In this document: in pieces, positions 1 to 20,029 of the stretch
Position numbering within the stretch: the first letter of the stretch is position 1
Layout: each line of letters begins with the position of its first letter
Virus record (IMG/VR): IMGVR_UViG_2687453449_000004
Coordinates: 1 to 20,029 of that record
Source of the DNA: a virus
Lineage: Duplodnaviria > Heunggongvirae > Uroviricota > Caudoviricetes
Length of the DNA stretch: 20,029 nt
Reading direction: 5' to 3' (one strand)
Translations under genes and position numbers: made by a program
The notes under the pieces: generated by a model
What the model saw: the letters and a program-made list of their open reading frames with translations, nothing else
Database searches by the model: none
Told to the model about the DNA's origin: nothing

Positions 1-405
1 ATGGATCAGGTCGTTGTTTTTCAAAAGATGTTTGAGCAAGTGAGAAAAGAGCAAAACTTCTCCTGGTTTTATTCAGAATTAAAACATCACCGTATTGCAC
101 ATTACATTTATTATCTGGCTACGGATAACATCAGAATTATTACTCACGATGACACGGTTTTGTTATTAAGAGGAACCAGGAACCTGTTAAAAGTTAGTAC
201 GACCAAGAACCCTGCTAAAATAAAAGAGGCCGCATTGCTTCATATTTGCGGAAAATCTACATTTCGGGAATACTGTTCAACACTAGCAGGCGCGGGCGTT
301 TTCCGTTGGGTTACTGATGTTAATCATAACAAACGCAGTTACTACGCCATTGATAATACGCTTTTATATATTGAAGATGTAGAAAATAATAAACCATTAA
401 TCTAG
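1..405 (+). CDS. ycgX: Hypothetical protein, YcgX-like (host gene flanking iraM)
   Basis: 134-aa ORF in the track, AT-rich, directly upstream of iraM in the same orientation. This matches the ycgX-iraM-icdC order I recall for E. coli K-12. The ORF starts at window position 1, so the true 5' end may lie outside. Confidence 0.5.
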   Translation: MDQVVVFQKMFEQVRKEQNFSWFYSELKHHRIAHYIYYLATDNIRIITHDDTVLLLRGTRNLLKVSTTKNPAKIKEAALLHICGKSTFREYCSTLAGAGVFRWVTDVNHNKRSYYAIDNTLLYIEDVENNKPLI

Positions 406-620
406 CTAAAGTTGGATGCTTAAGAAATGCTTCATAATTCAGTAAGGCATTAGCATAATGGGAATAAAAGTACAGAGACTATCCCTATGGATGATAAATA
501 CTGTCCTTTTATTGCTACCCATAAATAATCACCATGCCAATACTATCAAATTGATATTTGAAATGTGATCACTTGACTTTCTATACGTTATTTTATAACG
601 GTTAATATATTTATAAAAAC

Positions 621-642
621 AACGGGTGTGCCATACGCCCGT
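621..642 (-). terminator. Hairpin (AACGGGTGTG..ACGCCCGTT) followed on the minus strand by a T-rich run; copy 1 of a duplicated about 50-bp module
   Basis: Inverted repeat read directly; T-run (revcomp of ATATTTATAAAAAC) follows the stem on the minus strand. About 50 bp, including flanks, closely resemble the module at 1462-1521. Confidence 0.4.
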
Positions 643-1100
643 TTCAATACTTAACGCACATGTGTTTTGGTTTAGTCATCATCCAGTTATATGTATTTTA
701 GCCAGGAACAGGTTAAACCTTTCCTATATAACTCAAAAATTGAAACCTTATTCTCATGTCATGCTTATATTCATTATTATCGTTATATAAAAAGGCAACC
801 ATAATGTTTAGCAAATTGGCACAAAGTAGCATAAAGGCTATGTTTTAATTACAGGATGTTCAGTCATTTGAATGTATAACATTATAGCTAAACAAATCTA
901 AAACGAAGTGAATAATTTATTGTTTTCACTAAATCTCATTTTGTTTAACATCCATTGAGATTCCTTGCTTTAAATTTTGTTTTATATAAGCAATCGTTTT
1001 AATTAATTTATTTTTTGAAGGGGTAATATACTCATATGCAAAATAAAGAAATGAACATCCAAATGAACTATATTAAATACCGTGGGATAAGACATAACAA

Positions 1101-1424
1101 ATGAAGTGGATAGTAATTGACACGATAATTCAACCTTCATGCGGCATATCTTTTTCAGCCATATGGGGTAATATGAAAATGATCATCTGGTATCAATCTA
1201 CTATATTTCTCCCTCCTGGCAGTATATTTACACCGGTTAAATCTGGAATTATCCTTAAAGATAAAGAATATCCTATTACTATTTATAACATCGCACCATT
1301 CAACAAGGATTTATGGAGTCTACTCAAAAGCAGTCAAGAGTGTCCTCCAGGAGAAAGCAAAATAACAAATAAATGTTTGCATAATAGTTGCATTATAAAA
1401 ATATGCCCATATGGGCTCAAGTAA
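1101..1424 (+). CDS. iraM: Anti-adaptor protein IraM (RssB antagonist)
   Basis: 107-aa ORF beginning MKWIVIDT; length and N-terminus match my recollection of IraM. It sits next to the icd 3' remnant as in K-12. A long AT-rich upstream region (406-1100) is consistent with a heavily regulated gene. Confidence 0.75.
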
Positions 1425-1480
1425 AGGGTTTTATATAAATATGCTCGATATGCTATTAATAATACCTACATAAATAAAAC

Positions 1481-1502
1481 AACGGGCGTGTTATACGCCC
1501 GT
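1481..1502 (-). terminator. Rho-independent terminator of the icd transcript (9-bp stem AACGGGCGT/ACGCCCGTT, 4-nt loop, T-run on minus strand)
   Basis: Perfect 9-bp inverted repeat 1481-1489/1494-1502, followed on the minus strand by GTTTTATTTAT, about 25 bp downstream of the icd-fragment stop codon. Confidence 0.6.
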
Positions 1503-1527
1503 TGCAATATTAAACACATGTAGTGAT

Positions 1528-1691
1528 TACATGTTCTTGATGATCGCATCACCAAATTCTGAACATTTCAGCAGTTTAGCGCCTTCCATCAGACGCTCGA
1601 AGTCATAGGTTACGGTCTTCGCATTGATTGCGCCTTCCATACCTTTAACAATCAGGTCTGCGGCTTCAGTCCAGCCCATATGGCGTAACAT
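1528..1691 (-). pseudogene. icdC: icd 3'-terminal fragment (icdC-like), marking the attachment-site junction of the prophage
   Basis: Minus-strand translation [54 protein letters not shown] matches the C-terminus of isocitrate dehydrogenase as I recall it. Homology stops abruptly at about 1691 and the upstream sequence is unrelated and AT-rich. Too short to appear in the ORF track. Confidence 0.85.
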
Positions 1692-1832
1692 TAGATTTAG
1701 AAAATTATTATATCCAATTGAATTAAAACAATTTTATACTTAACGAACATCTAAACTTGTTTTTTTACCTTCACCATAACTCGCTGATTTTGTATAGTTT
1801 ACGTAGCGTTTTGATAACCACTTTATGGCAAA

Positions 1833-2162
1833 ATGGAGGTTCGCTTGAAAACTTCTGTTCTTATCCAGAAATTAATGGAAATTGACAAAACTGTACTATT
1901 CGATGCGGACGTAGTGACCGGTGAGGAATGGTGGCCAACCCCGATTTCTCGTGTTTATCACAATCCGCCACATACTTATGTAGAATTTTAAACAGGTGAA
2001 CAATCTCAAAATGAATCTGACGAGCTAAGTGTTTATAGCGAATTACAAATTTGTGCACATCGAATGATGCAAATTAGAGATTTTGTGCAATCTAACGAGG
2101 GACTGAAACCTGAAAAAATTGTTTCGGAAATAAACATTCAAATTGAACGTATTAAAAAGTGA
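1833..2162 (+). pseudogene. Hypothetical ORF interrupted by one in-frame TAA (1989-1991)
   Basis: Single reading frame gives MEVRLKTSVLIQKLMEIDKTVLFDADVVTGEEWWPTPISRVYHNPPHTYVEF*TGEQSQNESDELSVYSELQICAHRMMQIRDFVQSNEGLKPEKIVSEINIQIERIKK*. Both halves look protein-like and the frame is maintained across the stop. Confidence 0.3.
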
Positions 2163-2227
2163 TGGCTGAAGCAATTCTGAAACACTAATTCATATTCTAT
2201 GTTATTCATACCAATGTGGATTTAACT

Positions 2228-2261
2228 CCCACCAACCCACCAACCCACCAACCCACCAACC
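2228..2261. repeat. Tandem octanucleotide repeat (CCCACCAA)x4 plus CC
   Basis: Read directly: cccaccaacccaccaacccaccaacccaccaacc, about 260 bp upstream of the restriction gene start. Confidence 0.9.
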
Positions 2262-2517
2262 ATGATTGGGCGGCGCAAGAAACTAATATCAATTAAAACA
2301 GCAAGTTATCAGTCTAAACAGAACACCAACGGGATGGAGGAGAGACAAAAAATATCCAATGAAACCGTAGCGCGTCAGCATTCAAAAGCGGGGTTTCTTA
2401 TTTTTACTTCACCAGTAACAAATACACTGTATCATAACTACATAAAAATGATTGTTCTGACTCAGATGAATTTCTTACTCTTGTAGAATGTCACTTAATG
2501 TTATTTATAGGTAAACA

Positions 2518-4407
2518 ATGAAATCCGAAACGCTAACCATCCAGCAAATTTTCCAAAATCAACGACAATATCGTGTTCCATTCTATCAACGTGCCTACGT
2601 ATGGACGCAACGAAACCAATGGTCAGCTTTGCTGGAGGATATCTTCGAAAAAGCACAGAGCCGACTTTCGGGAACAAAACCAACCCCTCATTTCCTCGGC
2701 GCGGTGGTGCTGGAACCTCAACTCAAAAACAGCTTGTTAGGTGTAGATACCATACATATTATTGACGGCCAGCAACGTTTAACCACTCTTCAATATATTC
2801 TGGCATCCATTCGATTATCATTGCGTGCTACAGGCCTTTCTGAACTGGAAGGGTTAGTATTGACTTGCTTGAAAAATACAAACGAAGCAACGATGAGAAA
2901 TAAAAAGGTAGAATGCTTCAAACTGTGGCCAACTTTTCGAGATCAAACTCATTTTATTCAAAGTCTTAATGTTGATAATATTGACGATCTCCGTAATGTA
3001 TTTTCTGATAGCTTCACGCAACATGGTACGTTACGTAAACATTTCAACCACCCGCCGTCACTAGAGGCATTATGGTTTTTTACTGAAGCCTTTATAAAAT
3101 GGATTAAAATAGAAAACCGCTCACCACAAGAAAATGCTGTAGCACTAATTGAGGCTGTCTTGACGGATCTGAAACTGGTAAGCATATTTCTCGAAGCTGA
3201 AGATGATGCCCAAATAATTTTTGAAACATTAAATGGGCGAGGAGCGGAACTTCATGCAACGGATCTTATTCGCAACTATATCTTTATGTGCGCTGAGCAT
3301 GAAAATATTAATACTATTGAATTATATGAAAATGAGTGGAAGATCTTTGAAGATAAATACTGGTCGGAAAAGCAACGCCGTGGACGTATTAATAAACCAC
3401 GCATGGAGTGGCTTGTACATGCGACATTGCAATCAGAAAGGCAGCGTGAAATTGATCTGTCTCGCCTTTACAATGAGTATCGTGATTATGTAAGTAAGGA
3501 CTTGCCTTCACAACGAGCAGATCTGCAAGTAAAGCGCCTCAAACAATATGCATCACAATATAAAGAATTGGTTGGTGGTTTTGGCACAACCCCAATCTCA
3601 CACTTTGGACATCGCATCGCAGCCTATGATGTGACGACACTCTATCCGCTTGCTTTGTTCATTTCGATAGCTAACATCGCCGATGATGAGAAAGCAGCCA
3701 TGTATAATGATCTTGTCTCCTACGTAGTACGAAGATCCGTATGTGGCCTGACGCCAAAGAATTACAACAATGTATTTATGAATGTATTGCGACACTTGTC
3801 TAAAACGGAAATTTCCAGTATTGAGTTACGTAATATCCTCAATAGCTTAAATGGCGAAGCCTCACGTTGGCCTGGGGACTCAGAATTTCTCAACGCTTGC
3901 ATCAATGCTCCACTTTATCCTGGCAGGCTCGACGCACCGAAAATGCGCTCAATGTTAACGGAACTTGAAAGAGAACTTTGTCGCCAAGTGAAGACAGAAA
4001 AGCCTGATGTTCCAAATCTTTCTAATCTCGATATCGATCATCTTATGCCTCAAAGTTGGTATTCCTGTTGGCCTCTCGAAAATGGTCATATGGTGACAAA
4101 TTCAGATGCTACGGTAATGAACCAAATTGTTCTGTCTGGAACCGATCTTACCCCTGAACAGCTACTGGTAAGGAAACGGCAACAAGCGATAGCTACGTTG
4201 GGAAATCTAACTTTGCTTAACCTTAGCGTAAACCGTTCCGTTCAGAATGCTGTATTTCTGAAAAAACGTGATGCTCTCATCGTCCACACCAATCTACGAC
4301 TGAACATACCACTTATACTTAAGGATAAATGGGATGAGAGTGAAATACTGGAGCGAGGTAAAAAGTTGGGGGAAATTGCATTGAAAGTATGGCCAAAATA
4401 CGATTAA
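2518..4407 (+). CDS. GmrSD-family type IV restriction endonuclease (N-terminal DUF262/ParB-like NTPase domain, C-terminal DUF1524 His-Me finger nuclease domain)
   Basis: 629-aa ORF. N-terminal motifs FYQRAYVW and IIDGQQRLTTLQ (DGQQR signature) and C-terminal DIDHLMPQS ... LGNLTLLNLSVNRSVQN fit the DUF262+DUF1524 fusion architecture. AT-rich relative to the prophage structural genes. Confidence 0.8.
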   Translation: MKSETLTIQQIFQNQRQYRVPFYQRAYVWTQRNQWSALLEDIFEKAQSRLSGTKPTPHFLGAVVLEPQLKNSLLGVDTIHIIDGQQRLTTLQYILASIRLSLRATGLSELEGLVLTCLKNTNEATMRNKKVECFKLWPTFRDQTHFIQSLNVDNIDDLRNVFSDSFTQHGTLRKHFNHPPSLEALWFFTEAFIKWIKIENRSPQENAVALIEAVLTDLKLVSIFLEAEDDAQIIFETLNGRGAELHATDLIRNYIFMCAEHENINTIELYENEWKIFEDKYWSEKQRRGRINKPRMEWLVHATLQSERQREIDLSRLYNEYRDYVSKDLPSQRADLQVKRLKQYASQYKELVGGFGTTPISHFGHRIAAYDVTTLYPLALFISIANIADDEKAAMYNDLVSYVVRRSVCGLTPKNYNNVFMNVLRHLSKTEISSIELRNILNSLNGEASRWPGDSEFLNACINAPLYPGRLDAPKMRSMLTELERELCRQVKTEKPDVPNLSNLDIDHLMPQSWYSCWPLENGHMVTNSDATVMNQIVLSGTDLTPEQLLVRKRQQAIATLGNLTLLNLSVNRSVQNAVFLKKRDALIVHTNLRLNIPLILKDKWDESEILERGKKLGEIALKVWPKYD

Positions 4408-4429
4408 TGCAATTAATAAAATGATTATA

Positions 4430-4453
4430 GCGGCCTTACATTAGTAAGGCCGC
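4430..4453. terminator. Perfect 10-bp stem-loop (GCGGCCTTAC-ATTA-GTAAGGCCGC) between the convergent restriction gene and pin remnant
   Basis: Inverted repeat read directly, 23 bp after the restriction-gene stop codon. Confidence 0.6.
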
Positions 4454-4632
4454 AACTCACTATTAAATCCTTTAATTTGCATCAAGAACAGCACTGTCAG
4501 CCCTAGGCTCTCGGACTTTGTACCGCTTATCTTGTCTTCAAAAATCAGCTCGCATCCTGCACAGTTCAACGCATTACGTTGTAGATCTGTGTTCTGGTCA
4601 TTTATTGATACGCGTACATAGCCAATAAGCAT
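4441..4632 (-). pseudogene. pinE: Pin/Gin/Hin-family serine DNA invertase, N-terminal remnant only (about 41 conserved residues)
   Basis: Minus-strand translation from ATG at 4632: MLIGYVRVSINDQNTDLQRNALNCAGCELIFEDKISGTKSE, the canonical invertase N-terminus including the catalytic Ser. It then diverges (SLGLTVLFLMQIKGFNSELRPY*) and stops. A full invertase would be about 190 aa. Track ORF 4441..4668 includes an upstream extension. Confidence 0.8.
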
Positions 4633-4658
4633 AGTGGATCCCTCTGACAAAAGCAGGA

Positions 4659-4994
4659 ATGATGCCATTTGCTCGTTATTTCTGCATTTTCATAAACGTT
4701 GGTTTGGGAGAAGGTGCTAACTGGGTTATGTTACCTAGAGGAATGATAATTCAGCGTGTTTATCTTGGATTTCCTGTCGGCACCAATGTAAGACACATAA
4801 CTTTCCCCCGGTCGTTTACAACAACGAACTATTCCATCTCAATTAACTGGAATGATATCGGTACTGTAACAACTGAAACACAATCTCCAGCAAATGTGGC
4901 GGTTGTTCATCAAACAAAATCATTAACAGGGGCCAGCATCTGGCAGGCAGGTCCCGGGGGATTTAATGTGGACATTATAGCGGTGGGGTATTGA
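4659..4994 (+). CDS. Tail-fibre C-terminal cassette lacking an N-terminal constant region (StfE-like silent alternative)
   Basis: 111-aa ORF that begins at or inside the pix-like site and ends 1 bp before a tfa gene. No fibre N-terminus and no obvious RBS. Placement matches the silent stf fragment in Din-type inversion systems. Confidence 0.5.
   Translation: MMPFARYFCIFINVGLGEGANWVMLPRGMIIQRVYLGFPVGTNVRHITFPRSFTTTNYSISINWNDIGTVTTETQSPANVAVVHQTKSLTGASIWQAGPGGFNVDIIAVGY
4687..4712. promoter_or_regulatory. pix/cix-like 26-bp invertase crossover site
   Basis: ttttcataaacgttggtttgggagaa; the reverse complement TTCTCCCAAACCAACGTTTATGAAAA has the two-half-site architecture (TTnTCnnAAACC) of Din-family sites. 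It lies about 55 bp from the pin start codon at the edge of the tail-fibre cassette. Confidence 0.6.
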
Positions 4995-4995
4995 T

Positions 4996-5487
4996 ATGTA
5001 CGTATGGAGCGCTAAAGCAAATGGCTTTTTCCCCATATCGGAGAAAGAAAAATTTGAGGCATCAGGTCTGTGGCCTGATGATGGTGTAATAGTCAGTGAG
5101 GAAGAACATAAAAAGTTATTTATGGATATTCCACCAGGAAAACAGATTGGAACACTGAATGGAAAACCAGCACTGATAGATATTCCTCAGCCGACCAAAA
5201 AGGAATTAATAGCTATTGCTGAAGTTAAAAAATCCCAATTACGGGAAAAAGCTGACAGTGAAATATCCTGGCGTCAGGATGCTGTTGATGCTGATATCGC
5301 AACTGATGAAGAAGCTACAACTCTCACCCAATGGAAGAAATACCGTGTGCTGCTGATGCGTGTTGATACGTCAACAGCACCCGATATTGAATGGCCTACG
5401 CCTCCGGCAGTTCAGGCCAGATGGCATCCGGCGCGGTGCTGGTATCTGTTGCCGTCACCGCGTCAATGTAATCCAGCACAGCGTTAA
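4996..5487 (+). CDS. Tail fibre assembly protein (TfaE-like), with an unusual C-terminal extension
   Basis: 163 aa; contains the conserved Tfa C-terminal peptide VDTSTAPDIEWPTPPA, then continues about 25 codons into the antisense of the convergent tfa gene. Confidence 0.7.
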   Translation: MYVWSAKANGFFPISEKEKFEASGLWPDDGVIVSEEEHKKLFMDIPPGKQIGTLNGKPALIDIPQPTKKELIAIAEVKKSQLREKADSEISWRQDAVDADIATDEEATTLTQWKKYRVLLMRVDTSTAPDIEWPTPPAVQARWHPARCWYLLPSPRQCNPAQR

Positions 5488-5998
5488 GGCGGGTTGTTTC
5501 TGCCTGCGTCAGTTTACGTCCGGCCTGCAATTTCAGCTGAATCAGACTGATGGAAGCCATTGCAGTATCAATCAGTGACTGGCGCTGTGCTTCTGCTGCA
5601 TCTACTGCGGCGCTATGCTGTGCTTCGGTATCCGTCACCCATTTCTCACCATCCCATTTATCGTATGGCGTTAACGGGGCGATAGTGGTTGTATTATCAG
5701 GGTAATCACCCGGAGCTGTGATTTCTTTTGATTCTCCTGTTTCGGTGCTAAAGACGATTTCACCGCGATGGTCTGGCACATATTCCCATGAGTTAAAATC
5801 TACAGATCGGCAGATTGCATAACCAGCTTTGTATGTGCCAGGGGCATCTAAACAGGAATATGCAGGGATACCGACACCCACAGCAAGATATTCAGTTGAT
5901 GTGGAAATATATTCCCGTGTTTCGCCATCATAGTTATAGACGGTAATATTCCCCGCCTTTGTAGCAATAAACTCGCTATTTAATACAGCGTTATCCAT
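5396..5998 (-). CDS. Tail fibre assembly protein (TfaP-like)
   Basis: 200 aa, N-terminus [33 protein letters not shown]-terminus TDTSTAPDAIWPELPEA, both typical of the lambda/Mu Tfa family. Start abuts the upstream fibre gene stop (coupled). Confidence 0.8.
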   Translation of the reverse strand: MDNAVLNSEFIATKAGNITVYNYDGETREYISTSTEYLAVGVGIPAYSCLDAPGTYKAGYAICRSVDFNSWEYVPDHRGEIVFSTETGESKEITAPGDYPDNTTTIAPLTPYDKWDGEKWVTDTEAQHSAAVDAAEAQRQSLIDTAMASISLIQLKLQAGRKLTQAETTRLNAVLDYIDAVTATDTSTAPDAIWPELPEA

Positions 5999-6939
5999 TA
6001 TGCAGCCCTCACGATATAGTTAAATGCAATATTCCGTGGACGGGTTTCATTTATCCCATATGCTGTTGTTCTCTGATTCCCGACAAAATATCCATTTGGA
6101 TTAGAAGATACAGAATAATCATCAAAATCAAGTGGGCTATCAGCACCCGGCGTCAGGCTTGCAATATATCCTCTTCCCATAACTTCTGATGCTGGTATTT
6201 CTTTTGTACGATAATCACTGACTCTGAAGAGCTGCCCTTGGTGGGTGTGTGATTCCACTCCTCCATTCTGAAGACTTAGCAAGGCACGTACAGCATCAAT
6301 ACCACGCCCGTCATCCCAGCCCCTAATAAACTCACCACGTAAATCAGGCAATTTATTTGTCGGATATTTAAAAATTACGTAGGTATGCGAAGGGCAGAGT
6401 TTGTTAAGCACACATTCGACGACGGTGTCGCCCCAGATACGCAGCGCGGAATCACAGGGATCGCCACATGTCATCCAGGTGCTGTTGGTGGCGGCTGGCA
6501 TGTTGACCTGCCAGTAATACCGCCATTCCGGCGCATTCACCGCGTCAGTACAGGACGATGAGCAGGTGAACGTGCTTTTGTCGTATCGCGTGATGGTGGC
6601 GTCTGGTCTGCCCAGGGCAGCAAGCTGTGCAAGGTAAAAATCCTCATTGATGCCGCCCGCCAGGTTAACCTTCGCATCCAGTCGTTGCTGACGCTGGCGA
6701 AGGGTCTGTGTTCCTGCGGGAATACATTCATCCGGCAGGCCGCACAGACGCTCCCAGCGATTTATCAGTTCGGTGGTGGTGCGCGGATCCAGCTCCCGCA
6801 TCAGGGCATCCGCACGCTGATGAACGCGGGTTAATGACTGTGCCGCACCGGCAATCGCCGGATCGCTGGCTGACCACGCCGGACCGGGCGGCAGCAGTGC
6901 CGACAACAGACGGATGTAATCATCGTTTGTCACGTCCAT
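5998..6939 (-). CDS. Mu gp48-like (DUF2313/YmfQ-like) tail protein continuous with a tail-fibre C-terminal tip domain
   Basis: 313-aa uninterrupted ORF. N-terminal about 195 aa ([22 protein letters not shown]...) resembles DUF2313 proteins. C-terminal part carries the tail-fibre motif [19 protein letters not shown]. Overlaps the upstream J-like gene by 10 nt. Confidence 0.7.
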
Positions 6940-7988
6940 GAAATCGTCCCCAGAACCGCCAGTTCATTTTTTGCAATGGAGATATTTTCCGCCGGTGCAA
7001 GCAACTGATGGCTGTATTCCCCGTTCGCACCGGAAATCGCTTCACTGATACGCGACACCTTCAGTTCTCCCTGCGGATAACCATCACGCAGCAGGAACGA
7101 ACGCAACTCCGCGGTGATGGCAGCCCGTATTTCCGGTGTATCCGGCGTCACACGGATATGAAAATCCACCGTATGCGCCACCGGCCTGAACACATACAAA
7201 TCAGAGCCTGCCACCGGGGCCAGTGGCCCGATATGTTGTCTTGCCGCCGTTTCCGTTGATTCTTCCGGAATGGGATTAATCAGGTCACTGCCGGCAATCA
7301 TCACACCGACAGTTCCCGTTCCCATCCAGTGACGGTATGTCCATGCGCGGGTAATGCCGGGCACTTCTTTAGCCCAGACGACATAGTCCCCGTCAGCCCC
7401 GCCCTGCGGCGTCCAGTAATACCGCTCAATGACGCGGGCGCGCCACGTTTCCAGATCTTCTGTATCAAATCCGCCTGTCAGGGTGTCAGTCACACCGGAA
7501 GACGGCAGACCATTCACCGGCGTGACCAGGATTAATGCCGTACCATCGTCAGCGTTACCGACCGCGCCTGCAGTTGAGCAGGCGATCGGCACGCGCAGGA
7601 CACCACCGGAGCTGGTTGCATCGGCAGTTGCCGTGTACTGAACCAGGTCATCGCGCTGAATCACGCTCCCGGCAGTCACCTTCAGGCCATCGCTGACACC
7701 TTCCCAGCGCATATACCCGCTGGCAGCCGTGGCCCCCTTGCGCGGACACCGTTTCATCGCAGCATGTCGCGCCAGCCAGGACTCATCGCACAGGTCAGGC
7801 AGCATGTTCATTGCCAGATAATCGATGTACCCGTAAACCGTATGCAGCGCCGCCGCATACACCTTTGCCCGCACGTCTTCATCCATGCGCCGGAGCGTGT
7901 CGCTGACGTCCAGCCTGGCGAATAAATCGTTACGGAGCATACTGATATTTTCTGCCAGCGTCGGGCGCTGAAATTCACTGTCCGCCAT
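6930..7988 (-). CDS. Baseplate J-like protein (Mu gp47 / P2 gpJ family; JayE-like)
   Basis: 352-aa ORF, GC-rich, positioned between gp46-like and gp48-like genes as in Mu tail modules. Confidence 0.8.
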
Positions 7989-8403
7989 GCGTTATCGCAC
8001 TCCACAGATCATCAAAAGAAATCATTACCGGTCCGTCACGACGCCAGAGAGTGATACTGTTACCCAGTTCATTAATCCCGGTGCGGCGGATATCCAGATC
8101 AATACGGGACACCACGCCGTCATCAATCATCCATTGCAGGCATTCGCGGATATATCCCCTTACCGTCTGCACCAGCTGATTGGTCAATTTGCTGCGCTGA
8201 AGCAGCCACAGTCGGGAGCCGTAACGGTCATTCTGTACCGCAGGCCAGGTATCCCCCCACCATCCCATCGGGACGTCGGCGTTGTCATCAGGCTCCGCCC
8301 GCCGCCAGGTAAACAGGGAAATCACCACGGCGCGGGTCAGCGGATCCAGCGGTGCGCTGGCGCAGGTGCGTTTACCGTTCACCGTCAGCCACAGTTCCAT
8401 CAT
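7975..8403 (-). CDS. Mu gp46-like baseplate protein
   Basis: 142-aa ORF with the motif GSRLWLLQRSKLT that I associate with the phage GP46 family; overlaps neighbours by a few nt (translational coupling). Confidence 0.6.
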   Translation of the reverse strand: MMELWLTVNGKRTCASAPLDPLTRAVVISLFTWRRAEPDDNADVPMGWWGDTWPAVQNDRYGSRLWLLQRSKLTNQLVQTVRGYIRECLQWMIDDGVVSRIDLDIRRTGINELGNSITLWRRDGPVMISFDDLWSAITHGGQ

Positions 8404-8948
8404 GCCTCCATCGCTTTATCAGGTTTGTCGGTGTTACTGCCCTGGCCGTTCTCTCTGTGACGATGCCCGTTATAGGCAAGCCGCATCGCTGACATGGTGG
8501 TGCCGCCGGAGTCGCACAGGTCTTTCACCTGTCCTGTCACTTCCAGATCCATTTCAAAACGTGCTTCAGGTGCATTGCGAAACGTGATCGTTTTACCTGC
8601 ACCGTCCACCACGATCCCCTCCCGGGTCAGCGTCACGGACTGCCCCTGATCGTCATAGACAGCCACCTCACCCGTCTGCAGCCCTTTCAGGCGGTAGCGC
8701 CGGTCCGACACCGTAACAACCACCGCATGAGAACGGTCGCCATCCGGAAACAACACCACCGCTTCCGCACCGCTGTTTGCCCTTGCGGTAAAACCGTAGG
8801 GTTCAAGATGTTCAACCCCGGCTTTGGGTTCACCGGCAATCAGGGACACATCCACGGTCTGACATTTCGTGGCGGCACTGATGCTTTTCACCACGGCCCG
8901 CCCAATCAGGCCGAGGAGTTGTCGCTGCATGGCTTCAATCGTCCTCAT
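8400..8948 (-). CDS. Baseplate assembly protein V / spike (Mu gp45-like)
   Basis: 182 aa; C-terminal MRLAYNGHRH-type motif and position between gp44-like and gp46-like genes. Confidence 0.7.
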   Translation of the reverse strand: MRTIEAMQRQLLGLIGRAVVKSISAATKCQTVDVSLIAGEPKAGVEHLEPYGFTARANSGAEAVVLFPDGDRSHAVVVTVSDRRYRLKGLQTGEVAVYDDQGQSVTLTREGIVVDGAGKTITFRNAPEARFEMDLEVTGQVKDLCDSGGTTMSAMRLAYNGHRHRENGQGSNTDKPDKAMEA

Positions 8949-10027
8949 CAGAACGGGTCCTCCTGTACTCTGGCTTTTTTCTTTTTCCGCGCGCCGGGGG
9001 CTTCGGGTTCAGGCAGATAAGCATCAGGTGGGCCGACACGGATTTCCGTCAGGGTGCCGTTCTGGTCCTGAGTAAACGTGACTTCCGAGACAAGCAGTTC
9101 GGTATTGTCGAAACCACAGACCGGATCGAAGACAATCACCCGCTGATTGGGCTGCCACAGCGTACCGTTACCCTGTCGCCAGCCCTGCACCACATAGGTG
9201 GTTTCATCCGTCCGCGCCGCCCGTTGTCGGGCTTCAAAGTCAGCACGCGCAATACAGCCTGCCCCCGTGGCCTGCCCTGTCTGCCTGATATACATCGGAC
9301 GGTAACGGGCAATAAATGCGTCCTCTGTGCGGGCCCGCAGCGCGGTGGTGGTGGCCTCACCGAAATCATCGTCGTTTCCGGCACGCTGCCCCGCCACCTG
9401 GTAAACAGAAAACCGCTCCCGGATACTCTTCTCCGTATCACAGGAAAGGATGTTTTCCCCAAGTACCAGCGCGGTATGTGCCCGCGTTGAGCCAATACCG
9501 CCAATCACCAGCCTGCCGTGCGGATCGTCGTAAGCCAGTGCCTGCTGCTGACCGAGTATTTTGTTGATTACCTCAATCACCGTTTCACCGTGATCAGGCT
9601 GGACGTCAGGAATAACACCCGACGGCGCACCGTTGTTCACCACCTCAATGCCGAAAGGCGCAGCAAGCGCCTGCGCAATCTGTACCAGCGATCGTCCGTT
9701 AAACTGTGTCGGTTCGGCTGCACAGTCAATCAGGTCAGCGGTCAGACTGCGTCCGGCAATACCGGTGCTGACCGAACGGGCATCGTAACGAACGGGCGTC
9801 GCCTCCACCCAGCCAGTGATCACCAGCTCATCACCAATCAGCACTTCCACTTTTGAACCGTTTTTAATGCGCGGCTGAAGCGTGGTGATACCCTCATCTC
9901 CCGGCCACTGGCGGGTGATCTCCACACTGAAATCCCGCGCCAGCCGTTCAATACCGGCACCGATGCGCACCGATGTCCAGCCATTCCACTCCCGGCCATT
10001 TACCCGTAGCGTGACGTTATCGTTCAT
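8948..10027 (-). CDS. Baseplate hub protein (Mu gp44 / P2 gpD-like late control D family)
   Basis: 359-aa ORF; size and position upstream of the V-like gene fit the gp44/gpD slot. Confidence 0.65.
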   Translation of the reverse strand: MNDNVTLRVNGREWNGWTSVRIGAGIERLARDFSVEITRQWPGDEGITTLQPRIKNGSKVEVLIGDELVITGWVEATPVRYDARSVSTGIAGRSLTADLIDCAAEPTQFNGRSLVQIAQALAAPFGIEVVNNGAPSGVIPDVQPDHGETVIEVINKILGQQQALAYDDPHGRLVIGGIGSTRAHTALVLGENILSCDTEKSIRERFSVYQVAGQRAGNDDDFGEATTTALRARTEDAFIARYRPMYIRQTGQATGAGCIARADFEARQRAARTDETTYVVQGWRQGNGTLWQPNQRVIVFDPVCGFDNTELLVSEVTFTQDQNGTLTEIRVGPPDAYLPEPEAPGARKKKKARVQEDPF

Positions 10028-10836
10028 TGCACTGGCACCTTCAGAGGGATCACCGGCACAAAGCCGGGATGTTTAATGGCATTACGCCGGATAATGTCCG
10101 CGTCACGCGCCGCGTTATCAAACCAGGTCGCCGCCAGCACCAGCGCGGGTAAAACCTCATCCGGCGTGCGCTGAATGATCCGTGCAGACTGTTCAAGGCG
10201 CGTGTTGATATCCGCATTCAGATCTGCTTTCACCCGGCGCAGCGCCAGAAATAGCGCATCACTGGTTGTACGGGACAACTCCTTATCAATTGCCGTATTC
10301 AGTGTGTCGCGAATGTCGGTCAGTTCCTCCCACGTTGGCAGGTCAACCGTGTTTTTCACCGCCGGTGCATTGTTCAGTGCCGGATGCGTGACGAAAGGCC
10401 AGCCGGTGCTCTGCGCGGGTGTTGTTGACTGCCCCACTGCAGCATTCTGCATCACCGCGGAAGTTGTTGGCGCAGGCAATCGGGTGACGGCATACGCCGC
10501 TTCGCTGATTGCGGTCGTACGAAGGGTGCTGGCAACCACGTTACGCTGCTGCGTCGCCGTGGCGGTGGTTTTACTGTCCGTTTTCCAGACGCCGCGCGGT
10601 TGCAGATCGCTGCCGAGGCTGACACCAGAAAGCGTTTTGATCATGGTGACCAGGTCGCTGGCGTTACCATAAAGGTGCTTCCCGGTACGCCACATTTTCT
10701 GCACCTGCTCAACAAAATTTTTGCCTGACGATGATGGCGTCACCGGTCTGCGCGGTTTCCTGCCAGGTGGTGGCACTGGTCTGGACAACCTTCGCCCATG
10801 TCCGGAACGCAACCGGGTATTGAGGCTCCACGCCAA
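10024..10836 (-). CDS. Tail protein remnant (Mu gp43 / tape-measure-like C-terminal region), probably 5'-truncated
   Basis: Track ORF of 270 aa whose first about 40 residues are Arg/Pro-rich low complexity and which overlaps the adaptor fragment by about 130 nt, so the annotated start is unlikely to be genuine. No sheath, tube or tape-measure genes lie upstream. Confidence 0.35.
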   Translation of the reverse strand: MAWSLNTRLRSGHGRRLSRPVPPPGRKPRRPVTPSSSGKNFVEQVQKMWRTGKHLYGNASDLVTMIKTLSGVSLGSDLQPRGVWKTDSKTTATATQQRNVVASTLRTTAISEAAYAVTRLPAPTTSAVMQNAAVGQSTTPAQSTGWPFVTHPALNNAPAVKNTVDLPTWEELTDIRDTLNTAIDKELSRTTSDALFLALRRVKADLNADINTRLEQSARIIQRTPDEVLPALVLAATWFDNAARDADIIRRNAIKHPGFVPVIPLKVPVQ

Positions 10837-10945
10837 AGTTATCCGCGGGCATATCCACCCGCTGGCGGATCAGGACGCGTTTATTCAGTTCACCGGGGTC
10901 CGGCAGAATGTAGGTTGCGCTGGTCTGCGCCTGACGAATTTTCAT
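10709..10945 (-). pseudogene. Head-tail adaptor (HK97 gp7-like) N-terminal fragment
   Basis: 78 aa (MKIRQAQTSATYILPDPGELNKRVLIRQRVDMPADNFGVEPQYPVAFRTWAKV...) resembles the N-terminal part of head-tail joining proteins but is shorter than the usual roughly 110 aa and is overlapped by the next ORF. Confidence 0.4.
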
Positions 10946-11265
10946 TGCGGAAAGTACCTGTACGGGCCGACAAGCCAGCCAAAACTCTGCGGCATGTCGA
11001 GTTTCTCCACTTCCGTAACCGACGAGCGGTTTTCGTAAAAATGGCTGATAAGCATCAGCATCCCCAGACGAATATCATCCGGCAGGTGCAGCCCGTCCGG
11101 ATCGCTGTCCGGAATGGTTTCATCCGGTGCATAGAGCTTCCGGTTCAGATACGTTTCCGTCCGCTTTTGCGCCGCACAGGCCAGCAGTTGCAGATGGCGG
11201 TCATCAGCATCGAAATCCTCATCCAGCCGGAGTTGGGCTTTAATCTCTTCCATTGTCAGAAGCAT
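10942..11265 (-). CDS. gp6-like head-tail connector protein
   Basis: 107 aa, N-terminus MLLTMEEIKAQLRLDEDFDADDRHLQLLACAAQKRTETYLNRKL typical of the gp6-like connector family. Confidence 0.6.
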   Translation of the reverse strand: MLLTMEEIKAQLRLDEDFDADDRHLQLLACAAQKRTETYLNRKLYAPDETIPDSDPDGLHLPDDIRLGMLMLISHFYENRSSVTEVEKLDMPQSFGWLVGPYRYFPQ

Positions 11266-11267
11266 AC

Positions 11268-11468
11268 TCAGCCCTCTTTACTGGTCGTGGCTTTTTTCTC
11301 TTTTGCCGCTTTACTGCTTTTTACACTGATTCCGCGCTCTGCTAACCCGGCCTGAAGTGCAATCTCCTGCACCCGGGCAGGAAGCGCCCCGTCGTCATAC
11401 TCACCGGCCCGAATGACCTCAACACGCATACCGTCCGGTGACCATTTCAGATCTTGTTTCAGGATCAT
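11268..11468 (-). CDS. Small hypothetical protein (66 aa), possible structural-gene remnant
   Basis: ORF only; tightly packed between the connector gene and the replication-gene remnant. Confidence 0.3.
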   Translation of the reverse strand: MILKQDLKWSPDGMRVEVIRAGEYDDGALPARVQEIALQAGLAERGISVKSSKAAKEKKATTSKEG

Positions 11469-11517
11469 GATTCTTCACCCGTCAGAACAGGGGGTGCGGT
11501 TCCGCGCCCCTGAGTGA

Positions 11518-11892
11518 TTACGCCGCTGCAATCTTCAGCAGTTTGATGGCCTGCGAATCGACCAGCATCCCGCCGGTGCGCTTGGTGGTATAAAAACCGA
11601 CAAACGGTTTATTGGTGTACGGGTCACGCAGAATGCGGGTGCCGATACGGTCAACGATGGTGTAACCCCGTTTGAAGTTACCAAATGCAATGGCTTTCGC
11701 ATCAGCGGCGATAGCCGTCCTGACGGTACTCATCCCCGCGCCAATCTGACGGGCAATGGTTTCAATTGATGGCCAACACACACCTTCGTCATTACTGAAA
11801 TCAGCCAGGCGGGCCATAATTGCCACGCTGGATAATTTCATGCCTGATGCAGCGCAACCATCCCATACATAGCCGGTTAATTTAGTGCTCAT
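11518..11892 (-). CDS. Helix-turn-helix replication-initiator-like protein (phage O / replisome-organiser N-terminal domain only)
   Basis: 124 aa containing LADFSNDEGVCWPSIETIARQIGAGMSTVRTAI, a winged-helix pattern typical of phage replication initiators. No helicase-loader or C-terminal domain follows. Confidence 0.45.
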   Translation of the reverse strand: MSTKLTGYVWDGCAASGMKLSSVAIMARLADFSNDEGVCWPSIETIARQIGAGMSTVRTAIAADAKAIAFGNFKRGYTIVDRIGTRILRDPYTNKPFVGFYTTKRTGGMLVDSQAIKLLKIAAA

Positions 11893-12061
11893 GACCGACC
11901 TCTATTTCCCTGAATTTACGACGAAACTGTTCGAGCGGGCTGAAGCACTCATGCTCATAGCCTTCGCGGAGGTAGATAACTCGTTGTGTTTCCGGCTCCC
12001 AACGAATGACTCTGACGGGCACTCCGTAGTGATCTTTGAACCAGCGGTTAACTTGTCGCAA
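11882..12061 (-). CDS. Small phage protein, DUF4222-like (TTG start)
   Basis: Frame not in the track's ATG set: TTG preceded by AAGGAG at 7-nt spacing, giving [59 protein letters not shown]. Stop overlaps the next gene's ATG (ATGAGCACTAA). Family assignment is from memory. Confidence 0.4.
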
Positions 12062-12240
12062 AGGACTGTCTCCTTCTGCCGGTTGAAATCACCCACAGCC
12101 CACTCAGCAAAGCTGTGGGTTACAATTTCCCTGTCACCTGGTACATTTACTGCATAGCAATACTCCACCTTCGCTTTTCCACCCGGTACAGGAAGCGCAA
12201 TCAGTTGCGAGCGACGGTAGTGTGTTGTTAAACTGTTCAT
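11902..12240 (-). CDS. Hypothetical protein; 3' half overlaps the DUF4222-like frame
   Basis: 112-aa track ORF. N-terminal about 55 aa look protein-like; C-terminal part is low-complexity and out of frame with the DUF4222-like gene. Confidence 0.3.
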
Positions 12241-12788
12241 GCGTTAGTTTCTCCACAGTCACGACACGCCACGGCGCCCGGAGCTGCACACTCGCGGGCG
12301 TCACTACTTTCTGAAACGCAAAAGATTTTGTAGACCAGTGCTGCATGCTCCTGCAGCTTCGAAATTGAGAGGTACAGCTCGTCGTTAATTGCTGTCTTCT
12401 CATGCGGTTCCACTACACCGTCTTCAATTGCTGAACGAATCTGTTTTGAATAACTGCCGATCTGTTCAATGACCTCCAGCAGGCGTTGGTTGATATCGGC
12501 GTTGTCCACATCCTCGACATCAGGAAGAGACACAAAGACGCCATTTGCAGACTGCGCCACAGCGTCAGCAATGAAGTGAGTTCCACCAGCACGTTGCAAA
12601 ACCATTGCCCATCCCAGCGGGAAAATCTGATCTCCATCGGCACGAAGGCGGTTAAATAATGCGTTCTCTGTTACATCCAGCCAGTCAGCAGCTTCAGCGT
12701 ACCCCCCCGGCAACGCTGCGATAGTTTTTCTGACAGCTTTCACGTACCACTCAGGCTGTTTTTCTACTTTCCAGTGATGCTTACCCAC
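12237..12788 (-). CDS. Phage regulatory protein (CII-like / YmfL-like)
   Basis: 183-aa ORF immediately downstream of cro in the rightward early operon position; coupled starts and stops. Confidence 0.45.
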
Positions 12789-13041
12789 GGTTCACCTCCT
12801 GTTCCTGTGGTTTAAACCCATTCTGGTTTTGGCTAGATTGAAAACGTGCCGGATAAAGAATCTGCATTTCGCTGACTTCACCCTTAAAAAAATTGGCTAA
12901 ACGTTCTGCAAGCTCGATAGATGGAATCTGCTCCAGCCTCTCAATACGACTCAACGTCGCTGGATTGACTTGAACACCCGCAGCAACATGCTGCAAAGTG
13001 AAACCATGCGCCTTACGCACATTTCGTAATGGTGATTGCAT
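12781..13041 (-). CDS. Cro-like HTH repressor (XRE family)
   Basis: 86 aa with HTH signature GFTLQHVAAGVQVNPATLSRIERLEQIPSIELAERLANFF; divergent from the cI-like gene. Confidence 0.75.
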   Translation of the reverse strand: MQSPLRNVRKAHGFTLQHVAAGVQVNPATLSRIERLEQIPSIELAERLANFFKGEVSEMQILYPARFQSSQNQNGFKPQEQEVNRG

Positions 13042-13138
13042 ACGCCCTCCAAATATTGCGCGTTATGCATGTTATTTCACGCAATTATTTTGCGCAAGTT
13101 GATTTGCTTATCACGCAATAAAGAAATGTAATAAACGC
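13042..13138. promoter_or_regulatory. Divergent cro/cI promoter-operator region (oR-like)
   Basis: 97-bp intergenic region containing ATTGCGCG, CACGCAAT (twice) and the palindrome TTGCGCAA. Confidence 0.6.
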
Positions 13139-13831
13139 ATGAACATAGGAAACCGAGTCAGACAACTTCGCCAAGCGAAGAACATGAAAATCGCCGATCT
13201 CGCTGAAGCGATAGGAGTAGATGCGGCGAACATCTCGCGCTTAGAAACGGGTAAGCAAAAACAATTTACCGAACAAACACTGAGTAATATTGCCAAGAGC
13301 TTAGGTGTTGATATTGCTGATCTCTTTACCTCTGCCCACAAAAGTAATACTGTATATAAAAACAGTAATAATGAGGATGTTGCGCAGGTGAAGGATGTGT
13401 TCCGTATTGAAATGCTGGATATCAGTGCCAGTGCGGGAAATGGCCTTATCCAGGGCGGTGATGTCATTGATGTGATTCATGCCATCGAATACAGAACTGA
13501 TAATGCTGTATCAATGTTCGGCGGACGACCAGCCAATCACATCAAAGTTATCAACGTTCGTGGGGACAGTATGTGTCCAACCATTGAGCCAGGAGATCTC
13601 ATCTTCGTTGATGTCAGCATCAATCAGTTTGATGGTGATGGTATATATGTCTTTGGTTTTGATGACAAAATATACGTTAAAAGACTTCAAATGATTCCTG
13701 ACAAACTGCTGGTGATTTCTGATAACCAGATTTACCGTGAATGGGGAATTACTAGCGAAAACGAACACCGATTCATGGTCTTTGGAAAGGTCTTAATCAG
13801 TCAGTCGCAAACCCTTAAGAGACATAATTAA
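13139..13831 (+). CDS. CI-type prophage repressor (N-terminal HTH, C-terminal S24/LexA-like autopeptidase); CohE-like
   Basis: 230 aa; HTH at the N-terminus, Ala-Gly (ISASAGNG) candidate cleavage site, Ser nucleophile in GDSMCPTIEPGD and Lys in YVKRLQ. Confidence 0.9.
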   Translation: MNIGNRVRQLRQAKNMKIADLAEAIGVDAANISRLETGKQKQFTEQTLSNIAKSLGVDIADLFTSAHKSNTVYKNSNNEDVAQVKDVFRIEMLDISASAGNGLIQGGDVIDVIHAIEYRTDNAVSMFGGRPANHIKVINVRGDSMCPTIEPGDLIFVDVSINQFDGDGIYVFGFDDKIYVKRLQMIPDKLLVISDNQIYREWGITSENEHRFMVFGKVLISQSQTLKRHN

Positions 13832-13849
13832 CCTCAATATCCCATCCAT

Positions 13850-13875
13850 CGGCCACCGAAAGGTGGCTTTTTATT
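13850..13875 (+). terminator. Rho-independent terminator after the repressor gene
   Basis: GCCACC-GAAA-GGTGGC followed by TTTTTA. Confidence 0.75.
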
Positions 13876-13884
13876 ACCTATAAA

Positions 13885-13940
13885 TTTGGATATCTCGCAA
13901 ATATCACTTGCATATCTCGCAATTTAATTTTATCTTTTGT
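13885..13940 (+). promoter_or_regulatory. Putative pL-like promoter with two direct ATATCTCGCAA repeats (oL-like)
   Basis: Repeats at 13890-13900 and 13912-13922 (22-bp spacing); TTGCAT -35-like and TATCTT -10-like hexamers at 17-bp spacing. Confidence 0.4.
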
Positions 13941-14089
13941 TCCAGACCAACTACAGGATTACAACAAAATCTGGTTGCAACACGGTGCATGTGTCGTAAG
14001 CAGTCAGTAAATGTCAAAAACGAACAGGCAGGACGCCCACGAAGTAGCCGCCTGGGGCATATGAAGTCCAGGATGATTCGTTAGCAACA

Positions 14090-14125
14090 AAAAAGCGCCC
14101 TACAGGACGCTTAGCTCTTTAACAA
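14090..14125 (+). promoter_or_regulatory. boxB-like hairpin followed by a boxA-like element (GCTCTTTAACAA): candidate antitermination (nut-like) site
   Basis: AGCGCCCTacAGGACGCT imperfect hairpin, then GCTCTTTAACAA at 14114-14125, matching the rrn/lambda boxA core; located in the leader of the early-left operon. Confidence 0.45.
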
Positions 14126-14170
14126 TCTGGTCCCCATCAACAAGTAACTGATAACTTGAGGAGATGTGAA

Positions 14171-14377
14171 ATGCACAAAACAGAACCCAAAATCGTCGCG
14201 CCTGGCTACACAGATGAGGAAATTTATGAGTGGATGACAAAGAAGCTGGCAGCTATAAACCAGCTTCGTGAAGTGCTGTCTTATCGACAGGAAACAATAG
14301 ACTCCTTAAAAAAACTGGATCAGGAAATCACGGTTTTATCACAGGATGTTACTTTAGATATTGTGCAGACAAATTAG
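14171..14377 (+). CDS. Small hypothetical protein (68 aa) in the early-left operon
   Basis: ATG at 14171 preceded by GAGGAG; the track ORF begins at an upstream TTG (14156). Not Arg-rich, so not an N-like antiterminator. Confidence 0.45.
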   Translation: MHKTEPKIVAPGYTDEEIYEWMTKKLAAINQLREVLSYRQETIDSLKKLDQEITVLSQDVTLDIVQTN

Positions 14378-14783
14378 GATCCCATTCATTTTCGTCAAAA
14401 TCATCAAAGTGATGAATTTGTGATCTCCAGTCTCGATAATCTAAAAATTTCTGGGCGGTTACGCTTATTTTATCAAGTGTGAGTTCATCCTGAATTGAAA
14501 GAAGAAGTTCATCAAATTTCATCTCATTAATCTGTTTTGGCATCCAGTGATGCTTCATCAGAATAAGGTGAACCAGAGCCTTTTTCCCATTCAACTGATT
14601 ATAGGGAGTGCCGAATTTCTTCCGGTGCTCATGTAAGACAAGGTCCAAAAGAGTAAGTAATGTTGCCCTTGATTCAACTTTGCTTATTTCGACTGATGAC
14701 ACTACCCCACTGATTTCAATGCCCCGATACTTTCCAACATTTTCACAGTGGGATTTGTACAGCGTATAGATATTACCGGACAT
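14349..14783 (-). CDS. Hypothetical protein (144 aa), oppositely oriented moron within the early-left region
   Basis: AT-rich ORF with AAGGA RBS; convergent 29-bp overlap with the preceding small gene; no recognisable motifs. Confidence 0.5.
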   Translation of the reverse strand: MSGNIYTLYKSHCENVGKYRGIEISGVVSSVEISKVESRATLLTLLDLVLHEHRKKFGTPYNQLNGKKALVHLILMKHHWMPKQINEMKFDELLLSIQDELTLDKISVTAQKFLDYRDWRSQIHHFDDFDENEWDPNLSAQYLK

Positions 14784-14798
14784 TTCTTTTCCTTTTGC

Positions 14799-14850
14799 GT
14801 TGTTGGGGATAACCAGATTAACCGAATCCTTGTTGTTGGGGAATAACCAG
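14799..14850. repeat. Two direct repeats TTGTTGGGGA(A)TAACCAG in the upstream region of the 144-aa gene
   Basis: Copies at 14799-14816 and 14830-14850, read directly. Confidence 0.8.
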
Positions 14851-14859
14851 GTCCACCTC

Positions 14860-15230
14860 GCCTGATGTGGCTAAAAGCAGGCACATAACAGCTAAGTATT
14901 TTCAACCAGAGAGAATCCTTAGCGTTGTGGTGAATGCGGCTCAGCGCACGCGGGTTAAGGTTGAGGCTGACAGTCGACCTTCTGTGGATACCCACCCGCC
15001 TGGTGTGCAACCTTCGCCAGGCACCGGGAGGCACCCGGCACCACAACTTTATGCTGTGTGTAGTCCTGGCGGTACCAGTTTGTACCCTTGCTTCCGGCTG
15101 GTACCGTCCTTTTTACAAAACAGAGAAGAGCATCACCGGACGACGGGCTCATAACCCAATCCATCCGGGCGGCTGCCACCGCAGGTGTTCTTCTCTGTTT
15201 TGTGGAGAAACTAATCGGCCTTGCAGGGTC
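14860..15230 (+). other. GC-rich non-coding block with strong secondary-structure potential (candidate structured RNA or processing site)
   Basis: No coherent frame, only mutually overlapping ORFs on both strands. 18-bp long-range stem 15115-15132/15186-15203 (one G-U) and 11-bp stem 15068-15078/15098-15108; further small GC hairpins. Confidence 0.35.
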
Positions 15231-15251
15231 GATATGATGAGGAGCAGCAAA

Positions 15252-15614
15252 ATGGCTAGCGAACGCAGTACTGATGTGCAGGCATTTATCGGGGAGCTGG
15301 ACGGCGGCGTATTTGAAACCAAAATCGGCGCAGTTCTCAGTGAAGTCGCTTCCGGTGTGATGAACACGAAAACCAAAGGTAAGGTCTCACTCAACCTGGA
15401 AATCGAACCATTTGATGAGAACCGTGTGAAAATCAAACACAAACTCTCATATGTTCGCCCGACTAACCGCGGGAAAATTTCCGAAGAAGACACCACCGAA
15501 ACGCCGATGTATGTCAATCGCGGTGGTCGCCTGACTATTCTGCAGGAAGACCAGGGACAGTTACTGACTCTTGCCGGTGAACCTGACGGAAAACTCCGCG
15601 CAGCAGGTCGTTAA
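15252..15614 (+). CDS. YfdP-like prophage protein
   Basis: ATG at 15252 preceded by AGGAG at 7-nt spacing; 121 aa, MASERSTDVQAFIGELDGG... resembles my recollection of CPS-53 YfdP. The track ORF 14934..15614 extends upstream through the GC-rich block. Confidence 0.6.
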   Translation: MASERSTDVQAFIGELDGGVFETKIGAVLSEVASGVMNTKTKGKVSLNLEIEPFDENRVKIKHKLSYVRPTNRGKISEEDTTETPMYVNRGGRLTILQEDQGQLLTLAGEPDGKLRAAGR

Positions 15615-15679
15615 TATCGTTTTTAATTAACTGATTATTTATCTCATCACTGAATATCTTTATATAGTGAGGACTTATT

Positions 15680-16504
15680 ATGTCTCAGAACTTAGACGCA
15701 ACCGCAATTAATCAAATCCATGCCCTTATTTCTGCTCAGGGTGTTAATGAAATTATCAGTAAGATTGGTGCCGATGCTGTGGCATTGCCTGAGAATTTCC
15801 GCATTCATGACCTGGAAAAATTTAATTTAAATCGCTTCCGTTTCCGTGGTGCGCTTTCCACTGCCAGCATTGATGACTTTACCCGTTATTCTAAAGATCT
15901 TGCAGATGAAGGCACCCGCTGCTTTATCGATGCTGATAATATGCGTGCCGTCAGTGTGCTTAACCTGGGTACTATTGATGAACCAGGCCACGCAGATAAC
16001 ACCGCCACTCTCAAACTGAAAAAGACAGCACCGTTCTCTGCTCTGTTGTCTGTTCACGGCGAGCGTAACTCCCAGAAATCACTGGCAGAATGGATTGAAG
16101 ACTGGGCCGACAACCTTGTGGGCTTTGATGCTAATGGTGACGCCATTCAGGCAACCAAAGCGGCTGCGGCGATCCGTAAAATCACAATTGAAGCGAACCA
16201 GACTGCTGATTTTGAAGACAATGACTTCAGCGGCAAACGCTCCCTGATGGAGTCTGTCGAAGCGAAGACCAAAGACATTATGCCAGTGGCATTTGAATTT
16301 AAATGCGTTCCGTTTGAAGGTCTGAAAGAACGTTCTTTTAAATTACGCCTCAGCATTATCACTGGCGATCGTCCTGTACTTGTTCTGCGCATTATTCAGC
16401 TGGAGGCGGTGCAGGAAGAAATGGCTAACGAATTTCGCGATCTGCTTGTTGAGAAATTCAAAGACAGCAAAGTAGAAACCTTTATTGGTACTTTCACCGC
16501 CTGA
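15680..16504 (+). CDS. DUF2303-like (YfdQ-like) prophage protein
   Basis: 274-aa ORF with GAGGA RBS; follows the yfdP-like gene as in the yfdPQR arrangement I recall. Confidence 0.6.
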
Positions 16505-16516
16505 TTTGATTACTGC

Positions 16517-16538
16517 AAATGCCCCTGCGGGGGCATTT
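16517..16538 (+). terminator. Hairpin AAATGCCCC-TGCG-GGGGCATTT after the yfdQ-like gene
   Basis: Read directly; GC-rich stem ending in AUUU. Confidence 0.5.
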
Positions 16539-16632
16539 ATGGAAACGTAATTAACTCAATAATCGCCGGATGGTGAGGGCTTCCTTTTACCAGAATTCAG
16601 TGCGGTGCAGCGCAAATAACGTGGAGAACAAA

Positions 16633-17181
16633 ATGTCATTTATTAAAACTTTTTCTGGGAAGCATTTTTATTATGACAGGATAAATAAAGACGATATCGT
16701 TATTAACGATATCGCGTTTTCCCTTTCAAATATCTGTCGCTTTGCAGGACATCTTTCACACTTCTACAGCGTCGCCCAACATGCGGTTCTTTGCAGCCAA
16801 CTGGTACCGCAGGAATTTGCTTTTGAAGCGTTAATGCATGATGCAACAGAAGTGTATTGCCAGGACATCCCCGCTCCACTGAAACGCCTTCTTCCTGACT
16901 ATAAACAGATGGAAGAAAAAATAGACGCCGTAATCCGTGAGAAATACGGGTTACCCCCGGTTATGAGTACGCCCGTGAAATATGCCGATCTCATCATGCT
17001 GGCAACCGAACGCCGCGATCTCGGGCTTGATGATGGCTCTTTCTGGCCTGTACTGGAAGGCATCCCGGCAACAGATATGTTCAACGTGATTCCACTGGCA
17101 CCGGGCCATGCCTACGGGATGTTTATGGAACGCTTTAAAGAGCTGCATAAGATGCATAAACAATCCAGACAGCGAAATTAA
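16633..17181 (+). CDS. HD-domain phosphohydrolase, YfdR-like 5'-deoxynucleotidase
   Basis: ATG at 16633 with GGAG RBS (the track starts upstream at 16570); HD motif in ALMHDATE and upstream His residues (AGHLSH); about 182 aa. Confidence 0.75.
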   Translation: MSFIKTFSGKHFYYDRINKDDIVINDIAFSLSNICRFAGHLSHFYSVAQHAVLCSQLVPQEFAFEALMHDATEVYCQDIPAPLKRLLPDYKQMEEKIDAVIREKYGLPPVMSTPVKYADLIMLATERRDLGLDDGSFWPVLEGIPATDMFNVIPLAPGHAYGMFMERFKELHKMHKQSRQRN

Positions 17182-17224
17182 CTAGTGAAATAGTTTTGTA
17201 GCAAAAGAAATGAGGTTATCAAAA

Positions 17225-17470
17225 ATGCTTCAAATGCTGACACTTGAGGAATGGGCTGCGGAAAAATACAGAAGTAATCCTCCAAGCGTGTCCACATTGC
17301 GTCGTTATGCTAAGCAGAATTTATTTTGTCCACCGGCAATGAAACAAGGTCGACTATGGCGAGTGCGTGAGGACGCAGAGTTAGTTGGGGAATTAGTTAC
17401 TCCTGTCATCAAGAAAAATGATTCTATTATTCTACAAAGGATTTTAAGTAATGGCAGCCAGACCACGTAA
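17225..17470 (+). CDS. xisE: Excisionase (Xis/AlpA-like)
   Basis: Small basic protein MLQMLTLEEWAAEKYRSNPPSVSTLRRYAKQNLFCPPAMKQGRLWRVRE directly upstream of, and overlapping, the integrase gene. The track start at 17210 is an upstream alternative. Confidence 0.75.
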   Translation: MLQMLTLEEWAAEKYRSNPPSVSTLRRYAKQNLFCPPAMKQGRLWRVREDAELVGELVTPVIKKNDSIILQRILSNGSQTT

Positions 17471-18578
17471 AAATAATGTTTCAGTCCCGAACTTGTATCC
17501 GCTTTATAGTAGAAAAGTAAATAAAGTCTATTGGCGATATAAACATCCAGTGACCGGGAAGTTTCATTCTTTAGGCACAAACGAAGCTGAAGCCATTGCT
17601 ATTGCCACTGAGGCAAATTCACGCCTGGCTGAGCAAAGAACCCGGCAGATTCTGGCTATCAGTGACAGGATCGCAACCAGCAAAGGAAAAGCAATCACAA
17701 CGTCAACCTGGTTAGATCGCTATCAAGCAATCCAGGATGACAGACTGGAAAGTGGCGATATAAAGCTAAACACCTATAAACAGAAAGCCAAACCAGTATC
17801 CTTGCTCAGGGAACGAGCAGGAATGAAATTAATTTCATCAGTTGATGTAAGGGATATAGCACAATTACTTGACGAGTATATCACTGCCGGGCAACCGAGG
17901 ATGGCGCAAGTAGTCCGCTCCGTTCTAATTGATGTATTCAAGGAGGCACAACACTATGGGGAAGTCCCTCCGGGCTATAATCCAGCACTGGCAACCAAAC
18001 AACCCAGAAGAAAAATTACCCGACAACGGTTAAGTCTTGAAGAATGGCAAAAAATCTTTGATATCGCAGATGCCCGCCATCGTTATATGGGGAATGCCAT
18101 GCTGTTAGCACTGGTTACCGGCCAACGGTTAGGTGATATCTCACGTATGAAATTTAGCGATATTTGGGATGATCATCTTCACGTCATCCAAGAAAAAACC
18201 GGGAGCAAAATCGCCATCCCGCTTTCCCTTCGCCTCAATGCAATTAACTGGAGTTTACGCGATGTAGTAGCCCGCTGCCGTGACTATGCAGTCAGCCCAT
18301 ACCTTGTACATTTTTTTCGTACTACTTCACAGGCTGAACGTGGCGCGCAAGTAAAAGCCAATACATTGACGATGAATTTCAGTAAAGCGAGGGATTTAGC
18401 AGGCATTGACTGGGGTGAAGGTTCGCCCGCCACATTCCATGAACAAAGATCTTTATCTGAGCGACTTTACGAAGCTCAGGGCGTCGACACCCAAAAACTT
18501 CTGGGACATAAATCGCCTAACCAGACAGCTAAATACCATGATGATCGTGGTAAGGAATGGGCAAAAATCAAGGTTTGA
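17451..18578 (+). CDS. intE: Tyrosine integrase (lambda Int family; IntE-like)
   Basis: 375 aa; catalytic signatures TGQRLGDI (Arg), HEQR (HxxR), LLGH and the terminal KYHDDRGKEWAKI Tyr motif. Confidence 0.9.
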   Translation: MAARPRKNNVSVPNLYPLYSRKVNKVYWRYKHPVTGKFHSLGTNEAEAIAIATEANSRLAEQRTRQILAISDRIATSKGKAITTSTWLDRYQAIQDDRLESGDIKLNTYKQKAKPVSLLRERAGMKLISSVDVRDIAQLLDEYITAGQPRMAQVVRSVLIDVFKEAQHYGEVPPGYNPALATKQPRRKITRQRLSLEEWQKIFDIADARHRYMGNAMLLALVTGQRLGDISRMKFSDIWDDHLHVIQEKTGSKIAIPLSLRLNAINWSLRDVVARCRDYAVSPYLVHFFRTTSQAERGAQVKANTLTMNFSKARDLAGIDWGEGSPATFHEQRSLSERLYEAQGVDTQKLLGHKSPNQTAKYHDDRGKEWAKIKV

Positions 18579-18597
18579 ATTTTACAAAATTGAATGA

Positions 18598-18617
18598 TAC
18601 TGTATATGCATACAGAA
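18598..18617. promoter_or_regulatory. LexA (SOS) box overlapping the promoter of the downstream cargo operon
   Basis: taCTGTatatgcatACAGaa: CTGT-N8-ACAG with an AT-rich spacer, 77 bp upstream of the 298-aa ORF start; TTTACA -35-like hexamer at 18581-18586. Confidence 0.65.
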
Positions 18618-18693
18618 TTGAAAGAAAATTAAGCTCTTGAAAGTGCTTGGTTTTATGGAATAATGAAACCAAATAGTTTACAGGAGTTTTCTT

Positions 18694-19590
18694 ATGCAGT
18701 TGTATGCCTTACGTGTGTTAATGAGACCGCGCGATCCAGACCTCTTTTCGAAAGGAACTGTTCAGAAAGATATCTCTCATTTTGAAAATGCTATGGTTAT
18801 CGCTGCAAAAAATTTACACATGACGTCATCAACACCTTCCGTTCATAAGAAAACTAGTTACACCCTGAAATTGAGCATAAAACCTACTGATGGTGTTATG
18901 GCTGGAGTCATATCAAAGCTGCAAAAGATTAAAGGACATGATAAAGACTTTCGAGAGTACGATGTAGACAACTATCCACCTATCGTATGGATTTGGGACA
19001 AAGTAGAGCAGGTGTTACTGGTTGAGAGGAAAACCGCTGTTTTCAAGGATGCGCAACAAGTTGCTAAAGCGTTTGAAGATCTAGCCAATAACGACTATTT
19101 GGCTCAGTTAGGACTTAGAATATTTATAGAGCCTTGTCTTGAAATGGAAGATTTTTGGTCAGAATACCATAGGCTTCAATTTATCGACAAAGTCAGCTTT
19201 ACGCTGATTACTCCGAATATCTTCGGAAGCAGTAAGCAAGCGTTAACCAATGATTTACGGAAGCTTGAAAAAGATACCAATGCAAATACTGTGACCACTA
19301 TTTTTGAAAACAAAGATGGCAATTTGAAACTCAAAGGTTCTCATTGGGCTGAGACTCTTGTTGACTGGGTCAAAGATGGTGGCGGGTCATGGTTGATTAA
19401 AGGACGTAAGACACTCAAGTCAAAATCTACTACGGTATCCAGTAATCAGACAGCCAAAATCGTGCTGATCGAAGGTGAGATATCAGAAATTGAACTTGAT
19501 GGCTACTCAGCAAATGATATTAAAGAGATCATAGCATTACATCAAAACAGGTATACGTTCAAAAATGCAAAATCTAACTGTCTGGATTAA
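18694..19590 (+). CDS. Hypothetical cytoplasmic protein (298 aa), first gene of an int-adjacent cargo operon
   Basis: AGGAG RBS; AT-rich; no Walker A, HEXXH, HD or nucleotidyltransferase motifs seen, so not Lit. Confidence 0.55.
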   Translation: MQLYALRVLMRPRDPDLFSKGTVQKDISHFENAMVIAAKNLHMTSSTPSVHKKTSYTLKLSIKPTDGVMAGVISKLQKIKGHDKDFREYDVDNYPPIVWIWDKVEQVLLVERKTAVFKDAQQVAKAFEDLANNDYLAQLGLRIFIEPCLEMEDFWSEYHRLQFIDKVSFTLITPNIFGSSKQALTNDLRKLEKDTNANTVTTIFENKDGNLKLKGSHWAETLVDWVKDGGGSWLIKGRKTLKSKSTTVSSNQTAKIVLIEGEISEIELDGYSANDIKEIIALHQNRYTFKNAKSNCLD

Positions 19591-20029
19591 AGCTATAGCT
19601 ACCTTCTTTTTGTGCTTAGCATTAGCATCGACTGATAAAACCATTTATACCTTACTTGAGCAGGCTTCTGCTGGAGTAATAGGTTCAATACTTGGAGGTA
19701 TTGCCGCAGGTATCTCCGTTATCTTCGGAATTTTGGCTGTCATTAATAAGGGCGAGAAAAGCACAGACTTTACGGACTATTTAGATAGTTTAGAATTAGA
19801 TTTGAAATTACTGGTCATGTGTCTGGCAGTAACAATCTTCCTTCCCTATTTACGTAATTATGACATACCACTAGTAAATTATCCTCAGCACGAATTTATC
19901 CCTTCTAAAGGCAAGCTATTTACTGCTTTAGAACTTTTTGCTATCGTGCTATCTCTTAACCTCATTGCAGAAGTGATTAGCTGCATGATTTTAGTGGTTA
20001 AAAAAAGTTTCAAAATTGAATCAAAGTGA
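19565..20029 (+). CDS. Small integral membrane protein (at least 4 predicted TM helices), 3' end outside window
   Basis: Hydrophobic stretches WIKAIATFFLCLALAS, AGVIGSILGGIAAGISVIFGILAVI, LKLLVMCLAVTIFLPYL and LFTALELFAIVLSLNLIAEVISCMILVV; start overlaps the upstream gene by 26 nt; no stop before the window end. Confidence 0.55.
   Translation: MQNLTVWIKAIATFFLCLALASTDKTIYTLLEQASAGVIGSILGGIAAGISVIFGILAVINKGEKSTDFTDYLDSLELDLKLLVMCLAVTIFLPYLRNYDIPLVNYPQHEFIPSKGKLFTALELFAIVLSLNLIAEVISCMILVVKKSFKIESK

Follow-up and report, generated by a model that had tools for sequence, protein, structure and literature searches.

The octanucleotide tandem repeat upstream of the restriction gene in this prophage is most probably a neutral variable-number tandem repeat (VNTR) that was born in the vestigial core of a phage attachment (att) site, a reading to which we give a probability of about three in four. 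The window, that is, the whole stretch of 20,029 nucleotides that was analysed, carries at 2228–2261 on the plus strand a perfect (CCCACCAA)x4.25 microsatellite, seen by direct reading and by TRF, which reports period 8, 4.2 copies, 100% matches and the consensus CCCACCAA; other strains have 2–11 units. Five occurrences of the octamer were counted in the window, where 0.75 would be expected; four of them are the tandem copies, and none of 100 shuffled sequences reached five. The sequence-only reading of the window had described four copies of an octanucleotide at this position, about 260 bp upstream of a GmrSD-like gene, in AT-rich cargo and abutting the ATG of a 74-aa ORF. This description is borne out by our measurements: 256 nt separate the tract from the GmrSD ATG (2518), the tract region has a GC content of 0.35–0.39 and belongs to the cargo end of an e14-like prophage, and the ATG of the 74-residue ORF (ORF74, 2262–2486) stands directly at the tract end. 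Its further suggestion of a phase-variation tract survives in part, since the tract is slippage-prone and changes in length in 8-bp steps, whereas a role as a switch for the restriction gene does not follow from the comparative evidence presented below.

Judged by its gene content, the locus forms the right end of an e14-like prophage whose integration site is icd. The nearly identical locus of E. coli LST200A (L001) is annotated in RefSeq as ycgX, ymgL, ymgK, iraM, icd', a DUF262 protein, a truncated recombinase, and tail-fibre, tail-fibre assembly and baseplate genes. The icd' remnant at 1527–1694 on the minus strand, a displaced host 3' fragment of isocitrate dehydrogenase, marks the right prophage junction according to the annotation of L001 and the homology to K-12 (icdC side), and the same junction was found in 13 of the 13 tract-bearing genome loci that were read. 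DNA homology to K-12 reaches up to 1701 and starts again from 4497; the stretch 1702–4496 is therefore a cassette replacing the 3' part of pin together with mcrA of the K-12 e14, in which pinE and mcrA occupy the corresponding slot. The cassette begins with an icd-type prophage arm (1702–2212, plus strand), 91% identical to that of the sister prophages in GPEC206-621 (L029) and L030. It contains a small gene (1833–2162) with an in-frame TAA at 1989–1991 in 14 of the 14 tract-bearing sequences aligned; the gene is intact in both sister prophages, where GAA replaces TAA and a 113-aa hypothetical protein is annotated, and it has no family match in Pfam, PHROG or PADLOC. The restriction gene at 2518–4407 (plus strand) encodes a single-chain GmrSD-type (DUF262 + HNH/DUF1524) type IV restriction endonuclease of 629 aa, with Pfam matches to GmrSD_N (2.1e-33) and GmrSD_C (3.8e-19) and a full-length match (1–629) of 1516 bits to the PADLOC family mREase_IV, and represents a prophage defence cargo in the place of mcrA in the K-12 e14. 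The remnant of a truncated pin-type DNA invertase (4489–4632, minus strand; annotated in L001), within which the K-12 homology resumes, forms the inner boundary of the cassette.

The length of the tract has changed recurrently among close relatives. We surveyed 5,426 complete E. coli genomes for the segment 2080–2410 and found it in 55 of them, one copy each and in every case chromosomal. The matched lengths depart from 331 bp in 8-bp steps only, except in two records with homopolymer deletions of 1–2 nt. Alleles of two and of three units are present in 14 genomes each, six units in 13, four units in seven, five units in four, eleven units in two, and seven units in a single genome; at 13 of the 55 loci, with all length classes represented, the tract sequences were read directly. 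Contigs from IMG/VR and metagenomes with the same flanks add alleles of 2, 3, 4, 5, 7 and at least 10 units. An identical copy number in all isolates, named by the sequence-only reading as evidence against its proposal when it called for this comparison, was thus not seen, the 55 genomes ranging from 2 to 11 units.

Substitutions in the 2.7 kb outside the tract were counted for comparison with the changes in tract length. Alleles of five and six units (L004 and L010) have no SNP between their flanks, nor do alleles of six and two units (L011 and L012), and a single SNP separates the window with four units from L002 with eleven. Two flank haplotypes, about a dozen SNPs apart, each bear several lengths: 3, 4, 5, 6 and 11 units on haplotype A, and 2, 4, 5 and 6 units on haplotype B. 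The tract of H22 has five copies of the variant unit CCCACTAA, indicating that variant units have been multiplied as well, and such propagated variants fit duplication by slippage. The tract is thus hypermutable, with replication slippage as the probable mechanism, and its rate of length change is probably orders of magnitude higher than the per-site substitution rate. The rate is probably not extreme because records of near-identical chromosome length, taken in pairs, agree in tract length, which is weak evidence. The tract has the perfect tandem units in non-coding DNA, changing by whole units independently of the flank haplotype, that characterise a neutral VNTR or microsatellite, and it shares its variation in length between close relatives with contingency loci. 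A 24-mer of the tract is also present in five unrelated viral contigs of IMG/VR, which have three to four units in other contexts, most likely by chance.

The origin of the tract can be traced to the 3' end of the tmRNA gene, ssrA. A plasmid search in distant mode matched window positions 2244–2352 to an intergenic stretch of the phage-like plasmid NZ_CP148393.1 with 75% identity (E 6e-9), where the homologous arm is preceded by GGACGCTGGTTCAACTCCCGCCAGCTCCACCA, the same 3' fragment of ssrA. This ssrA-type arm is present in several hundred E. coli chromosomes. In JJ1886 (L026), ssrA lies at 2635–2997 of the locus according to both the RefSeq annotation and ARAGORN (tmRNA, tag ANDENYALAA), and the homologue of window 2262–2352 begins at 3001, 3 nt past ssrA, with about 76% identity (E 9e-7 to 2e-8 against 28 Gb). 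After the arm, JJ1886 has a hypothetical gene, rnlBA, a pin remnant and tail-fibre assembly genes; from these comparisons, the JJ1886 element is the same prophage end, integrated at ssrA. The stretch 2262–2352 (plus strand) of the window is accordingly homologous to DNA directly after ssrA in ssrA-integrated e14-like prophages and a phage-plasmid, and can be described as a former att arm, which overlaps the non-conserved ORF74.

GPEC206-621 (L029) carries the icd' junction followed by the arm and small gene as in the window, with 91% identity. At the exact position of the tract it has GGGTTCAACTCCCGCCAGCTCCACCA, the unmutated 26-nt 3' end of ssrA, and its flanks are colinear with the window. 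Past GGGTTCAACTCCCGCCAGCTCCACCA come an arm 95–96% identical to those of JJ1886 and the phage-plasmid, an intrinsic terminator and a pair of type II restriction-modification genes. Aligned with the ssrA end, the two-unit allele (L012) matches it base by base except for four small changes, from CCCGCCAGCTCCACCAAT to CCCACCAACCCACCAACC; in the alignment, ssrA reads CT CCCGCCAG CTCCACCA ATC ATGATTGG and the allele CT CCCACCAA C-CCACCAA CC ATGATTGG. The ssrA end CCCGCCAG-CTCCACCA-AT is itself a direct repeat of 8 nt, though an imperfect one, which comes with the acceptor/CCA end of tmRNA. The T-arm part is degenerate in the window, GGATTTAACT versus GGGTTCAACT, so that the vestigial 3'-end fragment of ssrA, consisting of the T-arm remnant GGATTTAACT and the octamer tract, covers 2218–2261 on the plus strand. 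The positional orthology with GPEC206-621 and the base-for-base alignment identify the tract as the decayed att core of an ssrA-type module within an icd-integrated prophage: it derives from the 3' end of tmRNA, and the arm after it is that of ssrA-integrated elements. The icd-type arm meets the ssrA-type module at the left edge of the att core, which hints that the two were joined at the att site.

Rfam searches (at the gathering threshold over the whole window, and at E≤10 over 2100–2520) and ARAGORN gave no RNA, tRNA or tmRNA match at the tract; even the intact ssrA fragment in the phage-plasmid gives a sub-threshold Rfam tmRNA match (10 bits, E 0.63). An array of integrase arm sites serving the icd junction was also considered for the tract, and was rejected because the tract lies about 530 bp from that junction and is accounted for by the ssrA homology.

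These observations can be combined into the following probable course of events. The e14-like prophages come in icd-integrating and ssrA-integrating versions, the latter having the last ~26–31 nt of the tmRNA gene followed by the arm and then by a slot for defence genes. In the lineage of the window, a module of ssrA fragment, arm and GmrSD gene lies within a prophage integrated at icd, in which the ssrA fragment has no job to do. Two G>A transitions, the deletion of one T and a T>C change, in an order that we can only infer, produced the perfect duplication CCCACCAA-CCCACCAA-CC, which replication slippage has then probably expanded and contracted to 2–11 units. Transcription of GmrSD would most likely start from the conserved ~200–220 bp just upstream of its start codon. 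On the anatomy of the locus, the tract probably has no effect on GmrSD.

The chief competitor of a neutral VNTR is a transcriptional phase or rheostat switch, in which 8-bp steps, each about three quarters of a helical turn, would alter the spacing or helical phase between an upstream element and the GmrSD promoter, or affect read-through of transcripts begun upstream of the tract, perhaps by way of a template-strand G-quadruplex; clones would then differ in their expression of GmrSD. The tract does change length recurrently, it lies upstream of a defence gene in the same orientation, and defence genes are typical targets of phase variation in other bacteria. The minus strand of the tract reads (GGGTTGGT)n, and 2228–2254 reads GGGTTGGTGGGTTGGTGGGTTGGTGGG, a predicted G-quadruplex motif with four G3 runs and loops of 1–7 nt. 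GGGTTGGTGGGTTGGTGGGTTGGTGGG is the sole canonical motif of this type when both strands of the 20-kb window are considered; it lies on the template strand of GmrSD and is present only at four or more units. No terminator was found between the tract and GmrSD, the fold of 2320–2420 having a z of 0.12; the ancestral terminator past the ssrA fragment and arm has been lost in the window lineage, and transcripts from a promoter-like site at 1770–1798, upstream of the small gene and the tract, could consequently cross the tract into GmrSD. That site came from a sigma-70 scan that yielded no more sites than shuffled sequence. The same caution applies to TTCACC-16-TATCAT at 2408–2435, the only sigma-70-like match before GmrSD, which stands 147 nt downstream of the tract and is not kept in IHE3034.

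The anatomy of the locus gives no support to the switch proposed by the sequence-only reading. The tract is separated by 256 nt from the start codon and by 147 nt from the nearest promoter-like match, it is too long to fit between promoter hexamers, and it lies within no conserved ORF. Two GmrSD homologues with 92.7% and 96.7% amino-acid identity keep the proximal ~200–220 bp of the upstream region with 71–85% identity, and at the position of the tract these repeat-less loci have decayed, non-repetitive sequence. The proximal region common to GmrSD loci with and without the repeat corresponds to 2297–2517 (plus strand) of the window and includes the match at 2408–2435 as well as a TAGAAT box (2484–2489). 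In addition, decay of the att core fully accounts for the existence of the tract, the allele lengths show no clustering, and the equal lengths in pairs with near-identical chromosomes suggest, weakly, moderate rates instead of those of contingency loci. We therefore regard regulation of GmrSD by the tract, including such a transcriptional switch, as possible but unlikely. A variant that accepts the origin from ssrA seems improbable too: the att-core fossil would have been co-opted as a contingency element after loss of the terminator, with read-through and the number of units tuning GmrSD by helical phasing or by the template-strand G-quadruplex at four or more units. If this were true, the locus would be an E. 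coli prophage with a phase-variable type IV restriction system.

Several features of the upstream region and of the gene differ between lineages. Position 2485 is A in the window, L001 and L002, and G in all other strains; the A gives rise to the TAG stop of ORF74 as well as to the lineage-specific TAGAAT box, which resembles a −10 element and lies 28 nt ahead of the GmrSD start codon. Relative to IHE3034 and strain 82.0312, the tract-bearing lineage has about 10 extra nucleotides (TTAATGTTAT) at 2495–2510, between this box and the ribosome-binding site. In 2014C-3338 (L003), which has four units, GmrSD is annotated as frameshifted, and the restriction gene is thus decaying in at least one lineage. 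The nearest GmrSD relative in other genera has 80% amino-acid identity, and its upstream region is unrelated; in Leclercia plasmids, the DNA shared with the window does not begin until 27 nt ahead of the GmrSD ATG.

Changes in tract length could also act on translation. Translation from GTG 2216 would continue across the tract and enter ORF74 only at n = 2, 5, 8 or 11, giving products of 84–108 aa that end 32 nt before the GmrSD start and could relieve polarity on GmrSD. The frame arithmetic and simulated alleles agree with this, and in-frame alleles (2, 5 and 11 units) are found in 20 of the 55 genomes, a share close to the one third that chance alone would give. No Shine-Dalgarno sequence precedes GTG 2216, and the frame of ORF74 is stopped in strain 82.0312 (L028), shattered in IHE3034 (L027) and hit by 1-nt indels in L007 and L009, in line with the earlier judgement that this ORF is probably non-coding. 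Neither ORF74 nor the fused ORF has a significant family match in Pfam, PHROGs or PADLOC, and part of ORF74 falls in DNA that forms a non-coding att arm in other elements. When a coding repeat was sought more generally, with 1–12 units simulated in all frames on both strands, the fusion of GTG 2216 to ORF74 was the only product longer than 50 aa, and it was rejected because ORF74 is not conserved. The tract is not inside a coding sequence that it could control, being 256 nt upstream of GmrSD and joined to a fusion that is not conserved, and we consider a translational frame switch very unlikely. No more credible is a tract that works as a recombination site, for example as a secondary att site for ssrA-specific integrases, with lengths changed by site-specific recombination instead of slippage. 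The descent from an att core and the junction of the icd-type arm and ssrA-type module at its left edge would suit such a site; against it, the core is mutated at several positions with a degenerate T-arm part, the lengths differ by clean multiples of 8 nt on unchanged flanks as is typical of slippage, and the icd' junction is the same in every tract-bearing locus read. Given the mutated core, the tract is unlikely to be still recombinationally active. Short tandem repeats might be miscounted in some assemblies, yet the recurrence of the tract, in discrete 8-bp steps between identical flanks, in 55 complete genomes produced by many laboratories, the agreement of independent metagenome and IMG/VR contigs, and lengths of 16–88 bp, far below the length of a sequencing read, leave an assembly or sequencing artefact with hardly any probability.

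The VNTR shares features with several known systems. Like the bacterial VNTRs and microsatellites used in MLVA typing of E. coli, it has perfect head-to-tail short units in non-coding DNA and a polymorphic copy number on otherwise identical haplotypes, although the traceable origin from a fragment of the tmRNA gene is unusual for a bacterial VNTR. It resembles the 3' fragments of tRNA and tmRNA genes that phages carry at att, as in ssrA-integrating prophages and islands of enterobacteria, in its position at the ssrA 3' end and its homologous arm; unlike those, the fragment is internal to an icd-integrated prophage, unjoined to a tmRNA gene, mutated and repetitive. Slipped-strand contingency loci for restriction-modification genes have in common with it a unit not divisible by three, length polymorphism and a neighbouring restriction gene. 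The contingency repeats of Haemophilus, Neisseria, Helicobacter and Mycoplasma are located in an ORF or a promoter core and generally contain far more units, whereas the tract here lies 256 nt ahead of the gene, outside conserved ORFs and absent from close homologues of the GmrSD module. The right-end slot of the K-12 e14 has the same icd'/iraM junction, the same place between pin and the att junction and likewise a type IV restriction enzyme, but that enzyme is McrA and the cargo has the opposite orientation, pin is truncated in the window, and K-12 is without the small gene and the ssrA vestige that the window has in this slot.

The locus has apparently not been described in the searchable literature. 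Full-text searches of 8 million papers for the 16-mer of two units in either orientation found nothing, the octamer alone being too common a string to inform; literature searches on e14, icd and GmrSD and on ssrA attachment sites returned nothing on this locus, and a distant-mode search of 1700–2600 against a phage database gave no match. The case might serve as a caution for genome scans: a non-triplet repeat beside a defence gene looks like a switch, and the comparative data point here to a by-product of mosaic prophage evolution. It might also illustrate how a microsatellite is born in bacteria, the imperfectly repetitive acceptor/CCA end of tmRNA having become slippage-prone by about four small mutations once it was freed from selection in the wrong prophage. 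As a typing marker, a polymorphic 8-bp VNTR found in about 1% of complete E. coli genomes could help to subtype the lineages that carry it.

The prophage end shows further variation around the tract. The slot next to pin contains GmrSD in the window, a type II restriction endonuclease with a C5-methyltransferase in GPEC206-621 (L029 4277–6953), RnlAB in JJ1886 (L026 3705–5130) and McrA in K-12 (L014 1847–2680). The right-end slot of e14-like prophages thus appears as a defence hotspot, whose cargo is exchanged between phages with different integration sites along with pieces of the att region. Beside the truncated pin-type invertase, in the region 4489–5998, the window has tail-fibre C-terminus and assembly genes in both orientations, at 4659–5487 on the plus strand and 5396–5998 on the minus strand; this invertible tail-fibre segment has probably become fixed in a single orientation. 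In the phage-plasmid, the tail-fibre assembly region (L025 5911–6108, minus strand) has a strong Rfam match to IS009 with 213 bits, and the homologous tail-fibre region of the window has no Rfam match at the gathering threshold. In H22 (L013 266–1634), genes for an excisionase and for an integrase interrupted by an internal stop precede icd' in the place of iraM and ycgX, an arrangement that suggests tandem or nested elements at icd.

Follow-up and report, generated by a model that had tools for sequence, protein, structure and literature searches.

The 20,029-nucleotide stretch of viral DNA analysed here (the window) carries a gmrSD gene that, with a probability of roughly 0.9, represents an allele of prototype GmrSD, which a decayed e14/SfII-like prophage in icd bears as a moron at its tail-fibre end, and whose module arose by cassette replacement in an ancestral phage. 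GmrSD has been known since 2007 and is biochemically characterised, the prototype reportedly being the E. coli CT596 enzyme of Bair & Black (2007). The enzyme itself is already known and, under any reading, is not novel.

Domain organisation and relatives of the gmrSD product

2518-4407, plus strand: gmrSD, encoding a 629-aa single-chain restriction endonuclease of type IV (modification-dependent), assigned from its domains, its motifs and 99.36% identity to CT596 GmrSD and Eco94GmrSD

The open reading frame is intact, begins with ATG and was described in an earlier note, made from the DNA letters, as a 629-aa fusion of DUF262 (DGQQR) and DUF1524 (DHxxP...N...N), a description borne out by Pfam, PADLOC and the motifs. 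In the profile search that the note had proposed, both domains matched well above their cutoffs: GmrSD_N (PF03235; DUF262, a ParB/Srx-like NTPase domain) covers residues 8-256 (E 2e-33, 116.6 bits against a Pfam cutoff of 33.2) and, beyond a helical linker, GmrSD_C (PF07510; DUF1524, His-Me-finger nuclease) covers residues 451-619 (E 4e-19, 69.4 bits against 23). The PADLOC type IV model PDLC03655 matches the protein from end to end (629/629, 1516 bits). The features required of the family are present, namely a DUF262 domain with DGQQR (residues 83-87) and a DUF1524 domain with all three motifs of the GmrSD_C set, (D/E)HxxP, LGNLxLL...N and NxxFxxK (PMC4619093), which here take the form of DHLMP at 507-511, N522, N528 and N535, LGNLTLLNLSVN and NAVFLKKR. 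No NCBIfam model was found for the protein. A sequence search of all PDB chains (phmmer, E up to 10) returned a single match, to the N-terminal domain of the DUF262 protein 9jfl_B (E 2e-7), and no solved structure of the window GmrSD clade.

Full-length, ungapped alignment with the reference proteins (CT596, Eco94 and UTI89 sequences from PMC4437046, Suppl. Fig. S1) places the window protein four substitutions in 629 from CT596 GmrSD (H201R, A266T, V435I, Q611L) and four from Eco94GmrSD (H201R, A266T, H316R, V435I), or 99.36% identity in each case. The earlier assignment to a GmrSD-type enzyme was therefore right and, if anything, understated: judged by its sequence, the gene is a near-identical copy, an allele, of prototype GmrSD itself. 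With both enzymes it shares the length, DGQQR, the ExE-x4-ExK motif (271-280) and D507-H508-N522. Mutagenesis of Eco94GmrSD identified D507, H508, N522 and E271/E273 as required (PMC4437046); each residue whose mutation killed activity is kept at the same position in the window protein, in which D507, H508, N522, E271, E273, E278 and K280 are all conserved. None of the three published enzymes has R201, T266 or I435. The UTI89 enzyme is more distant (46 differing positions, 92.7% identity), and at 43 of those 46 the window protein carries the CT596 residue.

The combination of DUF262 and DUF1524 is also that of SspE and BrxU, which would fit a protein that is part of a larger system, as a phosphorothioate-sensing partner of sspABCD or as a BREX accessory, instead of a stand-alone enzyme. 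PADLOC SspE models do match, weakly (E 1e-14 to 1e-10) and over the N-terminal ~100 residues only; neither a full-length SspE-model match nor linkage to sspABCD was found in the window or the carrier loci. The "GmrSD/SspE-type" label of the earlier note thus holds for domain architecture, but the likeness to SspE ends there. Neither the window nor any of the carriers examined contains ssp, dnd or BREX genes, no BREX locus was found around the gene, whose neighbours are prophage genes, the best PADLOC model is that of a stand-alone type IV enzyme matched at full length, and a near-identical reference enzyme is active alone when cloned (PMC4437046), all of which makes membership of a larger system extremely improbable. 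BrxU, a BREX-linked GmrSD homologue of solved structure, has the same two domains and a nucleotide-stimulated cleavage of modified-cytosine DNA (PMC12707154, PMC12409352) but is encoded within a BREX locus on a plasmid and has 5mC DNA as a further substrate; a phmmer search of the PDB with the window protein (E up to 10) did not find it, the two sequences being too diverged.

Genetic context of gmrSD

The features that flank gmrSD in the window are as follows.

1527-1701, minus strand: icdC (displaced icd 3′ end) and attR junction, from the K-12 match and the pseudo-icd that PGAP calls at the corresponding position of strain E4
1833-2188, plus strand: pseudogene of a 113-aa hypothetical gene, from nucleotide and protein comparison with intact copies (L005/L006:6145-6486)
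2212-2352, no strand: fossil ssrA-type attachment region, from homology to the UTI89 ssrA 3′ end and flank
2297-2517, plus strand: upstream region travelling with gmrSD in all carriers, from homology among icd, ssrA and pao/LysR carriers
4430-4453, no strand: perfect 10-bp hairpin (RNA fold -20.6 kcal/mol, z = -5.8, 0/200 shuffles as stable)
4481-4632, minus strand: Δpin, a Pin/Gin-type DNA invertase gene cut down to its 5′ ~130-150 nt, from the K-12 match, alignment A1 and PGAP
4694-6366, no strand: invertible segment with tail-fibre C-termini and assembly genes, from blastn against E4

As had been proposed, gmrSD lies between an icd remnant (~1527-1694, minus strand) and a pin remnant (~4481-4632, minus strand), and locus comparison confirms that it occupies the slot equivalent to that of K-12 mcrA, between pin and the icd attR. 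The order in the window is ycgX-iraM-icdC, gmrSD, pin remnant and tail-fibre genes, against pinE, mcrA and icdC in K-12 e14. Window 1-1701 matches K-12 (L002:19108-17406) at 95.5%, homology stopping at 1701, 8 bp into the prophage, and window 4497-4714 matches L002:15821-15604 at 92%. The non-homologous segment (1702-4496, 2.8 kb) replaces L002:15822-17405 (1.6 kb), which comprises mcrA and the 3′ 419 nt, or three quarters, of pinE. Transcription of gmrSD runs inward from the attR side, opposite to that of mcrA, and between gmrSD and attR lie the pseudogene and the fossil ssrA-type att, both absent from K-12. EcoKMcrA resembles the window enzyme in its position and as a modification-dependent HNH-type nuclease encoded by a stand-alone single gene, but is unrelated in sequence and N-terminal domain, targets 5mC (C5mCGG) and has an intact pinE alongside. 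The window element is 99.8-100% identical to the 40-kb prophage of strain E4 and 85-96% identical to K-12 e14 in the shared parts; rather than an altered e14, it is thus another phage of the family.

The pseudogene is interrupted by a TAA nonsense codon at 1989-1991, where relatives read GAA, as well as by a 2-bp indel toward its 3′ end; the intact gene adjoins attR in icd-integrated relatives, and its product has no match in Pfam, PADLOC or PHROGs. The region read as a fossil att combines a degenerate version of the ~30 nt that end ssrA, interrupted at 2228-2261 by four tandem copies of the 8-nt repeat CCCACCAA, with, after it, ~100 nt showing homology to the flank after ssrA. The UTI89 ssrA 3′ end and flank match window 2253-2352 at 74%, the corresponding regions of L005, L006, L009 and L010 at 93-95% and that of L004 at 61%; the UTI89 prophage is itself bounded by a ~188-nt direct repeat of the ssrA 3′ end and flank, and a K-12-like genome has this flank, too, at the distal end of its CP4-57. 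A tRNA/tmRNA scan of the window called none, so the ssrA-like piece is a fragment only, and Rfam gave no family at gathering score over the whole window. The 152 nt after ssrA had been considered as a phage arm and were rejected as such, being native chromosomal flank present in 4165 genomes. Corrected in this way, the interpretation as a fossil ssrA-type att stands, on the homology described.

Homology among the icd, ssrA and pao/LysR carriers begins at window 2297-2307, and the segment from there to gmrSD presumably holds its 5′ UTR and its promoter. A promoter/terminator scan of 1600-4800 picked out sigma-70-like hexamers (TTCACC-16-TATCAT) at 2408-2435, but with a site number not above that of shuffled sequence; no promoter is therefore claimed, and expression of gmrSD is assumed. 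The hairpin, 23 nt past the gmrSD stop codon and kept in all carriers (alignment A1), has no plus-strand T-run and was thus missed by the terminator scan; placed between gmrSD and Δpin, which converge, it likely ends transcription or stabilises the RNA. The 3′ three quarters of Δpin are gone, with the same breakpoint in all gmrSD carriers examined, and PGAP labels it a recombinase family protein with missing C-terminus in strain E4 and other carriers. The adjoining tail-fibre segment is inverted relative to the otherwise 99.9%-identical E4 prophage; Pfam places Gp53-like_C and Caudo_TAP on ORFs 4659-4994 and 4996-5487. GC content is 0.39-0.44 in the cargo as against 0.57-0.60 in the tail genes.

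Origin of the gmrSD module

CT596 and Eco94 GmrSD are likewise prophage-borne, beside a phage invertase and tail-fibre assembly genes, an arrangement like that of the window copy; for the CT596 gmrS/gmrD, PMC4619093, citing Bair & Black 2007, already names these neighbours. The window copy differs in its icd/e14-type integration site, which is not described for CT596 or Eco94 GmrSD in the published accounts examined, and in residing in a prophage reduced by ~20 kb. The UTI89 gene, UTI89_C2960, belongs to the same prophage family and has the same upstream region and Δpin junction, but adjoins ssrA, from which it is separated by a GIY-YIG gene, a DinI-like pseudogene and two hypothetical genes.

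The earlier note had envisaged an in-place exchange of one nuclease for another; in such a scenario, an e14 resident at icd would have traded mcrA for gmrSD, gene for gene, at a locus-specific hotspot. Consistent with such an exchange, the outer flanks are those of K-12 e14 (at one boundary icdC and 8 bp more, at the opposite one the initial ~136 nt of pinE), and other icd-integrated elements hold further defence genes in the slot; the equivalence of the slot and the variety of its cargo can be retained from that proposal. The replaced segment, however, spans 2.8 kb, took most of pin with it, runs opposite to mcrA and is separated from the icd attR by the fossil ssrA-type att, in an element far closer to the E4 prophage than to e14. 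Moreover, related prophages beside ssrA, paoD/LysR, ykgJ and tRNA-Pro share the gmrSD-hairpin-Δpin junction, which brings the number of its chromosomal sites, icd included, to at least five; at three att sites (icd, ssrA and paoD/LysR) the upstream boundary is shared as well, and at two more the junction. An identical junction at several sites argues that the module was built once in the phage lineage, not swapped at icd, and that it was moved by recombination and integration-module swaps. Gene-for-gene exchange in place is accordingly disfavoured and has only a slim chance of being correct.

Under the preferred reading of cassette replacement within the phage lineage, the gmrSD cassette (upstream region, open reading frame and hairpin) would have taken the place of the 3′ portion of pin, together with any sequence farther on, next to the ssrA-type att site of an ancestral phage. 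Through recombination between related prophages and swaps of integration modules, the module would then have reached icd and the other sites, while K-12 e14 would have retained an intact pinE with mcrA in the equivalent position. We infer the direction and order of these events (first cargo, att module swaps) from a handful of loci.

Proposed function of the window allele

GmrSD of the prototype type has been purified and mutagenised and shows ATP-stimulated cutting of glc-5hmC and 5hmC DNA (PMC4437046); its biochemistry and phage phenotypes are described in PMC4437046 and PMC12409352 and reviewed in PMC12707154. By analogy with this near-identical enzyme, the N-terminal DUF262 (DGQQR) domain of the window protein would bind NTP, with nucleotide boosting activity, and the DUF1524 HNH-type domain (D507-H508, N522) would cut double-stranded DNA containing 5hmC or glucosyl-5hmC, preferentially where two modified cytosines, one on each strand, are separated by 17-23 bp. 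Host DNA without the modification would mostly be left uncut, and this specificity for modified DNA suggests that gmrSD protects the lysogen against T-even phages. The reference enzyme restricts T4 lacking ip1 >10^6-fold, and IPI* is known to inhibit the near-identical enzymes (PMC4437046); T4 would evade restriction through the injected inhibitor IPI*, to which the CT596-like window allele is expected to be sensitive. The activity and specificity of this exact allele, its IPI* sensitivity and its expression from the 220-bp upstream region are thus predicted by analogy.

A GmrSD fold could also have been kept in an allele that is unexpressed, inactive or shifted in specificity and that does not restrict T4 in the manner of CT596 or Eco94 GmrSD. 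The UTI89 enzyme, 93% identical, is inactive in vitro, restricts a different T-even set and is reportedly insensitive to IPI* (PMC4437046), from which it follows that small sequence changes can matter in this clade; R201, T266 and I435 set the window protein apart from the published enzymes, promoter-like sites upstream are no commoner than in shuffles, and overexpression of GmrSD is toxic (PMC4437046), so that low-activity alleles could be selected. Against this, the substitutions number just four, none at a residue of proven importance, and the positions that distinguish UTI89 almost all carry the CT596 residue. The window gene is also intact and 100% identical to the strain E4 copy despite the loss of 20 kb from its prophage, and the reading frame is intact and identical across dozens of genomes in which neighbouring genes have decayed, which argues for purifying selection. 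A silent or altered allele therefore appears improbable, and a functional, CT596-like GmrSD is preferred.

The prophage-end cargo slot and its distribution

Among the ~10 loci surveyed, a sample only, the slot between pin/tail fibres and att holds mcrA (K-12), gmrSD, a type II REase with a C5-MTase and GIY-YIG, or three hypothetical genes. Varied, defence-rich cargo thus lies between conserved flanks in this sample, and the prophage-end hotspot of the earlier note is to that extent a fair description; the slot is a variable defence-cargo region and an ordinary case of prophage defence-cargo swapping. It resembles the defence hotspots of temperate phages (P2/P4, the lambda rex/sieB morons) in its conserved phage bounds and varied anti-phage genes, but its bounds are the pin invertase gene and the att region. 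The literature search found no description of a pin-att cargo slot and no paper on gmrSD/gmrD at the e14 or icd locus. A gmrSD gene of any allele is present in 304 of 5426 complete E. coli genomes (5.6%), and ~1% carry it with the element at icd; among INPHARED phage genomes none has gmrSD, matches being limited to the pin part of the query.

At the integrase end of the window (18694-20029), where K-12 has lit, is a gene pair encoding a 298-aa soluble protein and a 154-aa protein with four TM segments. Searches of Pfam, PADLOC, PHROGs and NCBIfam gave no match to either. The two genes are found together again in the variable region of a Klebsiella P2-like prophage, and they resemble lambda RexA/RexB in size and architecture only. 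The pair may be the clearest candidate here for an uncharacterised anti-phage system. That both ends of e14/SfII-like prophages (the pin-att slot and the int-proximal lit slot) are cassette-exchange sites holding uncharacterised anti-phage systems is a tentative suggestion, more doubtful than probable.

As a discovery the gmrSD locus matters little, and its practical value is modest: carrier strains are expected to withstand T-even phages not equipped with a matching IPI-type inhibitor, which bears on the choice of therapy phages. The fossil ssrA-type att indicates that integration modules are swapped around a fixed cargo, and the locus provides a clean worked example of prophage-end defence cargo that was swapped and then kept through prophage decay.

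The GmrSD Enzyme

The features of the window on which this account draws are as follows.

1833-2188 (+), pseudogene of a 113-aa hypothetical gene, disrupted by a nonsense codon (TAA, 1989-1991) and, near its end, by a 2-bp indel
~2212-2352, fossil ssrA-type attachment region: a degenerate 3′ end of ssrA followed by ~100 nt of post-ssrA flank
2228-2261, 8-nt tandem repeat CCCACCAA, ~4 copies, replacing part of the ssrA-like core
2518-4407 (+), gmrSD, an intact ORF of 629 codons with an ATG start
4430-4453, perfect 10-bp hairpin 3′ of the gmrSD stop codon (-20.6 kcal/mol, z -5.8)
4694-6366, invertible tail-fibre segment (1.67 kb), flipped relative to the 99.9%-identical prophage of strain E4
18694-19590 (+), 298-aa soluble-protein ORF beside the integrase gene
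19565-20029 (+), 154-aa ORF overlapping the preceding one, with four hydrophobic segments

The earlier note described the gmrSD product as a 629-aa fusion of DUF262 (DGQQR) and DUF1524, and Pfam, PADLOC and the motifs all agree. Both domains were matched far over the curated cutoffs (PF03235, GmrSD_N, residues 8-256, E 2e-33; PF07510, GmrSD_C, residues 451-619, E 4e-19), and PADLOC model PDLC03655 (“type IV methyl-directed restriction enzyme”), a profile essentially derived from GmrSD itself, aligns over residues 1-629 of its 629 positions (1516 bits). DGQQR lies at 83-87 and DHLMP at 507-511, with asparagines N522, N528 and N535. These matches and motifs rule out a chance ORF, and by every sequence criterion the protein belongs to the GmrSD family.

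The protein was compared with the resequenced, single-chain prototype from CT596, Eco94GmrSD and the UTI89 enzyme, using the sequences printed in Supplementary Fig. S1 of He et al. (2015; PMC4437046). The four sequences, each of 629 aa, give a gap-free alignment. The window protein is 99.36% identical both to CT596 GmrSD (four differences: H201R, A266T, V435I, Q611L) and to Eco94GmrSD (four differences: H201R, A266T, H316R, V435I), and 92.7% identical to the UTI89 enzyme. It retains D507, H508, N522, E271/E273 and E278/K280; the single mutants D507A, H508A and N522A and the E271/E273 double mutant are inactive (PMC4437046). Since identity to the prototype is this high and the mutagenised residues are conserved, the gene encodes the prototype enzyme of the family, beyond mere membership, and the GmrSD-type assignment proposed earlier was correct and understated. 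At 43 of the 46 positions that differ from the UTI89 enzyme the window protein has the CT596 residue, from which CT596-like specificity and sensitivity to IPI*, the injected T4 inhibitor, would be expected. An identical protein is found on 351 contigs of a public collection, within a 90% cluster of 1185 members, and of 5426 complete E. coli genomes 304 carry gmrSD, the alleles falling into three groups (≥99%, n = 56; ~97%, n = 29; ~93%, n = 218).

The mechanism is known from near-identical enzymes. In the presence of Mg2+ or Mn2+, Eco94GmrSD cuts T4 DNA (glc-5hmC) and T4gt DNA (5hmC) with strong stimulation by ATP and leaves unmodified DNA uncut under normal conditions; its cleavage sites fit 5hmC-N17-23-G, cut near the middle (PMC4437046). 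It restricts T4 and T4gt weakly because IPI* inhibits it, T4 Δip1 being restricted >10^6-fold, and its overexpression is toxic to recA cells (PMC4437046). The N-terminal domain has a ParB/Srx fold with NTPase potential, and the C-terminal one is a nuclease of the HNH/His-Me-finger type (PMC4619093); the homologue BrxU passes from dimers to monomers upon nucleotide binding (PMC12409352). The window allele would thus be predicted to act as an Eco94GmrSD/CT596-type enzyme, with ATP-stimulated cleavage of glc-5hmC and 5hmC DNA. The related SspE and BrxU situations were considered and rejected: matches to SspE models are partial and weak, the PDB search returned no match to BrxU, and no ssp or BREX genes were found beside gmrSD.

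The Prophage and Its Integrase End

The window DNA is from E. coli, its first 4.7 kb being 99.8% identical to strain E4. Compared with the ~40-kb E4 prophage, the element is 99.8-100% identical with four differences: internal deletions have removed tail genes (6.8 kb) and a 13.5-kb stretch with the head, terminase, lysis and late-control genes, Q and a TIR-domain gene among them (junctions at ~10733 and ~11717); it keeps a DUF2303 gene at the position of the E4 IS1; and its tail-fibre segment is flipped. Because the adjacent pin is truncated in both of these 99.9%-identical prophages, a different invertase must have flipped the segment recently, acting in trans. Other gmrSD carriers also differ in its orientation (UTI89 versus 14EC001). 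In E4 the TIR-domain protein gene (L007:465-1280) lies between holin and antiterminator Q; this position is a third cargo site in the phage, and the deletion has removed it from the window.

The element is a defective e14-like remnant that retains cargo at both ends. An intact gmrSD beside a dead 113-aa gene and a dead pin is the usual pattern for a grounded prophage that holds on to useful cargo.

At the integrase end, the 298-aa and 154-aa genes occupy the position of lit, ymfE and ymfD in K-12 e14; in the UTI89 gmrSD prophage, the int-proximal lit position (L020:5114-6984) holds genes for a 199-aa hypothetical, a 108-aa STAS-like domain protein and a 303-aa hypothetical. Searches of Pfam, PADLOC, PHROGs and NCBIfam gave no match for either window protein. 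The 298-aa family is restricted to Enterobacteriaceae, and the pair, found in 32 of 5426 E. coli genomes, recurs as a unit next to a PIN_12 gene in the variable region of a Klebsiella P2-like prophage and next to an AAA_21 ATPase gene on a metagenome contig. It resembles RexA/RexB in size and architecture only, with no sequence similarity and with weak fold matches from a poor model. The pair is a plausible candidate for an exclusion system that has yet to be described.

Layout of the Locus and Origin of the Module

The E4 annotation (PGAP) gives the order ycgX, ymgL, ymgK, iraM, pseudo-icd, DUF262 protein, truncated recombinase and tail-fibre genes, and K-12 has pinE, mcrA, icdC and iraM, in agreement with the proposal that gmrSD lies between the icd and pin remnants in the mcrA slot. 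Breakpoints were taken from blastn against the K-12 locus (L002). The match over window 1-1701 extends past icdC by 8 bp, nothing in K-12 corresponds to 1702-4496 in this comparison, and homology resumes at 4497-4714, which covers the region upstream of pinE and the first ~136 nt of that gene; in K-12 the intervening segment (L002:15822-17405) comprises the 3′ 419 nt of pinE, mcrA and 233 bp. Transcription of gmrSD leads from the attR side toward the convergent pin stump, whereas mcrA is transcribed toward attR, co-directionally with pinE. This orientation, the hairpin and the AT-rich cargo (GC 0.39-0.44, against 0.57-0.60 in the adjoining tail genes) depart from a gene-for-gene exchange with mcrA.

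A unit made up of gmrSD with ~220 bp upstream of it, the hairpin and pin broken at the identical nucleotide is shared with related Mu-like-tail (SfII-like/e14-like) prophages at chromosomal sites besides icd:

UTI89, adjoining ssrA (93% allele)
14EC001, adjoining paoD, in a truncated LysR gene (97% allele)
strain T2, near ykgJ
EM22-18-53, at tRNA-Pro beside yejM

Because the junction is identical at five sites, the module probably arose once and then spread along with the phage tail-fibre end. He et al. placed the gene in an SfII-like prophage, directly downstream of its tail-fibre genes (PMC4437046), and the neighbours of CT596 gmrSD are a phage invertase and tail-fibre assembly genes (Bair and Black, 2007, as cited in Machnicka et al., PMC4619093).

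Cargo Slot and Attachment Sites

The position between pin/tail fibres and att was surveyed in a sample of ~10 loci.

K-12: mcrA
Window and other carriers: gmrSD
L005 and L006 (icd), L010 (LysR/pao, intact pinE) and L009: type II REase, C5-methyltransferase and LEM-3-like GIY-YIG protein
UTI89: gmrSD, with a GIY-YIG gene and a DinI-like pseudogene stacked beside it
Ec-042-T20-MAC (L008:5618-7342, pin remnant to ssrA): three hypothetical genes (70, 114 and 343 aa)

A variable defence-cargo slot is supported by this variety, which includes alternative cargo in the icd-integrated L005 and L006. The hotspot part of the earlier reading thus stands, but an in-place swap at icd does not describe the locus best, given the same junction at five sites, and breakpoints and orientation depart from a gene-for-gene swap. 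The entire K-12 pinE-3′/mcrA/attR segment is present in 329 genomes, many of them K-12 derivatives, and the window's icd-proximal 595 bp in 59.

Between gmrSD and attR lie the 113-aa pseudogene and the fossil ssrA-type region. The 113-aa gene, which has no family match, is intact adjoining attR in other icd-integrated elements (L005/L006:6145-6486). The UTI89 prophage is flanked by a ~188-nt direct repeat, comprising the last 35 nt of ssrA and the 152 nt that natively follow it, and copies with 93-95% identity occur within relatives integrated at icd (L005, L006) and at LysR/pao (L009, L010), where they invariably mark the outer border of the cargo. The window copy (2253-2352) is 74% identical, its ssrA part interrupted by four CCCACCAA repeats; match lengths differ here among otherwise identical genomes (595 versus 611 nt, etc.), which suggests that repeat copy number is variable. 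No fossil ssrA-type att was found in K-12 e14. On the simplest interpretation, the slot for cargo first abutted an ssrA-type att, and the icd-specific integration module would have been added outside it later; a fossil att inside an icd prophage, with close copies at cargo edges in relatives, implies that integration modules have been swapped around a fixed cargo slot.

No description of gmrSD at the e14/icd position was found in the literature searched. Overall, the gmrSD finding is already known, and its position at e14/icd is a small, annotation-level addition to well-known biology.

What the first reader, a model, noticed from the sequence alone, without database searches (positions are those of the whole stretch)
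4441..4712. Invertase gene truncated to about 41 residues while its crossover site and tail-fibre cassette remain
The canonical Din-invertase N-terminus is intact (MLIGYVRVS...KISGTKSE), then the frame diverges and stops, so no functional Pin can be made in cis. The divergence point lies at the edge of the AT-rich restriction-gene cargo, suggesting that cargo acquisition destroyed pin. A pix-like 26-bp site (4687-4712) is still present, so inversion could only occur via a Gin/Hin/Cin-type invertase supplied in trans.
Basis: partly seen in the sequence, partly recalled or inferred. Interest (0 to 1): 0.6.

Follow-up and report, generated by a model that had tools for sequence, protein, structure and literature searches.

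The report
Dead invertase gene, locked tail-fibre switch
This is the decayed DNA-inversion switch of an e14-type cryptic prophage in E. coli: the invertase gene is cut to 41 codons by a swapped-in restriction gene and one of its two crossover sites is also deleted, so the switch is frozen here, although relatives that keep both sites still flip.

Summary
On the minus strand, 4632-4508 match pinE nt 1-125 (41 codons). Homology to every intact pin ends at 4508. No other part of pin exists in the window in any frame. The 26-bp site at 4687-4712 is identical to the pinE-proximal site of K-12 e14. A GmrSD-type type IV restriction gene (2518-4407) sits where K-12 has mcrA plus the pin 3' end. The same junction is in 282 of 5,426 complete E. 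coli genomes, where RefSeq records I opened annotate it as a partial recombinase.

The partner crossover site is gone. A private 438-bp in-frame deletion (junction 6361-6366) fused ymfQ to the tail-fibre tip. It removed the fibre's constant part and the second site, so no invertase could flip this copy.

In relatives with both sites, inversion after the truncation is clear. E4 (99.9% identical) and the IHE3034/UTI89 pair differ by a precise flip. Published PCR primers for a UTI89 "2.9 Mb inversion" map to this locus. UTI89 carries an intact Pin-like invertase in another prophage.

This is an ordinary prophage-decay story with a known mechanism.

The parts
1530..1694 (-). Partial icd duplication (icdC-like), marking the right end (attR) of the e14-family prophage. 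Homology to K-12 stops at 1694.
   Evidence: Window 108-1694 matches K-12 ycgX-to-icdC at 95.4%. The same fragment is annotated as partial isocitrate dehydrogenase in LST200A and E4.
1695..4507 (+). Replaced cargo block (about 36-44% G+C). It occupies the position of K-12 mcrA plus the 3' 430 nt of pinE.
   Evidence: No homology to K-12 between 1694 and 4508. Composition profile.
2518..4407 (+). GmrSD-family type IV (modification-dependent) restriction endonuclease gene, 629 aa, intact.
   Evidence: Pfam GmrSD_N 2.1e-33 and GmrSD_C 3.8e-19. PADLOC mREase_IV 1516 bits over 1-629. Annotated 'DUF262 domain-containing protein' in the genomes inspected.
4430..4453 (.). Perfect 10-bp stem, 4-nt loop hairpin (GCGGCCTTAC ATTA GTAAGGCCGC) between the GmrSD stop codon and the pin remnant. 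It is a possible transcription stop for the convergent genes.
   Evidence: Read directly from the sequence. The simple terminator scan did not call it because there is no T-run, so its function is inferred only.
4508..4632 (-). pin remnant: nt 1-125 of a Din-family invertase gene (41 codons, MLIGYVRVS...KISGTKSE). The mechanical ORF is 4441-4668.
   Evidence: PGAP annotates it 'recombinase family protein, incomplete, missing C-terminus' in sister genomes.
4548..4611 (-). Predicted Fis-dependent recombinational enhancer inside the remnant. It consists of two 15-bp G-N13-C blocks, GTATCAATAAATGAC (4611-4597) and GTGCAGGATGCGAGC (4562-4548).
   Evidence: The blocks are nearly invariant at nucleotide level between pin, Mu gin and the UTI89 P2-like invertase gene in a gap-free alignment. 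They span 64 bp, with the first block centred about 95 bp from the crossover centre. The Hin enhancer is 65 bp and about 100 bp from hix, and the Mu enhancer lies within gin (PMC3798978). This is an inference and was not tested.
4687..4712 (.). The single surviving 26-bp crossover site (pinE-proximal pix): TTCTCCCAAACC AA CGTTTATGAAAA on the minus strand.
   Evidence: Identical to the K-12 e14 site. It is the only match in the window even with relaxed searches.
4659..4994 (+). Pin-proximal ORF of 111 aa. A short leader runs through the crossover site (..FINVGLGEG) and is followed by a Gp53-like C-terminal tail-fibre tip (silent alternative tip, Sv').
   Evidence: Pfam Gp53-like_C. In E4 the same tip is joined to the constant fibre part.
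4996..5487 (+). Tail-fibre assembly gene for the Sv' tip. It reads 21 codons longer than in E4, LST200A and LWY6 (163 aa against 142 aa).
   Evidence: Pfam Caudo_TAP 1.1e-32. Comparison with the E4 142-aa product, which ends ...AVQAR*.
5396..5998 (-). tfaE-type tail-fibre assembly gene, 200 aa.
   Evidence: Pfam Caudo_TAP 2.4e-32. Matches K-12 tfaE at 91% in inverted order.
5998..6939 (-). In-frame fusion of YmfQ (Mu gp48-like baseplate protein, residues 1-193) to the last 120 residues of the tail-fibre tip ([12 protein letters not shown]...IVRAA).
   Evidence: Pfam Phage_Mu_Gp48 on residues 12-192. Comparison with the separate ymfQ and fibre genes of LST200A and E4.
6361..6366 (.). Junction of the 438-bp deletion (6-bp microhomology TATCCG / CGGATA). 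The deletion removed the ymfQ stop, the constant fibre part, the second crossover site and the first 39 codons of the tip.
   Evidence: Window 1-6366 is colinear with an in-silico flipped E4 at 99.86%, then jumps 438 bp. All 13 full-length matches among 5,426 genomes come in two pieces spanning 867-869 bp, so none shares the deletion.

Best explanation
The window holds a degraded e14-family prophage integrated at icd. Its Mu-type tail-fibre switch originally had the order Sc / crossover site / Sv-U-U'-Sv' / crossover site / pin. The switch has been inactivated twice.

First event (old and shared). The DNA between the prophage end and pin codon 42 was replaced by a block carrying a GmrSD type IV restriction gene. 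This left 125 nt of pin, including the predicted Fis enhancer, and the adjacent crossover site.

Intermediate state (inferred for this lineage, shown in relatives). The segment went on inverting through Din-family invertases made by other prophages.

Second event (recent and private). With the segment in the orientation opposite to strain E4, a 438-bp microhomology deletion fused ymfQ to the fibre tip and removed the second crossover site.

With one site and no invertase the segment is now permanently locked. With the tail, head and lysis genes also deleted, the switch no longer serves a phage.

Shown: the truncation, the single site, both deletions, and the flips in relatives. Inferred: the order of events, the identity of the trans invertase, and the enhancer.
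For: - Truncation and breakpoint at 4507/4508.
- Cargo identity.
- Same junction in 282 of 5,426 genomes, at two integration sites, and with GmrSD alleles 7.5% apart.
- GmrSD gene in 296 genomes, none of the listed records with an intact pin beside it.
- Two sites in K-12, LST200A, E4 and IHE3034 but one in the window.
- Window equals flipped E4 plus a 438-bp deletion plus a 6.8-kb deletion.
- The 438-bp deletion is unique among 5,426 genomes.
- Inversion after truncation in IHE3034 versus UTI89: flanks 100% identical over 4,464 and 2,282 bp, with the 1,939-bp segment precisely inverted.
- The in-silico flipped junction is found in 79 genomes (all 60 listed at 100% identity), and the unflipped type is also found in dozens.
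- Published three-primer PCR for the 'inversion at 2.9 Mb in UTI89' maps to the GmrSD gene, tfaE and ymfQ of this locus: PMC6458436.
- UTI89 has an intact 199-aa invertase, 77% identical to PinE, in a P2-like prophage.
- PinQ, PinR and PinE all invert the e14 P segment in K-12: PMC12529663.
Against: - The genome of origin is not in the collections, so nothing can be said about invertases elsewhere in that strain. This does not matter for a one-site substrate.
- The order 'flip, then deletion' is the most parsimonious reading, not a demonstrated one.
- About 30 nt past the breakpoint still match pinE at 17 of 32 positions (counted by eye on the alignment), so the exact join and the mechanism of the cargo swap are unresolved.
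- A very degenerate second site cannot be excluded absolutely. However, nothing in the 20 kb comes within 8 mismatches of either site.
Confidence: 0.88

Rival explanations
1. One reading: the cassette in this window is still invertible, provided that a Gin/Hin/Cin/Pin-type invertase is supplied in trans.
For: The surviving site is perfect and the predicted enhancer is retained. Trans inversion of this allele happens in relatives.
Against: Only one crossover site exists in the 20 kb. The partner site lay within the 438 bp that are deleted here. Deleting stfP or stfE, each of which removes one repeat, abolishes the inversion-dependent, PinQ-mediated T2 protection in K-12 (PMC12529663).
Confidence: 0.03
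2. The truncation is a sequencing or assembly artefact, and an intact pin would appear after correcting a frameshift.
For: None beyond the short ORF itself.
Against: No PinE-like coding sequence beyond residue 49 in any frame of the window. The identical junction is in 282 complete genomes from many laboratories. PGAP calls it partial and missing the C-terminus.
Confidence: 0.01
3. The orientation differences among relatives arose by RecA-dependent recombination between the short inverted repeats, or by horizontal exchange of whole cassettes, not by a trans-acting invertase.
For: The comparative data alone show only that the exchange lies inside the roughly 20-bp overlap at the sites. Some carriers show no second pin-like or GmrSD-like match on the chromosome at blastn sensitivity, for example S88 and PMV-1.
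Against: The shared perfect repeat is only 16 bp. That is below the roughly 23-27 bp usually needed for efficient RecA exchange (established knowledge, from my memory). Both orientations are detectable by PCR within single UTI89 cultures (PMC6458436), which implies a high rate. UTI89 encodes an intact Din invertase. Cross-action of Pin enzymes on this very site is shown experimentally (PMC12529663).
Confidence: 0.05
4. The 125-nt remnant is not a neutral leftover. It is kept because it carries the Fis enhancer that the orphan switch needs in cis. This view is compatible with the best explanation for relatives and is irrelevant in this locked copy.
For: Both predicted Fis blocks lie inside the remnant with 40 bp to spare. 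One single junction has persisted across two integration sites and 7.5% divergence of the adjacent gene. The peptide tail after codon 41 is not conserved: a 1-nt indel in IHE3034 shifts the frame immediately after codon 41.
Against: A single junction means a single event, so there is no independent replication. Divergence of the remnant between window and IHE3034 (4 of 123) is no lower than that of the phage backbone (1.6%) or the flanking non-coding 110 nt (5 of 110), so no signal of constraint is detectable. Fis binding was not tested.
Confidence: 0.3

Closest known systems
e14 Pin / invertible P segment of E. coli K-12 (pinE, stfP-tfaP-tfaE-stfE, mcrA)
   Same: Same integration site (icd). 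Same gene order: ymfQ, fibre, two assembly genes, silent fibre tip, crossover site, pin, type IV restriction gene, icd'. The pin-proximal site is identical. The first 125 nt of pin are about 96% identical, with 5 mismatches in 125 nt in the alignment.
   Different: Pin is cut after codon 41. mcrA is replaced by a GmrSD gene. The second site and the constant fibre part are deleted. The fibre tips are different alleles.
Phage Mu G segment / Gin
   Same: Same architecture: gp48, S (Sc+Sv), U, U', Sv', gix, gin, then an end-of-genome cargo (com/mom). The distance from site centre to invertase start codon is identical (67-68 bp), and the alignment through codon 41 is gap-free.
   Different: Mu has an intact gin and two gix sites with a GA core. 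Here the core is AA, the invertase is dead and one site is missing.
The same truncated allele in ExPEC genomes such as UTI89, IHE3034, S88 and APEC O1 (the '2.9 Mb inversion' of UTI89 in Russell et al. 2019, PMC6458436)
   Same: Same GmrSD-pin' junction, same surviving site, same predicted enhancer.
   Different: Those copies keep the second site and the whole fibre gene and are found in both orientations. They sit at another chromosomal site, next to DinI-like and GIY-YIG genes, not at icd.
Inversion of the e14 P segment by invertases of other prophages (PinQ/PinR; Kirigo et al. 2025, PMC12529663)
   Same: A tail-fibre segment flipped by an invertase encoded elsewhere. The pin-proximal ORF here (leader plus Gp53-like tip) has the architecture of their StfE2.
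   Different: In K-12 the local pinE is intact. Here it is dead and the substrate has lost one site. The tip is not detectably similar by BLASTP to K-12 StfP.

Membership tests
Din-family DNA invertase (Pin/Gin/Cin/Hin), as a functional gene | N-terminal catalytic region with the serine nucleophile motif (..YVRVS..) | tested here: met
   MLIGYVRVSINDQ... matches PinE residues 1-41 (one substitution). Pfam Resolvase 6.3e-08.
Din-family DNA invertase (Pin/Gin/Cin/Hin), as a functional gene | Complete catalytic domain, oligomerisation helix and C-terminal helix-turn-helix DNA-binding domain (about 180-200 aa) | tested here: not met
   Only profile positions 2-54 of 145 are matched. PinE residues 50-184 are absent from all six frames of the window.
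Din-type invertible segment | Two 26-bp crossover sites in inverted orientation flanking the segment | tested here: not met
   One site only, at 4687-4712. The best other 26-mer has 9 mismatches. The partner site is present in five relatives.
Din-type invertible segment | Fis-dependent enhancer in cis, natively in the 5' part of the invertase gene | tested here: inconclusive
   Two blocks nearly invariant with gin lie at the expected distance and span (PMC3798978). No binding or functional data exist.
Din-type invertible segment | Alternative tail-fibre tips and their assembly genes in opposed orientation | tested here: met
   Gp53-like_C tip plus Caudo_TAP on the plus strand. Caudo_TAP plus a tail-fibre tip on the minus strand that is 44% identical to the C-terminal part of K-12 StfE (no Pfam family matched it).
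GmrSD type IV restriction endonuclease (the cargo) | N-terminal DUF262/GmrSD_N and C-terminal DUF1524/GmrSD_C domains in one intact polypeptide | tested here: met
   Both Pfam domains are above their cut-offs. PADLOC mREase_IV is full length at 1516 bits. Activity was not tested.
e14-family prophage integrated at icd | icd' duplication at one end, lambda-type integrase and excisionase at the other, Mu-like baseplate genes | tested here: met
   icd' at about 1530-1694 and homology to K-12 e14. Integrase at 17451-18578 with Arm-DNA-bind_1 + Phage_integrase. Baseplate_J and Mu Gp48. E4 has the full 38-kb version ending at icd.

The most novel reading that the evidence does not exclude
In the lineage that carries this allele (282 genomes, two integration sites), the 125-nt stump of pin is kept because it holds the Fis enhancer. 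The tail-fibre segment then survives as an 'orphan' switch that is run entirely by invertases of unrelated prophages. The copy in this window would be a phase-locked derivative that constitutively presents the StfE2-like pin-proximal ORF (leader plus Gp53-like tip), the architecture recently reported to block phage adsorption.
Probability: 0.2. Interest if true: 0.45.

Novelty: new member of a known kind. Interest (0 to 1): 0.27.

Why it matters
For this window it matters little. It documents step-by-step decay of a cryptic prophage: a cargo swap, then microhomology deletions. It also corrects the idea that the cassette could still switch.

The wider allele is a tidy natural example of two known principles:
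- The slot between the invertase gene and the prophage end is a swap site for anti-phage restriction genes. It holds McrA in K-12, GmrSD here and a DUF4145 protein in LWY6, and Mu has com/mom at the same position.
- Din-type switches are modular, so a segment that has lost its own invertase keeps flipping as long as both sites, and probably the enhancer, survive and another prophage supplies the enzyme.

Genome annotators should note that orientation differences at this locus between closely related ExPEC genomes are programmed flips, not mis-assemblies.

Tried and rejected
- **Second crossover site.** I searched with up to 3 mismatches, a degenerate core pattern, a regex on AAAC[CG]NN[CG]GTTT, and a Hamming scan up to 9 mismatches against both site versions. 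Nothing was found. The inverted-repeat finder gave only chance pairs.
- **Frameshift rescue of pin.** Rejected by tblastn.
- **Origin of the 100 nt between the GmrSD stop and the breakpoint.** The genome-contig scan returned only two GmrSD relatives (80% and 46% aa). Only the 80% one was compared with the window; its homology is confined to the coding region, with no recombinase nearby, so it was uninformative. Positions 4476-4507 still match pinE at 17 of 32 (my own count on the alignment). I could not decide between chance, a ragged junction, or recombination with a diverged recombinase fragment.
- **Selection on the remnant.** Divergence between window and IHE3034 is similar in the remnant, the downstream spacer and the phage backbone, so there is no power to detect constraint.
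- **Sequenced phages with the GmrSD-pin' junction.** None found. All phage hits start at the breakpoint and have intact invertase genes.
- **Trans invertase in every carrier genome.** The search tool lists only one place per record. A chimeric query gave counts only (UTI89 2, IHE3034 2, S88 1, PMV-1 1). Only UTI89 was followed up.
- **Johnson's 2015 review of DNA invertases.** It is not held in the library, so the enhancer position rests on PMC3798978 and on titles cited there.
- **Promoter and terminator scan of 4300-4800.** It found nothing.

Full report
**What is at the coordinates**

The minus-strand ORF 4441-4668 reads MASFLLLSEGST-MLIGYVRVSINDQNTDLQRNALNCAGCELIFEDKISGTKSE-SLGLTVLFLMQIKGFNSELRPY*. 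From the ATG at 4632, 41 codons match K-12 PinE apart from one T-to-I change. An anchored DNA comparison shows near-identity down to 4508 and then collapse.

The same start of homology is seen with three independent comparators:
- a nearly full-length pin in strain LWY6, at 4508;
- intact invertase genes of sequenced phages such as vB_EcoM-606R2, at 4508-4511;
- K-12 pinE, at 4508.

Pfam Resolvase covers only profile positions 2-54 of 145. A tblastn of PinE against the whole window finds residues 1-49 and nothing else. The truncation is therefore real and is not a frameshift.

The 26-bp site at 4687-4712 is identical to the pinE-proximal crossover site of e14 and has no chance expectation.

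**Context**

The window is an e14-family prophage at icd.
- To the left lie ycgX, ymgL, iraM and the icd' duplication (about 1530-1694).
- To the right lie Mu-type baseplate genes, a repressor, a CII-like gene, an excisionase and the integrase at 17451-18578.

Between icd' and pin codon 42, K-12 has mcrA plus the pin 3' end. The window instead has 2.8 kb of low-G+C DNA carrying an intact 629-aa GmrSD-family type IV restriction gene (Pfam GmrSD_N + GmrSD_C; PADLOC mREase_IV at 1516 bits).

The exact join is not resolved. About 30 nt beyond 4508 still match pinE at 17 of 32 positions (my count on the alignment). A GmrSD relative in another genus shares only the coding region.

**How common is the junction**

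- The GmrSD-pin'-site junction is present in 282 of 5,426 complete E. coli genomes.
- The GmrSD gene is present in 296 genomes, and none of the listed records has an intact pin beside it.
- In the records I opened, PGAP annotates the remnant as 'recombinase family protein, incomplete, missing C-terminus'.
- The junction is the same in prophages at two chromosomal sites: icd here, and a DinI-like / GIY-YIG neighbourhood in IHE3034 and UTI89.
- It is also the same in GmrSD alleles that differ by 7.5%. This points to one old event.
- In IHE3034 a 1-nt indel right after codon 41 shifts the reading frame. The extra peptide tail is therefore not conserved and the stump is not a selected small protein.

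A Din-type switch needs two sites. K-12, LST200A, E4 and IHE3034 each have a second site (CTCTCGAAAACC TT GGTTTGGGAGAA). It lies in inverted orientation inside the tail-fibre gene, at the codons ...ALENLGLGEG... that join the constant and variable parts. The window has none.

The closest genome, strain E4, is 99.8-99.9% identical. It carries the same truncated pin, but the segment 4694-6366 is in the opposite orientation. If E4 is flipped in silico at its two sites, window 1-6366 becomes colinear with it at 99.86%. The window then skips 438 bp and continues.

The missing 438 bp are in frame and are bounded by the 6-bp microhomology TATCCG. They contained:
- the ymfQ stop codon;
- the whole constant part of the fibre gene;
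- the second crossover site;
- the first 39 codons of the fibre tip.

The result is the 313-aa ORF 5998-6939, a YmfQ::fibre-tip fusion. None of the 5,426 genomes shares this deletion. Every full-length match comes in two pieces spanning 867-869 bp.

Two further deletions removed most of the prophage:
- A 6.8-kb deletion, joined at 10732/10733, removed the tail genes.
- Another deletion joined a capsid C-terminus to a replication-gene HTH (ORF 11518-11892). It removed the head, terminase, lysis and late-control genes that E4 still has.

The switch in this window is therefore locked for two independent reasons, and it has no phage left to serve.

**Does the truncated allele still flip where both sites survive?**

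Yes. Four lines of evidence support this.

1. *Comparative.* IHE3034 and UTI89 have 100% identical flanks (4,464 and 2,282 bp), and the 1,939-bp segment is precisely inverted between them. The in-silico flipped IHE3034 junction occurs in 79 genomes, all 60 listed ones at 100% identity over 750 bp, including UTI89, S88 and NU14. The unflipped type occurs in dozens more, including APEC O1 and PMV-1. Strain series from single studies contain both types.
2. *Experimental.* Russell et al. 2019 detected and PCR-validated an 'inversion at 2.9 Mb' in UTI89 cultures, independent of Fim recombinases (PMC6458436). Their three primers map to the GmrSD gene, tfaE and ymfQ of exactly this locus. They noted that only one of the two prophage inversions in UTI89 was adjacent to an invertase gene.
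3. *A candidate donor.* UTI89 has an intact 199-aa invertase, 77% identical to PinE, in a P2-like prophage at 0.92 Mb. It has its own gix-like site.
4. *Precedent.* In K-12, PinQ, PinR and PinE all invert the e14 P segment (PMC12529663).

The shared perfect repeat is only 16 bp. Homologous recombination is therefore an unlikely cause of inversions frequent enough to be seen by PCR within a culture. That threshold argument rests on established knowledge, not on a test here.

**Enhancer (inference)**

Din invertases need a Fis-bound enhancer in cis. For Hin it is 65 bp and lies about 100 bp from hix. For Mu it lies within gin (PMC3798978).

Pin, gin and the UTI89 invertase gene align without gaps from the crossover site through codon 41. 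Two 15-bp G-N13-C blocks are nearly invariant at nucleotide level: window 4611-4597 and 4562-4548. They span 64 bp, and the first is centred about 95 bp from the crossover centre. Both lie inside the retained 125 nt.

This would explain why the orphan segment remains a good substrate in relatives. I found no statistical sign of constraint on the stump, and nothing was tested biochemically.

**Comparison with what is known, and verdict**

The closest system is the e14 Pin/P-segment module, itself a relative of Mu Gin/G.
- As a gene, the stump fails membership of functional Din invertases because two-thirds of the protein is missing.
- As a switch, the locus fails the two-site requirement.
- What remains is a recognisable, annotated pseudogene plus one orphan site in a shrinking cryptic prophage.

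The allele-wide behaviour, an invertase-less segment flipped in trans, fits long-known interchangeability of Din invertases and the 2025 PinQ work. I did not find it described explicitly for this allele in the papers searched.

I rate it a new member of a known kind, of low to moderate interest.

Noticed in passing
window 5998-6939 (-), junction 6361-6366: An in-frame 438-bp deletion creates a 313-aa fusion of the baseplate protein YmfQ (Mu gp48-like) to the C-terminal 120 residues of a tail-fibre tip. The deletion is bounded by the 6-bp microhomology TATCCG and is unique among 5,426 complete E. coli genomes.
   Followed up: yes
window 10732-10733, and ORF 10024-10836 (-): A 6.8-kb deletion relative to strain E4 (E4 locus L002 14164-20958), with a short GATG-type microhomology. 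It removes part of the DNA-circularisation gene, the tape-measure, tube, sheath and terminator genes, and leaves a 270-aa ORF with no Pfam match.
   Followed up: partly
window 11518-11892 (-), homology break near 11717: A 124-aa ORF combines an HTH_36 domain with the last 60 residues of a phage capsid protein. This marks a third large deletion that removed the head, terminase, lysis and Q genes present in E4. It parallels the chimeric ymfN of K-12 e14 but has different end points.
   Followed up: partly
window 1695-4507; L003 (K-12), L008 (LWY6), L011 (Mu): The slot between the invertase gene and the prophage end holds different genes in relatives, at least two of them type IV restriction enzymes: McrA in K-12, GmrSD here, and a DUF4145 protein in LWY6. 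Mu carries com/mom at the equivalent place. It looks like a cargo-exchange hot spot.
   Followed up: partly
window 1695-2517: About 820 bp of 36-38% G+C DNA between icd' and the GmrSD gene has no recognisable gene. The 74-aa ORF 2262-2486 has no Pfam or PADLOC match. Homology with the IHE3034 version of the cargo begins only at 2401.
   Followed up: no
window 18694-20029: Downstream of the integrase lie two hypothetical genes (298 aa with no Pfam match, and a second ORF of 154 aa (19565-20029) that ends at the last base of the window). They are present in only 36 of 5,426 genomes. In E4 they are followed by an integrase fragment and then icd, which suggests the remnant of a second element inserted in tandem at icd.
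   Followed up: partly
window 4996-5487 (+), overlapping 5396-5998 (-): The tail-fibre assembly ORF reads 163 aa, against 142 aa in E4 (ending ...AVQAR*). The window reads on as ...AVQARW..., so its stop codon is lost. In the same overlap the convergent tfaE product has A where E4 has V (DAIWPELPEA against DVIWPELPEA), so one substitution may explain both; I did not check this at DNA level.
   Followed up: partly
L007 5465-6280 (E. coli E4; not in the window): The intact sister prophage in E4 carries a TIR-domain protein gene between the lysis genes and the Q antiterminator gene. This is a second likely defence cargo, and it is lost in the window's deleted copy.
   Followed up: no
L006 38975-39654 (UTI89, P2-like prophage): An intact 199-aa Din invertase sits next to its own gix-like site (TTCCTGTAAACCGAGGTTTTAAATAA, GA core) and tail-fibre cassette. 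This probably corresponds to the published '0.9 Mb inversion' of UTI89 (I did not map those primers) and is the likely trans donor for the orphan switch at 2.9 Mb.
   Followed up: partly

Follow-up and report, generated by a model that had tools for sequence, protein, structure and literature searches.

The whole 20,029-nt stretch of DNA analysed here is called the window. It comes from the icd locus of E. coli and contains a decayed prophage of the e14 family, with a Mu-type tail, whose tail-fibre switch has lost 438 bp. The deletion, its end points and the accompanying loss of a crossover site are observed. We hold with high confidence that this deletion fused ymfQ to the end of a fibre gene and removed one inversion site in a decaying e14-type prophage; the parts of this reading that concern slippage and a non-functional relic are the inferential ones. 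The features at the centre of the analysis are the following.

4687..4712, no strand: the only remaining 26-bp crossover site, pin-proximal, TTTTCATAAACGTTGGTTTGGGAGAA (motif scans; site comparison with relatives)
5998..6360, minus strand: 3' part of the fibre gene, now fusion residues 194-313, equal to 144-263 in the intact Stf (263 aa) and ending NYIVRAA (alignment with Stf of L001)
6361..6939, minus strand: ymfQ, the Mu gp48 / DUF2313 baseplate wedge gene, residues 1-193/194 (PF10076; YmfQ of L001 is identical up to ...FKYP)
6361..6366, no strand: deletion junction with one copy of CGGATA, on the minus strand TATCCG = Tyr-Pro (6-base overlap of the blastn pieces; junction sequences)

The ORF at 5998-6939 on the minus strand (313 aa) is open from end to end, with no internal stops or frameshifts, and is composed of YmfQ residues 1-193 and fibre (Stf) residues 144-263. 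Its N-terminal part matches Phage_Mu_Gp48 (DUF2313, PF10076) at residues 12-192 (E = 5.9e-26) over profile positions 3-149 of 150, which makes it a full-length family match, and Mu gp48 in PDB entry 9ki1 is matched with E = 3e-11. Fibre-tip sequence begins immediately past residue 193. In E. coli LWY6 the intact Stf has 263 aa, and its C-terminal 120 residues exactly match the fusion; fibre tips 100% identical to that of the fusion occur on other fibre N-termini. The breakpoint 143/144 lies inside the Pfam Collar domain (PF07484; residues 108-155 of an intact relative's fibre, E = 8.6e-16) and likewise within the stretch that aligns with the T4 gp37/gp12 collar. For this reason the fusion no longer gives a Collar match; Pfam reports no fibre domain there beyond Phage_Mu_Gp48, and a complete collar domain ahead of the distal tip is absent. 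The view of the earlier note that a DUF2313 (YmfQ-like) gene is joined to a fibre tip in this ORF agrees with both Pfam and the alignment with relatives. The check that it proposed around codon 195 shows neither a stop nor a frameshift there, and the ORF is real.

The deletion was mapped to the base against three relatives (L001, L002, L005). Window positions 4508-6366 correspond to L001 3001-4859 and positions 6361-10733 to L001 5292-9664; missing in the window is L001 4860-5297, an in-frame gap of 438 bp in the alignment with the closest relatives. CGGATA is present in the relatives in two copies that form direct repeats 438 bp apart. The lost DNA comprises the last codon and stop of ymfQ, both gone from the window, the fibre constant region, the collar domain's first half and a crossover site. 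A deletion that joined ymfQ to the variable tip and took the second site, as had been proposed from the window's sequence, is thus what the comparison with the closest relatives yields.

The remaining site at 4687-4712 is identical to the pin-proximal sites of K-12 e14 and E. coli E4. At three mismatches or fewer, the 26-bp site has one match in the window vs none expected from shuffles, and its 16-bp core TTGGTTTGGGAGAAGG occurs once. An exhaustive Hamming scan of both strands of the whole window gave a runner-up with 9 of 26 mismatches. Both strands of 5400-7000 were also scanned with the window's site, the relatives' stf-internal site and gix/hix sequences; the best match had 10-12 or more mismatches, and no inverted copy lies within 5998-6939. 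Scans with the half-site and the 16-bp core gave no partner site either. The scans leave the single site at 4687-4712, and the deletion reading stands. The partner site, TTCTCCCAAACCAAGGTTTTCGAGAG, is located at L001 4980, L002 5124 and E4/L005 18479, and K-12 has the same sequence at L006 12779. It is inside stf in every relative examined and falls within the stretch deleted here.

The other genes of the invertible segment and its flank are as follows.

4441..4668, minus strand: pin serine invertase remnant in a 75-aa ORF (Pfam Resolvase, profile positions 2-54 of 145 only)
4659..4994, plus strand: pin-proximal 111-aa ORF with a leader (MMPFARYFCIFINVGLGEG) and a Gp53-like_C fibre tip (Pfam Gp53-like_C, E = 2e-5; E4 comparison)
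4996..5487, plus strand: tail-fibre assembly chaperone for the Gp53-like tip (Pfam Caudo_TAP; E4 comparison)
5396..5998, minus strand: TfaE-like tail-fibre assembly chaperone for the collar-type tip, intact, 200 aa (Pfam Caudo_TAP; E4 comparison)

The segment therefore keeps two variable tips in opposite orientation, both paired with a Tfa chaperone: the Gp53-like tip is on the plus strand and the collar-type tip on the minus strand. The 111-aa ORF is the unselected alternative tip, of the 'StfE2' type; a 194-aa fibre of E4 has the same ending, attached there to the fibre constant region. A search for a sigma-70-like promoter upstream of the 111-aa ORF gave no match. The chaperone of the Gp53-like tip has lost its stop by a single A to G substitution relative to E4 at window position 5424 (TGA at 5422-5424 to TGG), which extends its ORF from 142 to 163 aa; the same substitution causes the one V to A change in the TfaE-like chaperone. 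The orientation in which the segment is frozen is the one that Kirigo et al. 2025 tied to adsorption blocking in K-12, where the orientation giving StfE2 (pin-proximal leader and Gp53-like tip) is reported to block T2 adsorption (PMC12529663).

A full-length serine invertase (about 184 aa) is absent beside the segment. About 45 N-terminal pinE-like codons are left (window ~4497-4632; blastn aligns window 4497-4714 with K-12 L006 14821-14604), the first 136 nt of pin being retained and the remainder of the 75-aa ORF unrelated. The pin copy of the relatives is labelled in RefSeq as 'recombinase, incomplete, missing C-terminus'. In Gin/Hin systems the 5' part of the invertase gene contains a Fis-dependent recombinational enhancer. 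The constant fibre 5' region outside the segment is gone, Stf residues 1-143 being deleted and ymfQ abutting residue 144. Both orientations occur among close relatives that bear the same truncated pin, which fits the published action of PinQ, PinR and PinE in trans on the e14 P segment. Since pin was already truncated, inversion before the deletion would have relied on invertases supplied in trans. The idea of the earlier note that site loss locked the orientation holds as far as the single remaining site goes, with the refinement that the element's own invertase was truncated beforehand. The absolute lock is the loss of the crossover site, not of the resident invertase.

We propose that the ancestor had a standard Pin/P-segment switch, with ymfQ followed by a separate stf whose constant 5' part would have lain outside the invertible segment. 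That segment, 1.8 kb long, would have run between two inverted 26-bp sites, one in stf and one beside pin. At some point this segment would have been oriented with the collar-type tip and tfaE joined to the constant region. The next step would be the 438-bp deletion between the TATCCG repeats at the end of ymfQ and at stf codons 142-143. Because ymfQ and stf share a reading frame, with only the stop and one further codon between them, a single 313-aa ORF would have been left open. With one site remaining, no Din-family invertase could flip the segment, in cis or in trans, and the orientation would be fixed. The 6-bp repeat by itself suggests RecA-independent slippage or illegitimate recombination as the mechanism.

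Three other explanations of the junction were weighed against this deletion. Serine invertases can occasionally delete DNA between directly oriented sites, and the invertase itself could have made the deletion by aberrant recombination between the crossover site and a pseudo-site. No crossover site lies at either end of the deletion: the one inside stf (L001 4980-5005) is ~120 bp within the deleted stretch, and both ends are 6-bp direct repeats that bear no relation to it. We consider this origin very improbable and discarded it. An assembly or sequencing artefact, with ymfQ and stf separate in the true genome, could be suspected from the uniqueness of the junction among the complete genomes searched: a 44-bp junction-spanning query had no match in 5,426 complete E. 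coli genomes. The exact fusion protein is on record from a single isolate (E. coli O7, EFN8410794.1), besides a Logan assembly. Against an artefact, the identical junction, at 100% identity over window 2282-9761, is present in GCA_013048925.1 and in the Logan assembly of SRR8104484. These assemblies carry an extra ~8 kb deletion and one substitution relative to the window, so at least two distinct genomes have the junction, and no repeat longer than 6 bp is present there that could collapse an assembly. With the junction common to two structurally different genomes, an artefact was likewise discarded as very unlikely.

The earlier note also allowed for a second site too diverged to be spotted; the switch would then be intact and the long ORF a normal gene. 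The Hamming and motif scans give no candidate (next match 9/26 mismatches in the window, 10 or more in 5400-7000), and relatives 99-99.9% identical to the window hold a well-conserved partner site at the very position that is physically missing here. Judged by this alignment the possibility is refuted, and we leave it almost no probability. Nor is a DUF2313-fibre fusion the normal arrangement, either in close relatives or in a large protein search. The two genes are separate in K-12 e14 (ymfQ at L006 11914-12498, stfP at L006 12502-13131, with the partner site inside stf) and in E. coli LWY6, AHB3 and E4, the last 99.9% identical to the window. In a search of 5.8 billion sequences, coverage of the fusion by any one protein stayed at or below 63%. 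Deletion chimeras of ymfQ arose sporadically many other times in E. coli; DUF2313-fibre fusions occur only as sporadic single-isolate chimeras, namely P0011 and the stop-codon read-through P0008. An independent YmfQ::Gp53-like-tip fusion in another isolate (L007) also retains only one crossover site, and its surrounding tail module looks intact across the available 8 kb.

The fusion sits in a prophage that has lost DNA at several other points.

2518..4407, plus strand: GmrSD-type (DUF262/DUF1524) type IV methyl-directed restriction enzyme (Pfam GmrSD_N and GmrSD_C; PADLOC mREase_IV, 1516 bits, full length)
6930..7988, minus strand: intact Baseplate J / gp47 gene, preceding ymfQ in the late operon (Pfam Baseplate_J; RefSeq in relatives)
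10732..10733, no strand: second deletion junction, ~6.8 kb vs E4 (L005 23164-29958; blastn vs L005 and E4 annotation)
11518..11892, minus strand: chimeric ORF of a replication-protein N-terminus (HTH_36) and the C-terminal ~60 residues of the major capsid protein (Pfam HTH_36 23-62, Phage_capsid 63-121)

The GmrSD gene occupies the place that the 3' part of pinE and mcrA have in K-12 e14; similarity to K-12 breaks off at pinE codon 45 and restarts at icdC. The 6.8-kb deletion took the tape-measure, tube, sheath and terminator genes and truncated two others: the DNA circularization gene lost its 5' (N-terminal) part, and the head-closure gene is also partly gone. The chimera at 11518-11892 is the product of a third large deletion: similarity to E4 stops at window position 11717, within the capsid gene, and window 11708-12816 matches the oweE/ymfM/ymfL region of K-12. 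The prophage is without sheath, tube, tape-measure, portal and terminase genes. PADLOC and NCBIfam searches were run with the fusion, with the unannotated ORFs on the integrase side and with the 111-aa ORF; the only matches were to GmrSD and ECs1072. The ymfQ::stf deletion is ordinary prophage decay.

The 313-aa fusion is most likely a non-functional relic. An adaptive reading would have the fusion work as a baseplate-tethered receptor-binding module, or the orientation be fixed to keep a StfE2-like adsorption blocker beside GmrSD. The fusion is in frame, almost all of YmfQ and the whole distal tip are kept, the downstream tfaE is intact, the L007 fusion arose independently, and the window is fixed in the orientation equivalent to the K-12 StfE2 state. 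Fibre tips, on the other side, are trimers. T4 gp7, P2 gpI and Mu Mup48 are the proposed equivalents of the T6SS component TssG, and TssF-TssG and T4 gp6-gp7 each assemble 2:1 (PMC6300606), so that each wedge should hold one Mup48; in PDB entry 9ki1, Mu gp48 is present as six chains. A single gp48 per wedge thus stands against a trimeric tip, and the collar domain is halved. With sheath, tube, tape-measure, portal and terminase genes missing, there would be no particle to carry the fusion. The Gp53-like tip resembles its K-12 counterpart only distantly, the 111-aa ORF has no promoter-like site upstream, and the allele is confined to one clone. A functional role of this kind therefore appears very improbable to us. 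The same holds for a selected 'locked' state, in which a constitutive phage-adsorption block next to GmrSD, a working receptor-binding or decoy YmfQ::tip, or both would have been favoured; were it true, the L007 fusion would be convergent.

In annotation, the name 'DUF2313 domain-containing protein' needs a flag: the 313-aa product is a deletion chimera (YmfQ::Stf C-terminus), and its locus should be marked as a dead Pin/P-segment switch. The case shows cleanly, at base resolution, how a prophage loses DNA between short direct repeats while chimeric frames stay open, and it illustrates a switch that is truly fixed by the loss of a crossover site rather than of the resident invertase. Outside annotation its significance is small, and would be larger only if the frozen orientation confers phage resistance.

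The closest known system is the P segment of K-12 e14 (ymfQ-stfP-tfaP-tfaE-stfE-pinE). The window shares with it the icd / icdC-iraM-ycgX locus, the gene order, 96% identity of the ymfQ DNA, an identical pin-proximal site and two opposed pairs of tip and chaperone. K-12 e14 has two sites, a separate stfP with the constant region, a full pinE and mcrA, whereas the window is down to one site, lacks the constant region, and has the ymfQ-tip fusion, a 45-codon pin and GmrSD in place of mcrA; the allele of the Gp53-like tip also differs. In the Mu G segment with Gin and in the Din family (Cin, Hin, Pin), the constant 5' part of the fibre gene is outside the invertible segment, the alternative 3' parts and their chaperones are inside it between 26-bp inverted crossover sites, and a gp48-like gene is upstream. 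The layout proposed for the window's ancestor follows the same logic, and YmfQ matches Mu gp48; in contrast to these switches, the window retains a dead remnant without invertase, with one site and without the constant region. Defective-prophage chimeras such as YmfN of K-12 e14 (replication protein::terminase) and jayE/beeE are likewise in-frame or near in-frame fusions made by internal deletion, and the HTH_36::capsid ORF (11518-11892) is the window's second such deletion chimera. Unlike the other chimeras, the YmfQ 193 / Stf 144 junction is specific to one E. coli clone. Finally, the 111-aa ORF was compared with StfE2, the product of the PinQ-driven e14 inversion (PMC12529663), using a K-12 StfE2 reconstructed from the genome sequence. 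Both join a pin-proximal leader, at the GLGEG crossover motif, to a tip of the Gp53-like_C type. Their tips are only distantly related, and the state of the window is irreversible whereas that of K-12 is reversible; the likeness is one of sequence architecture.

An e14-family prophage of Escherichia coli with a Mu-type tail has its right end at 4441–7988. One flank of this prophage carries an icd remnant, iraM and ycgX (window 1–1700, 95% identity to K-12). The gene order is as follows.

2518–4407, plus strand: GmrSD type IV restriction gene, the leftmost of the listed genes
4441–4668, minus strand: stub of the pin invertase gene
4687–4712: 26-bp crossover site
4659–4994, plus strand: 111-aa ORF with a Gp53-like_C fibre tip
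4996–5487, plus strand: tail-fibre chaperone gene
5396–5998, minus strand: tfaE-like chaperone gene
5998–6939, minus strand: 313-aa fusion ORF
6930–7988, minus strand: baseplate J gene, with further Mu-like baseplate genes beyond
17451–18578: integrase gene, on the opposite flank of the prophage

The tail-fibre switch is one-sided, as the earlier note had observed: one crossover site is left, and the DUF2313 gene is fused to a fibre tip. The crossover site TTTTCATAAACGTTGGTTTGGGAGAA indeed occurs once in the window (4687–4712); with up to three mismatches allowed it still gives one match, none being expected from shuffled sequences, and when both strands are scanned exhaustively by Hamming distance the next best match has 9 mismatches of 26. 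Within 5400–7000, the best match to TTTTCATAAACGTTGGTTTGGGAGAA, to the stf-internal site of relatives, or to gix and hix sequences has 10–12 or more mismatches. A second site, inverted inside stf, is present in E. coli LWY6, AHB3, E4 and K-12. This stf-internal site, TTCTCCCAAACCAAGGTTTTCGAGAG, differs from the pin-proximal site at five positions and falls at the GLGEG motif (Stf residues 98–102). The LWY6 copy, at position 4980 of its locus (L001), lies within the interval missing from the window (4860–5297). The partner site was lost by deletion, not by erosion.

When 4400–8000 was searched by megablast against 5,426 complete E. coli genomes, 2,943 proved to have relatives of it; in all of the best ones the match was split into two or more pieces, with additional DNA in the record. 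In LWY6 (99.4% identity to the window), window positions 4508–6366 correspond to L001 3001–4859, and 6361–10733 to 5292–9664. The two pieces share six bases at their meeting point, and the window is short of 438 bp (146 codons) present in LWY6. Of the two explanations offered by the earlier note, the comparison supports a deletion that took the partner site with it; a second site too diverged to be spotted is rejected, since the scans find no partner and the site of the relatives is within the deleted interval. The hexamer CGGATA (Tyr-Pro codons on the coding strand) is present as a single copy in the window (6361–6366) and as two copies 438 bp apart in LWY6; this direct repeat makes slippage or illegitimate recombination the probable origin of the deletion. 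A deletion made by the invertase is ruled out, because neither end point coincides with a crossover site. In RefSeq, the LWY6 fibre gene (J4T81_RS24410, NZ_CP072204.1) is an incomplete pseudogene at 4761–5282. L001 4491–5282 translates without interruption to a 263-aa fibre with the same tip as in the window, and its listing as a pseudogene seems to be an artefact of annotation.

The 313-aa ORF was found as described, with a DUF2313 region followed by a fibre tip, and its reading frame is uninterrupted from start to stop. Phage_Mu_Gp48 (DUF2313) covers residues 12–192, no fibre domain was found by Pfam after this match, and the 19-residue string previously assigned to the tip begins at most five residues past its end. 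The fusion is composed of YmfQ 1–193 and residues 144–263 of the 263-aa Stf. In relatives, ymfQ and stf share one frame, with only a single codon besides the stop codon between them (YmfQ of LWY6 ends in VIFKYPE-stop), hence the single open frame after the deletion.

The closest relative, E. coli E4 (CP104516), is 99.9% identical across window positions 1–11717, and its prophage looks complete as annotated, with terminase, portal, capsid, sheath, tube, tape measure and baseplate genes. The P segment, the invertible tail-fibre segment between the two sites, is in the opposite orientation in E4, window 4694–6366 corresponding to 18497–16825 of the E4 locus (L005) on the reverse strand. There the constant region and the Gp53-like tip form a 194-aa fibre, and the collar-type tip adjoins the pin stub. 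AHB3 has the orientation of the window, both sites and a truncated pin; the pin truncation and the GmrSD gene are common to all three. The simplest reading is that inversion would have gone on after the pin truncation, through an invertase whose gene lies elsewhere in the genome. In agreement with this, PinQ, PinR and PinE are each reported to invert the e14 P segment (PMC12529663).

The GmrSD gene (PADLOC mREase_IV, 1516 bits) belongs to a stretch, 1702–4496, whose place in K-12 e14 is held by the 3' part of pinE and mcrA. At this end of the prophage, an exchange of one type IV restriction gene for another cut pin to 45 codons. A tandem repeat of an octanucleotide, (CCCACCAA)n, occupies 2228–2262, some 250 bp upstream of the GmrSD gene and directly 5' of the ATG of a 74-aa ORF (2262–2486). 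The window has one unit more than E4 (99.9% identity), and two short-read assemblies of a related isolate that shares the fusion end at 2251 and 2282; the copy number of the repeat may be variable. Four ORFs (14349–14783, 14934–15614, 18694–19590 and 19565–20029) gave no match in Pfam or PADLOC. Two of them belong to the prophage early region, one of these matching the NCBIfam ECs1072 family. The other two, of 298 and 154 aa, lie beyond the integrase gene on the icd side, a position analogous to the lit, ymfD, ymfE region of K-12 e14.

The prophage in the window can form neither a tail nor a head. The genes for tape measure, tube, sheath and terminator were lost in a deletion of 6.8 kb relative to E4 (junction 10732/10733), and similarity to E4 ends at 11717, within the capsid gene. 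The ORF 11518–11892 joins an HTH_36 replication-protein N-terminus in frame with the last ~60 residues of the major capsid protein. This join is a further large deletion relative to E4, and the chimera is the same kind of relic as K-12 YmfN, with a different junction. An A to G change at 5424 relative to E4 turns the stop codon of the plus-strand chaperone gene from TGA to TGG, and the ORF now runs to 163 aa instead of 142; on the opposite strand the change replaces V by A near the TfaE C-terminus.

A 44-bp query spanning the fusion junction had no match among the 5,426 complete E. coli genomes. The exact fusion protein was found in two records, an NCBI entry (EFN8410794.1, from E. coli O7, GCA_013048925.1) and a Logan assembly (SRR8104484). 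Both assemblies are 100% identical to the window across 2282–9761, lack 9762–17753 and differ by one base further on, so the window comes from a related but distinct genome. An assembly accident is ruled out as the source of a junction found in two such genomes. The O7 isolate has an extra ~8 kb deletion that starts within the gp44-like baseplate gene and ends within the integrase gene, with a 7-bp overlap at the junction (7179–7185 and 2479–2485 in its two assembled loci, L003 and L004; window 9755–9761 / 17754–17760). It is a later decay stage of the same prophage.

In a search of 5.8 billion proteins, no sequence covered more than 63% of the fusion, the matches taking either its YmfQ part or its tip part; with separate genes in the relatives, the fusion is not the normal arrangement, a possibility the earlier note had raised against itself. 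The same search contains many other single-isolate ymfQ chimeras, with partners including baseplate J, gp46, sheath, tape measure, portal, capsid and RusA. P0011, a 254-aa YmfQ(1–192)::Gp53-like-tip protein, is an independent fusion in another E. coli isolate (6001–6765 of L007, a locus from Logan SRR17847155). This locus keeps the pin-proximal crossover site only, and its tail module looks intact across the 8 kb available. Another, P0008, is a plain read-through of the ymfQ stop codon. The chimeras are what would be expected to remain after deletions and point mutations at random in a prophage family that is both widespread and in decay, and gene callers reveal those that are in frame.

The fusion probably does not work, given its breakpoint in the collar, the lost constant region and the stoichiometry. 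In the intact fibre, Collar (Pfam) spans residues 108–155, the alignment with the T4 gp37 tip (2XGF) starts at residue 90, and residues 104–163 align with the collar of T4 gp12. The breakpoint is within this domain, Collar no longer scores in the fusion by Pfam, and the N-terminal constant region of the fibre is absent in full. Fibre tips of the collar kind are trimers, as in the T4 gp37 and gp12 structures. PDB entry 9ki1, which has six Mu gp48 chains, gives a match between Mu gp48 and YmfQ. T4 gp7, P2 gpI and Mu Mup48 have been proposed as counterparts of the T6SS protein TssG, and both TssF–TssG and T4 gp6–gp7 form a 2:1 assembly (PMC6300606), which implies one gp48 per baseplate wedge. One gp48 per wedge versus trimeric tips argues against a working fusion.

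The switch in the window no longer works, and its orientation is fixed. This orientation sets a short pin-proximal leader before the Gp53-like tip, likewise the arrangement of StfE2 in K-12, reported to block T2 adsorption (Kirigo et al., PMC12529663). The tip in the window has only distant similarity to the K-12 tip, no promoter-like site was found upstream of the 111-aa ORF (4659–4994), and nothing beyond the shared arrangement supports a function for it. The locus is the P-segment switch of K-12 e14, itself related to the Mu G/Gin system, with three defining parts lost: the invertase, the constant region of the fibre and one of the two sites. It is a case of ordinary prophage decay in an already known system.

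Follow-up and report, generated by a model that had tools for sequence, protein, structure and literature searches.

An antisense cargo cassette with a conserved boxA in the early-left leader of Enterobacterales prophages, and a candidate role for Nus factors in its crossing

The window, by which we mean the whole stretch of 20,029 nucleotides that was analysed, corresponds, by its ORF content and by Pfam and PHROG scans, to a defective SfII/SfIV-like prophage, and in one of its ORFs (11518-11892) the N-terminus of a replication protein is fused to the C-terminus of a capsid protein. A cI-like repressor gene on the plus strand (13139-13831), with HTH and S24 peptidase domains (Pfam HTH_3/HTH_26 and Peptidase_S24, the latter at 6e-19), is followed by an intrinsic terminator on the same strand (13851-13868), for which the terminator scan gave a 7-bp stem and then TTTTTATT. 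Beyond it lie the OL operator repeats (13890-13936, plus strand), two exact copies of ATATCTCGCAA at 13890-13900 and 13912-13922 that are related to the operator sites between cro and cI and overlap a pL-like promoter. The hexamers of this candidate promoter, TTGCAT (13908-13913) and, after 17 nt, TATCTT (13931-13936), are weak relative to the consensus and were read by eye only, the promoter scan giving no call there. A structured leader RNA that we call E1 comes next (14016-14087, plus strand), and after it the 36 bases that a sequence-only reading of this DNA had singled out. On the plus strand these bases read CAACAAAAAAGCGCCCTACAGGACGCTTAGCTCTTTAACAATCTGG and contain a hairpin AAGCGCCCTACAGGACGCTT (14093-14112), a single A (14113) and the boxA GCTCTTTAACAA (14114-14125). 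The reading had placed them in the early-left leader, between the pL-like promoter and the first early gene, and the repressor gene, the operators, the promoter-like site and the 68-aa ORF downstream agree with this placement. That ORF (14171-14377, plus strand) belongs to phrog_1744 over its full length (PHROG 6e-35) and is not arginine-rich, as had been remarked; it is convergent with the cargo gene described below and overlaps it. Farther on, an STnc100-like RNA region (14894-15116, plus strand; Rfam RF02076, 43.1 bits for a gathering score of 47, E 5.4e-8) stands upstream of a yfdP-like gene. The same sequence is present in SfV, and it marks the point at which SfV homology resumes. The early-left operon ends with the integrase and excisionase genes.

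The 36 bases make up the left end of a cassette that measures about 780 bp (about 14085-14870), lies between E1 and the yfdP/Q/R-xis-int genes and carries its cargo gene in the antisense orientation (14349-14783, minus strand). The cargo protein of 144 aa belongs to phrog_5286 (PHROG 1.5e-90) and has no Pfam or PADLOC match; the idea that the cargo genes are known defence genes was rejected, PADLOC giving no convincing match. The cassette keeps a single fixed position in many leaders that are mosaic in other respects, and every recognised cargo ORF has the same antisense orientation. In most cassette types, boxA is followed by a minus-strand gene and by no plus-strand ORF. The phrog_1744 family was found only together with cargo of the window type, and at one locus (L127) a diverged homologue of the 68-aa ORF stands beside a diverged partner. 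The GC skew of the RNA that results from crossing the cassette shows no strong C-over-G bias of the rut-site kind.

The hairpin had been read from the sequence as an rrn-type boxB. The terminator scan, however, scores the hairpin together with TTTTTTGTT as an intrinsic terminator on the minus strand (14083-14112), a feature which that reading had overlooked. The call consists of AAGCGTCCTGTAGGGCGCTT and then the tail TTTTGTTGCT, that is, a hairpin of 8 pairs from 14112 to 14093 and a U-rich tail UUUUGUUGCU from 14092 to 14083. On this strand an 8-bp stem of -11 kcal/mol is followed, after two closing A-U pairs, by UUUUGUU, and a gene lies upstream. Folding of the window hairpin gave -11.0 to -11.5 kcal/mol on the minus strand versus -6.5 to -7.5 kcal/mol on the plus strand, and the minus-strand fold was the stabler one in all 15 natural variants (mean of -9.9 versus -5.6 kcal/mol). 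Where the minus strand forms G.U pairs, the plus strand has C.A mismatches, and the extra substitutions of two variants (L125 and L088) keep pairing on the minus strand only, so that the evolution of the hairpin follows the minus strand while the plus-strand form 5' of boxA is weak. The stop codon of a minus-strand ORF occurs 10 to 225 nt beyond boxA in 32 distinct contexts, and the ORFs which end at the module come from at least five unrelated families or groups (phrog_5286, phrog_1244, phrog_6315, phrog_7681 and unclassified ones). Because of the minus-strand stability, the U-run and the gene that is always upstream, we conclude on comparative grounds that the hairpin serves the antisense cargo gene as its intrinsic terminator and is not a boxB. 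The description as rrn-type can be kept for boxA and for the sequence after it, which provides a long-range arm, and has to be abandoned for the hairpin.

The boxA itself, GCUCUUUAACAA (14114-14125, plus strand), is an exact rrn-type 12-mer and a candidate site for NusB/NusE (S10) in the pL transcript. The exact 12-mer occurs once in the window, for 0.00 expected from 100 dinucleotide shuffles, and 0.14 matches would be expected with one mismatch allowed. This agrees with the 12-nt boxA core which the sequence-only reading had pointed out. The functional consensus GYTCTTTAANA, for which rrn, suhB and mutational data were used (PMC5725501), accommodates the window boxA and all its natural variants, which have C or A at position 10. 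Using E1 alone, with boxA no criterion, we gathered 130 loci; the hairpin is present in 30 of them and boxA in 30 of those 30. Among these hairpin loci, positions 1-9 of boxA are invariant and position 10 is C or A, while A, C or T stands just before boxA, the loop of the hairpin is variable and similarity ends about 6 nt past boxA; since the variants are closely related, the invariance of the 12 bases is by itself modest evidence. In the 1.39 Mb covered by E1 loci, the consensus was found in the pL direction 39 times at the boxA site and twice elsewhere; background matches amounted to 2 plus 2 versus 2.6 expected per strand, the enrichment concerned the pL direction only, and no boxA was found in a right operon. 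When one genome per species was taken, 15 of 71 E1 copies had a boxA within 150 nt downstream, for about 0.01 expected by chance according to our own calculation. These 15 copies span at least six sequence contexts, some of which (L363, L380 and L397) lack the hairpin; at L131, boxA follows a plus-strand terminator and precedes another antisense gene. In every locus boxA has the orientation of cI and pL and lies downstream of the OL operators and the promoter-like site, which puts it on the presumably transcribed strand of an untranslated leader. Together, these sequence comparisons indicate that the boxA match is not due to chance.

The stretch of 131 nt which includes E1 and the module (14005-14135) matches 1531 of 5426 complete E. 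coli genomes, and about 1086 of the 5426 hold at least 80% of it. It is also carried by the phages Kati, SfIV, PhiR29, PhiR49 and Kp4882-1. Conservation among relatives, which had been proposed as a check of the motif, is thus seen in E. coli genomes and in phages as well as in the 30 hairpin loci. None of the 40 matches listed has an annotated feature under it, the element is absent from a published list of 407 candidate BoxA sites, and a literature search with the boxA string returned only a T7 construct sequence.

The absence of a recognisable N gene had also been noticed, and it is borne out by Pfam and PHROG scans, which revealed no N-like or arginine-rich protein among the early-left ORFs of the window. 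The first ORFs downstream of E1 in viral and phage loci, which we clustered and inspected, contain none either, and a hidden N gene in the window was rejected on the agreement of these two sources. No boxB was found 3' of boxA in the window, where the repeat arm AAUCUGGUCCCC occupies that place, and the only local hairpin after boxA (CAAGU...ACUUG) is confined to the cassette type of the window. Since the window has neither an N-like protein nor a boxB, antitermination by host Nus factors independently of N, of the rrn/CRISPR type, is a reasonable reading of the sequence. The link that had been drawn between boxA and the lack of N does not survive comparison in either direction. E1 loci of the SfV type lack N and have no antisense cassette, no hairpin and no boxA, whereas several Xenorhabdus prophages that carry E1 have a boxA at this position and, downstream of it, encode an N-like protein which bears an arginine-rich motif. 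In two of the Xenorhabdus loci (L396 and L400), a GCGCUGAAAAAGCGC-type boxB accompanies boxA, the arrangement of a classical nutL, and one further locus (L318) has a P22-like nut with the same boxA. Because the cassette-less SfV-type loci are devoid of it, we conclude that in loci of the window type boxA travels with the antisense cargo while its orientation is fixed to that of pL.

An inverted-repeat search showed that the sequence which begins at the last two bases of boxA, AATCTGGTCCCCATCAACAAG (14124-14144, plus strand), is the left arm of a long-range repeat whose right arms (14800-14819 and 14829-14842; 14800-14842, plus strand) lie 17 to 60 nt beyond the start codon of the cargo gene. 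The arm duplex has an energy of -29.6 kcal/mol on the plus strand, reached by none of 300 shuffles, and of -26.0 kcal/mol in its minus-strand version. A partner is present 500 to 820 nt downstream of the boxA-adjacent sequence in most of 61 contexts, and the arms change together from one cassette type to another: ATATCCCC goes with GGGGATAT, ATGACT with AGTCAT, GGTTTGGTGA with TCACCAAA, ATACCCC with GGGGTAT and CCTATTAAT with ATTAGG. In 41 arm pairs, which were chosen by complementarity and in which the left arm varies more than the right, 83.8% of cells pair versus 26-49% in slid controls, and 16 of the 20 pair positions show double changes. Read on the minus strand, the same alignment has 79.9% of cells paired. 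Wobble cells number 55 on the plus strand versus 23 on the minus strand, a bias that is weak given the base composition and the constancy of the right arm. The repeat is missing from L131 and from contexts of the nut type, and loci of the SfV type have neither arm. As in rrn leaders, a sequence 3' of boxA thus has a distant complement, here in the form of a co-varying inverted repeat that may be processed.

The most widely conserved part of the leader according to BLAST is 14016-14084, that is, E1 and not the bases singled out before. E1 was matched by its covariance model at 94.1 bits, the sole match in the window, and comprises a stem P1 (14019-14024 with 14077-14082), a core (14026-14050), a stem P2 (14051-14055 with 14068-14072) and a conserved (G/A)AUGA motif (14073-14076). 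In 51 distinct aligned copies, 94.3% of the cells in the stems are paired versus 20-44% in slid controls, and double changes occur at 10 of the 11 pairs. The core AGGCAGGACGCCCACGAAGUAGCCG, inside the stems, is invariant in a small alignment of BLAST hits for which it was not a selection criterion. Its exact 24 nt were found in at least 120 viral contigs and at 71 places in species-representative genomes, almost all of Enterobacterales and of about 25 genera, from Escherichia to Xenorhabdus, Yersinia, Pectobacterium and Erwinia. E1 is always downstream of cI and on the same strand, and in many loci a -10-like hexamer, read by eye, precedes the core by 15-21 nt. It is single-copy in whole phage genomes, and no second, right-operon copy of E1 or of boxA exists in the window or in the whole genomes of SfV and SPN3UB.

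Rfam 15 gave no match above the gathering threshold in the window for E1 or for the 36 bases; at E<=10 only terminator-shaped noise on the minus strand appeared, and four related loci likewise gave no family. The suggestion of a put-like element had been made for the 36 bases. The idea suits E1 better, 10 nt upstream, although E1 stands outside the HK022 put family: in a comparison with putL and putR sequences reconstructed from genomes and a cryo-EM paper, blastn-short detected no put similarity to E1 or to the 36 bases, and the covariance model of E1 had no match in HK022 or HK639, so that a relationship with their put sites was rejected. ACGAAC and CAGGAUGA, which E1 shares with put, are treated as a coincidence because they lie inside co-varying E1 stems. 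A hammerhead or kink-turn reading of the GAUGA of E1 was dropped, as the junctions did not fit by eye. The start of the lambda pL leader, CAGCAGGACGCAC, resembles the core, but the covariance model has no match there and the presence of E1 in that leader was rejected. The literature searched makes no mention of the E1 core or of the repeat arms, though the HK639 put paper (King et al. 2011) might mention E1.

As for the function of E1, its co-occurrence with N and nut in Xenorhabdus prophages indicates that it is not simply a substitute for N. The possibility we favour, tentatively and well short of even odds, is that E1 acts on RNA polymerase or on another conserved host factor in early-left transcription. 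That it is a binding site for a phage or host protein is a weaker candidate; a 5' stabiliser or processing element is unlikely, and so, to the same degree, is something else altogether. RNA-based antitermination, if it takes place anywhere in this leader, points to E1.

We propose that the locus is a self-insulated antisense cargo cassette which transcription from pL would cross with the help of Nus factors and boxA, and we give this reading, deduced from the sequence, a probability of about 0.55. On the minus strand, the terminator would keep cargo transcripts out of pL and cI. Transcripts from pL would pass the hairpin because its plus-strand form is weak and has no U-run. On the plus strand, boxA would load NusB/NusE (S10) with NusA, NusG and SuhB onto RNA polymerase, which would then resist Rho across several hundred bases of mostly untranslated antisense RNA. 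In the most speculative step, the arm after boxA would pair beyond the cargo, and the antisense RNA would be looped out and perhaps processed. The terminator, the conservation, orientation and context of boxA and the complementary arms are seen directly in the sequence comparisons, whereas we infer the loading of Nus factors, the protection from Rho and the delivery or processing of the helix by analogy. Two features could lessen the part of boxA: the need for Rho protection is smaller in the window, where part of the stretch to be crossed (14171-14377) is a translated plus-strand ORF, and an antiterminator role of E1, should it have one, would make boxA redundant in part. A more comprehensive picture would see here a standard plug-in cassette of Enterobacterales prophages, in which a lysogen-expressed antisense gene is combined with rrn-like shielding by boxA and Nus factors and with delivery of the arm, possibly with excision by RNase III, and in which E1 is a new class of leader RNA acting on the host transcription machinery; taken as a whole, we regard this picture as possible but rather doubtful.

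Several other explanations have to be weighed against this one. The module could be purely a minus-strand one, in which terminator, 3' UTR and repeats serve the cargo mRNA, either through a 5'-3' panhandle that stabilises it or through a small RNA derived from the 3' UTR, and the boxA match would be coincidental or a relic. The structure of the hairpin is clearly that of the minus strand, boxA is always 10-225 nt from a minus-strand stop codon, the right arms 17-60 nt upstream of the cargo start codon have the place of a 5' UTR, and the repeat can form on both strands (-26.0 versus -29.6 kcal/mol and 79.9% versus 83.8% paired for minus and plus). Moreover, because boxA accompanies an antisense gene, a minus-strand role of its complement, as part of the 3' UTR before the terminator, is inseparable by comparison; the linkage is broken only at L131 and in hairpin-less cases from Xenorhabdus and Kluyvera. 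Such a module does not account, however, for an exact boxA 12-mer in the pL direction where none is expected, for variation that stays within the functional consensus, for boxA after E1 in loci without hairpin or cargo and in classical nut sites, for its position after a plus-strand terminator at L131 or for the same 18 bases in the sense-strand leader of T7, and the wobble pairs favour the plus strand by 55 to 23. We therefore hold it to be unlikely, although it is the most probable of the rivals. The arms could also be sites at the DNA level, such as the ends of a mobile or exchangeable cassette or the sites of a recombinase, with boxA adjoining the junction: they enclose precisely the variable cargo and differ from one cassette type to the next, SfV-type loci have neither of them, and the cassette keeps its one position among mosaic leaders. 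This explanation, which is compatible with the RNA model, seems improbable to us in view of the lack of any transposase or invertase among the classified cassette ORFs, of the uniformly antisense cargo ORFs, which give no sign of inversion, and of many arm differences of the G.U type, which are tolerated in RNA and not in DNA repeats recognised by proteins.

The two remaining explanations concern the plus strand. In the model of the sequence-only reading, the hairpin as boxB and boxA would act jointly as a nut-like site, and the order of hairpin, 1 nt and boxA does mimic the rrn leader (PMC8632103), with a plus-strand hairpin of -6.5 to -7.5 kcal/mol that can form. This hairpin is nevertheless the weaker one in 15 of 15 variants and has C.A mismatches at the sites of the minus-strand G.U pairs; boxA occurs without it, and boxB is dispensable even in rrn (PMC8632103), which makes joint action very improbable. 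Even less credit goes to an attenuator like that of suhB, in which Nus factors at boxA would repress translation of the 68-aa ORF and promote Rho termination. The boxA is 46 nt upstream of the ATG at 14171 and thus inside the 50-nt limit for targets of the suhB type (PMC5725501), but a plus-strand ORF after boxA is lacking in most cassette types, where a minus-strand gene follows, and phrog_1744 accompanies only cargo of the window type.

Should the proposal of a cassette crossed with the help of boxA be correct, it would explain how antisense cargo expressed in the lysogen can reside inside an essential lytic operon without breaking it, and would extend to mobile elements the rrn mechanism in which a leader is delivered to its complement. 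To our knowledge, action of Nus factors through boxA alone and independently of N has been shown outside rrn only for suhB, one toxin gene and CRISPR leaders. Here, a boxA stands at a fixed place of the early operon in a prophage family of about one fifth of complete E. coli genomes, and always with a backwards gene. The comparison also corrects a likely annotation error, since the terminator could pass for a boxB. E1, for its part, is a structured RNA that is abundant and has no annotation, and exact-core searches recover the same 24-nt core from Escherichia to Xenorhabdus. Most of the interest would lie in the proposed function and in E1.

The closest known system is the rrn leader, with the order boxB-boxA-boxC. 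Its key element is boxA, boxB can be dispensed with, and the Nus complex is proposed to bring the stretch that follows boxA to its complement downstream of 16S, so that an RNase III stem forms (PMC8632103). The cassette shares with this leader the identical 12-nt boxA core, a hairpin just 5' of boxA and a sequence 3' of boxA which pairs far off and brackets a long RNA that is untranslated or not meant for translation, and the proposed scheme would likewise require no phage protein. Unlike in the rrn leader, the hairpin of the cassette is a structure of the opposite strand, a GU-rich boxC is missing, the RNA between the arms is antisense to a cargo gene and not rRNA, and Nus binding and RNase III cleavage are predictions. 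A second relative is the boxA of CRISPR leaders, which shields untranslated arrays from Rho (PMC7665894). Both leaders are untranslated, lie outside rrn and have a stand-alone consensus boxA and no N (PMC7665894; PMC5725501), but the cassette lies in a prophage early operon and the stretch to be shielded is antisense to a gene.

Among phage systems, the nut sites of lambda and P22, which consist of boxA, a spacer and boxB and are bound by N, also have boxA in the pL leader. The window differs from lambda nut in having neither a boxB hairpin with a GNRA-like pentaloop a few nt 3' of boxA nor an arginine-rich N protein. T7, a phage without N, carries in its early leader CGCTCTTTAACAATCTGG, 63 nt downstream of promoter A3, which is identical over 18 nt to cassette variants and over 17 nt to the window. 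It is followed by the RNase III site R0.3. In contrast to the cassette, T7 has a local processing hairpin and a sense gene downstream of its boxA, with no antisense cargo and no long-range repeat. E1 resembles the put sites of HK022 and HK639 in its length of about 70 nt, its two stems, its place in the pL leader, often no more than about 10 nt from the start site, its occurrence in N-less lambdoid phages and a very high conservation that is compatible with binding to a host machine; it departs from them in being single-copy, with no right-operon copy, and in occurring together with N and nut in Xenorhabdus. Finally, the cassette is comparable to phage morons, cargo units made up of promoter, gene and terminator, in being a self-contained cargo gene with its own terminator between conserved phage modules, and it is distinguished from them by its orientation antisense to the host operon and by the boxA and the complementary arms that it offers to the crossing transcript.

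The early-left (pL) leader of this prophage carries, downstream of cI, the unannotated structured RNA that we call E1 (window 14016-14087, plus strand), which consists of two covarying stems and an invariant core of 24-25 nt. Many lambdoid prophages of diverse Enterobacterales possess E1, which corresponds to no Rfam family. In the antisense cassette that follows it, two convergent genes, phrog_1744 (14171-14377, plus strand) and phrog_5286 (14349-14783, minus strand), overlap by 29 nt at their 3' ends; locus L127 has a diverged version of this pair, arranged identically. A second terminator-like hairpin lies on the minus strand at 14267-14242, within the 68-aa ORF at 14171-14377.

Further downstream, the segment 14894-15116 (plus strand) gives a near-threshold Rfam match to STnc100 (43.1 bits for a gathering score of 47, E 5e-8). 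The match sits in a conserved non-coding stretch of ~450 nt located 5' of a yfdP-like gene, and SfV also possesses this stretch; in 93 of the loci surveyed, an ORF reading through it occurs downstream of E1.

Two other ORFs of the window deserve mention. The minus-strand ORF at 11518-11892 reads, by translation only, as a fusion: its N-terminal half resembles the HTH region of a replication initiator (O-type) and its C-terminal half the terminal part of a major capsid protein of the HK97 type. The translated sequence suggests that a deletion took out the genes for replication, late functions and the head, and so rendered the prophage defective. A 629-aa ORF located elsewhere than in the phage early region (2518-4407, plus strand) contains IIDGQQRLTTL, which resembles the DGQQR signature of DUF262/GmrSD-type nucleases.

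A boxA is encountered in several other contexts. In four Xenorhabdus genomes (L400, L396, L397 and L390) E1 is followed by boxA, a boxB hairpin of the GCGCUGAAAAAGCGC type comes after boxA in L396 and L400, and small proteins whose N-termini are rich in arginine (MHNVHGYNNARKRRHERRKEQQ; AARRYERRAAFLAKK) are encoded downstream; the layout looks like a classical N/nutL arrangement with E1 placed in front. One Kluyvera and one Xenorhabdus prophage (L380 and L363) share after boxA a non-coding stretch of a few hundred nucleotides, about 100-330 nt after E1, which has no Rfam match; in L380 the next plus-strand ORF is about 530 nt away. Here too boxA may shield a long RNA that is not translated. 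In T7, the segment from promoter A3 to gene 0.3 contains CGCTCTTTAACAATCTGG (L423 413-430; record 812-829), 18 nt identical to cassette variants. Since this identity includes the TCTGG that opens the left repeat arm, TCTGG may, from the sequence comparison, belong to an extended boxA context and not solely to the arm.

Besides E1 there is another conserved element in such leaders, …AACGCGCAGNAGGU…UAAACGUUCCGCUGGCCGGCG…, which directly follows E1 in SPN3UB-type leaders (SPN3UB and mEp237, L005/L006) and takes the place of E1 in Kp4882-1 (L007, 1940-2005). It can be drawn by eye in a form like stem I of the HK022 putL antiterminator RNA, with AUCG/CGAU and CGGUG/CGCUG pairings, UAAAC and a U at the U28 position, although stem II is missing from it. 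In lambda, the pL transcript starts with AUCAGCAGGACGCAC…CACCAUGAAGGUGA, just 5' of the nutL boxA (L422 540-590, minus strand of the locus). This start resembles the beginning of the E1 core (CAGGCAGGACGCCCAC) but obtained no score with the E1 covariance model; the likeness may be vestigial or due to chance.

Follow-up and report, generated by a model that had tools for sequence, protein, structure and literature searches.

What is a gene of 144 codons doing on the minus strand of an operon that otherwise runs rightward from the repressor gene of a lambdoid prophage, and of what use might its product be to the phage? The window examined here is a stretch of 20,029 nt (positions 1 to 20,029 of IMG/VR record IMGVR_UViG_2687453449_000004), and all positions refer to it. 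The gene concerned, here called gene B, meets the end of a small rightward gene, gene A, tail to tail.

The prophage and its early-left operon

The window is a defective E. coli lambdoid prophage of the SfIV/SfV-like type. It is 99.9% identical across 1.9 kb to an E. coli chromosome (NZ_CP110858), in which PGAP has annotated the coding sequences of genes A and B identically, and it is ~99% identical to phages Kati, SfIV and others. The family of gene B occurs in just this form in 271 of 5426 complete E. coli genomes (~5%), and the two-gene (A/B) module is present in active phages too, including SfIV and Kati. To the left of the module lie the following elements:

12237-12788, minus strand: CII/YmfL-like gene
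12781-13041, minus strand: Cro-like HTH gene
13139-13831, plus strand: CI repressor gene, with HTH and S24 peptidase domains
13851-13868: cI terminator, 3' of cI
13886-13900 and 13908-13922, plus strand: two operator-like repeats, TTGsATATCTCGCAA, found by repeat search and overlapping the putative PL
13908-13936, plus strand: putative PL, TTGCAT-17 nt-TATCTT, read from the sequence just past the cI terminator

Reading rightward, the order is cI, its terminator, the operators and PL, gene A, gene B (on the minus strand), a GC-rich non-coding stretch, yfdP, yfdQ (DUF2303), an HD phosphohydrolase gene, xis and int. The original prediction had set a 144-aa minus-strand gene within a rightward early-left operon, and both the ORF, at 14349-14783, and the direction of the operon have been confirmed; the operon would be driven by the putative PL.

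The two convergent genes

14171-14377, plus strand: gene A, 68 aa, YdfC family, PHROG 1744; ATG start with GAGGAG upstream; first gene after PL
14349-14783, minus strand: gene B, 144 aa, ECs1072 family; ATG start with AAGGA upstream; antisense to the PL operon
14349-14377: convergent 3' overlap of genes A and B, 29 bp

The 29-bp tail-to-tail overlap is as first described. The start of the 68-aa gene had been put at 14156, which is an upstream TTG in the same frame as the ATG at 14171.

The predicted product of gene A is acidic (pI 4.8) and helical and belongs to the YdfC family, for which there is no curated HMM in Pfam or NCBIfam. Searched by tblastn, it shows 39-41% identity to ydfC of phages Tritos, Evi and PPompW over 97% of the query (E 2e-9), and the alignment of A with YdfC has the common motif EPxI..G/D.(S/T)(D/E)E(L/I)..W(M/L). 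Gene A is the first ORF past the operators, PL and boxA, the same position class as in Tritos; its product and the YdfC of the dicBF operon, Qin prophage and phage Tritos (~40% identity) are alike in being small, promoter-proximal proteins of repressor-controlled early-left operons. In the dicBF operons, by contrast, ydfC is without an antisense partner, and dicF and dicB come next. For YdfC itself no function has been established (PMC5069750).

Gene B was originally seen as having no recognisable motif. It does belong to a family: it matches NCBIfam model NF033230 ("ECs1072 family phage-associated protein") with 157.8 bits, the cutoff being 70, over residues 4-144 (model positions 2-142), and PHROG 5286 over residues 1-144 of 144 (E 1.5e-90), just as its 68-aa partner falls in the YdfC family. 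Both NF033230 and PHROG 5286 carry the family name without a function. An exhaustive HMMER search gave 76 family representatives at 50% identity. A search for related loci with P0017 and P0063 found no viral ones. Full-length members are nearly all single-domain proteins of 143-161 aa, with L50, R54, L64, G66, A69, H72 and W134 near-invariant, and diverged forms are present in Salmonella, Klebsiella and Serratia prophages.

The AF2 model of the gene B product (pLDDT 94.7, pTM 0.89) is all-helical, and the protein, basic and rich in His, Arg and Lys at its centre and acidic at its tail, is predicted to be soluble, with what is apparently a new fold. Foldseek returned nothing below E 0.5, either with a model of pLDDT 78 against the PDB or with the high-confidence model against BFVD, and searches of PDB sequences with 4- and 47-sequence profiles of the family gave nothing. 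For both A and B, no Pfam family was matched at E<=0.1 and no PADLOC-DB v2 family at E<=1. Helical domains of the HD, HDOD and HD-GYP kinds give marginal scores with B, aligning 70-80 of its 144 residues, and are not found by Foldseek; H53-R54 and H72 are conserved in B, but there is no H...HD...D metal site, and membership of the HD superfamily has been rejected. The highly conserved fold points to a function for the protein beyond mere transcription of its gene.

Conservation of the pair and its two settings

Distant homologues of gene B, 26-32% identical to that of the window, were fetched from viral contigs, phage records and one Serratia genome. A convergent YdfC-like partner accompanies gene B in the E. 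albertii locus L006, in loci L129-L138, in ST64B, in Klebsiella phage KPP5665-2 and in locus L142; in all of these except L006 the overlap is 40-86 bp. The original prediction had proposed a check for conservation of the pair in other genomes; all 11 of the pairs sampled, from four genera (Escherichia, Salmonella, Klebsiella and Serratia), keep the 3' overlap, at 29-86 bp. Identities to the window's own pair are 14-38% for A and 26-32% for B among the distant pairs, and across the 11 pairs the pairwise identities of A and of B go together (r=0.88). Genes A and B are thus an old, co-diverging convergent module whose overlap has been retained down to ~25-35% identity.

The module occupies two settings. 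One is the slot between cI/PL and yfdP-yfdQ, as in the window; the other, found in ST64B, in Klebsiella, in Serratia and in L142, is the slot between the Q antiterminator and holin genes of the late operon. In both, A is the first gene after a lytic promoter and is oriented with it, and B is always antisense. In ST64B a PR'-like promoter, TTGAAA-16-TATGAT, lies directly after Q, and a tR'-like terminator follows the antisense gene B. The motif of A is conserved in the late-operon setting as well.

Each gene is also found without the other. Gene A is absent from L005, whose B is 56% identical to that of the window, and from the P0053 subfamily (L143-L154), and B is absent from the Qin/Tritos-type operons carrying ydfC. 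In L006, an A N-terminus 98% identical to that of the window is joined to a B that is 72% identical, which shows a recombination break between the two genes.

These cases, together with the co-expression of A and B in ST64B and the occurrence of single-gene cassettes at the same site (both described below), would suit an explanation in which the two are mere neighbours, A being an ordinary YdfC early gene and B a selfish moron that has landed at its 3' end, linked to it without regulatory or protein coupling. That the intact pair, overlap and terminator included, has been kept in two unrelated contexts, PL-proximal and PR'-proximal, at 14-38% identity for A and 26-32% for B speaks against such a chance association, and whereas an A of no use should have decayed in a late operon, its motif is conserved there. 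We consider it unlikely that the genes are neighbours and nothing more.

Expression of the ST64B homologue in lysogens

Owen et al. (2020; PMC7067206) mapped a promoter belonging to STMMW_20121 itself, a gene of prophage ST64B, found by RNA-seq that the gene is expressed throughout lysogeny, and proposed it as an accessory or regulatory candidate. In their supplementary table STMMW_20121 stands at 2090066-2090500 (435 bp) and STMMW_20131 at 2090430-2090789 (360 bp), with the Q gene (624 bp) and the holin gene flanking the two, one on either side (PMC7067206). In the ST64B record, an unannotated ECs1072-family ORF, sb50 and Q match these 435, 360 and 624 bp and the 71-bp overlap exactly. Because its size and overlap equal those of the ST64B ORF, STMMW_20121 can be identified as an ECs1072-family protein; PGAP also gives that family name to proteins in its 90%-identity cluster. 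It resembles gene B in its length of 144 aa (27% identity), in being antisense to lytic genes and in lying tail to tail with a YdfC-like gene, sb50; it differs in its location, which is the Q-holin site of a late operon rather than the region after PL, and in that its partner is known to be expressed in the lysogen as well.

STMMW_20121 is expressed at 60-270 TPM in 16 of 17 conditions and the A-like sb50 (STMMW_20131) at 23-258 TPM, while the holin and Q genes are low (PMC7067206). Convergent overlap had been taken to imply mutual antisense interference. The anatomy supports an antisense overlap of the transcripts, in that the likely terminators for gene B lie within and beyond gene A; strong mutual exclusion is not evident from the ST64B lysogens, where both partners are found together at ~20-270 TPM. 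Since the two are transcribed at once in that late-operon setting, all-or-none mutual interference is argued against.

The same data bear on the idea that A and B form a toxin-antitoxin or abortive-infection pair, with B as the effector and A neutralising it mainly by protein-protein contact. The genes are small, adjacent and co-diverging, both are expressed in ST64B lysogens, and their location is typical of prophage defence morons. The two genes do not, however, form an operon but converge; at least two lineages tolerate B with no A beside it, and A stands alone in the dicBF operons; and neither Pfam nor PADLOC gave a match to a toxin, an antitoxin or a defence protein. With regard to the features of type II systems in particular, the genes converge, no toxin or antitoxin domain is present, and B is found without A. 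As each of the two genes occurs alone, a strict toxin-antitoxin pair is unlikely, and for the broader idea, abortive infection included, we see very little likelihood.

Transcription signals around gene B

14242-14267, minus strand: stable hairpin, U-rich at its tail, within the coding sequence of A and 82 nt past the B stop
14093-14112, minus strand: intrinsic terminator of canonical form, AAGCGTCCTGTAGGGCGCTT with TTTTTT after it, for transcription leaving the cassette leftward; backbone
14114-14125, plus strand: exact boxA core, GCTCTTTAACAA, in the PL leader; the single exact match in the window
14853-14883, minus strand: conserved upstream element, TGCCTGCTTTTAGCCACATCAGGCGAGGTGG, homologous to the promoter region of ECs1072-family genes elsewhere, here without a -10

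The hairpin inside gene A (dG -21.4 kcal/mol and z -3.8 for the 66-nt test fragment containing it) is where the B mRNA is first likely to end, and a hairpin with a U-tract is found at the corresponding place inside A in locus L131 and in ST64B. With its mRNA ending at hairpins inside or just beyond A, the B transcript would be antisense to A. The terminator at 14093-14112 is present in eight of the nine cassette types described below, the SfV type being the exception. On the other strand, a terminator-like site at 14452-14467 within gene B was considered and set aside as weak (-7 kcal/mol, z -1). The boxA elements of lambda nut and of rrn are established antitermination elements; the boxA core of the PL leader, which has the full consensus CGCTCTTTAACAA in most sister backbones, may by analogy have a role in antitermination.

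A scan for consensus promoters found none on the minus strand upstream of B. When upstream regions from different backbones were set side by side and compared by eye, ECs1072-family genes in other backbones were seen to be preceded by a unit of the form TTCACC-16 nt-TGgTATCTT with a short 5' UTR ending in CCAAGAAGG. By homology, the putative promoter of gene B would be TTCCCC (14843-14838)-17 nt-TAATCT (14820-14815), which is weak by consensus.

Repeats and a cassette hotspot

14800-14819: inner direct repeat, TTGTTGGGGATAACCAGATT, doubling as right arm of the inverted repeat around the cassette; from repeat search and cassette alignment
14833-14850: outer direct repeat, TTGTTGGGGAATAACCAG; constant backbone in almost all cassette types
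14124-14143: left arm of the inverted repeat around the cassette, AATCTGGTCCCCATCAACAA; third copy of the repeat, in inverted orientation

The two direct repeats first reported upstream of gene B are indeed present: the window has two matches, TTGTTGGGGATAACCAG (14800-14816) and TTGTTGGGGAATAACCAG (14833-14850), and no others, against an expectation of none from 100 shuffles. On the minus strand the inner one overlaps both the putative -10, TAATCT (14820-14815), and the beginning of the B 5' UTR, and the outer one contains the putative -35 TTCCCC (14843-14838). They are not a property of gene B, however; as read from the sequence, they are the junctions of two or three tandem, diverged promoter/5'-UTR units and form part of a backbone common to unrelated cassettes. 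That they might be binding sites specific to B has been rejected, unrelated cassettes having them and gene B in other backbones being without them. The inverted copy at 14124-14143, the terminator (14112..14093), boxA (14114-14125) and a structured RNA at 14894-15116 had been missed in the original prediction.

SfV and PhiR29_1 keep both flanks of the module (the left matching 14016-14082 or 14016-14130, the right matching from 14799 or 14853) with different DNA between them. Viral contigs scanned with the right flank yielded 105 instances, of at least nine cassette types, among them:

A/B module: 62 instances
coiled-coil and zinc-ribbon protein: 17 + 5 instances
two-TM protein: 8 + 5 instances
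signal-peptide protein with a weak LprI match: 4 + 1 instances
167-aa protein with a 97-aa partner: 2 instances
SfV type, which also has an annotated plus-strand gene, orf33: 1 instance

Eight of the nine types have their main gene on the minus strand, and the alternative cassettes have a GC content (0.39-0.43) similar to that of gene B. Five of the other cassette proteins matched no PADLOC family and no informative Pfam family. What the cassettes have in common is the sequence upstream, as far as GGTTAATCTGG, together with boxA and the leftward terminator on the opposite side in nearly all types. The site is thus a cassette hotspot in which one backbone promoter region is shared by unrelated cargoes. 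Gene B had been called an AT-rich moron: it is a moron, as close relatives keeping both flanks have other cassettes in its place, but its AT-richness is modest, its GC content being 0.38 against 0.42-0.56 in neighbouring genes.

Inverted repeats of 12-19 nt bound the cargo, at the same positions, in six or seven of the nine types; another type has a weaker one (9 nt), and they are absent from the SfV type. The repeat is constant in its outer part (TTAACAATCTGG / CCAGATTAACC), while the inner 6-13 nt are specific to the cassette yet complementary to each other (13 of 13 positions in the signal-peptide type, 18 of 19 in the zinc-ribbon type). Such repeats are not found around the A/B module in other backbones. 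The arms may form an RNA stem, by 5'-3' pairing of the moron mRNA or by looping out the cassette in the PL transcript, or they may be the terminal repeats of an insertion cassette lacking a transposase; a possible 3-bp AAC target-site duplication can be read from the cassette alignment. Two further candidates were dropped: an invertible switch (fimS-like TTGGGG repeats), as the A/B cassettes of viral contigs, 62 in all, point the same way and none is inverted, and integron attC-like sites, whose core motifs, judged from sequence, do not fit. Informative mismatches between the arms are too few for G-U pairs to assign a strand to an RNA stem.

The hotspot may be compared with the defence hotspots of P2 and P4 (Rousset et al. 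2022, PMC9122126) and with bstA beside the BTP1 repressor: in each there is a fixed spot in the backbone, next to the immunity region, with many alternative small cargoes. It differs from these in that the cargoes here match no known defence model, share one promoter dock and, nearly all of them, the terminator, and are bounded by cassette-specific inverted repeats.

With the position of gene B so constant, it might be supposed that the module acts to damp leaky transcription from PL or PR' at the head of the antiterminated operon, through leftward transcription from the B promoter and perhaps through the B protein, so that lysogeny is stabilised or induction tuned. B does always lie just downstream of PL/boxA or of PR' and always antisense, its transcript would cover A and can reach the boxA region before the terminator at 14112..14093, and in the case of STMMW_20121 both an accessory and a regulatory role were left open by Owen et al. 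(PMC7067206). The presence of unrelated proteins in the same dock in sister phages implies, on the other hand, that no specific regulatory protein is required at the site, the conserved fold of B points to something its protein does beyond being transcribed, and the sense partner is still well expressed in ST64B. Damping as the main role of the module thus seems improbable to us.

Relationship to known systems and possible role

The original prediction had put gene B forward as a candidate superinfection-exclusion or toxin-like gene; this is a guess, with which no PADLOC, Pfam or structural match agrees. In P22 and lambda, sieB lies antisense within the PL early-left operon, under a promoter to itself, and when the phage grows lytically the PL transcript gives an antisense RNA that neutralises it; SieB, which is ~190 aa long, is a membrane protein and has an internal product, Esc. 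The sieB/sas antisense RNA of the two phages was reportedly described by Ranade and Poteete in 1993. Expression of sieB takes place from the prophage, and the sas antisense RNA is mentioned in PMC7067206. The geometry of gene B, and the logic proposed for it, would match those of sieB/sas, both genes being antisense in a PL operon. The orientation of B fits directly; for a promoter of its own and expression in lysogeny the evidence comes from the ST64B homologue, with a promoter inferred in the window. The proteins are unlike: B shows no sequence similarity to SieB (no Pfam or PADLOC match), is 144 aa long and predicted to be soluble, and has a separate convergent partner gene. B and A lie outside SieB, the PADLOC systems, the toxin-antitoxin families and the catalytic HD superfamily.

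The A/B module is a genuine accessory (moron) module, with gene B in antisense to the PL operon. The reading of its role that we tentatively prefer, as a real possibility not yet amounting to a probable one, is that gene B is sieB-like, on in lysogeny and off in lytic growth. B would be transcribed leftward against that operon from a promoter in the shared backbone dock, within the repeat region; its mRNA would end at the hairpins in or just past A, and the PL transcript would cross A and then run antisense through all of B. The B protein would act on behalf of the lysogen, its likeliest use being against other phages or in tuning the prophage's own lytic switch. When PL, or a Q-modified PR', fires, B would be turned down by convergent transcription and formation of an RNA duplex, possibly aided by protein A.

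A more far-reaching version is that A and B are an unrecognised two-gene prophage system, in which B is an effector with a new fold, perhaps binding nucleotides or nucleic acid, directed at competing phages or at the lytic switch, and its convergent partner silences or neutralises it in lytic growth; the PL site would then be a plug-and-play dock, with shared promoter, shared terminator and cassettes bounded by inverted repeats, through which lambdoid phages swap cargo. Taken as a whole, this seems to us rather doubtful.

Gene B itself is not new, its family having already been catalogued and one expressed member noticed. We know of no description of the convergent ECs1072/YdfC module, of its two homes next to lytic promoters, or of the promoter dock with its inverted-repeat-bounded cassettes. 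Genes that are on in a dormant prophage are the usual source of new phage-defence, exclusion and host-modifying functions, and the fixed place of this one at the head of lytic operons, with its YdfC-like partner, leads to testable predictions on how an accessory gene might be turned off in lytic growth. YdfC belongs to the E. coli "y-ome", and the dock offers a natural system for studying the exchange and expression of morons.

A structured RNA beside the cassette

14894-15116, plus strand (the strand of the PL transcript): STnc100/PasD-like structured RNA, of a prophage sRNA family, detected with the Rfam RF02076 covariance model

The whole window had no Rfam match at gathering thresholds, and a tRNA scan of it found none. 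The STnc100-like RNA scores 43.1 bits against a gathering score of 47 for RF02076, with E 1.2e-7 and a full-length match to the model, and its fold is strand-specific (z -6.0 on the plus strand, -2.1 on the minus). The GC-rich stretch at 14850-15250 was considered as part of the module and rejected, just a 26-nt block being in common with a Klebsiella late-region locus; it is better explained as this backbone RNA. The svsR sRNA of NC-SV (PMC12803456) was also considered as a relevant RNA; it sits at the 3' end of cI and is unrelated to gene B. The STnc100-like RNA abuts the promoter region of gene B and lies outside the gene pair itself.

A deletion remnant with an intact early region

The prophage in the window is a remnant left by deletion. 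Replication, Q, lysis and terminase genes are absent, as are most of the head and tail genes. In the remaining structural genes the order runs from the head-tail connector almost directly to the Mu-like baseplate genes (gp44/45/46/47/48-like) and those for tail-fibre assembly. One ORF joins a replication-initiator-like HTH_36 N-terminus to the last ~60 residues of a major capsid protein. The immunity region, the A/B module (A, 68 aa, YdfC family, convergent with B, 144 aa, ECs1072 family) and the early-left operon are all intact. The opposed tail-fibre genes, with Gp53-like_C and Caudo_TAP domains on the + strand and Caudo_TAP on the - strand, show an arrangement typical of an invertible tail-fibre segment, and the region is a candidate for one.

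5396-11265, -, structural-gene stretch of the remnant
11518-11892, -, ORF fusing HTH_36 and the capsid end
4659-5998, + and -, tail-fibre C-terminal and tail-fibre-assembly genes in opposed orientations

Leader and RNA elements of the early-left region

14093-14125, +, hairpin followed by the boxA core GCTCTTTAACAA (exact match), in the leader of PL, the putative early-left promoter
14894-15116, +, structured RNA resembling STnc100 (RF02076), covariance-model match

The full boxA consensus, CGCTCTTTAACAA, is present in most sister backbones. In rrn leaders, too, a hairpin precedes boxA, and the resemblance of the PL leader to this order suggests that the early-left operon may be under Nus-dependent antitermination.

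Beside the A/B module, RF02076 matches over the full length of the model with 43.1 bits (gathering score 47, E 1.2e-7), and folding of 14851-15251 gave z -6.0 on the + strand versus -2.1 on the - strand. PGAP annotates a "frameshifted hypothetical protein" over this region (equivalent to window 14927-15237), and in SfIV the ORFs SfIVp34 and SfIVp35 are annotated across it; both annotations are probably spurious. The prophage sRNAs STnc100/PasD are treated in bioRxiv 10.64898/2026.05.13.724894. Another sRNA, svsR, is reported to lie at the cI 3' end of the related NC-SV prophage and to lower phage adsorption (PMC12803456, 2026); the window cI (13139-13831, +) is of a different immunity type.

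Relatives of the hotspot and of gene B

L143 2959-4502 and L152 171-2041, viral contigs, stacked morons in the PL-proximal hotspot
L140 (ST64B, NC_004313) 2345-2779, ECs1072-family gene

In some relatives two or three morons, all alike in being antisense, are stacked at this cassette site (L143, L152). Upstream of the second moron of L143, which encodes a two-TM protein, the repeat/promoter unit is present again as a separate copy, and this suggests that the dock is capable of reiteration. For the ST64B locus, NC_004313 annotates sb50 alone, on the other strand, and not the ECs1072-family gene; the latter is STMMW_20121, which is strongly expressed in lysogens.

Genes toward the two ends of the window

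2518-4407, +, GmrSD-type type IV (modification-dependent) restriction enzyme, 629 aa (PADLOC, Pfam)
18694-20029, +, 298-aa protein and overlapping probable membrane protein, directly past the integrase

The restriction enzyme matches PADLOC mREase_IV (1516 bits) and Pfam GmrSD_N and GmrSD_C. It is a known defence gene, within or beside the same element, in AT-rich surroundings (GC 0.28-0.44) adjoining the tail-fibre end of the prophage. Beyond the integrase, neither protein has a Pfam or PADLOC match; the overlapping one, of at least 154 aa with its ORF extending off the window end, is by its sequence probably of multi-pass membrane type. This region is likewise AT-rich (GC about 0.38), and its two genes may be attachment-site-end cargo or belong to a flanking island.

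Follow-up and report, generated by a model that had tools for sequence, protein, structure and literature searches.

A conserved, structured non-coding leader upstream of yfdP in an SfIV/SfV-type lambdoid prophage, with a predicted STnc100/PasD-type RNA and a long helix enclosing an initiator-tRNA-like tip

Our results showed that the GC-rich block in front of yfdP exists as described, that it is conserved and non-coding and leads an early operon of a prophage, and that this leader is more structured than the original prediction had proposed. The DNA analysed here, referred to as the window, is a viral sequence of 20,029 nt (IMG/VR record IMGVR_UViG_2687453449_000004). The reading that we favour, with a probability of about 0.55, is that the leader gives rise to a terminator-ended sRNA of ~192 nt which would also block transcription into yfdPQR, and that this sRNA is followed by a probable RNase III processing/tRNA-like module. 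The proposed identity with the STnc100 family, the pseudoknot and the tRNA-like element inside the long stem all go beyond what had been predicted for this block.

The window belongs to a SfIV/SfV-type lambdoid prophage of E. coli, and its positions 14800-15260 were 99% identical to Shigella phage SfIV. Sequence related to the same interval was found in 2782 of 5426 complete E. coli genomes. A cI-like repressor gene with Peptidase_S24 and HTH domains occupies 13139-13831 (+ strand order) and is followed by its own terminator. Two operator-like sites on the + strand (13886-13922, TTGNATATCTCGCAA), which read TTGGATATCTCGCAA and TTGCATATCTCGCAA individually within 13886-13936, match the site adjoining the cI start, and the repeat family D2 links them to 13104-13118 beside that start. 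Within 13886-13936 on the + strand there is also a TTGCAT at 13908, followed by a 17-nt spacer and TATCTT, which we infer to be a PL-like promoter that would drive a transcript crossing the block. The location in the early-left transcript, which had been assumed before, is plausible in view of the cI-type operators and the PL-like promoter at 13886-13936. A 68-aa gene (14171-14377; phrog_1744) and a 144-aa gene on the opposite strand (14349-14783; phrog_5286) precede the non-coding block, which lies on the + strand at about 14853-15251. The block is followed by yfdP on the + strand (ATG at 15252), then by yfdQ (DUF2303) and a yfdR-like gene, and the operon led by the block is best read as the early-left operon yfdP-yfdQ-yfdR-...-xis-int of a lambdoid prophage of the SfIV/SfV/ST64B type.

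The GC content was 0.58 at 14900-15200 compared with 0.35-0.45 (about 0.40) on either side, in agreement with the GC-rich character originally described. Folding of 14860-15252 gave z = -6.13 on the + strand, where none of 100 shuffled sequences folded as well, and z = -2.30 on the - strand; the folding of the block is beyond chance and specific for the + strand. All the stems that had been named were found at the same positions. The 18-bp stem (15115-15132 with 15186-15203) is real and extends to 25 bp (15110-15134 with 15184-15208) with several G-U pairs, so that the enclosed stretch, described as about 53 nt, is 53 nt at the boundaries of the 18-bp stem and 49 nt at those of the 25-bp helix. 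The distance to the yfdP start had been put at about 50 nt, and position 15203 indeed lies 49 nt upstream of the ATG at 15252, with the 25-bp helix ending 44 nt before it. The 11-bp stem (15068-15078 with 15098-15108) is present with one G-U pair, and a hairpin of the CCGGG/CCCGG type is located at 15024-15038.

The conserved unit (about 14853-15251) is slightly larger than the interval 14860-15230 first delimited. Its 5' flank (14853-14922, + strand) is conserved, includes a hairpin at 14891-14923 in the minimum-energy fold and may hold a promoter or a 5' processing site; no sigma-70 promoter was found in 14853-14922, just upstream of 14923, by a consensus scan. In one viral contig (L092), the same sequence from 'CCACCTCGCCTGATG' onward is located behind a different upstream gene. 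The order of a pseudoknotted core (module A), a linker, a DicF-like hairpin (T), a long-helix module (module B), a hairpin, the SD and the yfdP-like gene was kept across four genera, as represented by E. coli, Salmonella ST64B, Citrobacter phiNP, in which module A is diverged, and Klebsiella Kp4866-6. Among these homologues the stems of T and of module B are preserved by compensatory changes, and covariation in homologous prophages, which had been suggested as a check, was thus observed.

The coding potential of the block deserves attention since one ORF (14934-15614, 226 aa) runs without interruption and in frame into yfdP and is annotated as SfIV_34 in SfIV; in ST64B, too, 126 codons are open upstream of the yfdP homologue. 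The earlier statement that no credible reading frame exists was therefore too strong as regards an open frame, and it stood as regards a protein, because the extension is not conserved as one. That the block is what remains of a protein gene after decay or a frameshift, or that it extends yfdP at the N-terminus, we consider scarcely credible. No ORF in the block matched Pfam, and the translations of the extensions do not align, with a score of 27 compared with 341 for the YfdP bodies. The block homologues of ST64B, phiNP and Kp4866-6 differ by indels of 1, 2 and 26 nt, and in phiNP a stop codon interrupts the frame 5 codons upstream. The profile phrog_204 covers residues 1-119 of the 120-aa YfdP and so begins near residue 1, and the start of K-12 yfdP aligns at the ATG at 15252 with unrelated sequence upstream. 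Both the coding potential and the suggestion of a decayed gene were rejected on the lack of a Pfam match, on indels that are not multiples of three and on the lack of a conserved translation, and for annotation these results favour dropping spurious ORFs such as SfIV_34 and SfIV_35. The 3' part of the leader (15214-15254, + strand) is composed of an 8-bp hairpin (15214-15233), the SD GAGGAG (15239-15244) and the yfdP start codon (15252-15254).

Module A, the pseudoknotted core, occupies 14924-15047 on the + strand. A closing helix P1 (14924-14932 with 15039-15047) leads into an AAU junction (14933-14935) and a helix P2 (14936-14940 with 14946-14951) with the loop UCAGC and a bulged A. The strand AAGGUUG (14957-14963) pairs with CAACCUU (15008-15014), which is carried by the loop (15006-15014) of helix P4 (14998-15005 with 15015-15022), and a terminal hairpin P5 (15024-15028 with 15034-15038, loop AGGCA) completes the core; all these elements are on the + strand. 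RNAalifold on 47 representatives supported P1, P2 and P5, with compensatory changes in 10-19 sequences per pair for P1 and in 14-19 sequences per variable pair for P2. Across the family, P2 is a 5-bp stem with a bulge and a U-N-N-G-C loop. The pseudoknot joins the 6-7 nt that follow P2 to the loop of the penultimate hairpin, and in 25 representatives the complementarity to the own loop had a mean of 6.9 nt compared with 4.8 nt for swapped partners, a mean that none of 5000 permutations reached. The 36 distinct strand pairs fall into ~16 sequence solutions when grouped by eye. Altogether P1, P2, P5 and the pseudoknot covary over 47-99 sequences from more than 100 viral contigs. The pseudoknot is absent from the Rfam consensus structure in the alignments and from the structure analysis of Zhu et al. 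2026.

The Rfam search that had been recommended returned STnc100 (RF02076) below its cut-off. In an E-value scan, 14894-15116 of the window matched model positions 1-206 with 43.1 bits and E 7.5e-8, and the window did not reach the curated gathering cut-off of 47 bits and gave no match at the gathering threshold. STnc100 was the only strong Rfam match of the window in that scan. The near-identical copy in contig L092 scored 46.5 bits against the same cut-off of 47. The architecture of STnc100 is present in the window, including the closing helix, GGUGAAU, the P2 hairpin, the CCGGGAGGCACCCGG hairpin and the 3' terminator, and the window groups with canonical members in alignment A2, in which P1 and P2 covary. 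The family set was retrieved from viral contigs with the exact pattern GGTGAAT ... CACCNGGAGGCACCNGGCAC, and those bases are invariant in A2 by construction; they can vary, as Kp4866-6 and phage P1 show GGUAAUU, GGUGG-AGGCA-CCACC and the loop AAGCA. With our own family model, R1, the scores were 76.6 bits for the window, 73.8 for ST64B, 78.2 for phiES15 and 82.7 for phage P1. Zhu et al. 2026 reported that STnc100 is related to PasD, that seed regions and distinct target sets are described for both and that PasD was detected on Hfq by RIL-seq. STnc100 copies of EHEC (EDL933) are transcribed, and one has been confirmed by Northern blot. The best reading of module A on its sequence and fold is a diverged member of the known STnc100/PasD family, with the pseudoknot as an addition that was found neither in Rfam nor in the papers searched.

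Several other identities of module A were tried and rejected. A put-like element of HK022 was dismissed as HK022 does not contain the conserved motif, even with up to 3 mismatches allowed, and putL and putR, which were read directly, are unrelated. For the C4 antisense RNA of P1, the BLAST match lies in the ban operon upstream of tciA rather than in immI, and the Rfam scans gave no match to C4. Mimicry by module A of 16S rRNA, suggested by GGUGAAUACG-like strings, gave a best local score of 20 compared with a shuffled mean of 19.4. The lambda late leader has a similar closing helix, AAU and UAAGCG, yet it gave no match with Rfam or R1.

Behind module A, a single-stranded linker (UUUAUGCUGUGUGUAGUCCU, 15048-15067, + strand) is a candidate seed region. 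In a comparison of the window with ST64B, phiNP and Kp4866-6, its motif UGCUGUGUG.AGUC.UG.CGG hardly changes and the neighbouring helices vary; the 20 nt of the linker (UGCUGUGUGUAGUC) are nearly invariant in the four genera. A search for a cis target of the linker within the window gave only the match to itself, and a weak pairing of the linker to the start region of yfdP, noticed by eye, is not kept in ST64B. The linker leads into module T (15068-15114, + strand), a DicF-like hairpin composed of the 11-bp stem 15068-15078/15098-15108, a 19-nt loop, a C and a U5 tract (15110-15114). With its flanks (15055-15120) the hairpin folds at -23.8 kcal/mol with z = -3.6, its stem covaries in four genera, where GGCGGUACCAG, GGCGGUUAUCC and GUCGGCGUC are each matched by a fitting complementary strand, and it aligns to the terminator of the STnc100 model. 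The 11-bp stem is followed by C and a short U5 tract, the 19-nt loop is atypical for a terminator, and the simple terminator scan did not list T because the loop exceeds 8 nt. We regard T as probably an intrinsic terminator and the 3' end of the sRNA. The DicF model (RF00039) matched 15055-15109 with 15.7 bits and E 1.7, under the cut-off of 48, and the genuine DicF of K-12 scored 76.7 bits on the same model.

Module A, the linker and T together make a predicted sRNA of ~192 nt (14923-15114, + strand), which is the counterpart of STnc100 and of a published RNA, sRNA-17. Sun et al. (2020; PMC7719688) described sRNA-17 in E. coli K1 RS218 as an RNA of 193 nt, defined by 5'/3' RACE and Northern blot, which is encoded upstream of yfdP in a mEp460-like prophage and which according to the authors has no Rfam homologue, is trans-acting and is repressed by ArcA. 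We placed sRNA-17 by mapping the published full-length primers onto phage mEp460 and not onto RS218; they map to 1054-1248 of the mEp460 sequence (L245), on the yfdP strand. At its start this stretch has CGUUGUGGUGAAU, which forms the base of the closing helix, and at its end the T terminator with its U-tract, as in the window. The window has the end sequences of sRNA-17 at 14923 and 15114, directly upstream of yfdP, and from this homology the RNA of the window should span 14923-15114. The STnc100 model of Rfam gave no match on sRNA-17, and R1 found it at only 27 bits (E ~9e-6). On these sequence features the published 'orphan' sRNA-17 can be placed as a diverged member of the module A family. 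In the mutant of Sun et al., replacement of the sRNA-17 interior by a CmR cassette raised yfdP ~95-fold and also raised yfdR, and the strain kept the cassette as well as the T terminator hairpin of sRNA-17 (PMC7719688). The rise of yfdP fits a role as a cis barrier or repressor and could also be an effect of the cassette. Of the candidates originally put forward for the block, a structured regulatory RNA is borne out by the full-length match to the STnc100 model, the sRNA-17 counterpart and the compensatory helix changes, and a terminator gains support as well.

Module B (15110-15208, + strand) is composed of the 25-bp helix 15110-15134/15184-15208, which closes a three-way junction, and of two arms on the + strand, arm 1 (15136-15140 with 15164-15168) and arm 2 (15169-15172 with 15179-15182). 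The 5' strand of the helix starts with the U-tract of T. The fold of 15105-15215 gave z = -8.06. In 20 module B sequences 97.6% of the cells were paired compared with 46-54% with slid partners, and 6 pairs were changed on both sides, 4 of them in the long helix, including changes from A-U to C-G and from G-C to C-G. The 25-bp helix is maintained by selection through compensatory changes. It is longer than the ~20 bp of near-continuous dsRNA taken as the mark of an RNase III site, and from the length of the helix module B is probably an RNase III substrate, in keeping with the processing site originally listed among the candidates.

The tip of arm 1, C-GGG-CUCAUAA-CCC (CGGGCUCAUAACCC, 15144-15157, + strand), was aligned with metY of K-12, and over its 14 nt it does not differ from the anticodon stem-loop of E. 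coli initiator tRNA; the match includes the CAU anticodon and the three G-C pairs. The motif GACGGGCUCAU.ACCCAAUCCA.CCGG is invariant in the 20 module B sequences, which come from E. coli, Salmonella, Citrobacter and Klebsiella phages; the tip is the most conserved part of the module, and the long helix and arm 2 covary. In some copies the loop reads CUCAUUA or the third pair is G-U. Klebsiella phages have a form of the module in which an acceptor-like stem of 6-7 bp, with RCCA behind it, closes the same junction. This form lies downstream of Q at a distance of 6 nt from a preceding tRNA-Asn or tRNA-Arg gene, and the two forms occur together in one contig. ARAGORN called no tRNA in the window and did not call the Klebsiella (B2) form either, the Rfam tRNA model (RF00005) recognised neither form, and a tRNA gene was rejected for both. 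No Rfam family matched module B, and no description of it was found in targeted full-text searches of the literature.

In the proposed mechanism, the leader would hold two RNA devices in series. In the first, module A, the linker and T would form the ~192-nt sRNA (14923-15114) with a pseudoknotted body of the STnc100/PasD type, and its 3' end would be made by intrinsic termination at T, which would also keep the downstream genes off in the lysogen and gate yfdPQR-xis-int. The second would act on read-through transcripts, in which the U-tract and the sequence after it would pair with 15184-15208 to give the 25-bp helix. RNase III would probably cut this helix, as it does for DicF in Qin, and such a cut would yield the same sRNA, set the tRNA-like insert free and leave the yfdP mRNA with a processed 5' end. 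The structures, covariation, family relations and module order behind this mechanism were computed here, and the discrete RNA of A and T and the rise of yfdP upon interior replacement were taken from the paper on the homologue sRNA-17. Termination at T, cleavage by RNase III, the origin of the 5' end and trans targets of the sRNA are steps that we infer. Several points speak against it, as the STnc100 score is under the cut-off and the DicF score far under it, no promoter appeared just upstream of 14923 in the consensus scan, T has a long loop and a short U-tract, the interior of sRNA-17 is unlike module A of the window, and the mechanism gives no reason for the initiator-tRNA-like tip.

The distribution of the modules shows in which contexts the core occurs. 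The pattern scan of viral contigs gave more than 120 loci with 83 distinct cores. The canonical (CCCC-type) cores are located between Q and the holin gene, often in tandem, with an intrinsic terminator at a median of 29 nt downstream. The core of the window is of the GCGG subtype, which has two arrangements, A-T-B-yfdP and DicF-A, the latter followed after 33-45 nt by the start codon of a small protein (DicB, TciA). Below the STnc100 threshold, the A core was found in Qin of K-12 between dicF and dicB and in the ban operon of phages P1 and SJ46, immediately before tciA; an annotated 'dicF-like region' and tRNA genes are likewise part of that operon. In phiES15, Kil follows ~65-75 nt after the core according to the annotation, and some contigs have the order T-B-A. 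The differing arrangements across contigs indicate that the modules shuffle between the leaders of early-left and late operons.

These contexts also bear on the alternative that module A is a cis-acting RNA which controls the RNA polymerase or the terminator behind it and is not mainly the body of a trans-acting sRNA. We regard this as unlikely, a judgement that covers both of its variants together, a put-like processive antiterminator and an aptamer that senses a ligand or protein with T or the SD as the expression platform. The fold would suit such a role, being compact and pseudoknotted, nearly invariant at the junction nucleotides and variable in the outer helices, and so would the constant position in leaders of long phage operons, either after PL or between Q and the holin gene, at a fixed short spacing to a terminator (the median of 29 nt) or to a start codon (the 33-45 nt of dicB and tciA, with kil in phiES15 farther away as annotated). 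No N-like gene was seen among the first PL genes examined (13831-15252), and the replacement of the sRNA-17 interior altered downstream expression with T left in place. On the other hand, the terminated members of the family accumulate as sRNAs, and the seed regions, the distinct target sets and the presence of PasD on Hfq (Zhu et al.) argue for action in trans. As to the antiterminator variant, there is no similarity to putL or putR of HK022, and an antiterminator predicts lower yfdP after deletion whereas higher yfdP was observed. An alternative anti-terminator pairing of P4 with T was also considered by eye; the window could plausibly form it, unlike ST64B and mEp460, and this inspection showed no such pairing conserved across the homologues.

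The functional centre might instead be module B, as a mimic of the anticodon arm of initiator tRNA that serves as a decoy or sponge for VapC-type nucleases, for the 30S P site with IF3 or for MetRS, with the long helix only presenting or releasing the mimic. VapC toxins of Salmonella and Shigella, the hosts of ST64B and the Sf phages, cleave tRNAfMet and thereby shut down translation. The 14 nt shared with metY, an arm that does not change in four genera in spite of covariation in the long helix and arm 2, and the Klebsiella form with its acceptor-like stem and RCCA only 6 nt after real tRNA genes all point in this direction. Neither ARAGORN nor the Rfam tRNA model recognised either form, the CUCAUUA loop or G-U third pair of some copies departs from the tRNA, and the resemblance could go back to a phage tRNA(CAU) gene that decayed and whose remnant now serves as a structural insert. 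We therefore hold the mimic to be doubtful, a little more so than a cis-acting module A, and equally doubtful is the wider claim that module B would be an undescribed class of phage RNA in which a tRNAfMet-arm decoy is mounted either on a 25-bp helix of RNase III type in early leaders or on an acceptor-like RCCA stem within phage tRNA arrays. If it were true, the leader with its pseudoknotted module A would be a set of structured protein-binding RNAs and not an ordinary base-pairing sRNA, and a true initiator-tRNA mimic would represent a novel type of counter-measure used by phages, or of element for translation control. Both the cis-sensor reading of module A and the tRNA-mimic reading of module B are less likely than the two-part reading of an sRNA followed by a processing module.

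The two-part sRNA/processing reading concerns an RNA of wide occurrence, as the core is present in over half of the complete E. coli genomes searched as well as in phage P1, Qin, Stx phages and Salmonella prophages. Since all of the early-operon subfamily (Qin, P1, SfV, ST64B) scores slightly under the STnc100 cut-off, this threshold would better be lowered or split. The results also offer testable points for this RNA, namely a pseudoknotted domain, the kinship with sRNA-17 and the travel together with a DicF-like terminator and a tRNA-like double-stranded clamp.

As compared to STnc100/PasD, the window shares the closing helix with GGUGAAU, the P2 hairpin with the U-N-N-G-C loop, and the terminal hairpin CCGGG-AGGCA-CCCGG that abuts the closing helix with a terminator behind it. 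It differs in having GCGGC instead of CCCCC in P2, in its score of 43.1 against the cut-off of 47, and in its location, as the window copy precedes yfdP in the early-left leader and the place of the canonical copies is between Q (or stx) and the lysis genes. Both the predicted RNA of the window and sRNA-17 immediately precede module B and yfdP, and the two prophages have one operator type in common. The two RNAs agree in their first 16 nt (CGUUGUGGUGAAUGCG), in the closing helix, the T hairpin and the U-tract, and nearly in length (~192 nt in the window and 193 nt for sRNA-17). The core interior is different, the BLAST similarity of the mEp460 type to the window begins only at 15067, and the window lacks whole-length sequence identity with the 193-nt RNA. 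DicF of Qin has been assigned to RNase III processing and also to transcription termination (1990 work, from a reference list). T shares with DicF the outer stem GGCGGUA, the inner stem CAG and a loop starting with UUU.UAC, and the dicBF operon of Qin is likewise an early-left operon after a cI/DicA-type repressor; it too has the A core, which stands between dicF and dicB. The order is DicF then A in Qin but A then T in the window, and the single-stranded 5' part of the window RNA, the 20-nt linker, is unlike that of DicF; since these 5' parts differ, the targets should differ as well.

For the long-helix module the comparison is with tRNA and with phage lambda. Module B resembles the initiator tRNA in the 14-nt anticodon stem-loop of metY and, in the Klebsiella form, in the acceptor-like stem with RCCA and the location in a tRNA array; it differs from a tRNA by having no D arm and no canonical T loop, and in the window the acceptor stem is replaced by the 25-bp helix. 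RNase III sites occur in the leaders of phage lambda, in the N leader and in sib. Like these sites, the window has a long, near-perfect helix that lies in the PL transcript a short distance ahead of the gene that comes next, but there is no sequence similarity between them, and the helix of the window begins with the terminator U-tract and encloses a tRNA-like junction.

The STnc100-type core that makes up module A is also present in known prophages and phages. In prophage Qin of E. coli K-12, an unannotated STnc100-type core was located between dicF and dicB (L004 4448-4588, Rfam 34.4 bits), which takes up the greater part of the spacer between these genes and stops 33 nt upstream of the dicB start codon; no mention of it was found in the dicBF literature consulted. 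The top match of R1, the model built here for the module A family, was a member in the ban operon of phage P1, upstream of tciA (L005 2495-2631, 82.7 bits), the terminal loop of which is AAGCA as compared to AGGCA. A second, weak R1 match is present in P1 at L005 2234-2348 (16.5 bits).

Two or three tandem STnc100 units were found in the late region of four viral contigs (L016, L027, L085 and L089), those of L027 and L085 being placed between Q and the holin gene, and most of the tandem units that were read carry their own terminator. The order of the modules is altered in L027 (~10080-10180) and in the contig L010, where a terminator is followed by a long helix and then by module A, with no gap between the 3' strand of that helix and the closing helix of module A. 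In L027 this long helix encloses GGGACUCAUAACCC. We also found an unannotated tRNA-like RNA in viral contigs of Klebsiella-type phages, namely L127 (1509-1578), L128 and some 20 others. It lies downstream of Q, directly 3' of tRNA-Asn or tRNA-Arg, and combines an acceptor-like stem with an initiator-type anticodon arm and a 3' end RCCA, without a D arm. In contig L214 it is present together with the long-stem form.

In phage SfIV (L002), in the part equivalent to window 14702-15614, two annotated proteins overlie the RNA block, i.e., SfIV_34, a 226-aa extended version of yfdP, and SfIV_35, a 114-aa product of the opposite strand; both are probably spurious. Upstream of the RNA block, two genuine phage genes of unknown function gave full-length matches, a 68-aa gene to phrog_1744 (14171-14377, +) and a 144-aa gene to phrog_5286 (14349-14783, -). 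The two are convergent with a 29-nt overlap at their 3' ends, and neither had a match in PADLOC. They are flanked by copies of TTGTTGGGGA(A)TAACCAG, with two direct copies immediately 5' of the RNA block (14800-14819 and 14833-14852) and a 75% inverted copy 656 bp away (14124-14143); these repeats could be a regulator-binding site or cassette edges. In its start region, the 68-aa gene has 11 nt (14174-14184) that are perfectly complementary to part of the long helix's 3' strand (15194-15204); chance alone would give roughly one pair of this kind in that stretch. Among the tail genes, Rfam IS009 (RF02111) matched 5192-5375 (+) over the full model length with 48.6 bits (E 1.4e-8), far under its cut-off of 117 bits.

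Phage lambda gave no match to any model, Rfam or R1, at L244 1050-1150, between tR' and S. In this region, AAU and UAAGCG come after a 9-bp helix (GUUGUGCUG/CAGCACAAC), the 5' flank of which, GUGCUCUUUCCGUUGUG, is shared with the P1 and SJ46 copies. The region resembles a degenerate module A relative.
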